A DNA stretch of 58,287 bases, taken from positions 1 through 58,287 of the forward strand of contig CAZUKV010000002.1 in NCBI GenBank assembly GCA_964621075.1, given 5' to 3'. The position numbers were made by a program, and so were the translations under genes. This DNA is from an uncultured bacterium (GTDB lineage: Bacteria; Macinerneyibacteriota; Macinerneyibacteria; Macinerneyibacteriales; Macinerneyibacteriaceae). Numbering within the stretch: position 1 is the stretch's first letter; the number at the start of each line of letters is the position of its first letter. Positions 1 through 58,287 of the stretch are shown here, piece by piece. Below the pieces are notes generated by a model. The model saw only the letters and a program-made list of their open reading frames with translations. It made no database searches and was not told where the DNA came from.

Positions 1-1075
1 CTTTTGTTTCAAGTGTTTCTTTTAATATGTATGGTTCTACAAAATCATATTCAACTGCATACGCATACCTAACTATTTCAACTTTTTCGAGCCCTTCTAT
101 AGTATGCAAAAATTGATTCTGAATATCTGTTGGGAGGCTTGTAGAAATACCATTTAGATAATATTCATTTGTATATAGCCCTTCTGGTTCAATAAAAATT
201 TGATGTTTGTTTTTTTCGGGAAATTTTTCAATTTTATCTTCAATAGATGGGCAGTATCTTGGTCCTGTGCCGCTTATATTTCCTGCATGAATTGCTGACA
301 AGTTGATATTATTATCAATTATTTCATGAGTTCTGTTATTTGTGTATGTCTTGAAACAGGAAACCTGTTTGATTTTTTTTAGATCTTCCGGTTTTGTTTT
401 GAATGAAAAAGGGACAGGATTTTTATCTCCTGTTTGTTCTTCAAGTTTATCAAAATTTATTGTATTTCCATCTACTCTTGCAGGAGTACCTGTTTTCAAT
501 CTTTTTACCGGAAAACCAATAGCTCTTAAATATTCTCCAAGTTTATCAGCAGATTGTTCGCTTAATCTTCCTCCGGTAAAAATTTTGTTTCCAATATGTA
601 GTCTTCCCTTTGTAAATGTTCCCGGAGTGAGAATTACAGCTGGCGCAAAATATTTTTTATTATATAGACCTGTTACTCCTTTTATCTTCCCGTTTTTTAT
701 TATTAGTTTTTTTACCAGTTCCATTTTTATTGAAATATTGTTATCTTTTTCTAAAATATCTCTCATTCTTTGAGAATATGCTTTTTTATCAGCTTGAGCT
801 CGTGGTGATTGTACTGCTGGACCTTTTCTTGTATTTAATAGTCTAAATTGGATTCCGGTATTATCTATATTAACACCCATTTCTCCGCCAAGGGCATCAA
901 TTTCTCTTACGATTTGTCCTTTAGCCAATCCACCTATTGCAGGATTACATGACATGTCACCAATTTTATCGGGATTCATAGTTAATAGAAGAGATTTAAG
1001 TCCTATTCGACTTACAGCAAGTACAGCTTCTATTCCAGCATGGCCGCCACCAACTACAATTACATCATATTTCAT
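1..1075 (-). CDS. mnmG: tRNA uridine-5-carboxymethylaminomethyl modification enzyme MnmG (GidA), truncated by window edge
   Basis: Not in ORF track. Manual translation from ATG at 1075 gives MKYDVIVVGGGHAGIEA (FAD-binding GxGxxG) followed by MSCNPAIGG; lies directly after mnmE. Confidence 0.95.
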   Translation of the reverse strand, partial: MKYDVIVVGGGHAGIEAVLAVSRIGLKSLLLTMNPDKIGDMSCNPAIGGLAKGQIVREIDALGGEMGVNIDNTGIQFRLLNTRKGPAVQSPRAQADKKAYSQRMRDILEKDNNISIKMELVKKLIIKNGKIKGVTGLYNKKYFAPAVILTPGTFTKGRLHIGNKIFTGGRLSEQSADKLGEYLRAIGFPVKRLKTGTPARVDGNTINFDKLEEQTGDKNPVPFSFKTKPEDLKKIKQVSCFKTYTNNRTHEIIDNNINLSAIHAGNISGTGPRYCPSIEDKIEKFPEKNKHQIFIEPEGLYTNEYYLNGISTSLPTDIQNQFLHTIEGLEKVEIVRYAYAVEYDFVEPYILKETLETK

Positions 1076-1076
1076 A

Positions 1077-2441
1077 TTACTTCCCGATACAAAATCTATT
1101 AAAGATATTATTTAACATTTCTTCATTAATTTTTTTACCCTTTATTTTTTCAAGAATATTTATAGCTTCATATATTTGATTTGAAATTATTTCTTCATAT
1201 GGCATATTTTTTATATTTTCAACAGTTTCATCTAACAAGTTTTTTAATCTTATAAAATAATCAAGCTGTCTTTGGTTTATAATAGCACTGTCTAGCCGTT
1301 CTTTAGATGTTAAATCTTCAATTTTTAGAATTAATTTATTCATTAATCTATCAACATTTATTTTTTCTTTTGCAGAAATCTGAATGTCATAATCATCAGT
1401 ATTTGATGGTTTCTTTTTTTTGTCTATTTTATTAAAAACTGTTAAAATTCTTGTTGCAGGGTTCTCTTTAAAATGAGAAATTAACTTATTATCTATTTTG
1501 TTGGTATGGTCATTGATATATATGGCAATATCTGCCATGTCGATTAATTCTTTTGTTTTTTCTATACCCATTTTTTCTAATTCATCAGCATTTTCTCTCA
1601 AGCCTGCTGTATCATATAATCGAACATGATGCCCTTTTATTCTTACCTCTTCAGAGATGTAATCTCTTGTTGTTCCTGCAATTTCAGAAACAATTGCCCT
1701 GTTTTCATTTAAAATGACATTCATTAATGTAGATTTGCCTACGTTTGTAGATCCTAACAATATAATTACAAGACCTCTTTTTTCTTTTAACATTTTTTTT
1801 GATTCATCAATATCCTTTTTTAACAATTTTATAATTTTTTTAATTTCTTTAATAATTTTATCCCAGGTTGTATCTTCAATAAATTCTTCATCAAAATCAA
1901 TAGATACATTCAATAGAGAGAGAATTTCCAGTAATTTTTCAGAATATTTCTTTATTTTTTTATCTAAAGAACCAAGCAAATTTTTTGTTGCAGAATTAAG
2001 AATGGTTTCGGTTTTAGACTCTATAATATCAATTATTGATTCTGCTTCGGTTAAACTCATTTTTCCATTTATAAAAGCCCGTTTTGTAAATTCCCCTTTT
2101 TTAGCAAGTCTTGCTCCATTTGAAATTAAAAGCTCCATTGTTTTATCAACTATCATAGGACTTCCATGGGTGCTAATTTCAATTGAATTTTCTCCTGTAA
2201 AAGAATTTGGTCTTTCGTATCTTGTGAATAAGATCTTATCAATAATATTATTATTTTCATCTATAATATATGACAAATGTGCTTTTCGGGATTCATATTT
2301 TTTGATATCTTTATCCAGTTTTAATATCTTTGATGCTATCTCAAAAGAACTGTTTCCTGAAATTCTTAAAACAGCAATAGCAGATTCCCCCCTTACAGTT
2401 AGGGGGGCGCATATTGTGTCATTCAAATAATTAGTTTCCAT
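1077..2441 (-). CDS. mnmE: tRNA modification GTPase MnmE (TrmE)
   Basis: SFTGENSIEISTHG, G1 GSTNVGKS, GTTRD, DTAG, NKID, C-terminal FCIGK. Confidence 0.97.
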   Translation of the reverse strand: METNYLNDTICAPLTVRGESAIAVLRISGNSSFEIASKILKLDKDIKKYESRKAHLSYIIDENNNIIDKILFTRYERPNSFTGENSIEISTHGSPMIVDKTMELLISNGARLAKKGEFTKRAFINGKMSLTEAESIIDIIESKTETILNSATKNLLGSLDKKIKKYSEKLLEILSLLNVSIDFDEEFIEDTTWDKIIKEIKKIIKLLKKDIDESKKMLKEKRGLVIILLGSTNVGKSTLMNVILNENRAIVSEIAGTTRDYISEEVRIKGHHVRLYDTAGLRENADELEKMGIEKTKELIDMADIAIYINDHTNKIDNKLISHFKENPATRILTVFNKIDKKKKPSNTDDYDIQISAKEKINVDRLMNKLILKIEDLTSKERLDSAIINQRQLDYFIRLKNLLDETVENIKNMPYEEIISNQIYEAINILEKIKGKKINEEMLNNIFNRFCIGK

Positions 2442-2922
2442 TATTATAATAAACTACTATTTTTTTAAGTTTACCCTTTCCAATACTTTTTGTGGTTACA
2501 TTTTTTATATTCTGTAAAGTTTTATGAACTACTTTTCTTTCATAAGCGTTCATAGGTTTAAGATATACTTTCCTTTTAGCTTTTAGGACTTCTTCACCCG
2601 CTTTAATAGCGATATCCTTTAAGAAGATATCTTTCTTTTTTCTGTAATTATTTACATCAAGCATAATTTTATTTTTGATATTTAATCTTTTTTTAAGTAT
2701 AATATTTATAAGAGTTTCTAAAGCCATTATATTTTTGCCATTTTTCCCAACGAGTACATTTGCATCATCTTCTTCATAAGATAGATTCATTCGCTTAGTT
2801 CCATTATATTCATCAAAATCATTTAACTCAACATCATAATTTATAACATTAAATACTTCTTCCAGGATTTTTTTTATCTTGGAGTTTGTATCAATTTTTA
2901 GTATTTTTTTAAAAAAATTCAC
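2431..2922 (-). CDS. jag: Jag/EloR (KhpB) RNA-binding protein, KH + R3H only
   Basis: GKNGKNIMAL KH loop, LDVNNYR, R3H motif PMNAYERKVVH; GTG start with GGAGG SD; canonical position after yidC. Confidence 0.9.
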   Translation of the reverse strand: MNFFKKILKIDTNSKIKKILEEVFNVINYDVELNDFDEYNGTKRMNLSYEEDDANVLVGKNGKNIMALETLINIILKKRLNIKNKIMLDVNNYRKKKDIFLKDIAIKAGEEVLKAKRKVYLKPMNAYERKVVHKTLQNIKNVTTKSIGKGKLKKIVVYYNNGN

Positions 2923-2923
2923 G

Positions 2924-4540
2924 TCATTCCTCCTGGTTTTCTAAGTTTTTCATTATATATTTTTGCTGTACTAATGTAATTATATTACTTGATAAAAAGT
3001 ATAATACCAGACCTGATGGGAAGTTATAAAAAATAAAAAACATGAATGCAGGTAGAAAAAATTTCATTATCATTTGAGTTCCCCCCTGCCCCTGAGCGCT
3101 ACCGCTATTAGCTTTTTGCTGGTATACCATAGTTATTATCATTAATATTGGCAAAACATTAAATGTTTCCCATCCAAAAATAGGTACTTCAAATGGTAAA
3201 TTAAATAAAACATCCGGAGATGAAAGATCCGTAATCCATAATATGAACGGTTTGCCTTTCAAAGCAATAGCATTGCTGAAAACACTAAACAGTGCTATTA
3301 AAATTGGAAATTGAAGCAACATTGGCAAACATCCGCCTGCTGGATTTACATCATTTTCTTTATAAAGGTCCATCATTTTTTTATTTAACTTTTGAGGTTC
3401 ATCTTTATATTTTTTTCTTAATTTTTGCATTTCAGGTTGGATTTCTTTCATTTTTGCCATTGATGTCAAACTTTTATGGGTTAGAGGATATAATATTAAT
3501 TTAATTAAAATTGTTAAAACAATAATAGCCAGCCCATAATTTTTTACTATTCCGAAAATAAAATTCAAAATTTCAAGCAAAAATTTAGAAATTGGACTCA
3601 AAAACCCTCTAAAATGTACTGTGTTTTCCAATTCAGGATTTATTTTTTCTAAAAGGTCTAGTTTCTTGGGGCCATAAAAAAGGCTAACGGGATCATTAGT
3701 TAAATTGTAATAAATTTCAATCTCATTATCCTTGGTATTTTTAAGTTTAGCGGAAATTTCTTGCCCATCACTTAAAAAACTTGCAACAAAATATTGAGAG
3801 TCAAAACCAATAAAGCTATTTGATTTGATTGTTTTACTTTCATCTTCTTTTATTTTATCATCTTCAAATTTGTCTTCAGTATCATAATAAAAATATTTAT
3901 CATATCTTTTTTGCATACCTTTTTCTAATTTTCTTTTTGCAATTTTTAAGCTGTCAAAAGGAATAGCAGAAATAATGTTTATTTTTGCTATGTAGGGGTT
4001 ATTTTCTTTAAAAGTAATAATTTTTTGAATTTTCAAATTTGTATTTTTACTTGTTAATTTAAACCCATTTTTAAAATTTTCAAAATTATAAAAAATATTT
4101 TTATCATTAAGGTCATTATAAAAGAGGGATAGAGAGCTATTGTTTAATATTGAGATCTCATGTTCTTTTTCAATCCACTCTTCAATTGTCCCTCCCTTGA
4201 GGTTTATTTTTATTTTATATTTTTTGTTATCATAATATTTAAATTTTGCTGTTTTTTCTGAGGTCTGATTTAAAGTCCTTTGAATTTCAGTACTTGCCGG
4301 CAAATTTTTATCGATTAATATTTTTTTAGAGCCGGTATTTCCTTTTTTATCTGTTTCTGTAGGGGTTTTAGAATTAGAGACAGTTTCATCTTTCTTTTTT
4401 TCTACAGCTTCTTGTTTTGTAGTATTTGTACTAATATTATTCTGATTATTATTCATGAAAACATATTGGAATACTACCAAAAATACGATTGATATAACAA
4501 GTGCTATTAAAGTTCTTTTTTGCATATTATTGTCATTCAT
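2924..4540 (-). CDS. yidC: Membrane protein insertase YidC with periplasmic domain
   Basis: YGLAIIVLTILIK, NPAGGCLPMLLQFPI, WITDLSSPD, PSGLVLY motifs. Confidence 0.97.
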   Translation of the reverse strand: MNDNNMQKRTLIALVISIVFLVVFQYVFMNNNQNNISTNTTKQEAVEKKKDETVSNSKTPTETDKKGNTGSKKILIDKNLPASTEIQRTLNQTSEKTAKFKYYDNKKYKIKINLKGGTIEEWIEKEHEISILNNSSLSLFYNDLNDKNIFYNFENFKNGFKLTSKNTNLKIQKIITFKENNPYIAKINIISAIPFDSLKIAKRKLEKGMQKRYDKYFYYDTEDKFEDDKIKEDESKTIKSNSFIGFDSQYFVASFLSDGQEISAKLKNTKDNEIEIYYNLTNDPVSLFYGPKKLDLLEKINPELENTVHFRGFLSPISKFLLEILNFIFGIVKNYGLAIIVLTILIKLILYPLTHKSLTSMAKMKEIQPEMQKLRKKYKDEPQKLNKKMMDLYKENDVNPAGGCLPMLLQFPILIALFSVFSNAIALKGKPFILWITDLSSPDVLFNLPFEVPIFGWETFNVLPILMIITMVYQQKANSGSAQGQGGTQMIMKFFLPAFMFFIFYNFPSGLVLYFLSSNIITLVQQKYIMKNLENQEE

Positions 4541-4780
4541 TTAATTATCCTCCTTTTGGTTTTTTAATTTTGGTACTGGATCAAATCCTCCTTTATAAAA
4601 AGGGTTGCATCTTAAGATCCTTTTAATTCCGAGAAACCCACCTTTTAAAATTCCAAATCTTTTTATAGACATATAGGTATATGTAGAACAAGTTGGATGA
4701 TAAATACATGATTTGGGTGTATGAGGTGAGATAATTTTTTTATAGAAATTTATAATTGATAAAACTATTTTTTTTAACAT
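4541..4780 (-). CDS. yidD: Membrane protein insertion efficiency factor YidD
   Basis: CIYHPTCSTY and RILRCNPFYKGGFDPVP; ATG at 4780 preferred over the track's TTG at 4786. Confidence 0.95.
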   Translation of the reverse strand: MLKKIVLSIINFYKKIISPHTPKSCIYHPTCSTYTYMSIKRFGILKGGFLGIKRILRCNPFYKGGFDPVPKLKNQKEDN

Positions 4781-5123
4781 AAGCAATTCATTTTTGATAT
4801 TATGTCAACCCATTTTTCCCGGATTGTTTTAAAATCAACTTCCTTCCATTTTGTTTCTTTTGATGGGATTACAATAATTTTGTATTTTTTTTTAAATTCA
4901 TCTTTTGTGTTTCTGTATAACTCTCTTATAATACGCTTTATATAGTTCCTCTTTACTGCATTCCCATGTTTTTTTGTTACTATTATTCCTATTTTATTAT
5001 TATTGCTTCTAATGTAATATATTACAAATAAATTATTTTTTAATTTTTGTCCTTTATTAAAAATTTGTTTAAATATACTTTTTTTTTTATTCTATAATTT
5101 TTTTTGAATGAATTTGCTTTCAT
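4774..5123 (-). CDS. rnpA: Ribonuclease P protein component; reading frame broken by a 1-nt shift in an A10 tract (5079-5088)
   Basis: ATG at 5123 gives MKANSFKKNYRIKK; after the tract a second frame gives SIFKQIFNKG...IGIIVTKKHGNAVKRNYIKRIIRE (RNR motif) to TAA at 4774. Span is 350 nt, not a multiple of 3. Confidence 0.9.
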
Positions 5124-5145
5124 ATTTAATCCTATTTCTTTATGG

Positions 5146-5174
5146 AAATTAATATATAAATTCGCTGCAGTCAA
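5146..5174 (-). promoter_or_regulatory. Putative sigma70 promoter for rnpA-yidD-yidC operon
   Basis: Minus strand TTGACT (5174-5169), 17-nt spacer, TAATTT (5151-5146). Confidence 0.45.
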
Positions 5175-5866
5175 GGTATTTTTCTTAACACTAAGCCATT
5201 TAAGAAATTATGATTATATTTAGCTACAAGTTCAAAATTATTTTTTTTAGAAATTTCTATTACCTCTTTGAAGCTGTAAAACTTCCATTTTAAAATTTCT
5301 TTTTTCCCTTTATATTCTGTTTTTATCTCAATTGTTTCTGAATGGTTTATATTAAGATAGGTAAGATCTGTAAAACTTATTAATTGATTCCCCCCGGTTG
5401 TTAAAAGAGAATTAGTTTTTTTGAAAAGATTATCCAGGGAGTTGTCATTATGAAAAGCTCCCAGTGTATTTCCCAGCAGTAAAACCGTATTAAATTGTTT
5501 TGAGGGGGTGAATTTAAAAAAATTGCAATTACAGTAATTTAAGACACCTCTTTTTTTACCAATTTCTACCAATTCGTTTTCTTTATCAAGAGCTATTGAT
5601 GGGATTCCTTTATTTTGAAGGTATAGAGTAACTCTGCCCGCTCCAGCTCCTATATCAAGAACAGGCCCTTTTATAAATTTATTTAAAAGTATTTTTTCAG
5701 TATATGGAAATTGATGAAATTTTGAAAAGTAAATACTGATATTTTCAAAATATAATTTACCCTTGATAGTATATTTAATTTCTGGATTTTCATTGTTATA
5801 AAAAAAATCCTTATATGCTCTGGTGATTATACTCATTTTTTTCATTATATCTGTTAAATATTTCAA
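5171..5866 (-). CDS. Class I SAM-dependent methyltransferase
   Basis: Motif I VLDIGAGAGR, acidic post-I ALDKE. Start uncertain (TTG 5866 or ATG 5845). Confidence 0.85.
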   Translation of the reverse strand: MKYLTDIMKKMSIITRAYKDFFYNNENPEIKYTIKGKLYFENISIYFSKFHQFPYTEKILLNKFIKGPVLDIGAGAGRVTLYLQNKGIPSIALDKENELVEIGKKRGVLNYCNCNFFKFTPSKQFNTVLLLGNTLGAFHNDNSLDNLFKKTNSLLTTGGNQLISFTDLTYLNINHSETIEIKTEYKGKKEILKWKFYSFKEVIEISKKNNFELVAKYNHNFLNGLVLRKIP

Positions 5867-6947
5867 GAACCCTTTCTTTTAATTTATCAAGATTTTTATT
5901 TTTTAGAGCAGAGATAAAAAGTGAATCTCTATCATTTTTATATTTTTGTTTAATTTTTTTTAATTTATCTTGATCAACAAGATCAATTTTATTAAAAATA
6001 TAAAGTAGTTTTTTATTGGATGAGTTTAAATCATCCAGGACTTCTTTTACCACCTGGATTTTTTCTCTGTAGTTTTTGTCGGTTATGTCAATTAAGATTA
6101 TTATTAAATCAGAGTATTGAATTTCATTGAGAGTTGATTTAAAAGATTCAAATAGATGAGGAGGAAGATTTTTAATAAATCCTACAGTATCACTCATTAA
6201 AACAGTTTCTCCTTTTCCAATGTATACTCTATTTATTGAAGTATCAAGAGTTGCAAACAGCTGATCCTCGGTATATAGGTCTTTATTTGATATTTGACTT
6301 AAAAGTGTTGATTTCCCGGCATTTGTATATCCTACTATAGAAACACTAAAGAGATGTTTTCTTCTTTTTCGCTGTGTTTTCTTGATTTTTTTTACATGTT
6401 CAATTTTGTCTTTTAGGGTTGAGATTCTTTTTTGTATTACCTGTCTGTCCATTTCAAGCTGTGTTTCTCCCGGCCCTCTTAATTTAAATCCTCCTCCGGC
6501 CTGGCGGGATAGATGATCCCACATGTTTCTCAATCTCGGAAGGAGATATTCATATTCAGCTAATTCAACCTGAAGTTTTGCGATTTTTGTTTTTGCTCTT
6601 CTTGAGAAAATTTCTAAAATAAGTTCCTCCCTATCTATGACAGTTTTTTTTAAAATTGATTCCATATTTCTATGCTGGGTCGGTGAAATAAAACCATCTA
6701 CTATGACATTTCCAACATCTTCATGGTTGGATAAAAAATCTTTTATCAATTTTAATTTTCCCTTTCCAAAATAATGTCCAGGATCGGGTTTTGATCTTTT
6801 CTGGATAAATGTTTTTATAACTGCGCCACCTCTTGTTTTGGTTAAAGCTTTCATTTCTTTAATGTTTTCTTTATAATCTTCTCTATCTTCCGGTAAAACA
6901 AGGGATAAGAGGACACATTTTTTACTTATTTCACGTTTAATTTTCAT
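5811..6947 (-). CDS. hflX: GTPase HflX (short form)
   Basis: ARTKIAKLQVELA-like N-domain, GPGETQLEMD, G1 GYTNAGKS, DQLFATLD, DTVGFI, NKID. Confidence 0.97.
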   Translation of the reverse strand: MKIKREISKKCVLLSLVLPEDREDYKENIKEMKALTKTRGGAVIKTFIQKRSKPDPGHYFGKGKLKLIKDFLSNHEDVGNVIVDGFISPTQHRNMESILKKTVIDREELILEIFSRRAKTKIAKLQVELAEYEYLLPRLRNMWDHLSRQAGGGFKLRGPGETQLEMDRQVIQKRISTLKDKIEHVKKIKKTQRKRRKHLFSVSIVGYTNAGKSTLLSQISNKDLYTEDQLFATLDTSINRVYIGKGETVLMSDTVGFIKNLPPHLFESFKSTLNEIQYSDLIIILIDITDKNYREKIQVVKEVLDDLNSSNKKLLYIFNKIDLVDQDKLKKIKQKYKNDRDSLFISALKNKNLDKLKERVLEIFNRYNEKNEYNHQSI

Positions 6948-9357
6948 TTTTATTCCTTCCTAATTTTTTTAAGCGGTATTCAATAATTTTATAGTTTGCA
7001 ATTCTGTAGAGCTGCTCGATAAAAGAAAAAATTATAATAAATAATATTATATATAAGGGATTTTTAATAAAAGATGTAAATAAAAGAGTAAAAAAAATAA
7101 TAACAGAAACCCACGAAATTAAAATGGCAGTGAAAAAAGCAGGAAATAGATTTGTTAATGAGTGAAGTATTTTTTTATTCCGATTTAAATAATAAATCTT
7201 TATTGGTTCTATAAATCCAAGAACCAAAATAAAAAGCATGAAGATAATTAATGAAAAAGTTTTTGTAAAAAGAAGAGTTAATATATATAATCCAATTATA
7301 AAAAAAGATACCAGGTCTATAAGGAGAATATTTACAATAGAATACTCAGCATTTTCTTTTTTATATGTTTTAATTGAAAATATTGATATTTTGATTAAAA
7401 AAAAGAAAAAAGAAATTACAAATAAAGTAATTGGTATATTCAAGAGTATCCTGTTGAGCATTGGGCTTAAATAAGAATATCCAAGATTGAAATTTGAAAA
7501 TTTAGAGATGTTAAAAGTTTTAATTATTAAATAAATATAAAAAGGCGAAAAAATTATGAGATTATAAAAAAGATTTTTTAACATGTTTGAGTAATAATTT
7601 TTTTTGATTAGATGAGATATGAAACCAAAAAATATTATAATACTAATTGATAGTATAATAAGGTTTTTATTTCTTGAGCTGTTTATTATGAAGTTATTTC
7701 CAAGGTTATGATCAATTATTTTAATATATGCAGAATCTACTTTATTTCTATCAATTTTTTTTATTTTTCCCTGAATGGTTTTTTCTTCTTGTGAACCATC
7801 TTTTTTATTTAAAAATAGTTTTATTTCTTTATTATAGTCTTTACCCTTTTCTATTTTTACAAAGGTATCTTTTTTAGATAGCTTAACATCTGTTAATGCA
7901 TTTGTAGTAAGATTTTTATAAAAAATATCATATGTTTGGGAATCAATATTGTTTTTCAATAAGTTTAAAAAATTTTTGGTTGTTGGATGTTTAAAAGAAT
8001 AATTTGAATATAACTTGTTAATAATTTTATCAAATTTTTTTGTACCTATTTCAGATTCTAAAAATTTCAAAATGATTGGCATTTTATAATAATAAAGAAG
8101 CATAACTTCACTTGAAGTAACATCTTTTTTGCAGGGAGATACCATGACATTTGAAAAAGATTTTTCTCTTGCTCCCCATAGAATTGTAGTTGGAATATAA
8201 TGAAAATCAAAATTTGTTAATCCTAAAATTTTTTTTGTGTTATGGAGGTCTGAGAGCCTTATTTCATAATAGGATGTTAACCCTTCATCTAGCCATCCCT
8301 CTTCTGTTTGATTAAAACCGATCATTGAATAAAACCATTGATGACATAATTCATGGTCAAGGATTGTATAATAAGCATAATTTTCTTTCTCCAGGGTGAT
8401 TAATTTTGGGTATTCCATTCCCGATCCATGCATACCAATGGTTTCCAGTTCAACTATTTTAAATTCATTATACTCATAAGGTCCAATTTTTTCTTCCATG
8501 TAATTCATGTTTCGTATTGTTCTTGTGAAGATATCAGAAACTCTTTTTGAAGGCAATTTGTCATAGCTGTATAAATAAAATGTGCCTGTACTCATTATCT
8601 TTTTATATTCGAAGATATTTTTTGAGATACCAAATGAACAGTCCAGTATTCTGGAATTTTCCCATGAATATGTAATGTGGGTATTGTCTTTTTGAATTTT
8701 ACTAACTTCTTTCAAATTAGAAAAAGCCTTGTACTCTTTTGGTACTCTCAGCTGAAGGGAGTAGTTGCTGTATTCAGAGAAAAATTCATAAGAGTAATAA
8801 AAGGGTTTAGCTTGCCATACATTTTCTCCTTTTAAAACTCCCAATTTAGGAAACCACTGAGAAAACCAGTAAATCTTATCTTTTTTTGAATATCCAAATC
8901 TAATGTAACGTGAGTCAGGAATTTTTGAAACAAATTTGATTGTAATAGTATATTTTTTCCCTTTTAGAAAGGATCCATCAAGTTTCATCAATGTAGAATC
9001 TTTGAAGCGGGATAACTTTTCAGTTTTGTTTTTTTTGTTTATTTTAATATTTTCTATTTTTGTGTAGGATAATTTTTTATCGGAATTCTTAATGATATTT
9101 TTTAATTTTTTAGATGCTCCCTTATATAATTCTGTTCCTTCCTGTAGGCCATTCCAGTATAAGTGAAATATAAGGTGGTCTGTATTGTATCTGGGAATGA
9201 AAATAATTTTTTCACTTCCTTCTACAATATTTTTTTCTGGATTGAAATTAATATTTAAATTATAACTTTTTGTGCTTTCCTGAGCAGATAATGAAAAAAT
9301 AAATAAAAAACTAATTAAACCTGTAATTAGGTGCTTCTTTAGTAATCGTAACATCAT
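6937..9357 (-). CDS. Exported M1-family (gluzincin) metallopeptidase with C-terminal multi-pass membrane region
   Basis: Signal peptide; GMEYP exopeptidase motif; HELCH-x18-E zinc motif; several hydrophobic segments in the last ~240 aa. Confidence 0.85.
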   Translation of the reverse strand: MMLRLLKKHLITGLISFLFIFSLSAQESTKSYNLNINFNPEKNIVEGSEKIIFIPRYNTDHLIFHLYWNGLQEGTELYKGASKKLKNIIKNSDKKLSYTKIENIKINKKNKTEKLSRFKDSTLMKLDGSFLKGKKYTITIKFVSKIPDSRYIRFGYSKKDKIYWFSQWFPKLGVLKGENVWQAKPFYYSYEFFSEYSNYSLQLRVPKEYKAFSNLKEVSKIQKDNTHITYSWENSRILDCSFGISKNIFEYKKIMSTGTFYLYSYDKLPSKRVSDIFTRTIRNMNYMEEKIGPYEYNEFKIVELETIGMHGSGMEYPKLITLEKENYAYYTILDHELCHQWFYSMIGFNQTEEGWLDEGLTSYYEIRLSDLHNTKKILGLTNFDFHYIPTTILWGAREKSFSNVMVSPCKKDVTSSEVMLLYYYKMPIILKFLESEIGTKKFDKIINKLYSNYSFKHPTTKNFLNLLKNNIDSQTYDIFYKNLTTNALTDVKLSKKDTFVKIEKGKDYNKEIKLFLNKKDGSQEEKTIQGKIKKIDRNKVDSAYIKIIDHNLGNNFIINSSRNKNLIILSISIIIFFGFISHLIKKNYYSNMLKNLFYNLIIFSPFYIYLIIKTFNISKFSNFNLGYSYLSPMLNRILLNIPITLFVISFFFFLIKISIFSIKTYKKENAEYSIVNILLIDLVSFFIIGLYILTLLFTKTFSLIIFMLFILVLGFIEPIKIYYLNRNKKILHSLTNLFPAFFTAILISWVSVIIFFTLLFTSFIKNPLYIILFIIIFSFIEQLYRIANYKIIEYRLKKLGRNKNEN

Positions 9358-10774
9358 GAGGATGACTCTCCTTTAAACTTGAAACAGTAATTTTAGTAAA
9401 CTGAGCTTTTTCCCTTAATTCTTTGATGTTTTTTGCACCGCAGTGTCCCATTCCGGATCTCAATCCTCCGAGTAACTGGTATAGAGTATCTTTTAATTTT
9501 CCCTTATAGGGAACTCTACCTTCTATTCCTTCAGGAACAAATTTGGCTTCTTCGGTTACAGATTCTTGAAAATATCTTTTTTTGCTTCCCTTTTTCATGG
9601 CTCCAAGAGATCCCATTCCGCGATAACTTTTAAAAGATCTTCCTTTATAGATAATACGTTCTCCTGGGGATTCATCTGTACCCGCAAGTAAACTTCCAAG
9701 CATAACTGTATGTGCTCCAACTCCAAGAGCCTTAACAATATCTCCAGAATATCTTATTCCTCCATCTGCAATAACAGGAACATCAAGATCTTTTGTATAT
9801 TCCATTACATTCATTATTGCTGTTACCTGTGGGACCCCAACTCCAGCAACAACCCTTGTTGTACATATGGAACCAGGACCGATTCCAACTTTAATTGCAT
9901 CAGCACCTGCATCTATTAATTCTTTTGCTCCATCTTTTGTGGCGACATTTCCTGCCATGATATCTATAGAATATTCTTTTTTTAATTTTTTTATTGTTTC
10001 AATTACATTTTTTGAAAAACCGTGAGATGAATCAATAACAATTAAATCAACCCCTGCATCTATTAATTTAGGAGCCCTTTCAAAAGCGTCATCTAAAACA
10101 CCAACAGCGGCTCCTACTTTAAGTCTTCCATGTTTGTCTTTGCAGGCAAGGGGATGGTCGATATTTTTTTGAATATCTTTTACTGTAATTAATCCTTTTA
10201 AATTAAAATCATCATCAACAACAAGTAATTTTTCAATTCGATGTTTGTGCAATTTTTTTATAGCGTCATCCATTGTTGTTTCTTCCGGAACAGTTACAAG
10301 ATTTTCTTCCTGTGTCATAATTTCTTTTATATTTTTTGTCATATCAGAAGCGAATCTCAGATCTCTTTTTGTTATAATACCTTTTAGTTTGTTTTTAATG
10401 GTTATAGGGATTCCGGAAATATTATGTTTTTGCATGTATGCTTTTGCTTTAGATATTTTTTCATTTGGATTTAAAGTAATAGGATTAGTTATCATTCCGC
10501 TTTCATATCTTTTAACCTGGTCAACTTCTGCTGCCTGTTGTTTTGGAGTCATGTTGTAATGAATTATTCCCAGACTTCCTTCAATAGCCATTGCTATTGC
10601 CATGTTGGATTCTGTTACTGTATCCATTGCAGCACTAATTATTGGAATTTTAAGATTTAAATTTCTGGTTAATTTAGTACCGAGATTTATATCTTCCAGA
10701 TTTATATTTGAGTAGCGTGGGATTAAAAGAATATCATCAAATGTTAAACCTTCACCGACTATTTTTTTATCCAT
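9311..10774 (-). CDS. guaB: IMP dehydrogenase with CBS subdomain
   Basis: SAAMDTVTE, catalytic [36 protein letters not shown]. Confidence 0.98.
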
Positions 10775-10794
10775 AAGAACCTCCTATAAAATCA

Positions 10795-10867
10795 AGCGGA
10801 TAACGGGACTCGAACCCGCGACTTTCAGCTTGGGAAGCTGAAGCTCTACCAGCTGAGCTACATCCGC
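10795..10867 (-). tRNA. tRNA-Gly (CCC), CCA not encoded
   Basis: Reverse complement GCGGATGTAGCTCAGCTGGTAGAGCTTCAGCTTCCCAAGCTGAAAGTCGCGGGTTCGAGTCCCGTTATCCGCT folds as a cloverleaf; anticodon loop TTCCCAA; TTCGA T-loop; U73. Confidence 0.96.
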
Positions 10868-10981
10868 TTTTAATAATCCTTTTAGAGAAAATTAGCATAA
10901 AGGAAAAAAAATTCAATCATTAATTTATTATACAAAAGAGTTGAATAAATAAAAGGATTATATTAGGGGTTTATAAATTTA

Positions 10982-13003
10982 TTGAAAATTATAATAAAAA
11001 GTGATAAAATATCAGCAATAATGACTGGAAAAGAATTGCAAAGAATGATTTTATTATTAATTGGGTTTATCATTTTAATGTATCTTGCATTTTCTCTATA
11101 TCTTTACAGGGAAGATTATCAAAACACAAGGAAATGGATAGATAGAAGCTTAAACAATATAACAAATGATATAAACAGATCCCTCTGGTCCTATGAAATT
11201 GATGATATAAAAGAAAAAATTAATTTCCTTGAGAAATATGATGTTGTAAAAAAGGTTTTTGTTTATGAAAAAATAGAAAAAAAATATATTACAGAGAATT
11301 CAAATATTTATAACAGGGATTTCTTGAATGAGTATAAAAATAAATTTTTTTATTCTATTGAAGAACGTGAGTTAAAGTATAATGGAGAGAATATTGGTCG
11401 TTTAATTGTTGTAGTAAATAAATATCCAGTATTATTGGATGTATTTAAGTTTATACTGGCTTTGTCTATTATATTATTTTTTTCAATTTGGGCTTTAAAA
11501 AGTTTAATCCGGCGTATTAAATCAAGTTTTGAAGAACAACTATCAAAAAATAAAAAGTTAAAAACTCATTATTATAATGTAATTCAATCATCACCAAATC
11601 CTTTAATTATACTAAATTCAGACAATACTATCTTTGCCTCGAATAACAGTTTTAAGAAGGAATTTTTAAATAAGGCAGATACTTTTTTTAAAAGCGAAGC
11701 CTTTAAGCAAATTAAAAATTATTTATATAATATTCAGGATATTAAAGATGATATTTTTTTACAAAATGTAACTATTTATAATAAAAATTACTCAGTATAT
11801 ATCTATCCAGAACATTCGATAGAGGAGAAGAGTAAAAAAGTAATAATCCAATATGTTGATATTACGGAGATAAAAGAGATTGAAAAGAAATATATCAGGG
11901 CACAAAAAATGGAAACTGTAGGAATGCTTACAGGTGGGGTGGCCCATGATTTTAATAATTTACTTGCCGGGCTTTTTTCATATACCGATATTATCAAGAA
12001 AAATCTGGAAAAAGAAGATGATTTAAAAAACTTAAAATATATAAAAGAGATAAAAAATATTTTAGTGCAGGGTAAAGAGCTTGTTAATCAGATACTTATA
12101 TTCAGTAGGGAGACTAATTTAGAAAGGGAAATGGTAAATGTCAGGAATGCTCTCAATACATCTATAGCGATAGCGAAACACTCAATAACCAAAGAAATTA
12201 ACATAATTATCAAGAACAGTTTAAATGAAAAAGTTTATGTATATGCTAATAAAAATATTTTAATTCAGATATTTCTTAATCTGTTAATTAATGCAGGAGA
12301 TGCTCTTGAGGAGCAGGAAGATCCCTTTATAAAAATTGTTTTAAAGTGTAATGATAACAAGCTTTTTTTTACAATAAAAGATAATGGGGTTGGTATCCCC
12401 CAGCAGAATATAGATAAAATTTTTGATCCATTTTTTACAACAAAAAAAGGAAATAGTACAAAGAAAGGTACAGGGCTGGGATTATCCATTGTTTATGAAA
12501 AAATTAGTTCTATAGATGGAGTAATTGATTTAAAAAGCCAGGAAGGGAAAGGCACAACTTTTAAAATAATTCTGCCATGTTTTAAAAAAAAGAAAGAATC
12601 TGATAGTACAATAGGAGATAAATCTCTGGATAAATTAAAAAACCTAAATCTTTTAATTGTAGAAGATGAAAAGTTAATTGCAAGGAGTTTGAAAGAGCTT
12701 CTTGAAGATAGCTATGGCATTAATTCAAAAATAGTTTTCAACGGGAACGAAGCTTATAATTATTTGAAATCAAATGAAGTTGATTTGATTTTTCTTGATT
12801 GGATTATGCCTGAAATGAGTGGAAAAGAGTTTATAAAAGAGATTAATAATAATGAGAAAAACCCTCCTCCGATTTTATTGACTTCCGGGCATATTGAAAA
12901 AAATATAAAAGATATTGTAAAGAAGTATTCTTTTATTAAAGATATTCTCTACAAGCCCTATAATATTGAAACATTAATTAGCAAAATTTCTTCAAATATT
13001 TGA
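10982..13003 (+). CDS. Hybrid sensor histidine kinase (TM-extracytoplasmic-TM, PAS-like, HisKA, HATPase, receiver)
   Basis: H-box GGVAHDFNNLL, N-box NLLINAGDA, DNGVGI, FDPFFTTK, GTGLGL, receiver LIVEDE...FLDWIMP. True start probably a downstream ATG (11021). Confidence 0.92.
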   Translation: MKIIIKSDKISAIMTGKELQRMILLLIGFIILMYLAFSLYLYREDYQNTRKWIDRSLNNITNDINRSLWSYEIDDIKEKINFLEKYDVVKKVFVYEKIEKKYITENSNIYNRDFLNEYKNKFFYSIEERELKYNGENIGRLIVVVNKYPVLLDVFKFILALSIILFFSIWALKSLIRRIKSSFEEQLSKNKKLKTHYYNVIQSSPNPLIILNSDNTIFASNNSFKKEFLNKADTFFKSEAFKQIKNYLYNIQDIKDDIFLQNVTIYNKNYSVYIYPEHSIEEKSKKVIIQYVDITEIKEIEKKYIRAQKMETVGMLTGGVAHDFNNLLAGLFSYTDIIKKNLEKEDDLKNLKYIKEIKNILVQGKELVNQILIFSRETNLEREMVNVRNALNTSIAIAKHSITKEINIIIKNSLNEKVYVYANKNILIQIFLNLLINAGDALEEQEDPFIKIVLKCNDNKLFFTIKDNGVGIPQQNIDKIFDPFFTTKKGNSTKKGTGLGLSIVYEKISSIDGVIDLKSQEGKGTTFKIILPCFKKKKESDSTIGDKSLDKLKNLNLLIVEDEKLIARSLKELLEDSYGINSKIVFNGNEAYNYLKSNEVDLIFLDWIMPEMSGKEFIKEINNNEKNPPPILLTSGHIEKNIKDIVKKYSFIKDILYKPYNIETLISKISSNI

Positions 13004-13034
13004 TTTTATTAAGACATGTTCTAATTGAAAAAAC

Positions 13035-13063
13035 TTGACATTAAAAGGTTTAGTATCTATAGT
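13035..13063 (+). promoter_or_regulatory. Sigma70 promoter of lysS envelope operon
   Basis: TTGACA (13035-13040), 17 nt, TATAGT (13058-13063). Confidence 0.75.
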
Positions 13064-13093
13064 TTTACTTGTGAATTATTAGAAGGAGGCTTT

Positions 13094-14575
13094 ATGGAAG
13101 ATTATAATATACTCATAAAAAAAAGATTTGAAAAGGTAGAAGAATTAAAGAAAAAAGGAATAAAACTATTTAAATATAATTTTGATAAAGAGCAGGATAT
13201 TGCTCAAATTCAAAGTGAATATAAAGATGTTAAAGATGAGCAAACAGGATATACAAAAACAGCAGGGAGATTGATGATAAAAAGAATTCACGGGAAAAGC
13301 GGCTTTGCTGATTTAAAAGACGATTCCGGGAAAATTCAGCTTTACTTTAGAAAGGATTTCATTGGAGAGGATCAATATGATCTTTTTAAAATTCTTGACA
13401 TTGGAGACATAATAGGAGTAGAAGGAACTCTTTTTAGAACTAAGACCGGAGAATTGACTGTAGTTGTTAAAAATTTTGAACTTTTAACAAAATCTTTAAG
13501 ACCGCTTCCGGAAAAATTTCATGGGTTGCAGGATAAAGAATTAAGATATAGACAGCGTTATCTGGATTTGATAGTAAATAATAATGTTCGCGAAACTTTT
13601 AGGAAAAGGAGCCGCATTATTTCTTTTATAAGAAGATACATGGAAAAAAACGGGTACATGGAAGTTGAGACTCCTGTGTTACAAAAAATATATGGTGGTG
13701 GAGAAGCAAGTCCATTTAAAACATTCCACAACAAACTTGATAGTGAGCTATACATGAGGATAGCCCTTGAAACATATTTGAAAAGATTGATTGTTGGAGG
13801 GTATGAAAAAGTCTTTGAAATGGGCAGGGTCTTTAGAAATGAAGGAATGGATCGGAATCATAATCCCGAGTTTACTATGCTGGAATTTTATGCGGCTTAT
13901 CATGATTTATATGATATGATGGATTTTACAGAAAATTTAATAAAAGAGACTATAAAAGAAATTGGAATTGAGTTGGATAAGCTGGAATATGAGGATAGAG
14001 TAATTGATTTAAGCGGGAACTGGGAAAAATTATCAATGGTTGATGCAATTAAAAAATATGCTGATATTGATATAAAAAAATATAAAAATAAAGAATTGAT
14101 AGATATAATAAAAAAAGAAGAAGAACTCGAGAGTGAAGATTTAACAGAGGGTGAAATAATATTTGAACTTTTTGATGTTTATGTTGAACCAAAATTAATA
14201 AACCCAACTTTTATAACTGATTATCCAATTGATGTATCCCCTCTTGCGAAAAAAAAGAGAAATGATAATGGGACAAAATTTGTTGAAAGATTTGAGCTGT
14301 TTATAAATGGATGGGAATTTGCAAATGCTTATTCAGAATTAAATGACCCTATTGAACAGGAGAAAAGGTTGAAAAAACAGGAGGAAAAATTTAATGAGGG
14401 AAAAGAAGAAACTGACAGATTAGATGAGGATTTTATTAGAGCCCTTCAGTATGGAATGCCGCCAACAGGTGGAGTTGGAATAGGTGTAGATAGATTGATA
14501 ATGCTTTTGACAAACTCCAGAACTATAAAAGATGTACTTTTTTTCCCACATATGAAAGATGAAGGAATTAATTAA
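13094..14575 (+). CDS. lysS: Lysine--tRNA ligase (class II)
   Basis: OB-fold GKSGFADL, YRQRYLDL, FRNEGMDRNHNPEFTMLE, YGMPPTGGVGIGVDRL; ATG 13094 follows AGGAGG SD (the track's 13025 start overlaps the promoter). Confidence 0.97.
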   Translation: MEDYNILIKKRFEKVEELKKKGIKLFKYNFDKEQDIAQIQSEYKDVKDEQTGYTKTAGRLMIKRIHGKSGFADLKDDSGKIQLYFRKDFIGEDQYDLFKILDIGDIIGVEGTLFRTKTGELTVVVKNFELLTKSLRPLPEKFHGLQDKELRYRQRYLDLIVNNNVRETFRKRSRIISFIRRYMEKNGYMEVETPVLQKIYGGGEASPFKTFHNKLDSELYMRIALETYLKRLIVGGYEKVFEMGRVFRNEGMDRNHNPEFTMLEFYAAYHDLYDMMDFTENLIKETIKEIGIELDKLEYEDRVIDLSGNWEKLSMVDAIKKYADIDIKKYKNKELIDIIKKEEELESEDLTEGEIIFELFDVYVEPKLINPTFITDYPIDVSPLAKKKRNDNGTKFVERFELFINGWEFANAYSELNDPIEQEKRLKKQEEKFNEGKEETDRLDEDFIRALQYGMPPTGGVGIGVDRLIMLLTNSRTIKDVLFFPHMKDEGIN

Positions 14576-15780
14576 TGAATATACCTTTTTGGATTGCTTT
14601 GAAATATTTGAAAGGTAGAAGAAAAAATAAACTTCTTTCAGGTATAACGTTTATTTCTATTTTGGGCATTATGGTTGGGGTAATGGCTCTAACTGTTGTT
14701 CTTTCTGTTATGGATGGCTTTGAAAAAGATTTAAAAGAAAAAATTATTGGGGTCAATTCACATATAGTTGTTAGGAATCAATTTAGCAGTGAGATAGAAG
14801 ATTATAAAAATTTAACAGATAGAATTATGGGTTTGAACATGATTGAAAAAACTTCTCCTTATATAACCGGGGAGGGGTTAATTATGAGAAACAGCAGAAC
14901 CTTTAGTATAAGAATAAGGGGAATAATCCCTGAAAAAGAAAAAGAGGTTACAAATTACAATAAGTTTTTAAAAAAAGGAAGATTGAAAAAAGATTCTATT
15001 GCAATAGGAAGTGAGCTTGCTAAATATATTAATGTTAGTATTGGAGATAAAGTTAGAATCTTATCACCGCAGGGAAGCAAGAGAACTCCCATAGGTATTT
15101 TCCCCAGGGTGAAAGTTTTTACTGTTTCTGCGATTTTTGAGAGTAAGATGTATGAATACGATACATCTCTGATCTATCTGGACCTTGAAACAGCAAAAAA
15201 ATTTTTAAATAAAGAAGGGGTATCAGGAATAGGAATTAAAATTAAGAATATAAATAAAGCTCAAAAAATTTCTGAAAAATTGAATACCCAGCTGGGAGAA
15301 ACGTATATAGCAAAAGATTGGTTTAGAATGAATCGGTCTTTATACTCTGCCATGCAGCTGGAAAAGAAAACAATGTTTGTTATATTATCTTTAATTGTTC
15401 TGGTGGCCTCATTTAATATAATAGCTTCTCTGATTACCCTTGTTAAAGAAAAAACAAAAGAGATTGGAATTTTGAGATCGTTGGGGTTTAACAAAAATGA
15501 AATTAGAAAAATATTTGTTTATAACGGTATGATCATTGGAGGGGTTGGTACCCTTTTAGGAGAAATTGCTGGATTAATTATTTCTCTTGTAATAAAAATT
15601 GCACATATTGATATTTTACCTGCTGATGTTTATTATTCAACCCAGCTGCAGGTTTCTTTTTCATTTTGGAACTTTTTTCTTGTTGGAGTTGTTGCATTAT
15701 TGATAACCTATGGTGCATCCATTTTCCCTTCATTACATGCATCAAAATTAGATGTTGTTGAGGCTTTAAGATATGAGTAA
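14575..15780 (+). CDS. lolE: Lipoprotein-releasing ABC transporter permease (LolC/E-like, single copy)
   Basis: [46 protein letters not shown]. Confidence 0.9.
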   Translation: MNIPFWIALKYLKGRRKNKLLSGITFISILGIMVGVMALTVVLSVMDGFEKDLKEKIIGVNSHIVVRNQFSSEIEDYKNLTDRIMGLNMIEKTSPYITGEGLIMRNSRTFSIRIRGIIPEKEKEVTNYNKFLKKGRLKKDSIAIGSELAKYINVSIGDKVRILSPQGSKRTPIGIFPRVKVFTVSAIFESKMYEYDTSLIYLDLETAKKFLNKEGVSGIGIKIKNINKAQKISEKLNTQLGETYIAKDWFRMNRSLYSAMQLEKKTMFVILSLIVLVASFNIIASLITLVKEKTKEIGILRSLGFNKNEIRKIFVYNGMIIGGVGTLLGEIAGLIISLVIKIAHIDILPADVYYSTQLQVSFSFWNFFLVGVVALLITYGASIFPSLHASKLDVVEALRYE

Positions 15781-16456
15781 TAATATTATTGAAATTAAAA
15801 ATTTATCAAAAACCTATTTTTCTATTGGAGAAGATGTAAATGTGCTGAAAAATATAAACTGGAACCTGAAAAAGGGAGATTCCGCTGCAATTCTGGGGGA
15901 GTCGGGTGTTGGCAAATCAACACTGCTTTATGTTTTGGGTCTTTTAACAAAACCAACAGATGGAGAAATTTTTTATAATAACAAAAATTTAACAGATGCA
16001 GGAGATTTGAAAAAATCAAAATTTATAAAAAATAATATTGGGTTTATATTCCAGTTTTTTCAATTATTTAATGACATGACGCTCTGGGAAAATCTTTATT
16101 TTGTAGCAAAAATGTATTATAATAATGAAGAAGCACAAAAAGAGTGCGAGAAATTAATTGAATATTTGGGGCTTGAAGATAGAAAAGATCAAACAGTTAC
16201 ATATTTGTCGGGTGGGGAGAAGCAGAGAGTTGCAGTTGCAAGAGCTTTATTGAAAAATCCCGAAGTTTTGCTGGCCGATGAACCAACAGGTAATTTAGAT
16301 GAGAAAAATGCAAAAAAAATATTGGATTTTATATTTAAGATAAAAGAGGATAGAGATATTTCTCTTGTAATGGTAACACATAACCAAAAAATAGCTGGGT
16401 ATTGTAACAAAAAATATGAATTACATAATAAATCAATTAGTGAGGTGTCTATTTGA
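15773..16456 (+). CDS. lolD: Lipoprotein-releasing ABC transporter ATPase
   Basis: Walker [34 protein letters not shown]; follows lolE. Confidence 0.9.
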
Positions 16457-18954
16457 TGTACGAAAAATTTAGTGAAAGAGCAAGAAAAATTATTATATAT
16501 GCCAGAGAAGAGGCACAAAAGTTGAACTACGATTTTATTGGAACCGAACATGTTCTTCTTGGATTGTTAAGAGAGGGTGCCAGTATAGGTGTAATTGTCT
16601 TAAGACGCTTGAAAGCTAACATAACAAATCTTAAAAGTAATGTTGAAGCATATCTTCTAAAAGAAAATGAACCAAATGCAAATCATGAAATTCAATTAAC
16701 TCCAAGAGCTAAAAGAGTTTTGGAATTAGCTGTTAATGAAGCAGAAAAGATGGGGCATAATTTTATTGGGACCGAACATATATTACTCGGGCTGATTTTA
16801 GAAGATAATGGTATTGCAGCAAAAGTTTTAAAAAAAGAAGGGTTAACTTCAGATAAAATAAGGTCAGAGATAGTTAATCTATTAAGTGGAGATGCTGATC
16901 AGGATGTTTTTAAAAAGAATAGAAACAAAAAAAGAGCTAAAAAATCTTCCGCTTCCTTAGAGGATTATAGTAGAGATTTAACTCGGATGGCTGATTTGGG
17001 CAAACTTGATCCGGTTATTGGAAGAGAAATTGAAATAGAACGTTTAATGCAGATATTGGGACGTAGGAAAAAAAACAACCCGGTTTTGATTGGCGAGGCT
17101 GGGGTAGGGAAAACAGCAATAGTTGAAGGATTAGCACAAAGAATTGTTGAGGAGGAAGTTCCCTCCAGTTTAACAGGAAAAAAAGTTATATCTTTAGATC
17201 TGCCCTCAATAATTGCAGGAACGAAATACCGGGGGCAGTTTGAACAGCGTTTAAAAGCCCTGTTAAAAGAGATTCAAAAATCAGAAAATATTATTGTATT
17301 TATAGATGAAATGCATACCCTGGTTGGAGCTGGAGCTGCAGAGGGTGCAATCGATGCATCCAATATTTTGAAACCTTCTCTTGCAAGGGGGGAGATTCAA
17401 TGTATTGGTGCAACTACTCTGGATGAATATAGAAAATATATAGAAAAAGATACTGCACTTGAGAGAAGATTCCAGAAAATTATAGTGGATCCGGCTACTG
17501 TTGAAGAAACAATTGATATCATATCCGGATTAAAAGATAGATATGAAGCTCATCATGGATTAGAGATAACCGATGAAGCTATTCTCTCATCAGCAAGATT
17601 GTCTGAAAGGTATCTTTCAGATAGATTCCTTCCGGATAAAGCTATTGATTTAATTGATGAGGCTGCATCTATGGTGAGATTGACATTATCAAAAAGGCCT
17701 AAAGAAATTACTGATCTTGATAAGAAAATTAAAGAGTTAAACAAAGATAAAACTAATGCTATAATGATGCAAAAATTTGAAAAAGCAGCATTTTTCAGAG
17801 AACGTGAAGAAAAATTAAAAACCCAGAAAAAATCTTTGGTTTCACAGTGGGAAGAAAATCAATCCAATCAGGAACAAAAAGTTGAACAGGAAGATATAGC
17901 AATTTTGATTTCAAAATGGACAGGAATTCCCGTAGCAAAAATTGAAGAAAAAGAAAGTGAAAGATTGCTGCGTATAGAAGAAGAATTAAGAAAACAGATA
18001 ATAGGACAGGATAAGGCTATTAAAGTTGTGGCGAATGCTCTTAGAAGAACAAGAGCAGGATTGAAAGATCCCTCAAGACCTATTGGAGCCTTCATGTTTT
18101 TAGGTCCTACAGGTGTTGGGAAGACTGAATTAGCAAGAGTTCTTGCTGAATTTATGTTTGATGATGAAAATACTTTAATAAGAGTTGACATGTCTGAGTA
18201 CATGGAAAAATTTGCTGTTTCAAGATTGACAGGAGCTCCACCTGGATATGTTGGATATGAAGAAGGAGGGCAGTTAACTGAAAAAGTTAGAAGGAAACCC
18301 TATTCTGTAGTTCTTCTTGATGAGATAGAAAAAGCTCACCCTGACGTATTTAATATATTGCTCCAGGTTTTTGAAGATGGACATTTAACTGATAGTCTTG
18401 GAAGAGTTATAGATTTTAAAAACACAATTATAATAATGACATCTAATATTGGAGCTAAATATATATGGAATCAAAAACGAGTTGGTTTTTCAGAGAATGC
18501 AGATGGTATAGATTATGATAAAATGAAAGAAATGGTTGTTTCTGAAACAAAGAAAAAATTTAACCCTGAATTTTTAAATAGACTCGATGAACTTGTTGTA
18601 TTTAATACTCTGGGAGAAGAAGAAATTAGAAAAATTATTGAAATTAATCTCGAAGAGGTAAAAGAAAGAGTTGAAGAAAAAAACATGTATTTAGAAGTTA
18701 CAGAGAATGTTAAAGATTATTTAATTGAAGTTGGATTTAATAAAGAATATGGTGCAAGACCCCTTAGAAGAAGTATTCAAAAAAATATTGAAGATGTTTT
18801 GGCGCTGGATATTTTAAAAAATAAGTTTGTAGAAGGCGATACAATAAAAGTAGATGTTGAAGATGGTAAAATTGTTACAGAAAGAGCTGAAGATTCAATA
18901 TTGAGGGGATTAAAAGAAGAAGAGGCGGAGGAAGTAGATGAAAAGGCTGAGTAG
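16453..18954 (+). CDS. clpC: ATP-dependent Clp protease ATPase subunit ClpC
   Basis: Double Clp-N repeats, two AAA modules ([16 protein letters not shown]), short UVR-type middle domain ([13 protein letters not shown]), GARPLRR. Confidence 0.93.
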
Positions 18955-21157
18955 TATTCTATTAATTGTTTTGTTGTTAACCGGATTAAGTTATAGCCAG
19001 GCAACAATAGATGAGATAAATGTTGATGGTTTAAATAATTTAGATAAAGATTTTTTTGTTTCAATATTAAATCAAAAAAAAGGAGATTCCTTTTCTCCTG
19101 TAAAATTGAGAGATGATATAAGAAATCTTTATGAGTTGGGATATTTCGAAAATATAGATGTAGATGTAAATGAAACATCTACCGGGATAGTTATCCATTT
19201 TGAGGTAAAAGAAAGGCCCTTTATTTATGAAATTAATATAAAAGGAAATAAGCAATTTTCCAAAAATGAAATTTTGGAGGAAGCTCCTTTCTTAACAGAA
19301 GATGTTCCTTTTGATAAAAAATATATTCATAAAGCAGAATACAGAATTAAAAAGAAATATCAGGAAAAAGGATATGCGTCTATAAAAGTGAAAACTTCTC
19401 ATACTCTTAAAGAGGATAAAGGAATTATCATTAATTTTAATATTGAAGAAGGTACCAAGATTTCTGTAGGAGATATTGTTTTTAAAGGAATTGATAAAGT
19501 AGATCCTGATGAGCTTAGAAAAGCAATGGAAACCAAAGAGTCACGATGGTGGAAACATCCAAAATTAGACAAGACACAATTAAAAGAAGATATGGAAAGA
19601 ATAAAAAAGAAATTAAATGAGCTCGGGTATTTTGGATATGAAATAAGAGGGCATGAAGTTAAGATAGATGATAAAAGGAAAAGAGCTGATATATATATAG
19701 ATTTGAAAGAAGGAAAAAGGTACATATTAGATGAAATTGAAGTAAAGGGAAATGAGATATTTGCTGATAAAGAAATACTGGAGAATATAACATTAGAAAA
19801 AGGTGAATATTTTGATGGAGAAGAGTGGTCAAAAACCCAGCAGAATATTATAAATATGTATGGGAATAAGAGTCATATTTTTGCAAATATTGATCCAATT
19901 TACAATTTTGATGGTGATAAGTTAAACTTAAAATTAATTATAAATGAAGGGAATCCAATTAAAATTGGTAATATAAATATAGAGGGTAACACTAAAACCT
20001 TTGATAAAGTAATCCTGAGAAATCTTCTTTTAAAACCAGGAGATAAATTTCAGAGAAATAAGCTGATGTTGAGTCAAAGGCAGTTATATAATACTGGATA
20101 TTTTAAAGATTTGAAAATTATTCCATCTCCACATAAGGGTAGAGAAGATAAAATGGATCTTACAATTAGTTTAAAAGAACAACGGACAGGGTCCATTAAT
20201 TTTGGAGGAACTTATAATGCTGTTACCGGTTTTGCCATTTATTTGAAATATGAAGAAAAAAATATTTTTGGCAGGGGAATTAAAGGAAATATTCAAATCG
20301 ATTATGGAAAAAATAAAAAAACTTACATGCTTGGATTAACAGATCCTTACTTTCGTGATACACCAACCTATGTTTCATTTAATGTTTACAGAAAATTAAA
20401 TATATATGATGAGTATGATATTTTTAGAAATGGTGGAGATATAACACTTGGAAGAAATTTATCACTCTTCACAAAGGGTTTTATCTCATACAAATATGAA
20501 CGTGTAGATCTTGAAAATGTTATAGAAGAAGCTCAGGAAGACATCGACGAAGCTTCAGAGATAAGGAGTAGTGCAACAATTTCTTTTGAGAGAGATTCGA
20601 GGGATAATAAATTTGAACCAACAACAGGAACTTTTAACTCTATTTCTGCTGAACTTGGAGGTACTATTCTTGGAGGAGATCTTAATTATCATAAATATGA
20701 AGCAGAAACTAATTGGTTTTTTAAATCATTTTGGAAATTAGTTTTTTCAAATAATTTGAAAGTTGGAGTAGTAGAAAAATTAGAACCTTCTTCAAAAGTT
20801 CCCCAGTATGAAAGGTTTTTTGTAGGGGGAAATGTATATGGAGTTAGGGGATATGAAGATAAAGAGTTATCTCCTGAAGATGAAAATGGCTATATAACAG
20901 GAGGGAATTTTTATGTTACAAATTCTGTAACTTACAAAGCACCGTTAGTCGAGAACAGAGTAACAGGATATTTATTTTGGGATGTTGGTAAAGCATGGGA
21001 AAATATTGGGGATTTTAATTTCCGGGATATGAGAGATGGTGCCGGTCTTGGTGTTAAAGTAACTACACCTATGGGTCCCCTTACATTGGAATATGCATAT
21101 GGTTTTGAAAATAAAAACTGGAAGTTTCATTTTGGAATTTTTCAGGGTGATTTTTAA
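18938..21157 (+). CDS. bamA: Outer membrane protein assembly factor BamA
   Basis: Signal peptide, five POTRA-like repeats, VRGYE lid motif, [14 protein letters not shown]-terminal Phe. Confidence 0.95.
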
Positions 21158-21178
21158 AAAAATTATTAGGAGGATTAT

Positions 21179-21673
21179 ATGAAGAAAATAATTTCATTAT
21201 TTTTAATTGTATTTTTAATTGGAACAGCAGTTGTTGCACAGAATATTGCAGTTGTTGATGTTGCAAAAGTTTATGATGCATCGAATGATGCCAGAAAAGC
21301 ACAATCTATTTTCCAGAAAGAAGCTGAAGGCATGCAAAAACAGATGAAGTCAAAATATGATGAGCTATTACAGCTTCAAAAGGAATTTAAAGAAAAAGCT
21401 CAATTTTTAAGTGAAAAAGAAGTTGAAAAGAAAAAACAGGAATTAATGAAAAAACAGCAGGAATTTAATCAATTAAGAAATAAACTTGCACAGCAATCTG
21501 AAAGTAGAAGACAGGAGTTAATGAAACCAATACTTGAAAAAATCAAGGCTATAGTTGCAAATATAGCAAAAGAGAAAAATTATGATGCTGTTATAAACAA
21601 GGAAGCCTTTATTTATTCAAAAGATAATATGGATATTACTTCCATGGTAATAGAAAGGCTAAACAAAAAATGA
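21179..21673 (+). CDS. skp: Skp/OmpH periplasmic chaperone
   Basis: Signal peptide, IAVVDV, long coiled coil, DITSMVIERLN; follows bamA. Confidence 0.92.
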   Translation: MKKIISLFLIVFLIGTAVVAQNIAVVDVAKVYDASNDARKAQSIFQKEAEGMQKQMKSKYDELLQLQKEFKEKAQFLSEKEVEKKKQELMKKQQEFNQLRNKLAQQSESRRQELMKPILEKIKAIVANIAKEKNYDAVINKEAFIYSKDNMDITSMVIERLNKK

Positions 21674-31735: not shown

Positions 31736-32431
31736 ATGAAAAAAATTATGCTTATCGTATTATATTTTAGTTTAATTAATTTGCTATTTTCATTACATGG
31801 CAAATTAACATATATAGAGGGAGAAGTTTTTGTAAATTATTCTCCCGCTGACTTGAATCAAAAAGTTGATCAAAATGACCTCATAGTTACTGGAGAAGGT
31901 AAAGTTGAAGTTAAACTATCTGATGGCAAACTTTTTAGATTAGGACCTAAAACGAAAATATATTTAAAAAAACTTGAAGAAAAAGAAAAAAAAGATAAAA
32001 AAATTAAGATTAAAGTTATTGTTGGAAAGTTTTGGACTAAGGTAAAAAAAATATTTAAAAAAGAAGAATATAAAGTTGAATTTAAAATGGGAACCGCCGG
32101 TGTTAGGGGGACTGTTTACAATATTAATCAATTTATTGATGATAGTGCTGAATTATATGTTTATGAAGGTAAAGTTGAGGTAAGAAGTAAAAAGAAAAAA
32201 ATGAAAGCCCCACCTTCAGATTCAAAAAGAGTGGAAGTTGAAGGGCCTGAAGAAATTGAAGGTCCCAAAGAAATTACAATGGAAGAATGGATTGTAATAG
32301 TTGAAAAAATGAACAGGATTTCTATTAGTAAAAAAGGAGAACTTGGTGATCCTGAAAAATTTAAATATCAAGATTTGGAAGATGATGAATGGGTAAACTG
32401 GAACTTGAAAAGAGACAAATTAACAGAATAA
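31736..32431 (+). CDS. Exported FecR-domain protein
   Basis: Signal peptide; LTYIEGEV, VEVKLSDG-x-FRLGP-x-T, TAGVRGT, VYEGKVEV match the FecR beta-rich pattern. Confidence 0.75.
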   Translation: MKKIMLIVLYFSLINLLFSLHGKLTYIEGEVFVNYSPADLNQKVDQNDLIVTGEGKVEVKLSDGKLFRLGPKTKIYLKKLEEKEKKDKKIKIKVIVGKFWTKVKKIFKKEEYKVEFKMGTAGVRGTVYNINQFIDDSAELYVYEGKVEVRSKKKKMKAPPSDSKRVEVEGPEEIEGPKEITMEEWIVIVEKMNRISISKKGELGDPEKFKYQDLEDDEWVNWNLKRDKLTE

Positions 32432-32585
32432 CTTACTTTTTATCTTTATATAAAAATCTTTCTATTAAAATAAATTATACTCTGCTTCTTTATTAATAAA
32501 ATTAACCAATATTGTATTATACATTATCTAATAAATACAATTTGTATAAATAGCCACATACTCATTATCTTCTTAAGCAAAACGC

Positions 32586-32614
32586 TTGACATCTTAATAT
32601 ATTATTGTTAATTT
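32586..32614 (+). promoter_or_regulatory. Sigma70 promoter of M4 peptidase gene
   Basis: TTGACA (32586-32591), 17 nt, TAATTT preceded by TG. Confidence 0.55.
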
Positions 32615-32642
32615 ACTATTAATTATTAGAAAAGGGGGATTT

Positions 32643-35633
32643 ATGAATAATTTTAGAAAGGTGTTGGTCGTTTTATTTTTAGTATTTTTCATATTTTCAT
32701 TCAATTATGGGAATGTTGAAAAGGTTAGTCTTGCTAAGGTTCAAAACATTAGATATGACAGGGAGTTGAAATCACCTTTAATAATGAGGGGTGAGCTGGC
32801 AAAAAGAGGAAAGCGGGGATTGTCTCCTGAAAAAAACTTTTTCAATAAGTATCAGAAGTTTTTTAGAGTTGAAAATTTGGCTGAAAATGTGAAAAAGGTT
32901 AAAGAAATAACCGGGTTCATGGGTAAGAAACATCTCAAGTTTGAACAGTTTTATAAAGGAATTCCTGTGAGAGGTGGAGAGTTCTTTCTTAAAAAAGAAA
33001 ATGATAAGATTACTGGATTTTCAGGTAAGATTTTACCTGAAATAAAGGTTAGTATTAATCCATCACTATCCAGTTCAAGAGCGGGAAATATTGCTCTAAG
33101 GTATATCCCGGATAAAAACAACAGGGAAGTTGCAAAATCTGAAAAAATGATTTTTAGAAAAGACAAAGGAGTTTACAGATTGTCCTATAAGTTGCATATA
33201 AGAGCTGAGAAATATTACTGGGTTGCTTATGTAGATGCAATTAATGGAGAGATATTATTAAAATATAATAATATTAAAAATGTAACAAAAACTTCTTATT
33301 ACAATGGTAATGTAGATATTAATATGAATGGTGATGAGTATTATGATAGTACAAGGAATACCTGGGTAGAAAATAGTAGTGGATCAGTTTATACAGAAGG
33401 ATATGATTCTACTCAAAATGAAAAATGTGTTCAGTTATTATGGTCTTCTTCAATGTCAATTGATTTCTATCAGCAAAAATTTAATCATGATTCATGGGAT
33501 GGTTATGGCGGATCTGTTCCCGTTGTTTATAATCCTGATGAAAGTGCTTATTATTATAACGGGAAAATTACAATTGGAGATATGCCGAGTACAAGTGATA
33601 TAGGTTTTGTGGGAGATCTGGATGCAGTTGCCCATGAATTTTCACATGGGTTCTGTTCAAATACTGCAAATCTTGAATATTATAATGAATCAGGAGCTTT
33701 AAATGAAGCCAATTCTGATATAATGGGTAACAGTGTTGAAAGATGGGCTACAGGAAATTATTCAGATTGGGCTGTTGGAGAAGAAGCAATGAGAAATGGA
33801 TATGAATTCTTAAGAAGTATGGAAGATCCAAGTGAGAGTTATAACAGTCAGCCTGAATATTATTCAGAAAGATATACCGGAACTTCTGATAATGGTGGAG
33901 TTCATGTTAATAGTTCTTTGGGTAATAAATTTTTTCAGTTGCTTGTTGATGGAGGTACCTGGTATAGTGAAAACAATGGAAATGTAACTGTGACAGGTAT
34001 TGGAGATAATGATGCACTGTCAATATGGTATAACTCAATGACTACAAAGTTTACTACAACTACAGATTATTACGAAGCAAGAGATTTAACGATTGCTTCT
34101 GCTGAGGATCTGTTTGGAACAGATTCTGAACAGGCGGTTCAGGTTCAAAATGCCTGGGCAGCTGTAGGAATAGGTACACCTGCTGGTTCCGGTGGGGGCG
34201 GCGGAGGATCTACCGAAGATCCTTATGAACCAAATGACTCAATGAGTGAAGCTTATGAAGTTTCTGCAGGTAATACATACAGTTCATATATTTATGAATC
34301 AGGAGATGAAGATTATTACAAAATTAGTGTAAGTGAAAGCGGGACTCTTGATTTAACTACAGGTAATCTTGCTGGGGATTATGACATGTATCTTTACAAT
34401 TCTTCAGGAACCGAACTTGATAAAGCCTATACAACTAATGATCCTGAAACTATTACTCACGAAATTTCATCAGGAACATATTATATAAGAGTAAATGGAT
34501 ATAACGGGGCTTATAGCAGTTCAACAAAGTATAACTTAACAGTTGAATTTACACCTGATGGATCTGGTGGTGGAGGAGGGTCTACTGATGATCCTTATGA
34601 ACCAAATGACTCAATGAGTGAAGCTTATGAAGTTTCTGCAGGTAATACATACAGTTCATATATTTATGAATCAGGCGATGAAGATTATTACAAAATTAGT
34701 GTAAGTGAAAGTGGAACTCTTGATTTAACTGCCGGAAATCTTGCTGGAGATTATGATATGTATTTATTCAACTCATCAGGAACCGAACTTGATAAGGCTT
34801 ATACTACTAATGATCCAGAAACCATTAATTATGATGTATCCTCAGGAACATATTATATAAGGGTAAATGGATATAACGGAGCCTACAGCAGTTCAACAAT
34901 GTATAACCTAACAGTTCAATTTACATCTGATGATACAGGTGGTGGTGGAAGTGGGGAACCTCAATGGTATATTACAACATTATCTTCACCAGTTGAAACA
35001 CCGCACCCTTATGAAAATAGTCAGACTTATTCATATGATTACAGTAAACCAGGTGCAACACAGGTAGCAATACATTTTTCAAGTTTTGAATTTGAAAATG
35101 GATATGATTATGTAAGAACCTATAATAGTAATGGTACAGAAATTAACTCATATACTGGTACCAAAAGTGAATTCTGGACTGTAGTTGAAGGAGATTATAT
35201 AAAAATAAAAGCATTCTGTGATTATATTTATAATGATTATGGATATGTTATAGATCAGGTTGCTTATTATAGTGATACAAATCTTGGATTTACAGATGGA
35301 GAAACTAAATCAGAATTGAATGCGGTGACAGGAAATATAACTCCTAAGGTTAGATTTGATAAATTAAAAAATTATCCAAATCCATTTAATCCCGAAACAA
35401 ATATTGTTTATCCTGTAAATAAAAGCGGTGTAGTAAAAGTTGTTATTTATAATTCAAGTGGTAAAAAAGTAAGGGTTCTTGTAAATGAACATAAAGAAGC
35501 AAGAGAAGAACCATACACAGTTCACTGGGATGGCAAGGATAAAAATGGAGACATCTCTGCAAGTGGAATTTATTACTGTATCGTAAAAGGAAAGGGATTT
35601 AAAAATACAAGAAAAATGATTTTACTAAAATAA
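32643..35633 (+). CDS. Secreted M4 (thermolysin-family) metalloprotease: propeptide, catalytic domain, 2x PPC, CUB-like, C-terminal FlgD-Ig/T9SS-like domain
   Basis: FEQFYKGIPV propeptide; HEFSH, GALNEANSD, DNGGVHVNS; two DPYEPND PPC repeats; C-terminal NYPNPFNPET...WDGKD...SGIYY...KMILLK. Confidence 0.93.
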   Translation: MNNFRKVLVVLFLVFFIFSFNYGNVEKVSLAKVQNIRYDRELKSPLIMRGELAKRGKRGLSPEKNFFNKYQKFFRVENLAENVKKVKEITGFMGKKHLKFEQFYKGIPVRGGEFFLKKENDKITGFSGKILPEIKVSINPSLSSSRAGNIALRYIPDKNNREVAKSEKMIFRKDKGVYRLSYKLHIRAEKYYWVAYVDAINGEILLKYNNIKNVTKTSYYNGNVDINMNGDEYYDSTRNTWVENSSGSVYTEGYDSTQNEKCVQLLWSSSMSIDFYQQKFNHDSWDGYGGSVPVVYNPDESAYYYNGKITIGDMPSTSDIGFVGDLDAVAHEFSHGFCSNTANLEYYNESGALNEANSDIMGNSVERWATGNYSDWAVGEEAMRNGYEFLRSMEDPSESYNSQPEYYSERYTGTSDNGGVHVNSSLGNKFFQLLVDGGTWYSENNGNVTVTGIGDNDALSIWYNSMTTKFTTTTDYYEARDLTIASAEDLFGTDSEQAVQVQNAWAAVGIGTPAGSGGGGGGSTEDPYEPNDSMSEAYEVSAGNTYSSYIYESGDEDYYKISVSESGTLDLTTGNLAGDYDMYLYNSSGTELDKAYTTNDPETITHEISSGTYYIRVNGYNGAYSSSTKYNLTVEFTPDGSGGGGGSTDDPYEPNDSMSEAYEVSAGNTYSSYIYESGDEDYYKISVSESGTLDLTAGNLAGDYDMYLFNSSGTELDKAYTTNDPETINYDVSSGTYYIRVNGYNGAYSSSTMYNLTVQFTSDDTGGGGSGEPQWYITTLSSPVETPHPYENSQTYSYDYSKPGATQVAIHFSSFEFENGYDYVRTYNSNGTEINSYTGTKSEFWTVVEGDYIKIKAFCDYIYNDYGYVIDQVAYYSDTNLGFTDGETKSELNAVTGNITPKVRFDKLKNYPNPFNPETNIVYPVNKSGVVKVVIYNSSGKKVRVLVNEHKEAREEPYTVHWDGKDKNGDISASGIYYCIVKGKGFKNTRKMILLK
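34218..34932 (+). repeat. Intragenic tandem duplication, period 372 nt (124 aa, PPC domain plus Gly linker)
   Basis: 34218-34303 is identical to 34590-34675 (86 nt); the rest of the units differs mostly at synonymous positions. Confidence 0.95.
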
Positions 35634-35655
35634 AACATTGAATATAATATCTTTT

Positions 35656-35685
35656 GGGGGGAGGATATTCTATCCTCCCCTTTTT
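35656..35685 (+). terminator. Intrinsic terminator after M4 peptidase
   Basis: GGGGAGGATA-TTC-TATCCTCCCC then T5. Confidence 0.85.
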
Positions 35686-35762
35686 CTTTCTTTGAACGAA
35701 ATTATTTTATATCTTTATTGATTTTTTTTTTAATACATATATATTTCTTTATGGAGGTTTTT

Positions 35763-37232
35763 ATGGAGAATATAAAATTTGTTAATGGTAAAATTTATAC
35801 AGGAAAAGATAATTTTATTAATTCTTTTGGAATAAGTGATGGAAAGTTTGTTATCAAATCCCCTGGAAGCTTTGATAAGGTAAAAGATTTAAATGGAAGA
35901 TGCGTTCTACCTGGTTTTATAGATTCCCATACTCACATAACACATGCTGGAATTCATAAGTTAGGATTAGATTTAAAAGAGAGCAAAAAACTTGATGAAA
36001 TTTTTGAAAGAATTGATGATTTTATAAATAATAATGAAAGAAATATTTATTTTGCATATGGATTTGATGAATCAATTCTTAAAGAAAATAGATTTCCCAC
36101 AAAAAAGGAGCTTGATAAGATAGTAAGTGACAGGCCCTTTTATATACAGAGAAGAGATCAGCATTCTTTAATTGTTAATTCTGAATTTGAAAAAAAATAT
36201 AATATTTCTTCAAAGGATGGTTTTGTAAATGCTTCAACATATGAAAAAATTAAAATTGAACTTTTAAAAAATTTTAAAAGACAAGATTACTCAAGAGCTC
36301 TTAATCTTATGCAGGAAATAGCTTTTAAGAATGGGATAACCACATTACATACAATGGAAGGGACTAAAAATTATAAAAAGCCTATTGAATATCTAATGAA
36401 AAATAAAGATAATTATAAATTAGATTTTATTATTTATCCCCAAATACTTGATATAGATTGGGTTGTAGATAATGATTTTGATAAAATTGGAGGATGTATT
36501 TTACTTGATGGATCCTTTGGTTCAAGAACTGCAGCATTGAAAGAAGAATACTCGGATTCTCCAGATGAAAAGGGAGCTCTTTATTTTAAAGATTCAGAAC
36601 TTTATAAGTTTGTTGAAAAAGCCCATCTAAAGAATCTGCAGCTTTCATTTCACGCAATCGGGGATAGGGCGATAGAACAGATTTTGGATGTTTATGAAAG
36701 AGTTTTAATCAAATACCCCAAGAAAAATCATCAATACAGGATTGAACATTTTGAACTGGCTACAGAAGAAATGATAAAAAAAGCTTCTGATTTGGATTTA
36801 CAAATTGCATATCAACCTGTATTTGAATATTTGTGGAATTATAAAAACGGTATGTATGAAAAGAGATTAGGAAAAAAAAGAATGATGCAGACAAATAGGT
36901 ATAAAACAGCATTAAATCATAATTTAAAATTTTCCTTTGGTTCTGACTGCGATGTTACTCCTTTAAATCCCCTGCTGGGTATTCATTCAGCAGTTAATAG
37001 ATTTAACAATAGAGAGAATATTTCAGTAAGGGATGCAATAAATGCTTTTACTATAAATAGTGCCGAAATGGGTAAATCTTCAAATCTATATGGCTCTATT
37101 GAAGAAGATAAAAAGGCTGACTTTATCATACTGGAAGAAGATATTTTTGAAATTTCTAAAAGTAAAATCAAAAATATTAAAATAAATGAAGTTTATAAAA
37201 GTGGGAAAAGTGTTTTTAAGGAGGATTTATGA
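35763..37232 (+). CDS. Amidohydrolase family 3 (YtcJ-like) metal-dependent hydrolase
   Basis: PGFIDSHTH, DGSFGSRTA, HAIGDRA, RIEH, GSDC, GKKAD-like motif; ATG 35763 after GGAGG SD. Confidence 0.9.
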   Translation: MENIKFVNGKIYTGKDNFINSFGISDGKFVIKSPGSFDKVKDLNGRCVLPGFIDSHTHITHAGIHKLGLDLKESKKLDEIFERIDDFINNNERNIYFAYGFDESILKENRFPTKKELDKIVSDRPFYIQRRDQHSLIVNSEFEKKYNISSKDGFVNASTYEKIKIELLKNFKRQDYSRALNLMQEIAFKNGITTLHTMEGTKNYKKPIEYLMKNKDNYKLDFIIYPQILDIDWVVDNDFDKIGGCILLDGSFGSRTAALKEEYSDSPDEKGALYFKDSELYKFVEKAHLKNLQLSFHAIGDRAIEQILDVYERVLIKYPKKNHQYRIEHFELATEEMIKKASDLDLQIAYQPVFEYLWNYKNGMYEKRLGKKRMMQTNRYKTALNHNLKFSFGSDCDVTPLNPLLGIHSAVNRFNNRENISVRDAINAFTINSAEMGKSSNLYGSIEEDKKADFIILEEDIFEISKSKIKNIKINEVYKSGKSVFKEDL

Positions 37233-38536
37233 AAGATTGGATAAAAAGTAATGAAAATAGAATATTAAGTGACCTGGAAGAATTTATAAAAATTAAAAGT
37301 GTTCAAAAGCAGCCTAAAAAAAACAAACCGTTTGGAGAAGGAGTGGATGAGGCCCTGAAATTTATTCTTAAATATGCAGAAAATCTTGGGTTTAAAACAA
37401 AAAATTTGGATAATTACATAGGATTTGCTGATTGGGGGGAAGGTTCTGAAATGCTTGGTATTTTATGCCATGTAGATATTGTTCCTGAAGGCTCAGGGTG
37501 GAACACGGATCCTTATAAAATGGAAATTAAAGACAATAAAATTATTGGTCGAGGAGTCCTTGATGATAAGGGTCCAACAATATTAATATTAAATGCGGTA
37601 AAATATTTGATGGAAAATGATATTTACAGTAATAAGAAAATTAGGATAATTTTTGGTACAAATGAAGAGAGTGGATGGAAGGGAATTGAATATTATCTTG
37701 AGAATGAAAAGGAACCTGATATCGCGTTTACTCCTGATGCAGAGTTTCCTGTTATTTTTGCTGAAAAAGGAATTTTGCATTTTAAATTGAAATCAGATTT
37801 TAAAAATGATGATATCAAAGAAATTAAGGGTGGGAATGCACCCAATATGGTACCTAATGAAGCTTATGCTGTTGTTAAAAACAAATTCAAATTTAAAAAC
37901 ATAAAAGATATTGAAATTATTGAAAAAGGGAATGTGGTTAAAATAAAAGCTCATGGAACTTCTGCTCATGCAAGTACTCCACAGCTGGGAGATAATGCTA
38001 TTTCAAAATTAATAAATTATTTAAATAATTATATAAAAGATCCTTTTCTTGATTTTTATGAAGATAAAATTGGATTATTATATAATGGGGAAAATATAGA
38101 TGTAGGGTTTGAGGATGAAATCAGTGGCAAACTTACATTTAATACTGGAATTATTGATAATCAAGGCGTTGTTGTTGATATAAGATATCCCGTTTCTGTA
38201 GATAAGGAGCAAATAGAAAAAAATATTAGAAATAATTTAGAAAAGGGTATCAACTATGAAGAAATAGCACACAAGAATCCTCTTCATGTTTCAAAAGATA
38301 GTGATCTGGTTCAGGAATTAATGACCGTTTATAATGATATAATGGAAGATAATCAAACTCCTATTGCAATAGGAGGAGGAACCTACGCGAGAGCAGTAAA
38401 AAAAGGTGTTGCTTTTGGACCCTTATTTCCGAAACAGGAAGAAGTTGCACATCAGGCTAATGAATATTTTGAAAAAGATAAATTTTTTAAATCCCTGGAA
38501 ATATATATAAAAGGAATTAAAAAATTAATAACCTGA
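37229..38536 (+). CDS. pepV: M20 family dipeptidase PepV/Sapep
   Basis: CHVDIVP, GRGVLDDKGP, GTNEESG, HASTP, GGGTYAR, AHQANE. Confidence 0.88.
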   Translation: MKDWIKSNENRILSDLEEFIKIKSVQKQPKKNKPFGEGVDEALKFILKYAENLGFKTKNLDNYIGFADWGEGSEMLGILCHVDIVPEGSGWNTDPYKMEIKDNKIIGRGVLDDKGPTILILNAVKYLMENDIYSNKKIRIIFGTNEESGWKGIEYYLENEKEPDIAFTPDAEFPVIFAEKGILHFKLKSDFKNDDIKEIKGGNAPNMVPNEAYAVVKNKFKFKNIKDIEIIEKGNVVKIKAHGTSAHASTPQLGDNAISKLINYLNNYIKDPFLDFYEDKIGLLYNGENIDVGFEDEISGKLTFNTGIIDNQGVVVDIRYPVSVDKEQIEKNIRNNLEKGINYEEIAHKNPLHVSKDSDLVQELMTVYNDIMEDNQTPIAIGGGTYARAVKKGVAFGPLFPKQEEVAHQANEYFEKDKFFKSLEIYIKGIKKLIT

Positions 38537-38552
38537 TTTATATTTGAAAGGG

Positions 38553-38580
38553 TTGACTGTTAATTTTAAACTATTATAAT
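38553..38580 (+). promoter_or_regulatory. Sigma70 promoter of thi leader
   Basis: TTGACT, 16 nt, TATAAT, just upstream of the riboswitch. Confidence 0.7.
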
Positions 38581-38585
38581 TTTTA

Positions 38586-38660
38586 TACATGGGGTGGCTA
38601 GTATATGCCTGAGAAAAACCCTTTGAACCTGAACAGATAATGCTGTTAAGGGAATTAAAT
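38586..38660 (+). ncRNA. TPP riboswitch aptamer
   Basis: GGGGTG...CTGAGA...ACCCTTTGAACCTGA...GATAATGC...AGGGAA consensus elements, upstream of thiC. Confidence 0.92.
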
Positions 38661-38669
38661 GGTATATAT

Positions 38670-38700
38670 TGGCCGGTTTCTGACCGGCCATTTTTTATTT
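38670..38700 (+). terminator. Riboswitch expression-platform terminator
   Basis: TGGCCGGT-TTCTG-ACCGGCCA then TTTTTT, between aptamer and thiC SD. Confidence 0.88.
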
Positions 38701-38721
38701 TAAGAAAGGAGAGTTAGAAAA

Positions 38722-39987
38722 ATGACACAATTAGAAGCAGCAAGAAAAGATATTTTTACTGAACAAATGAAGATTGTTGCAAAAGAAGAGAATGTTGATA
38801 GAAATTACTTAATAAAAGCAATTGCAAAAGGTAAGATAGTAATTCCTTCAAACAAAAATCATACAAATCTACACCCTTATGGGATAGGTGGTGATTTAAG
38901 AATTAAAGTAAATGCTAATATTGGAACATCACTGAGGAATATAGACCTGCAAAAAGAGCTTGATAAAGTTGAGATGATTGAAAATCTTAATGCTGAATCA
39001 GTTATGGATTTAAGTACAGCCGGAGACCTGGATAATATAAGAAAAGAAATAATAAAGAATACATCTATGATGGTAGGTACTGTGCCAATATATCAAATAT
39101 TGACAGAGAACAGCGAAAAGATTAGCAATATTGATATTGAAGATATTCTACATACTATTGATAAACATGGTAAGCAGGGGGTCGATTTTATAACAGTTCA
39201 TTGTGGTATTAAAAAAGAAGCATTATCTTTGATAAAAGATAGAACTATGGGGATAGTTTCACGTGGAGGTTCTTTTATTTCAAGATGGATGAAAGAAAAA
39301 GAGGAAGAAAATCCTTTGTATGAATACTATGATGAGATTTTAAAAATTGCACAGCAGTATGACATGACACTAAGTTTAGGAGATGGGTTGCGACCCGGGG
39401 CAATCGTTGATGCAACAGATAGAGCGCAGTTGCACGAATTGAATGTTTTAGGAGAATTAACAGAAAGAGCCAGAGAGTCCGGGGTTCAGGTAATGGTTGA
39501 AGGTCCCGGACATGTTCCATTAAATGAAATTAAAAGAAACATGGATCTGCAGAAAGAAATTTGTAACAATGCCCCTTTTTATGTTTTAGGCCCATTAACA
39601 ACTGATATTGCTCCCGGGTATGATCATATTGTAGGAGCAATTGGTGGAAGTTTAGCTGCATATTTTGGAGCTTCTTTTTTATGTTATGTAACACCTGCTG
39701 AACATCTTCGGTTGCCTACTATTGAGGATGTGAAGGCGGGGGTTGTTGCATCAAAAATAGCAGCACATACAGCTGATCTTGCTAAGGGGAATCAAAAAGC
39801 ATGGGATATGGATCAAAAATATGCAAAAATGAGACATGATTTTGATTGGGAAGGAATGTTTAAAAATTCAATTGAAATGGAAAAACCATATCGTTATAGA
39901 AAAGAAAGTACAAATTTCGATACAGAAGAATGTTCAATGTGTGGCGATTTTTGTGCTTTAAAAATGCTAGAAAAGGAGCTTGAATAA
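38722..39987 (+). CDS. thiC: Phosphomethylpyrimidine (HMP-P) synthase
   Basis: KVNANIG, SRGGS, LGDGLRPG, EGPGH, YVTPAEHL, C-terminal CSMCGDFC Fe-S motif; under TPP riboswitch. Confidence 0.95.
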   Translation: MTQLEAARKDIFTEQMKIVAKEENVDRNYLIKAIAKGKIVIPSNKNHTNLHPYGIGGDLRIKVNANIGTSLRNIDLQKELDKVEMIENLNAESVMDLSTAGDLDNIRKEIIKNTSMMVGTVPIYQILTENSEKISNIDIEDILHTIDKHGKQGVDFITVHCGIKKEALSLIKDRTMGIVSRGGSFISRWMKEKEEENPLYEYYDEILKIAQQYDMTLSLGDGLRPGAIVDATDRAQLHELNVLGELTERARESGVQVMVEGPGHVPLNEIKRNMDLQKEICNNAPFYVLGPLTTDIAPGYDHIVGAIGGSLAAYFGASFLCYVTPAEHLRLPTIEDVKAGVVASKIAAHTADLAKGNQKAWDMDQKYAKMRHDFDWEGMFKNSIEMEKPYRYRKESTNFDTEECSMCGDFCALKMLEKELE

Positions 39988-39988
39988 T

Positions 39989-40924
39989 ATGAATATTAAA
40001 GAATTAGGTGGAGAGTTCCAGTTTATAAATAGAATCAAAAAGAAATCTAAAAATAGAAATGTTATTGTAGATATTGGCGATGATTGTGCTGTAACAGAAT
40101 ATAATGATGATTCATATCATTTATATACTACCGATATGCTTGTTGAAGGAGATCACTTTTCTCTTGATTATTTTTCTCCTTATCAAATAGGGATAAAAGT
40201 AATGGAAAGCAATGCTTCAGACATTGCTGCAATGGGAGGGAAACCTGTTTATAGTTTAATTTCTTTATCATTAAAAGAGGATACCACTGTTGAGTTCATT
40301 GATGGAGTTTATAATGGAATTAATGAAATATGTGAGAGATATAATTTTGATCTAATAGGCGGGGATACAACACATGGAGATAAAATTGTAATTAGTTTAA
40401 CTTTAATTGGTCAGGTGGATAAAAATAAGTTAAAATTGAGGTCTGCTGCTGAAATTGGTGATCTTATTGTTGTTAGTGGGCCACTGGGAGGCTCTACAGC
40501 AGGGTTAAAATTATTTTTAAATACTATTGATGGATTTGATGAGATAAAAAAATATCATACCAATCCTATCTCTGAAATAAAGAATCTACCAAAAATATTA
40601 CCTGTTGCAAAAGCCATGGAAGATGTGAGTGATGGTCTTGCTTCTGAAATCAGAAATATCTGTAAAATGAGTAAAGTAGGGGCGAAAATATTTAGAGAAA
40701 AAATACCTCTAAATAAAGGAATAAAAAAGTCCTCTTCTTTACTTGATGATGACCCTTATGATTATGCGCTTTTCGGGGGAGAAGATTTTAAACTTGTATA
40801 TACAGTTAATAAAAACGACCGGCATAAAATATATGGAACAGTTGTTGGAGAAATAATAAAGGGCGAAAAGATTTTACTTGATGGGAAAGAGCTGAAAAAT
40901 TACGGGTATGATCACTTCTCCTGA
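39989..40924 (+). CDS. thiL: Thiamine-monophosphate kinase
   Basis: GEFQFI, IGDDCA, NASDIAAMGG, GGDTT, DVSDGL, GGEDFKL; ATG 39989 after AAGGAG. Confidence 0.93.
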   Translation: MNIKELGGEFQFINRIKKKSKNRNVIVDIGDDCAVTEYNDDSYHLYTTDMLVEGDHFSLDYFSPYQIGIKVMESNASDIAAMGGKPVYSLISLSLKEDTTVEFIDGVYNGINEICERYNFDLIGGDTTHGDKIVISLTLIGQVDKNKLKLRSAAEIGDLIVVSGPLGGSTAGLKLFLNTIDGFDEIKKYHTNPISEIKNLPKILPVAKAMEDVSDGLASEIRNICKMSKVGAKIFREKIPLNKGIKKSSSLLDDDPYDYALFGGEDFKLVYTVNKNDRHKIYGTVVGEIIKGEKILLDGKELKNYGYDHFS

Positions 40925-41661
40925 GATTCAATTTTGTTTATAATAGATAAAAAATTTTCCCAGGTTTTTATTATATAATCCGGTTTTGTGTCATTATAAT
41001 TATAGGGTTGATTATTTTTTTTATATAAAATTGATTTAGCGGAGATATTTTTTGCTCCTTTAACATCAGTAGCCAAAAGATCACCAATATGTATTAACTG
41101 AGGGCCATTTTTTAAATCTTTGATTATTTTTATAAACATTTTTTCATGTGGTTTGGATCTTCCTATTTCATTTGAAAATGCGAAATCATCAAAATATCTG
41201 TATAGATTATATCTAATTAATAATTTTCTTAAATATTTTCCACATGTAAATCCGGTGTCTGAAACTATACCAAGAGTATATTTTGTTGATAAATCAGGGA
41301 TTAATTTTTTTAAATAATTTTCAGTTAATTGAGGTGGGTATTCCAAAATTGCAAGAGAGAGGGTATCTGACAATTCTTTTAGTTGTTTTTCAGTATAATG
41401 ATGAAAACCAATTGTTTTAAATAGATATTCAAGAAGTTCATTATTTTGAGGAGTGATATATTTGTTTTTCCATACCCTATTAAAATATTTCCAGGTTTTG
41501 TCAAAACCCTTTGAAATTTTTTGCTTTTTTACATGAAAATCTTTTTTATCTAAATATTTCTGGAGGGTATTTATTCGATATTTTTCTCTTTTTTTGCTTG
41601 ATGGGTCATCGCCCTTGAAGATTGTATCCCAGAAATCGAATGTTATATACTTTATTTTCAT
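40912..41661 (-). CDS. HAD-superfamily hydrolase
   Basis: Motif I FDFWDT, VSDT, SKP, HIGDLLATDVKGA. Confidence 0.9.
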   Translation of the reverse strand: MKIKYITFDFWDTIFKGDDPSSKKREKYRINTLQKYLDKKDFHVKKQKISKGFDKTWKYFNRVWKNKYITPQNNELLEYLFKTIGFHHYTEKQLKELSDTLSLAILEYPPQLTENYLKKLIPDLSTKYTLGIVSDTGFTCGKYLRKLLIRYNLYRYFDDFAFSNEIGRSKPHEKMFIKIIKDLKNGPQLIHIGDLLATDVKGAKNISAKSILYKKNNQPYNYNDTKPDYIIKTWENFLSIINKIESQEK

Positions 41662-41700
41662 ATAGGTATTTTATTTTATTTTTATAAAAAAGTAAAGATT

Positions 41701-42339
41701 TTACTTATCTTTTTTTAAGACAATATAATTTTTATTATTACTTCTAATTGGTTTATAATGGTAATATTTGAAAAGTTTAACAATTGATTTTTGCGAATAG
41801 AATGATACATGAGTGGGATCGCGCCGGTACCACCATTTTTTAAATGAAATAAGAGTTTTTGGTCTGAAAAAAGTTTGAATTGCAATGAATCCTCCCTTAT
41901 TGAGGTAGCTATCGATTTCTTCAACAGTTTTTAAAGGGTTTTTTAAATGTTCAAAAACTTCTGTGGCAGTTATCATGTCATAGGTAGTTTCTATGGGGTT
42001 AGAATAGAAAAAAGGGTCATAAAAATCAAGTTTAAGAATTTTATTTTTCAAAAGTTTTATTAAAACTGGATTGGGGCCACAGCCAAAATCGAGCAGGCTG
42101 TTAATATCTGGTAAGAAAGGTTCTATCGAATAATTAATGAACTTTTTAAAATTATTGACATATCCGGTATTGTTTAGGGTGTTTTCATGCAGATTATACT
42201 GTTTTAATTCCTCTTTTCTACTAATATAAGAAGATGGATTTTTAAAAATAAAACCACATTTTTTGCAGGAAAAAAAAAGAATATTTAATTGGTTGTCAAA
42301 AAAACTTATTGTTGAACTTCCACATATTTTACATTTCAT
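41701..42339 (-). CDS. Class I SAM methyltransferase with N-terminal zinc ribbon
   Basis: CKIC...CKKC, LDFGCG, EVFEHL, DPTHVSFY. Confidence 0.85.
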   Translation of the reverse strand: MKCKICGSSTISFFDNQLNILFFSCKKCGFIFKNPSSYISRKEELKQYNLHENTLNNTGYVNNFKKFINYSIEPFLPDINSLLDFGCGPNPVLIKLLKNKILKLDFYDPFFYSNPIETTYDMITATEVFEHLKNPLKTVEEIDSYLNKGGFIAIQTFFRPKTLISFKKWWYRRDPTHVSFYSQKSIVKLFKYYHYKPIRSNNKNYIVLKKDK

Positions 42340-42360
42340 ATATTTTTTTGAATTAAAATT

Positions 42361-43464
42361 TTATGAAAAAAATGATTTTATTTTCTTTGTAATGTATTTA
42401 ATTTCTTCTTCTTTGAGTTCAGGAAACATGGGTAAAGCTAAAATTCTCTTGCTTGTTTTTTCAGCGACAGGAAACTCTCCTTTTTTGTGATTTAAAAATT
42501 TAAAACATTCCTGAAGATGAAGAGGAATTGGATAATAAATATTAGTTCCAATACCATTTTTTTCCAGATATTTTTTTAATTCATCTCTTCTTTCTGTGAG
42601 TATAGAATAAACATAATAAACTTCCTCTACATTATCAATAACATGAGGAGTTTGTATTTCTGAAATATTTGCTAGTTCTCTGTTATATTGTTTTCCAATC
42701 GAATTTCTTTTTTTTATTCCGTCATCAATATGATTTAGTTTAACATTTAAAATAGCACCCTGTATTGTATCCAGTCTATCATTATATCCAACTTCTCTGT
42801 GATGATATCTATTACTCTGGCCATGATTTCTTAAAGAAATAACCTCATCAATATATGACTGATTATTAGATACCACAGCCCCTCCATCACCATAGGTTCC
42901 AAGAGTCTTAGTAGGATAAAAAGAAAATATGCCGATATCTCCAATTGAACCGGCAAATCTTTTTTTATATTTCATTCCAAATGCTTCTGCAGCATCTTCA
43001 AGAATTTTCAAATCATACTTGTCAGCTATTTTAACGATTTCATCCATCTTAGCTGGTTGTAAAAATAGATGAATCGGTAAAATAGCTTTTGTTTTTTTTG
43101 TAATTTTATTTTCAATTTTTTTAACATCAATGTTAAAAGTATCGGGGTCTATATCAACAAAAACTGGTTTGGCCCCTATACGTGTTATTGAGCTAACTGT
43201 AGAAAAAAAAGTAAAGGGTGAAGTTATAACTTCATCATTTGGTTTGATCCCCATAGCTTTTAATCCGAGAAATAAAGCATCAGATCCACTTGCAACTGCT
43301 ACAGCATTTTTCATATTTAAATATTGTGCCAGGTTTTTTTCAAATTCTTTGATTTCAGGTCCTAAAATATAAGAACCGTGATTTAAGACATTTTCTATTG
43401 CTTTTTTTATTTCGGGTTTTATTTCCTTGTACTGTCTTTGGGGTGTAAAAAAGGGTATTTCCAT
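42361..43464 (-). CDS. DegT/DnrJ/EryC1/StrS PLP aminotransferase (WbpE/GnnB-like)
   Basis: SGSDAL, EDAAEAFG, SFYPTKTLGTYGDGG (PLP Lys), ILALPM. Confidence 0.92.
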   Translation of the reverse strand: MEIPFFTPQRQYKEIKPEIKKAIENVLNHGSYILGPEIKEFEKNLAQYLNMKNAVAVASGSDALFLGLKAMGIKPNDEVITSPFTFFSTVSSITRIGAKPVFVDIDPDTFNIDVKKIENKITKKTKAILPIHLFLQPAKMDEIVKIADKYDLKILEDAAEAFGMKYKKRFAGSIGDIGIFSFYPTKTLGTYGDGGAVVSNNQSYIDEVISLRNHGQSNRYHHREVGYNDRLDTIQGAILNVKLNHIDDGIKKRNSIGKQYNRELANISEIQTPHVIDNVEEVYYVYSILTERRDELKKYLEKNGIGTNIYYPIPLHLQECFKFLNHKKGEFPVAEKTSKRILALPMFPELKEEEIKYITKKIKSFFS

Positions 43465-43485
43465 ATTATTTAATCCTTCCTGTTT

Positions 43486-44523
43486 TCATTTTGGATAATT
43501 AAGAGGTATACTTATCTCTTTTTTCTCTTTTGCACTTTTATATATTGCAAGAATTAATTCCAGACTTTTTTTACCCTCTCTTCCATCAGTAGAAGGTTTG
43601 GTTTTGCCTTCCAGAACACTTAAAACATTTTTATAATACTGTAAATGGCCAAAACCGTATACATTAGGAGGATTATAGTTTGATTCAAATATTTTTTCAT
43701 CATCATCGGATTGATCCTTGAATTCCCATTTTTCAATATTGTTTAGAGCAATCCCTCCTATTTTTACAGTTCCTTTTTCTCCTATTATTGTGATAGACCC
43801 TTCCATATTTTTGGGATAGGTTAACATGGTTGTCTGTATAACACCAAGAGCTCCGTTTCTGAACCTTAAAACAGCTGCTCCTGTATCTTCAGTTTGTATG
43901 TTTCTTGCAAGTGTTGCGGTTTTTGCAATTACACTATCTACAGCACCCCCAAACCACTGAACAAGATCTACATAATGACTGGCCTGATTCATGAAACATC
44001 CTCCATCGAATTCCCAGGTTCCCCTCCAATCAGCCATGTCATAATATTCTTGAGGTCGTGTCCAAAAAATTGTTGAGTTTATAAAATATATTTTCCCAAA
44101 TCTATTATTATCTATTGCTTTTTTTAATGCTACAATACCTGGATTCAATCTATTTTGTTTGACAACAAAAAGGTACACTCCATTTTTATCACATGCTTTT
44201 ATGAGGTTTTTTGCCGATTTTAGATCCACGCCCATTGGTTTTTCACTTATAACATTTATTTTATTTTTTGCAGCTTCAATGCCAATTTCGGGATGGGTTC
44301 CACTTGGAGTACAGATGCTTATGATATCTATATCTTCTTTTTGAAACATTTCTCTGTAGTTTAAGTAATATGGAACATTAAATTTTTTGGAATATTTTTT
44401 AGCCCTATCTTTTTTTATATCACAAACAGATTTTAATTCGAATTTATCTTCAAGATTTTTTATTGTTTCAAAATGTTTTTTGCTTATCCGCCCACAACCT
44501 ACTAATCCAATTTTATACTTCAT
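43486..44523 (-). CDS. Gfo/Idh/MocA oxidoreductase, WbpB/WlbA-like sugar-nucleotide 3-dehydrogenase
   Basis: VGCGRISKKH, CTPSGTH, SEKPM, VVKQNR, DGGCFMNQASHYVD. Confidence 0.88.
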   Translation of the reverse strand: MKYKIGLVGCGRISKKHFETIKNLEDKFELKSVCDIKKDRAKKYSKKFNVPYYLNYREMFQKEDIDIISICTPSGTHPEIGIEAAKNKINVISEKPMGVDLKSAKNLIKACDKNGVYLFVVKQNRLNPGIVALKKAIDNNRFGKIYFINSTIFWTRPQEYYDMADWRGTWEFDGGCFMNQASHYVDLVQWFGGAVDSVIAKTATLARNIQTEDTGAAVLRFRNGALGVIQTTMLTYPKNMEGSITIIGEKGTVKIGGIALNNIEKWEFKDQSDDDEKIFESNYNPPNVYGFGHLQYYKNVLSVLEGKTKPSTDGREGKKSLELILAIYKSAKEKKEISIPLNYPK

Positions 44524-44719
44524 TGTACACTCCTTATTTTTTTCTTTTCTTATAATAATGACTTATATTAAAAATTCAAGTTAAAGTTTAGATTTTAAAA
44601 TGTAGAAAAGTTATAACCTCTTTAATAACTTAAAAATATGTATTTTGTTAAAAAAATTACTGAATGAATATTTATCAAAAAAATTCTTGCAATTAAAGAA
44701 TCTTCTGATATATTTTAGG

Positions 44720-44815
44720 CACATATAAGAAGAAACGCTTGTTTCTCACCTTTGCAGTATGGCTGCAGGGTTTATAGTTTTTTGAAACAGGCGGGTAATA
44801 TACCCGCTTTTTTTA
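44720..44815 (+). ncRNA. Ribosomal protein L20 leader-type attenuator
   Basis: AGAAG...TTCTCACC element, hairpins at 44731-44746 and 44753-44767, terminator GCGGGTA-ATA-TACCCGC-T7 (44791-44814), directly upstream of infC-rpmI-rplT. Confidence 0.75.
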
Positions 44816-44843
44816 ATATTAGTAAAAAAAAGGAGGTTCTGGT

Positions 44844-45371
44844 ATCGGAAAAAGAAAAAAAACTAAAGCAGAAAAAATGAATGTTAATGATGAAATTAAG
44901 ACGCGGAAAATGAGAGTTATTGGCAATGATGGGGAGCAGATAGGTGTTCTGGGTAGGAAAGAAGCCCTTTTGCTTGCTCAGGAAAAAGAGTTGGATTTAG
45001 TTGAAGTTGCACCAAATGCAAAACCACCAGTAGCAAAAATAATGGATTATGGAAAATTTAAGTATGAGCAGAAAAAGAAACAAAAGAAGAATATGAAGAA
45101 AAATAAAACACAACTAAAAGAAATTCAATTTGGTCCTAAAACCGAAGAACATGATTTTAATTTTAAAATGCGTCATATTAAAAGATTTCTTGAAAAGGGG
45201 CATCGCGTTAAAATAGGCGTCTATTTTAGAGGAAGAGAACTTGCTTATCTCGATAGAGGTGAGGAAATTTTGAATGAAATTTATGAAGATTTAAAAGATG
45301 ATGTTGTATTACAAAAAGAGATTGAGAAACAGGGGCGTTTAATGTTCATGATTGTAGCTCCTAAATCATAA
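44844..45371 (+). CDS. infC: Translation initiation factor IF-3, non-canonical ATC start
   Basis: NDEI, LDLVEVAPNAKPPVAKIMDYGKFKYE, GHRVK, FRGRE; ATC at 44844 is in frame, 7 nt after AGGAGG; the ATG at 44877 lacks an SD. Confidence 0.93.
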   Translation: MGKRKKTKAEKMNVNDEIKTRKMRVIGNDGEQIGVLGRKEALLLAQEKELDLVEVAPNAKPPVAKIMDYGKFKYEQKKKQKKNMKKNKTQLKEIQFGPKTEEHDFNFKMRHIKRFLEKGHRVKIGVYFRGRELAYLDRGEEILNEIYEDLKDDVVLQKEIEKQGRLMFMIVAPKS

Positions 45372-45401
45372 TTATAGATAAAACTAAAGGAAGGAGTTTT
45401 T

Positions 45402-45602
45402 ATGCCAAAAATGAAGACAAAAAAGGCAGCGGCAAAAAGATTTAAGGTTACTGGAAATGGGAAAATAAAAAGACCTAAGGCTAATAAAAGTCATAAATTG
45501 ACCAAAAAAAATTCAAGGAGAAAGAGAAGATTAAGCGATAAAAAAGTTGTAAAAAAGAAAAAAAGAAAAAACTTGAAAAAGATGATGCCTTATAAATTTT
45601 AA
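45402..45602 (+). CDS. rpmI: 50S ribosomal protein L35
   Basis: [28 protein letters not shown]. Confidence 0.97.
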
Positions 45603-45613
45603 AGGAGGAAAAA

Positions 45614-45970
45614 ATGAGAGCAAGAAATACTATTGCTAATAAAAGAAAAAAGAAAAGAACATTAAAAAAAGCCAAAGGTTACTGGGGAGCAAAAAGTAAA
45701 CTGTATAGATCAGCTAAGCAGGCTTATAGAAAATCATTATTGTATGCTTTTAATGATAGGAAAAAGAAGAAAAGAAATTTTAGAAGATTATGGATTTCCA
45801 GAATAAATGCAGCTGCAAGAAAAAATGATATGAAATATTCAAGATTTATTCACGGCTTAAAAAAAGCTGATATATCTCTTAATAGAAAAATGCTTTCAGA
45901 AATGGCAATTCATGATGAAAAAGGATTTAAACAATTGGTTGATATAGCCAAGAAAGAGTTGAATGGCTAA
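45614..45970 (+). CDS. rplT: 50S ribosomal protein L20
   Basis: [30 protein letters not shown]. Confidence 0.97.
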
Positions 45971-46424
45971 AATCGTTGCAAGGAACCGAAAAGCGAAACA
46001 TCTATATCATATAGAAAATACTTATGAAGCAGGAATAGTTCTTCTCGGCACGGAGGTAAAATCCGCTCGTGCCGGAAGGATTAGTATAAAAGAAAGTTAT
46101 GCACGGTTTTTTGATGGGGAACTCTACCTTGTTAATTCACATATTTCAGCATATAAAAATTCTTCAATATTTAATCATGATGAAAAAAGAATGAGGAAAC
46201 TTCTTTTAAAAAAAAGCGAATTACAGAAACTGCACGGGAAAGTAACTCAAAAAGGTTATACACTAATACCTTTAAAGGCTTATTTTACTGAAAAAAAATT
46301 ACTTAAAATTTCAATAGCACTAGCTAAAGGAAAAAATATTAGAGATAGGAGAGAGGAGATCAAAAAACGTGATATCAAAAGAGACATGAACAAGGCTTTG
46401 AAGGATAAAAAATATGAACGCTAA
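45963..46424 (+). CDS. smpB: SsrA-binding protein
   Basis: [32 protein letters not shown]. Confidence 0.97.
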
Positions 46425-47607
46425 AAAAAATTTTTTTTTTATTTTAATATTTTTAATTATTCTTTTTTCTTACCAAATTTATTCTTATAATATTTTAAAA
46501 ACTGTAAAGATTTATAATTCAAAATATTATCAGCTCAATCTATTATTTTCAAAAAATATTCAAAAATTTGATATATCTGCAAATGCGAAATATTTAGATA
46601 TTTATTTTGATAACAATGTTTATAATGATTTTAAATTTTATTTGCCGATTAGTGTAGGAAATAATCGAATTCGTATTAATTTAAGAAATACTATTTCAAG
46701 TTATAAAGTAAAAAAATATAAAAATGTAATTAATTTAATTTTATATAAAAGAGACTTGAAGAAAGAAAAAAAAGTTGCCGGAAAAAAGCAGAATAAAACT
46801 TCCCAAACAAATAATTTAAAAAAGAATAATAAAGAAAAGGGAAAAATAACAATAACTAAAAAGGAACAGGGGCAACCTATATCTACAGGGAAAAATAAGG
46901 TTAAAAAATGGAAAATTATAATTGATGCAGGACATGGGGGCAGAGATCCTGGTGCAGTTGGTCCAGGTGGGATACAGGAAAAAGGAATAGTTCTATCTAT
47001 AGCAAAAAAAGTGCACAAATTATTACAAAAATATAACAATTTTGATTTAATAATGACCAGGAAAACCGATTCTTTTGTTAAATTGCAAAATAGAGCGAAA
47101 ATTGCAAATAATGCAGGTGGAGACCTTTTTGTGAGCATACACGCAAATGCTATTAGTGGATACAAACGCAGACGGAGAACAAAGGGAATAGAAACATATT
47201 TCTTAGCAGAAGCGAGTTCCGATAGGGCAAGAGAAGTAGCTATAAGGGAGAACGCTTCTTTAAAATATGAAATGGAGAATTATAAGAATGAATCCATGAT
47301 AAAAAATATTTTATTTGATATGGCTGATTCTCAATATAAAAAAGAAAGTAGTGAAGTAGCGTATTCAATTCAAACAAATATGATAAATAGTATAAAATCG
47401 GTTGATAGAGGAGTTCAGCAGGCTCCATTTTATGTCTTGAGGATGGTTTCAATGCCTTCTGTACTGGTTGAAGTGGGATTTGTTTCTCATCCAACCGAGG
47501 TAAAATATTTATTGTCGGATTCTTATCAAGATAAAATTGCACGAACAATCGTAAAGGGAATTATAGAGTATTTTAATAAACGGGGAAAAATTTATGCAAG
47601 GAAGTAA
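46414..47607 (+). CDS. N-acetylmuramoyl-L-alanine amidase (Amidase_3)
   Basis: N-terminal signal/TM; IDAGHGGRDPGA, SIHAN, VEVGFVSH. Confidence 0.93.
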   Translation: MNAKKNFFFILIFLIILFSYQIYSYNILKTVKIYNSKYYQLNLLFSKNIQKFDISANAKYLDIYFDNNVYNDFKFYLPISVGNNRIRINLRNTISSYKVKKYKNVINLILYKRDLKKEKKVAGKKQNKTSQTNNLKKNNKEKGKITITKKEQGQPISTGKNKVKKWKIIIDAGHGGRDPGAVGPGGIQEKGIVLSIAKKVHKLLQKYNNFDLIMTRKTDSFVKLQNRAKIANNAGGDLFVSIHANAISGYKRRRRTKGIETYFLAEASSDRAREVAIRENASLKYEMENYKNESMIKNILFDMADSQYKKESSEVAYSIQTNMINSIKSVDRGVQQAPFYVLRMVSMPSVLVEVGFVSHPTEVKYLLSDSYQDKIARTIVKGIIEYFNKRGKIYARK

Positions 47608-48676
47608 TATTGTAGTTGAAGAGATTCATGATCAAAATTTATATGAAAATTACTCACAAAAAATATCCGCTCATTTTCTTCAAAGCTGGAAGTGGGGGGA
47701 GTTTAAAAAAGAATATGGGTGGATTCCTGTAAGGGTTTTTTTTAAACATGAAAATAAAATAATTGGTCTTGCGCAGGTTTTAATAAAAATAATCAGGGAT
47801 AAAAAGCTGTTTGCATATATACCGAGAGGTCCGGAGATAACGATTCATAATATAAATTTCTTAAAACAGATTTTTAATAATCTGAAAATTTTTATAAGAG
47901 AAACTTATTCTCAGATTGCATTTATCCGATTTGAAATGAATAACATGGAAAAAATAGAGGGAATGCAGGTCTCCCAAAATGAAAAAGTTATAGAATTTAT
48001 AAAGAAGAACTATAAGAAAAGTCCCTATAATATACAGGTAAAGGATACCAGAAAACTGAAATTAATTGATAGTAAAAAATTATGGGATAATTTCAAGTCG
48101 AATCAAAGAAGAAAAATTAGAAAAGCAAAAAAGTATGATGTAAAAATTTATAAAACAAAATCTGAAAAAAAATTTAAGAAATGGTTTAATATTAATAAAA
48201 AAACAGCAAGTAGAGCAAATTATTTTATTCATCCCTATAGTTATTATAAAAAATATTTTAACAGTTTTATAAAAAATGATCTTGCAAATCTTTATGTAGC
48301 AGAATTTGAAAATAAAATTGTGGGTGGAATCATAGTAGTTTTATATAATAATGAAGCAATTTATCAATACGGAGCTTCTTTGAGACTCAAAAAAAATGTA
48401 TATTCAAATGAAGCACTTCAATGGAAAGCAATAAAAGATGCTGAAAAAAAGGGTCTAAAATTTTATGATTTTTGGGGAGTATCTCCGGATGAAACAGATA
48501 AAAGTCATCCATGGCACGGTATATCAAAATTTAAAAGACAGTTTGGGGGCAAACATGTCACATACATTGGAGCTTATGATATCCCTCTTCATGGAATAAA
48601 ATATTATATTTTAATAATCCTTGAAAAATTGAGAAAAAAATATTTAAAAATAAAAAAATATTTTAGGAAAAAATAA
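47594..48676 (+). CDS. FemAB/FemX/MurM-family aminoacyl-tRNA-dependent peptidoglycan bridge ligase
   Basis: HFLQSWKWGEFK, YIPRGP, RRKIRKAKKYDV, YQYGAS, YDFWG, FKRQFGG...YIG. Confidence 0.88.
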   Translation: MQGSNIVVEEIHDQNLYENYSQKISAHFLQSWKWGEFKKEYGWIPVRVFFKHENKIIGLAQVLIKIIRDKKLFAYIPRGPEITIHNINFLKQIFNNLKIFIRETYSQIAFIRFEMNNMEKIEGMQVSQNEKVIEFIKKNYKKSPYNIQVKDTRKLKLIDSKKLWDNFKSNQRRKIRKAKKYDVKIYKTKSEKKFKKWFNINKKTASRANYFIHPYSYYKKYFNSFIKNDLANLYVAEFENKIVGGIIVVLYNNEAIYQYGASLRLKKNVYSNEALQWKAIKDAEKKGLKFYDFWGVSPDETDKSHPWHGISKFKRQFGGKHVTYIGAYDIPLHGIKYYILIILEKLRKKYLKIKKYFRKK

Positions 48677-49600
48677 ATGAAAAAGTTTCTTGCTCCTTTA
48701 GCCGGGTATAGTGATAGAGCAATGCGTGAAATCTGCGGTATGTATGGTGCGGATATCTGCTTTACTGAGATGATCAATGTTAATACAATAATTAATGTTC
48801 CTGATAAAGCAATTGAGCTTATGCAGATTGAAAATGAAAAATCTCCTGTAGCGGTACAGATCTTTGGAAAAGAAAAAGAGAATTTGAGTAAGGGAGCTGA
48901 AATACTTGATAAAAGAGGAGTAGATTATATAGATTTAAATTGTGGATGTCCTGTAAAAAAAATTGTAAAAACCGGAGCAGGATCAGCTCTGTTGAAAGAT
49001 GAAGAGAAATTAAAATCAATTATTGGATCTTTAAGAGAGGTTATAAAAGATGCTGTTTTCAGTATAAAAATAAGATTGGGATGGGATTTTGATAATTTAA
49101 ACTACCTTAGTGTAGGAAAAATAGCTGAGAAAGAAGGAGTGGATTTTATCACTCTGCATGCACGAACCCGAAGTCAACAATTTGGCGGAAAAGCCGATTG
49201 GCAGCATATAAAATATTTAAATCAACACTTGTCCATACCGGTAGTTGGAAATGGAGATATAATTTCATGGGAAGATGCTTTTAAAAAAAAAGAATTGAGT
49301 GGAGTTTCTGCAATAATGATAGGAAGAAAGGCCATAGAAAGACCCTATATTTTTTCTGAAATAGAGAAAAAACAGGATCTGAAACTAACAAAAAAAGAAA
49401 TAAAAAATCTATTACTTCTTTGGTATAAGAAAAAAATGAAATATTATGAAGAGTACAAGGCTGTTAGAGAAATGAGAAAAATCGTGCATAGATTTATTAG
49501 GGGATACAGGTATTCAAAAAAATTAAGAGTTAAAATTAATGAAATAGAAGATTTTAATAGTGTAAAAAAATTATTTGAAAGATATTTGGATTCAGAATGA
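48677..49600 (+). CDS. dusB: tRNA-dihydrouridine synthase
   Basis: LAPLAG, DLNCGCPVKK, KIRLGW, LHART, GNGDI, MIGR. Confidence 0.92.
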   Translation: MKKFLAPLAGYSDRAMREICGMYGADICFTEMINVNTIINVPDKAIELMQIENEKSPVAVQIFGKEKENLSKGAEILDKRGVDYIDLNCGCPVKKIVKTGAGSALLKDEEKLKSIIGSLREVIKDAVFSIKIRLGWDFDNLNYLSVGKIAEKEGVDFITLHARTRSQQFGGKADWQHIKYLNQHLSIPVVGNGDIISWEDAFKKKELSGVSAIMIGRKAIERPYIFSEIEKKQDLKLTKKEIKNLLLLWYKKKMKYYEEYKAVREMRKIVHRFIRGYRYSKKLRVKINEIEDFNSVKKLFERYLDSE

Positions 49601-50409
49601 TTAAATTTGATAATGCAACAAAAATATTTAATAAGAGTACTATAGGTGTTAAAGATATAAATATTGAAATAAACCAGGGAGATTTTGTTGGTGTTATTGG
49701 GCCAAATGGATCCGGAAAAAGTACACTCGTAAGATTGATTAATGGTTTATATTCTCCTTCCAAAGGGAATATTTATGTTGATGGTAAAAATACAAAAAAA
49801 GAAAAAGAGTTAGAGGAAATTAGGGAAAAAGTTGGGTTTGTTTTTCAGAATCCGGATAACCAAATTGTTGCAACTACTGTAGAAGATGAAGTTGCTTTTG
49901 GATTGGAAAATTTGCAGCTTGCCCCGGAAGAAATTGATAAAAGAGTAGATAAGGCTTTAAATTATGTTAATATGATTTCTTATAAGAGAAAATTAACAAC
50001 AAATTTATCAGGTGGAGAAAAACAATTAATTTCTTTTGCTTCAATAATTGCCATGGAAACAAAATATATGATTTTTGATGAGCCTACATCTTTGATAGAT
50101 AAATTTGGTAGAAACGAAATTATAAAAATTCTAAAAAAATTAAAAAAAGATAAGACGATAATTTTTGTATCCCATTTTTTAGAAGAAATATTTATTTCGG
50201 ATAAAATTATAGTTATGAAGGAAGGAGAGATTGAGTTTTTTGATACTCCTTATAATCTGTTAAATAATGAAAAAATATTAAAATTAATAAAGTTTCCTTT
50301 ACCTTTTTTATTAAAAATTGTTAAAAAATATGATTTAAGACCCGATAAATATGAGTTTTTACATGTTGTCAAAAAACTAAAGGAAAAAATTGATGAAAAT
50401 AGAAGTTAA
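49597..50409 (+). CDS. ecfA1: ECF transporter ATPase A1
   Basis: GPNGSGKS, VFQNPDNQIVATTVEDEVAFGLEN, LSGGEKQ, DEPT. Confidence 0.9.
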   Translation: MIKFDNATKIFNKSTIGVKDINIEINQGDFVGVIGPNGSGKSTLVRLINGLYSPSKGNIYVDGKNTKKEKELEEIREKVGFVFQNPDNQIVATTVEDEVAFGLENLQLAPEEIDKRVDKALNYVNMISYKRKLTTNLSGGEKQLISFASIIAMETKYMIFDEPTSLIDKFGRNEIIKILKKLKKDKTIIFVSHFLEEIFISDKIIVMKEGEIEFFDTPYNLLNNEKILKLIKFPLPFLLKIVKKYDLRPDKYEFLHVVKKLKEKIDENRS

Positions 50410-51232
50410 AAATTTATATCATATTTATTTAAAAGATACCCCCATGGAAACTTTGGCTTTAGAAAATATAAATTTAAAAGTAGAAAAAAATGAGATAATT
50501 GGAATTATTGGGAAATCGGGCTCCGGGAAATCTACTTTAATTCAACATTTTAATGGATTATTAAAACCAACCAAGGGAGATATTTATATAAACGGACAAC
50601 CCATTAGTTCTAAGAAAAACATGAATGTGACATCAAAAATTGGTCTGGTTTTTCAATTTCCCGAAATGCAACTTTTTGAAGATTCGGTTTATGATGATAT
50701 AGCTTTTGGCCCCAGGAATTTAAAATGGAGTAAAAAAAAGATCGATGAGGCTGTTAATTGGGCTGTAGATGAAATTGCCCCTAATTTAAAAGATAGATTT
50801 GAAGATTCTCCTTTTAAATTAAGTGGTGGGGAACAGAGAAAAACTGCAATTTGTGGAATTCTGGCAATGAAACCGAGAATGATATGTTTTGATGAGCCAA
50901 CAGCAGGGATGGATCCAGCCTCGAAAAAAGATTTTTTTTCTCTCATGTGCAAGCTTAAAAAAGATGGAATTCAGATAATATTTATTTCTCATAATATTAA
51001 TGATATTTTAAATTATTCTGACAGAATACTGATTATGGAGAATGGATTGATTGCAGAAGATATGCTCAAAAGTAGTTTAAAAGAAAATATTGAAATTTTA
51101 AATAAATATGAGCTTGATCTTCCCGATGTTTATAAGTTCAGCAAATACCTTTCAAGATATTTAGATATTTCTCCTATTCATGAGGAAGAAAAGTTAAATA
51201 GAATTTTGGATAGCTATTTAATTAATTCTTAA
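50390..51232 (+). CDS. ecfA2: ECF transporter ATPase A2
   Basis: ALENINL, GKSGSGKS, VFQFPEMQLFE, DIAFGP, SPFKLSGGEQRK. Confidence 0.9.
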   Translation: MMKIEVKNLYHIYLKDTPMETLALENINLKVEKNEIIGIIGKSGSGKSTLIQHFNGLLKPTKGDIYINGQPISSKKNMNVTSKIGLVFQFPEMQLFEDSVYDDIAFGPRNLKWSKKKIDEAVNWAVDEIAPNLKDRFEDSPFKLSGGEQRKTAICGILAMKPRMICFDEPTAGMDPASKKDFFSLMCKLKKDGIQIIFISHNINDILNYSDRILIMENGLIAEDMLKSSLKENIEILNKYELDLPDVYKFSKYLSRYLDISPIHEEEKLNRILDSYLINS

Positions 51233-51652
51233 ATCATTTAAAAATTCTTCTTCTCTTATATGAGCGCTTTTATTTTTAATAGATTTGTAAAGTTCTTTTT
51301 TCTTTCTTCTTATTAATTTAAATATAATTTTAATAACTTCTGTGTATTCCTTTAATGTATATTTTTTTTTAGCATGTATTATATCTCCTCTAATTTGTCT
51401 GGCATAAGTTTCTTTTTCTTTTAAATTTTTTTTATATTCATACCAGTTGATGTTATAATATTTTTTTAAGAATTTTATTAAGCCCTTGATGTTTACAGCT
51501 GAGCTCGTGTCAAATTTTTCCCAATAATATTGTGTTTTGTCATAATTTAAATTTACATCATTTGTAGCTATATTAAAAAATATATCTTTTGTAATTTTTT
51601 CATAATATATAAATAGTTCGATAATAATTTTTTCGAAAATCCATTTAATCAT
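51218..51652 (-). CDS. Hypothetical protein, possible HEPN-domain protein
   Basis: 144-aa helical-looking ORF with RGDIIH (Rx4H) near the C-terminus; no clear SD. Confidence 0.55.
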   Translation of the reverse strand: MIKWIFEKIIIELFIYYEKITKDIFFNIATNDVNLNYDKTQYYWEKFDTSSAVNIKGLIKFLKKYYNINWYEYKKNLKEKETYARQIRGDIIHAKKKYTLKEYTEVIKIIFKLIRRKKKELYKSIKNKSAHIREEEFLNDLRIN

Positions 51653-51772
51653 TGTATAAAATATAACAAAAATTATGAATTTTACAACAATATCTTTCGT
51701 AAAAAGAAATTAGTTGTAAAAGATCAGAAACACCTTATAATTGTAATGATAATTAAACAGGAGGTGTGATAT

Positions 51773-52897
51773 ATGTTATATAGAAAAATGAGTTCAACTG
51801 GCGATAAAGTATCTGTGCTGGGATTTGGATGTATGAGATTCCCAACAGATGATGATGGAAATATTAAAAAAAATGAATCTGAAAAAATGCTGGATTATGC
51901 AGTTGATAATGGTGTGAATTATTTTGATACAGCATGGCCATATCATGGTGAAAAAAGTGAACCATTTATTGGGAGCTATTTTCAGGATAATAGAAAAGAT
52001 ATATATTTGGCTACAAAACTACCGAGCTGGAAAATTGAGAAACCAGAAGATTTGGATGAATATTTTAAAAAACAGCTTAAAAGATTAAAAACAGATTATA
52101 TTGATTATTATCTTCTCCATGCTTTAAATAAAAAAAGATGGGAAAAGCTCTTAGAAAATGATATTTTTGATTTTATTGAAGATATAAAAAAGAAAAATAA
52201 AATACGTGCTATTGGGTTCTCTTTTCATGGAAAACTTGAAACGTTTAAAGATATAATTGATTCTTATGATTGGGATTTTTGTCAGATTCAATATAATTTT
52301 ATGGATACAGATTATCAGGCTGGACGTGAAGGCCTTAGATATGCAGCTGATAAGGGGATTGATCTTGTAATTATGGAACCATTAAGGGGGGGGATGCTTA
52401 CAAATAACGTTCCAGAGGATATTCAAGAAATCTGGAATAATTTAGGCGAAAATTCTTCACCAGCAGAATGGGCTTTGAGATGGGTCTGGAATCATTCTGA
52501 AGTAACTGTCACTTTAAGTGGAATGAGTAACATGAACCATGTAAAAGAAAATGTTGATGTAAGTGATAAAGCAGCAGCTAATTCTTTAACAGATAAACAA
52601 TTATCTATAATAGATAAAGTTAGAAAAACATATGATGAAAGAACCAGGGTAAACTGCACTAATTGTAAATATTGCATGCCATGTCCTAATGGAGTAAATA
52701 TACCAGGGGCCTTTAGATTTTATAACAATGCTTATATTTACAATGAATTTGAAAGAATGAAAAATTTTTATAATAGAGCTCTGGATGATGACAGTAAGGC
52801 TTCAAAATGTATTGAATGCGGAGAATGTCTTGATAAATGTCCTCAAAATATTTCTATAATTGAAAAATTGAAAGAGGTAGCTGAAGCTTTTGAATAA
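51773..52897 (+). CDS. Aldo/keto reductase with C-terminal 4Fe-4S dicluster
   Basis: LGFGCMRFP, DTAWPYH, LATKLP, GFSFH, MEPLRGG, CTNCKYCMPCP and CIECGECLDKCPQ; GGAGG SD. Confidence 0.92.
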   Translation: MLYRKMSSTGDKVSVLGFGCMRFPTDDDGNIKKNESEKMLDYAVDNGVNYFDTAWPYHGEKSEPFIGSYFQDNRKDIYLATKLPSWKIEKPEDLDEYFKKQLKRLKTDYIDYYLLHALNKKRWEKLLENDIFDFIEDIKKKNKIRAIGFSFHGKLETFKDIIDSYDWDFCQIQYNFMDTDYQAGREGLRYAADKGIDLVIMEPLRGGMLTNNVPEDIQEIWNNLGENSSPAEWALRWVWNHSEVTVTLSGMSNMNHVKENVDVSDKAAANSLTDKQLSIIDKVRKTYDERTRVNCTNCKYCMPCPNGVNIPGAFRFYNNAYIYNEFERMKNFYNRALDDDSKASKCIECGECLDKCPQNISIIEKLKEVAEAFE

Positions 52898-52904
52898 AAA
52901 ATAA

Positions 52905-52930
52905 ATAAAAGAGGGGAAACCCTCTTTTAT
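52905..52930. terminator. Bidirectional intrinsic terminator
   Basis: ATAAAAGAGGG-GAAA-CCCTCTTTTAT perfect 11-bp stem between convergent genes. Confidence 0.88.
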
Positions 52931-53397
52931 TTATATAAAAAAACACCACCATTATTGTTTCCATTGTTTATTGTTGTTTTAAATATCTCGCTCATTATTG
53001 GTTCTAAATCTTTCCTTGTAAGATATTTTGCAGTGATTTCAACATGATTATTTTCATAAATACGAATTTTAACAAAATTATAAAAAAAATTTTTATTTTT
53101 ATAATTAATTAGGTTGTTTTTAGATGCTGCAATATAAGCTTTTTTATTTCCAATTGAATTTTTGGCAAAATATTCAAAAACATCCAGTGTCATTCCCCCT
53201 ATAGCTTCAGGTGAATTTTTTATTTTTTTCCCCTTAGAAAAAAGATTACACTTACCATAATGGATTCTTACTTTAATTTCAGTACCAGATTTAATAGCGG
53301 TTATTAATTCTGAAAAGTTATTTATCTTCTTTGATTGACATCCAGTTGATAGTAATGATAGGAAAATTAAAAGAAATATTAAGAATTTGTTTTTCAT
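52927..53397 (-). CDS. Lipoprotein, VirK-like
   Basis: Start MKNKFLIF (ATG 53397) with lipobox STGC; FSELITAIKSG...VRIHYGKC...IGGMTLDVF...VKIRIYENNHVEIT resembles the VirK family as recalled. Confidence 0.6.
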   Translation of the reverse strand: MKNKFLIFLLIFLSLLSTGCQSKKINNFSELITAIKSGTEIKVRIHYGKCNLFSKGKKIKNSPEAIGGMTLDVFEYFAKNSIGNKKAYIAASKNNLINYKNKNFFYNFVKIRIYENNHVEITAKYLTRKDLEPIMSEIFKTTINNGNNNGGVFLYK

Positions 53398-53534
53398 GGG
53401 TACTCCTTTTATATTATATAAAAAAAATAACAGAGATTTTAAGATAATCAACTAATTAATTATATTTATATAATATAAATTATTGTAATATATACAAGAT
53501 TGTGTATAATATATACGTTTGGTACGGAGTAAAG

Positions 53535-54482
53535 ATGAATAATAAATATGTAAATTATATTAATATTTTTATTATCTTCCTTTTTTTTATTGTAAGCTGT
53601 AAAGGAGAAAATAATATGAAAAAAAATGAAAATATTTTAAAAGATTTAAATAAAGAAGAAAAAGATGTAATTATAGATAAAGGGACAGAAGCACCTTTTA
53701 CCGGCAAATTTAATAAGTATAAGGATAAGGGAACCTATATCTGCAAAAGATGTAGACTTCCTCTATATAAATCTGAAAACAAATTTGATTCAGGGTGTGG
53801 CTGGCCGAGTTTTGATGATGAAATTGATGTTGCTGTTACAAGAAAACCGGATAAAGATGGAATTAGAACAGAAATATTATGTTCTTATTGCGGGGCACAT
53901 CTGGGACATGTATTTGAAGGAGAAGGATATACGAAAAAAAATGTCAGACATTGTGTAAATTCAATTTCCATGGACTTTATACCTTTAGAAAAAAAATTAA
54001 AGAGAAATAGAGCTATTTTTGCTGCGGGGTGTTTTTGGGGAGTTGAATATTTATTTAAAAAAGCTGAGGGTGTTTTAGATACAAGAGTTGGGTATTCAGG
54101 AGGGGGTTATGATAATCCTACCTATGAGGATGTATGTAGTGGAGAAACGGGGCATGCAGAGGCAGTAGAAGTTATTTATAATCCTAATATAATAAGTTAT
54201 GAAGATTTGGTTAAGTTGTTTTTTGAAATACATGATTTTACACAGGTTAACCGGCAGGGGCCGGATATTGGAACTCAATATAGATCTGAAATTTTTTATA
54301 TCACTGAAAAAGAAAGAAAAATAATCAAAACTTATATTAAAATTTTAGAGAAGAAAGGATATGAAGTTGCAACTCAAGTATCAAAGGCTGATCGATTTTG
54401 GGTTGCTGAAAAATATCACCAGGATTATTATGACAAAACCGGGAAAAATCCTTATTGTCATGTTAAAAAAGATATTTTTTAG
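53535..54482 (+). CDS. msrAB: Peptide methionine sulfoxide reductase fusion, MsrB followed by MsrA, with lipoprotein signal
   Basis: MsrB: GTEAPF, CKRC, GCGWPSF, CSYC, RHCVNS; MsrA: AGCFWG, GHAE, QGPDIGTQYRS, AEKYHQDY, PYCH; N-terminal IVSC lipobox. Confidence 0.93.
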   Translation: MNNKYVNYINIFIIFLFFIVSCKGENNMKKNENILKDLNKEEKDVIIDKGTEAPFTGKFNKYKDKGTYICKRCRLPLYKSENKFDSGCGWPSFDDEIDVAVTRKPDKDGIRTEILCSYCGAHLGHVFEGEGYTKKNVRHCVNSISMDFIPLEKKLKRNRAIFAAGCFWGVEYLFKKAEGVLDTRVGYSGGGYDNPTYEDVCSGETGHAEAVEVIYNPNIISYEDLVKLFFEIHDFTQVNRQGPDIGTQYRSEIFYITEKERKIIKTYIKILEKKGYEVATQVSKADRFWVAEKYHQDYYDKTGKNPYCHVKKDIF

Positions 54483-54484
54483 TC

Positions 54485-55708
54485 ATGGAAAGGAAGTTTA
54501 TGTTAAACAAAATGATTTTGAAATCTTTTGGATTGGTTTTTTTTATATTTTTATTTTTAAATTGTATTTTTGGTTTAGAGAATTTATCACGGGTAGAATT
54601 TGATTATTATTATAACTCTGATCAATCAAATTTTTATGATGGATATTTTAAAAATGATTTTTTATATAAAGATAATTATTTAGAAATAAAAAATAGAACA
54701 TTTTTGGGTTCAACAGAAGAAAATTTTTATTTTTTGGATTCTGCATATGGAGAGTTTTATATAAAGAATCTTATGGTTGGTGCTAAGGGTACTTATAATT
54801 CAAGTGATGATGTTGGAAGTCTGGACAAATATTCTTTTCCCTTACTGAAAAAGGATAAAAATATTTTTATATTAGATAGTCTTTCCTATAGAGATTTTTT
54901 TACAGTAAAAGATAATGCTTATGAGTTGTATGAGTATATCCCAATTAATTCAATCTATGGAAGTTTTGAATTTTATAATTTTAAACTCTCCGGGGAAACT
55001 TTTAATGCTACTCCTGAAAATTTAGATGAAGATGAAAACCTAAAAGAGTTAGAATTTTTTGAAGATTTTAATCTTTCTTTAGTATATGAATATGGGGAGG
55101 TTAAAAATGGCTTGTTCTATTGTAGTGGTTCTCTTGGAGATTATTATTACAAAAAAGTAGAAGAAGATTTGAATGGTAACGGCAATTATTTTGATGATAA
55201 ATATAAAGATATTTTAATATATGCTCTCGGCATAGAGGATTTTCACTTAAATTTTGGTTTATATAATTATGAACAGTTCCATTTCATCACATCGAGATAT
55301 AAATTTAAAAGGGATGAAGATGAATACTATATCTATCTTGATTCTAATTTTTTGAATGATACTCTTTCTTTCTATTTTACATATAATTATGATATTCAAA
55401 CTTATTTACATTATAGTTACAAGCAGGAAGAAAAAGATTATTTTCTGGCAATGGCTAAATTGTTCAGGATCGATCCTTTAAAATTCAATCTTATGGCAGG
55501 GTTCAGAGATATTTATGATAACAATAAAAATTATAGAGGTGGATATTACAATTTAAAAATAACCTACCCACATAAAATAGCAGATTTCTATTTGTCAATT
55601 GGTAATACCATGTTTAATAATCTCTGGAATAGCTGGTATATTTATCCGGAAAATGATAATTTTGTTCTACATTTTGGTTTCAGCAAAAACTTTAAATTTA
55701 ATATATGA
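54485..55708 (+). CDS. Hypothetical exported protein, candidate outer-membrane beta-barrel
   Basis: Signal peptide then Tyr/Phe/Asp-rich alternating-pattern segments; C-terminus FVLHFGFSKNFKFNI; no TM helices in the mature part. Confidence 0.55.
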   Translation: MERKFMLNKMILKSFGLVFFIFLFLNCIFGLENLSRVEFDYYYNSDQSNFYDGYFKNDFLYKDNYLEIKNRTFLGSTEENFYFLDSAYGEFYIKNLMVGAKGTYNSSDDVGSLDKYSFPLLKKDKNIFILDSLSYRDFFTVKDNAYELYEYIPINSIYGSFEFYNFKLSGETFNATPENLDEDENLKELEFFEDFNLSLVYEYGEVKNGLFYCSGSLGDYYYKKVEEDLNGNGNYFDDKYKDILIYALGIEDFHLNFGLYNYEQFHFITSRYKFKRDEDEYYIYLDSNFLNDTLSFYFTYNYDIQTYLHYSYKQEEKDYFLAMAKLFRIDPLKFNLMAGFRDIYDNNKNYRGGYYNLKITYPHKIADFYLSIGNTMFNNLWNSWYIYPENDNFVLHFGFSKNFKFNI

Positions 55709-56598
55709 AAAAAAAAAGAAATGTATTTCTTTTAATTTTGGTAATTGTTTGGATGAGATATTTGTTTCCGATAGACTATTCAAATATTAGTAAACAGTGG
55801 TATAAGAAAGAGATGGTCAAGTTAATTTTAGAACTATCTGAGATTGCAAAAAATGAAAATAGTTCTTTTGAAATTCATGTTCAAAACGGGGTTTTCCTTT
55901 TAGATAGTGAAAAAAAAATAGAAGATAATTATTTCAATCTCGTATCTTCTTTTACACATGAGGTTGAAAATTTGAACTTCTTTTCACATACAGGCATAAA
56001 AAATAAAATGGAAATGGTGAAAAAGAATAATATTGATATTAATTTAATTGGATACGGCAGAAAAAGGGAGTTTGTGAATAAATTAATTAAATTTGCAAAA
56101 AGTCATGAATATGGCATGTATATTTCAAATAATTTTAAGTTAAACCAATTTCCAGATAAAAAAATTGAAACCCGAATAAAATTTAATGATATTAAATCAT
56201 TTTTATATCTAATAAATCCTGAAAAATATTCAAAAGTAGATAATTTGATAGAGGATATTATAAAATCGGGATACAAACTGGTTTTTATAGACCCTTTTTT
56301 TAAAAGCAAGATAATCAGGAGAAATTATATAAAGAAAATGAAACAAAATGATATAAAAATAATTGCTTACATGAGCATAGGAGAAGCTGAGAATTACAGA
56401 TATTATTGGAAAAATGAATGGAATAGTAATTCTCCTCACTGGATTATTAAGCATAATGAAAACTGGCCCGGTGGATTTTTTGTTAAATACTGGAATCCTA
56501 TCTGGAAAAAAATTTTGGGAGAATATCTCCATAAAATAATTTCTGCAGGTTTTGATGGAGTTATTTTTGATGTAGTTGATAGTTATGAATATTTTTAA
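55705..56598 (+). CDS. GH114-like (endo-alpha-1,4-polygalactosaminidase, TM1410-type) glycoside hydrolase
   Basis: LVFIDP, AYMSIGEAENYRYYW, ENWPG, VKYW, GFDGVIFDVVDSY. Confidence 0.88.
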   Translation: MKKKRNVFLLILVIVWMRYLFPIDYSNISKQWYKKEMVKLILELSEIAKNENSSFEIHVQNGVFLLDSEKKIEDNYFNLVSSFTHEVENLNFFSHTGIKNKMEMVKKNNIDINLIGYGRKREFVNKLIKFAKSHEYGMYISNNFKLNQFPDKKIETRIKFNDIKSFLYLINPEKYSKVDNLIEDIIKSGYKLVFIDPFFKSKIIRRNYIKKMKQNDIKIIAYMSIGEAENYRYYWKNEWNSNSPHWIIKHNENWPGGFFVKYWNPIWKKILGEYLHKIISAGFDGVIFDVVDSYEYF

Positions 56599-56610
56599 TG
56601 GGAGATATCG

Positions 56611-57837
56611 TTGTTTAAAATAGGTAAAAAAACTTATTATGGTTTTTTTGAAACACTTGTTGGTGTTTTTGTAATATTTTATTTTTTTTATTTATCTACT
56701 CCAATGAAGATGAGTTTTTTAAATTTAAATATCCATCCTTTTTTGATAATCGTAGCGATCATTTCTATTAGATATGGAAATATAATGGGACTTTTTTCTT
56801 CTTTTCTTTCTTCAATTTTTTATCTTTATGCTTATCTTGATTCAGGGAAAGATTTATATTTATTTTTTACAGATTTAAATAATTATAAATTTCCCTTAAT
56901 GTTTATCGCTACATCAATTGTTTTAGGCAAATTCAAAGAAAATAAAGATAAAGAAATTAACGCTTTAAAAAAGAAAAATAAATTTCTCGAAAATAAATAT
57001 CAAAAGTTAAAAGAAATTAATGAAAAAAATAGTTTCATAAAAGAAGAGTTAAAAAAGAGGATTATTAGTTCCGATACAAGTCTTTATTCATTATATGAAA
57101 TAGTCAATAAACTTGATAGACTTGAAATTGAACAGATATATACAGAGCTCATGGGAATTTTAATTAAATTTATAAAAGCCAAAACAGTTTCGTTTTTTGT
57201 TTTTGATAAAGGGAAAAATATTTTAAGGTTAAAAGCAAGATATGGTGGCAAATCAAAACTTGAAAGATCGAGTAATGTTCATGGATATCAATGTTTAAAA
57301 GAAGCTGTTTTGAATGAGAAATTTGATAAAAATAAAAAATACTGCAGGATAGGATATCCACTTCTTGTATCGCCGATAAAATATAATAAAGAAATTATTG
57401 GAGTTATTGCAGTTGAAGAAGTCGAATTTGAAATGCTCAGTGAATTTACTAAAAATTTGTTTAACTTAATTATAAAATGTGCCGATAAATTTTTATATTT
57501 TGCTATAAAAGAAGATAAAAGTTTGTCAAATAAATATTATAAAAATACTAAAATATTAAAATATAAATATTTTAAAAAAAGATTAAAAGAAGAAAATAGA
57601 AGGCTGGAAGAATATGGCATGGAATTTGTTCTTTTTAAATATAGAGTAGAAAATTTTAATATAAAGGAAATAAATCTAATTCTTAAAAATATTGTTAGGA
57701 ATGTTGATGTAATTTCATTCAATAGAGAAAAGAGTATTCTTAATATTCTTATGCCCGCCACTCCATCTGAGTTTGCAGAAAACATTGAAAAAAGAATATT
57801 AAACAAATTTGATTACAGGATAGATAAAATAAAATGA
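56611..57837 (+). CDS. PelD-like c-di-GMP receptor (TM helices, coiled coil, GAF, degenerate GGDEF)
   Basis: HPFLIIVAIISIRYG TM motif, coiled coil, GAF (SPIKYNKEIIGVIAVEE), RNVD I-site, no GG(D/E)EF; TTG start after GGGAG. Confidence 0.78.
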   Translation: MFKIGKKTYYGFFETLVGVFVIFYFFYLSTPMKMSFLNLNIHPFLIIVAIISIRYGNIMGLFSSFLSSIFYLYAYLDSGKDLYLFFTDLNNYKFPLMFIATSIVLGKFKENKDKEINALKKKNKFLENKYQKLKEINEKNSFIKEELKKRIISSDTSLYSLYEIVNKLDRLEIEQIYTELMGILIKFIKAKTVSFFVFDKGKNILRLKARYGGKSKLERSSNVHGYQCLKEAVLNEKFDKNKKYCRIGYPLLVSPIKYNKEIIGVIAVEEVEFEMLSEFTKNLFNLIIKCADKFLYFAIKEDKSLSNKYYKNTKILKYKYFKKRLKEENRRLEEYGMEFVLFKYRVENFNIKEINLILKNIVRNVDVISFNREKSILNILMPATPSEFAENIEKRILNKFDYRIDKIK

Positions 57838-58287
57838 GTTTTGTAAGAAAAATAATTCTTTTTATAGGTATTTTATTTGTAATAGGGGTTTTTGTACAGA
57901 TATTTAGAGTCCTAAATTTTTCAGAATTTTTTCAGGTAAAACAGGAATACATTAAAGAGGATTATTCCCCTGTTTCATCAAAAAAAATAACAAAAAAATA
58001 TAGTAAAATATTGGTTATTAATTCATTATCTGATTCCGAGAATTCTGTTTTCAACAATTTGAAAAAAACATTTGACTATTCTAAGATAAATTATGATGTT
58101 ATCAATATTGAGGAAATTAATGAATTGAGAAATGAAATTAATAAAAAGAAGCCCTCAATGGTATTAATTGTTACGGAGAAAGTTGATAACTTTGATGAAA
58201 TAGGAATATTTAATAAATATCTAACAAAAGGTGGGAAAATAGCCTTTTTAATAAGAAATTCAAATAATATTTTTAATAAGATGGCAG
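57834..58287 (+). CDS. DUF2194-like (PelA deacetylase-type) membrane-anchored protein, truncated by window edge
   Basis: Not in ORF track. ATGA overlap with the previous stop; open frame to window end: MSFVRKIILFIGILFVIGVFVQI...NLKKTFDYSKINY...MVLIVTE...YLTKGGKIAFLIR. Confidence 0.6.
   Translation, partial: MSFVRKIILFIGILFVIGVFVQIFRVLNFSEFFQVKQEYIKEDYSPVSSKKITKKYSKILVINSLSDSENSVFNNLKKTFDYSKINYDVINIEEINELRNEINKKKPSMVLIVTEKVDNFDEIGIFNKYLTKGGKIAFLIRNSNNIFNKMA

Follow-up and report, generated by a model that had tools for sequence, protein, structure and literature searches.

A pel operon headed by a predicted outer-membrane barrel of a new family in an LPS diderm

A seven-gene operon at the window end

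The window, i.e. the whole stretch of 58,287 nucleotides analyzed here, ends in a co-directional run of four ORFs (54485-58287). According to the ORF list and the coordinates, the junctions are -4, +12 and -4 nt: ORF1 and ORF2 share a 4-nt ATGA overlap, a 12-nt gap separates ORF2 from ORF3, and ORF4, which continues past the window end, overlaps ORF3 by 4 nt. This reproduces the tight coupling of four genes given in a preliminary description of the locus. Upstream, msrAB precedes ORF1 with a spacing of 2 nt. The features are as follows:

18938..29010, + strand: BamA-Skp-LpxD-LpxC-FabZ-LpxA-LpxB-oxidoreductase-KdtA-LpxL (Pfam matches; context, outside the operon)
54485..55708, + strand: ORF1, secreted, predicted outer-membrane beta-barrel and candidate Pel exporter (402-407 aa; ORF plus AF2/Foldseek)
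54500..54574, + strand: predicted signal peptide of ORF1 (MLNKMILKSFGLVFFIFLFLNCIFG; Kyte-Doolittle hydrophobic segment 1-30)
55619..55651, + strand: NLWNSWYIYPE motif of ORF1, within the most conserved block of the barrel family
55705..56598, + strand: ORF2, secreted, circularly permuted GH191/GH114-type endo-alpha-1,4-galactosaminidase, PelA_H analogue (Pfam, TIGR01370 and TM1410 matches)
55966..55968, + strand: Glu88 in ORF2; its TmGH191 counterpart is Glu225, the general acid/base (phmmer pairs 'HEVENL' with 'AVENL')
56569..56571, + strand: Asp289 in ORF2; its TmGH191 counterpart is Asp156, the nucleophile (alignment of 'IFDVVDSYEYF' with 'IYLDRIDSFEYW')
56611..57837, + strand: ORF3, putative PelD-type c-di-GMP receptor (TM-coiled coil-GAF-short degenerate GGDEF-like layout)
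57697..57708, + strand: R363-N-V-D366, RxxD inhibitory-site motif of ORF3, invariant in 6/6 aligned proteins
57793..57795, + strand: R395 of ORF3, third c-di-GMP-contacting residue by equivalence, invariant in the alignment
57834..58287, + strand: ORF4, N-terminal TM anchor and start of a DUF2194 de-N-acetylase PelA_DA (first 151 codons, to the window end)

The 3' half of the operon is provided by a 99.9%-identical sister contig (L001; it differs from the window at one position in 1288 nt), which encodes a full-length DUF2194 PelA_DA, a PelE homologue, PelF and PelG with junctions of -8, +2 and -1 nt. The run at the window end makes up the 5' half of a pel operon of seven genes, namely the barrel, the permuted GH191 hydrolase, PelD, PelA_DA, PelE, PelF and PelG. 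As anticipated, pelF and pelG lie just past the window end in L001, PelF matching the NF038011 equivalog model (397 bits, cut-off 100) and PelG matching PF16933 (447 bits). Of the two further genes suggested for a search downstream, pelE is present in L001, whereas neither the window nor the downstream part of L001 yielded a UDP-GlcNAc 4-epimerase; the same holds for GGDEF/EAL genes.

The host makes lipid A and is an LPS diderm with a BAM machine, as the window itself encodes bamA, skp, lpxD, lpxC, fabZ, lpxA, lpxB, kdtA and lpxL, in line with the earlier assignment. By flanking synteny, it stands next to Ca. Mcinerneyibacterium aminivorans.

Hydrolase, receptor and synthase core

ORF2 reached 58.6 bits against Pfam GH114 (cut-off 27), covering only profile positions 17-119 of 231, and 138.6 bits in two stretches against TIGR01370. 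In the match to the TM1410 structures (E=1e-24), residues 185-297 correspond to Tm 23-138 and residues 28-90 to Tm 144-201, and artificial re-permutation of the sequence resulted in a single continuous match with a higher score. The permutation, relative to the canonical H. thermotrophus enzyme, was seen in four lineages; a literature search for permuted GH191-type members found no report. Because of the circular permutation, Asp289 follows Glu88 in the sequence (catalytic residues and numbering of TmGH191, Glu225 and Asp156: PMC12054363). Compared with TM1410 and Env-GH191 (GH191, PMC12054363), GH114 Ega3 and GH166 PelA_H, ORF2 keeps the nucleophile Asp, the acid/base Glu and the beta-3 insertion region (YWK..W..P.W), but its order is permuted, with new termini after beta-4. 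The hydrolase is indeed encoded by a separate gene as first proposed, but TM1410/GH191 is a nearer match than GH114 proper, and the sequence order is permuted.

ORF3 starts with several hydrophobic segments, read as four TM helices, and ends in a GGDEF-like domain of only about 95 residues. The protein alone gave a weak GAF match, while GAF matches were obtained in 5/6 members of its family (top E=1e-6). A family profile run against the PDB gave sub-threshold matches to 6KHU, a degenerate GGDEF domain (E=0.013), and to GAF domains; the P. aeruginosa PelD structures were not retrieved, even using this profile. ORF3 does, however, share homology (E=2.7e-5) with the protein at the PelD position in L014, an operon of Gram-positive type. 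In B. cereus PelD, the binding of c-di-GMP depends on R363 and D366 (PMC7112168), and ORF3 shares these residue numbers; its R395 corresponds to R395 in B. cereus and R402 in P. aeruginosa PelD. The preliminary description had called ORF3 a PelD-like c-di-GMP receptor and had named beforehand a failure of the HMMs as evidence against the call. The Pfam PelD_GGDEF model matched none of six PelD-like proteins, ORF3 included, while the layout and the R363/D366/R395 triad argue for the call. On the basis of its domain layout, its transitive homology and the conservation of RxxD...R, ORF3 is a putative PelD.

The 151 residues of ORF4 comprise a TM segment (residues 1-32) and match DUF2194 in register over profile positions 1-120 (E=9e-5). 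Its full-length counterpart in L001 (608 aa) confirmed the DUF2194 assignment with 356 bits (E=4e-106) and matched DUF2334 in addition. The L014 operon has the Firmicute-type order pelD-E-DUF2194-F-G-cotH, and its PelD and PelE share homology with the proteins encoded at the same positions here, with E-values from 6e-9 to 2e-17 for the PelE-position protein. The monoderm-style core that had been suspected is present: the DUF2194 deacetylase is membrane-anchored, the hydrolase is separate, PelD is short, and PelE is encoded as well.

The operon might still be real and yet make a related polymer of another sugar or modification, with a PelD-like protein that does not sense c-di-GMP. The lack of a linked C4-epimerase, the failing PelD_GGDEF model with the short GGDEF-like domain, and the permuted and diverged hydrolase would fit such a product, and different polymers from divergent pel loci have been cautioned about (PMC7112194). 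We nevertheless regard it as unlikely: PelF passes the PelF equivalog model, the RxxD...R triad of ORF3 is intact, enzymes of GH191 and GH114 have alpha-1,4-GalN/GalNAc as their specific substrate, with Env-GH191 preferring bacterial Pel (PMC12054363), and de-N-acetylase activity has been proven for the B. cereus PelA_DA (PMC13254593).

A predicted barrel that travels with pel genes

The likely start of ORF1, also chosen by the gene callers, is the ATG at 54500; an AAGGAAG run resembling a Shine-Dalgarno sequence precedes it. Family conservation begins directly after the signal peptide, with L26/E27 kept and a variable N-terminus (alignments A4 and A5). The protein is acidic (pI 4.65, net charge -22) with 24% aromatic residues. 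Neither ORF1 nor seven relatives matched any Pfam, NCBIfam or PDB sequence, and ORF1 contains no TPR and has no sequence similarity to PelB, which agrees with the initial view of an outer-membrane protein unlike TPR-bearing PelB. A first AF2 run gave a pLDDT of 36; a second model, built on a 6-row alignment, resulted in a beta-barrel of about 18-20 strands (pLDDT 75.5, pTM 0.70); its hairpins are long and antiparallel, with turns of two residues. Foldseek against the PDB yielded 147 matches at E<=1e-3, of which the 50 listed are all outer-membrane barrels, with TM-scores to known barrels of 0.31-0.48 (top: 0.48 for the 18-stranded OccK10). Together with the signal peptide and the BamA encoded in the window, these matches support the barrel proposed at the outset, so that the prediction for ORF1 is a beta-barrel in the outer membrane, from a new, previously undescribed family.

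W376, W379 and I381 of the NLWNSWYIYPE motif are invariant in 8/8 sequences (alignment A5), and in the AF2 model the motif lies in a loop and short helix preceding the last predicted strand. The most conserved family motifs map to predicted loops rather than strands. Five of the eight aligned sequences end in an aromatic residue (F or W).

ORF1 is a near-orphan with six matches, one of them spurious, among 1.84 billion (1.84e9) representative proteins. Every placeable family member lies inside a pel operon, in at least two phyla with GC contents of 22-41%; this holds for all six lineages, four of which share the same order. Barrel and hydrolase genes are adjacent, in that order, in 5/6 lineages, even where the pair moved to the operon 3' end, while L013 keeps the barrel and lacks the hydrolase gene. 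No other export candidate was found in any of the barrel-carrying operons. In Hypnocyclicus thermotrophus (WP_134112702.1), a barrel domain without signal peptide is fused behind an extra TM helix of PelG; homology to ORF1 begins at residue 27, and the linker of about 165-175 residues is long enough to span the periplasm. This fusion may be non-functional, because the locus is decaying (in-frame TGA in DUF2194; frameshift and TAA in PelF). A 13th TM helix and periplasmic tail of PelG were found in 4/4 barrel-carrying operons with a readable PelG C-terminus and are absent from Gram-positive-type PelG.

This distribution makes it extremely improbable that ORF1 is an unrelated general porin located upstream of the pel genes by chance. 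Its structural likeness is generic, namely to 16- and 18-stranded diffusion porins, and the position 2 nt after msrAB would permit another transcript. However, the family is tiny, all its placeable members lie in pel operons, ORF1 overlaps the following pel gene by 4 nt, a PelG fusion exists in one lineage, and msrAB is not next to the barrel gene in L010, L013 or L006.

A wrong AF2 barrel was considered as well, in which case ORF1 would be a soluble or PelG-tethered beta-rich periplasmic domain, a scaffold or polysaccharide-binding module replacing the PelB TPR or PelC. For a BAM substrate, fusion to an inner-membrane protein would be unusual; the first AF2 run was poor, the alignment is shallow, and conserved acidic motifs (DxNGNG...DDKYKD) look like loops that bind Ca, an EF-hand giving a weak match (E=0.026). 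In contrast, the hairpin geometry and pTM of the second model, the uniform Foldseek matches among those listed, the aromatic content, and a C-terminus with alternating hydrophobic positions that ends in F, W, L or I point to a barrel, and the Hypnocyclicus linker would accommodate the fusion, so that we consider this alternative very unlikely.

A barrel could also serve Pel in another way, i.e. in polymer anchoring or retention, hydrolase docking or oligosaccharide uptake, with export by an unlinked route. The association ties ORF1 to pel without specifying its role, and both the persistent adjacency to the hydrolase gene and the location of the best-conserved motifs in loops are compatible with such tasks. 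Still, this is fairly unlikely, as the operons carry no competing exporter, the L013 barrel persists without a hydrolase gene, the fusion partner is the inner-membrane transporter PelG and not the hydrolase, and known diderm synthase-dependent systems all encode a porin in the operon (PMC7112194, PMC7890745). From its association, ORF1 is probably the Pel exporter replacing PelB/PelC.

Relation to known systems and proposed mechanism

A close counterpart is found in B. cereus ATCC 10987, where pelA_H stands apart from pelDEA_DAFG (Whitfield et al. 2020, PMC7112168). Its PelD likewise has about 405 aa, a TM-GAF-degenerate GGDEF layout and the identical triad, and the system shares a TM-anchored DUF2194 deacetylase without hydrolase domain (biochemistry: PMC13254593), a separate secreted endo-alpha-1,4-galactosaminidase-type hydrolase, PelE, PelF and PelG. 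Unlike in B. cereus, the host here is an LPS diderm, a barrel gene heads the operon, the core order is D-A_DA-E-F-G instead of D-E-A_DA-F-G, a circularly permuted hydrolase of GH191 type is co-transcribed, PelG is extended by the additional TM helix and the periplasmic tail, and no galE is linked.

With P. aeruginosa pelABCDEFG (PMC12141448), the PelD/E/F/G synthase core is shared, and the c-di-GMP logic would be as well. A cationic polymer, an LPS outer membrane and an acidic barrel would be common to both, given the export role proposed for ORF1, and the PelB Plug-S gate takes the same position as the highly conserved ORF1 loop before the last strand. In contrast to P. aeruginosa, a TPR domain and a fused PelA are lacking, the operon does not encode a PelC lipoprotein ring, and ORF1 is modelled with about 18-20 strands instead of 16 and lacks detectable sequence similarity to PelB. 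The acidic barrel parallels the acidic PelB lumen, which passes cationic Pel, but not every family member is acidic (the L012 protein is neutral, the Hypnocyclicus domain basic), and the acidity could simply reflect a halophile proteome.

Like AlgE, which is a separate polypeptide from AlgK, ORF1 is a barrel without TPR, and its best TM-scores (0.43-0.48) are to the 18-stranded OprD/Occ barrels. It has no sequence relationship to either, and its operon lacks an AlgK-like TPR lipoprotein partner. AlgE is electropositive; the charge logic of the acidic ORF1 is opposite.

A pel-like operon of F. nucleatum, also a diderm, has received passing, unanalyzed mention in transcriptome papers (CS401_RS04325 onward; C4N14_05285-05320; PMC9848294, PMC12826042); it encodes DUF2194 and an endo-alpha-1,4-polygalactosaminidase, along with hypothetical proteins, PelF and PelG, and is regulated as a unit. 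A diderm DUF2194-type pel locus is not unique to this lineage. No F. nucleatum protein was among the six matches of the barrel family in the 1.84e9 representative proteins; any outer-membrane component of that locus would thus either be of another kind or have diverged further.

Based on the computed gene content, homologies, catalytic and ligand-binding residues, predicted barrel fold, strict co-occurrence and LPS/BAM genes, the joint best explanation, to which we assign a probability of about 0.7, is a real Pel system with a stand-alone barrel of a new family in place of the PelB/PelC exporter. For polymer chemistry, c-di-GMP control and, most of all, barrel export and the barrel-PelG link, we infer the following route. 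PelF (GT4), complexed with PelD, PelE and PelG, would polymerize a GalNAc-rich alpha-1,4 chain at the inner membrane, with synthesis switched on by c-di-GMP at the PelD RxxD site. PelG would hand the chain on to the periplasm, where the membrane-anchored DUF2194 enzyme would render it cationic by partial de-N-acetylation and the secreted GH191 enzyme would trim it. The chain would then exit via the stand-alone acidic barrel, substituting for the TPR-porin PelB and the PelC ring, and the 13th TM helix and periplasmic tail of PelG may contact this barrel. The locus combines Gram-positive-type Pel parts with an outer-membrane host, and its predicted product is a sticky cationic biofilm polymer.

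Layout of the operon and its continuation on a sister contig

The window carries four co-directional open reading frames between position 54485 and its end.

Open reading frames of the pel region, all in the same direction
54485-55708: ORF1, candidate barrel, 407 aa from 54485 or 402 aa from the ATG at 54500, the start used in public gene calls
55705-56598: ORF2, GH114/GH191-type hydrolase, 297 aa
56611-57837: ORF3, PelD-like protein, 408 aa
57834 to window end: ORF4, DUF2194 protein, cut after 151 codons

The ATG at 54500 is preceded by an AAGGAAG run. The tight coupling reported in the preliminary description was reproduced exactly, with a 4-nt ATGA overlap, a 12-nt gap and a second 4-nt overlap. 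These are not chance reading frames, because they are long in DNA of 26-29 % GC in which stop codons are frequent, and because all four have conserved relatives. A promoter and terminator scan, whose sole find was a bidirectional terminator at 52901-52934, detected no terminator-like sites inside the four-ORF block. Promoter-like matches inside the operon were no commoner than in shuffled sequence. At 53502-54482 lies a gene for an MsrB-MsrA fusion whose signal resembles that of a lipoprotein (…FFIVSCK); its stop codon is 2 nt upstream of ORF1. The same gene precedes the barrel gene in Ca. Mcinerneyibacterium, there at a distance of ~500 nt; it is probably a mere neighbour of the operon, with co-transcription with ORF1 being possible.

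Five public contigs encode a protein identical to ORF2; the longest of them (L001, 16.3 kb, NCBI MAG GCA_035312085.1) differs from the window by 1 base over the last 1288 of the window and was therefore taken as the continuation of the operon. The ORF3 proteins of the two contigs differ by one amino acid. Downstream of ORF3, L001 encodes a 608-aa DUF2194 protein, a 315-aa membrane protein, PelF and PelG in that order, with overlapping or abutting junctions (-8, +2 and -1 nt), followed by convergent lemA and TPM genes. Thus, pelF and pelG were indeed located just past the window end, where they had been expected. PelF matched the NCBIfam PelF equivalog NF038011 with 396.6 bits (cut-off 100) together with DUF3492 and Glycos_transf_1 (GT4), and PelG covered the whole PF16933 profile (447 bits, positions 1-452). 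The 315-aa protein in the PelE position has hydrophobic N-terminal segments and matched nothing in the profile libraries searched, in which no PelE model is present. It is homologous to the PelE-position protein of L014, a Firmicute-type pel operon used for comparison (BLASTP E=7e-11), and the PelE-position proteins of five lineages matched this counterpart with E between 6e-9 and 2e-17.

The assignment of ORF4 to DUF2194 gained profile support: the 151-aa fragment aligns in register to profile positions 1-120, and the full-length protein of L001 scored 356 bits and contains a DUF2334/CE4-like stretch. It is a monofunctional protein in place of the fused PelA and is anchored by an N-terminal TM helix, as described for all Gram-positive PelA orthologues (PMC7890745). 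For the corresponding PelA_DA of B. cereus, de-N-acetylase activity has been demonstrated and a model of its complex with PelG has been published (PMC13254593). A linked UDP-GlcNAc 4-epimerase, which the preliminary description had named among the genes to look for, did not turn up among the window ORFs of at least 150 aa or in the downstream part of L001, and the same set contained no GGDEF/EAL genes. Judged by its sequence, the 9.2-kb operon comprises a complete PelD/E/F/G core, a membrane-anchored deacetylase, a putative secreted galactosaminidase-type hydrolase and a predicted barrel, and we regard the region as a Pel operon with a probability of about 0.95.

Hydrolase ORF2 and the PelD-like protein ORF3

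ORF2 matched the Pfam family GH114 (PF03537) with 58.6 bits (cut-off 27), its residues 190-295 aligning to positions 17-119 of the 231 in the profile, and its best PDB matches were the TM1410 structures of Thermotoga maritima (E=1e-24). Residues 185-297 aligned to T. maritima residues 23-138 and, weakly, residues 28-90 to 144-201, while TIGR01370 was matched in two pieces with 138.6 bits, under the equivalog cut-off of 181. As the C-terminal half aligns to the N-terminal half of the family and vice versa, the alignments point to a circular permutation that violates the canonical (beta/alpha)8 N-to-C order. When the C-terminal half was placed ahead of the mature N-terminal half, the re-permuted protein gave one continuous match to TIGR01370 (positions 55-242, 158.5 bits versus 138.6) and a longer one to GH114 (positions 17-161, 64.7 bits versus 58.6). 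The orthologue from Hypnocyclicus thermotrophus (L006:13101-13949) has the canonical order. Against this enzyme, the hydrolases of the window and of three other loci with the barrel family each aligned as two HSPs whose order was exchanged; the E-values were 1e-25 to 1e-39 for one half and ~1e-6 for the other.

Permuted hydrolase genes
Window 55705-56598
L009:11155-12093
L010:1294-2223
L012:1102-2034

On this sequence evidence, the Pel-associated enzyme is a TM1410/GH191 TIM barrel that has undergone natural circular permutation, its predicted new termini lying after beta-4. In 2025, the TM1410 family became CAZy family GH191, which comprises endo-alpha-1,4-galactosaminidases; Env-GH191 prefers bacterial Pel, and the catalytic residues of TmGH191 are Asp156 (nucleophile) and Glu225 (acid/base) (PMC12054363). 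Since Asp289 and Glu88 of ORF2 align with these two positions, both catalytic residues are kept in reversed sequence order, the acid/base Glu88 preceding the nucleophile Asp289. The GH114 hydrolase proposed at the outset therefore stands with regard to the family profile and the catalytic Asp/Glu pair, but has to be modified with regard to the order of the sequence and to the TM1410/GH191 structures as best PDB match. We found no report of circular permutation in the literature on GH114 or TM1410, and the permuted GH191 appears to be new. With its catalytic residues retained, such a permutant is of use in studies of fold evolution and as a scaffold for antibiofilm enzymes.

For ORF3, the picture was also mixed. 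The preliminary description held that failing profile searches would speak against a PelD, and this was partly the case, because PF16963 (PelD_GGDEF) missed ORF3 as well as five relatives. PDB searches, including those with the ORF3 family profile, did not reach the P. aeruginosa PelD structures. The architecture agrees with PelD: several N-terminal hydrophobic helices, which we take to be four by eye from the sequence, are followed by a coiled coil and a GAF domain (matched in five of six family members, best E=1e-6). The C-terminal domain of ~95 residues had a degenerate GGDEF domain (6KHU) as its best, weak PDB match (E=0.013). Moreover, ORF3 is homologous to a 698-aa protein of L014 (E=2.7e-5) and can be aligned with it over its entire length; the L014 protein carries an N-terminal extension and heads a pelD-pelE-DUF2194-pelF-pelG-cotH operon, the clostridial/actinobacterial architecture described by Whitfield et al. 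The RxxD residues R363 and D366 together with R395 are invariant in the six-protein alignment and carry the same residue numbers as the c-di-GMP-binding residues of B. cereus PelD, whose mutation abolishes binding and which correspond to R367, D370 and R402 in P. aeruginosa (PMC7112168). Based on architecture, homology to the L014 protein and these three residues, we accept ORF3 as a probable PelD by function and position, with a putative c-di-GMP I-site triad that is intact in sequence.

The predicted ORF1 barrel family and its link to pel operons

ORF1 had no match in Pfam or NCBIfam, and seven relatives scanned singly against Pfam gave none either. Its family profile found nothing meaningful and no chain above threshold in a PDB copy dated 2026, which presumably includes the 2025 PelBC structure; the sole match, to an EF-hand region of MICU2, stayed below threshold (E=0.026). 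When 1.84 billion representative proteins were searched in full with HMMER, six matches were obtained, and genome and metagenome scans added variants and nothing more. The match P0006 was rejected as a spurious repeat protein. Word-indexed homologue searches were weak for ORF1 and PelD (2-3 matches each), as low-complexity AT-rich words filled the candidate list, and a search with the PelD alignment brought no additional ones.

With a 6-row alignment, AlphaFold2 modelled ORF1 at a mean pLDDT of 75.5 and a pTM of 0.70 (pLDDT 36.5 with a 2-sequence alignment) as an all-beta meander in which short turns join ~20 strands and two short helices lie in loops. Foldseek returned 147 matches of this model to the PDB at E≤0.001, and every one of the best 50 was an outer-membrane barrel. 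The matches listed included 16-stranded general porins, 18-stranded OccD/OccK channels and usher pores; among them, OccD/OccK channels reached the highest TM-scores (0.43-0.48) and no particular structural relative was evident. The predicted fold class, an outer-membrane barrel, is thus well supported by the model. ORF1 has a hydrophobic N-terminal signal segment, directly after which family conservation begins, contains 24 % aromatic residues and has a pI of 4.65. At the C-terminus of the family hydrophobic residues alternate, and the last residue is F, W, L or I. Given the signal segment, the modelled all-beta fold, the C-terminal pattern and the presence of BamA in the window, ORF1 is very probably an outer-membrane barrel. 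A lipoprotein was considered and rejected: the window protein has an LNC, but its relatives lack a Cys at that site.

The most strongly conserved motifs (KYSxPxLK, YRD, DYYYKxV-DLNGNG-DDKYKD and NLWNSWxIYPE) are located in predicted loops and not in strands. NLWNSWxIYPE directly precedes the final predicted strand, a position that matches the Plug-S gate of PelB. The conserved acidic DLNGNG…DDKYKD motif (window 55166-55210), situated in a low-confidence loop, bears a likeness to a Ca2+-binding loop. In contrast to Gram-negative PelB, in which a periplasmic TPR array is fused to a 16-stranded porin, ORF1 has 402 aa and is free of TPRs; together with the missing Pfam and PDB profile matches, this agrees with the earlier description of an outer-membrane protein unlike PelB.

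All members of the barrel family that could be placed were found within pel operons.

Gene order in pel operons with the barrel family
Window/L001, L011 (strain variant, 91 % identical), L009 and L010: barrel-GH-PelD-DUF2194-PelE-PelF-PelG
L008 = L012: barrel-GH-PelD-DUF2194-PelE-PelF-PelG, to the extent of the contigs
L013: barrel-PelD-DUF2194-PelE-PelF-PelG, hydrolase gene absent
L006, Hypnocyclicus thermotrophus (Fusobacteriota): PelD-DUF2194-PelE-PelF-PelG::barrel-GH

A RefSeq assembly given in PMC8310279 and the protein name WP_134112702.1 identified L006 as H. thermotrophus. This protein, encoded by a 1032-aa ORF (L006:10001-13099), begins as PelG and continues with an extra TM helix and ~170 residues of N/K-rich linker; the barrel domain forms its C-terminal third and has no signal peptide of its own. 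A gene-calling artefact was rejected, as the ORF is uninterrupted in two assemblies, which may stem from the same reads. Both assemblies also contain an in-frame TGA in DUF2194 (6619-6621) and, in PelF, a frameshift (around 8900-8950) plus an in-frame TAA (9274-9276), so that the locus of this cultured strain is disrupted and may be decaying.

A C-terminal extension of PelG was present in all four barrel-carrying operons with a readable PelG C-terminus and is missing from the Firmicute-type PelG of L014. In this extension, an amphipathic stretch is followed by a 13th TM helix and then by a charged tail of 30-60 residues.

PelG extension
L001:13500-13718
L009:~18950-19172
L010:~9150-9431

Because the 13th helix follows 12 canonical TM helices, the tail would be periplasmic. 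The lengthened tail of the Hypnocyclicus protein continues into the barrel domain, a topology consistent with a periplasmic or outer-membrane site for this domain.

Host envelope, known Pel systems and the proposed export route

That the host is an LPS diderm, as first described, was shown by the window's own genes for BamA (five POTRA domains and Omp85), Skp, LpxD, LpxC, FabZ, LpxA, LpxB, KdtA and the lipid A acyltransferase LpxL at 18938-29010. The same pel operon occurs in Ca. Mcinerneyibacterium aminivorans (L009), where the non-pel genes on either flank show the same arrangement as in the window and L001, with 58-79 % amino-acid identity (upstream a hypothetical gene, aldo-keto reductase and MsrAB, downstream LemA, TPM and a nucleotidyltransferase). 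This synteny makes the window organism a relative of the candidate phylum of Ca. Mcinerneyibacterium and means that the operon occupies an inherited chromosomal position.

Several further features of this genome were observed. The first 12,000 nt of the window look like a replication-origin-proximal region: the minus strand carries mnmE, jag (KH-R3H) and yidC at 1077-4540, and at ~10.8-11 kb the GC skew changes sign and gene orientation switches beside a tRNA (10795-10867), the only hit of an Rfam scan of the window; no dnaA was seen in positions 1-12000. The gene at 32643-35633 encodes a secreted M4 (thermolysin-like) protease of 996 aa, in which a propeptide and two PPC domains are accompanied by a C-terminal sorting domain of the T9SS type that scored just under threshold (Por_Secre_tail, 26.4 bits, cut-off 27). 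An Amidase_3 gene (46414-47607) adjoins a gene for a FemAB-family protein of the peptidoglycan interpeptide-bridge type (47594-48676) in this LPS diderm.

With the Gram-positive-type Pel system (pelDEA_DAFG), the operon has the monofunctional TM-anchored DUF2194 PelA_DA in common. Whereas that system belongs to monoderms and has no outer-membrane component, here outer-membrane genes are present and a predicted outer-membrane barrel heads the operon. Systematic surveys describe canonical Gram-negative pel operons with PelB rearrangement or fission, and Gram-positive ones without a pore; a diderm DUF2194-type locus with its own barrel is in neither of the two (PMC7112194, PMC7112168). Two transcriptome papers name, without analysis, a co-regulated pel-like cluster in F. 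nucleatum (CS401_RS04325-RS04365 / C4N14_05285-05320), which responds to P. gingivalis signals and putrescine and contains an endo-alpha-1,4-polygalactosaminidase, hypothetical proteins, DUF2194, pelF and pelG (PMC9848294, PMC12826042). Because of this cluster, known here from those papers, the combination of a diderm with DUF2194 is not unique to the lineage; its operon architecture or outer-membrane component seems not to have been analysed so far. The barrel family with its exclusive pel link appears to be new, as do the PelG extension and the PelG::barrel fusion.

PelB and PelC are both missing from the operon: ORF1 is without TPRs and no other TPR gene is present, and all seven genes are otherwise assigned, leaving no PelC candidate. 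In the mechanism we propose, an alpha-1,4-GalNAc chain would be synthesized under c-di-GMP control, partially de-N-acetylated and trimmed in the periplasm, and would exit via the ORF1 barrel, which may be docked to the PelG tail and would stand in for PelB and PelC. A pelB/pelC pair unlinked to the operon, elsewhere in the genome, is a possible alternative. We nevertheless favour ORF1 as the candidate Pel exporter, with less confidence than we place in its barrel fold. More speculatively, and in our view improbably, the 13th TM helix and periplasmic tail of PelG could dock directly on the new-family barrel as a two-part conduit in which TPR scaffold and PelC ring are unneeded. The Hypnocyclicus version would then be a single 1032-aa chain, an inner-membrane transporter tethered by the ~170-residue linker to an outer-membrane barrel and spanning both membranes, and the permuted GH191 would have co-evolved as a component of this periplasmic assembly.

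To our knowledge, the synthase-dependent exopolysaccharides of diderms that have been studied well (cellulose, PNAG, alginate, Pel) are all exported via a porin that is coupled to a TPR scaffold. A bare, TPR-free barrel as the sole envelope-spanning candidate of a Pel operon would show that this scaffold is dispensable or replaced, perhaps here by the extended PelG, and heterologous testing would be straightforward in P. aeruginosa or E. coli. As its occurrence in Mcinerneyibacteriota-like organisms and Fusobacteriota shows, the "Gram-positive" Pel architecture is not confined to monoderms, which bears on the movement of pel across the monoderm/diderm divide. In addition, the finding directs attention to a so far unstudied Pel system in the medically relevant Fusobacterium nucleatum.
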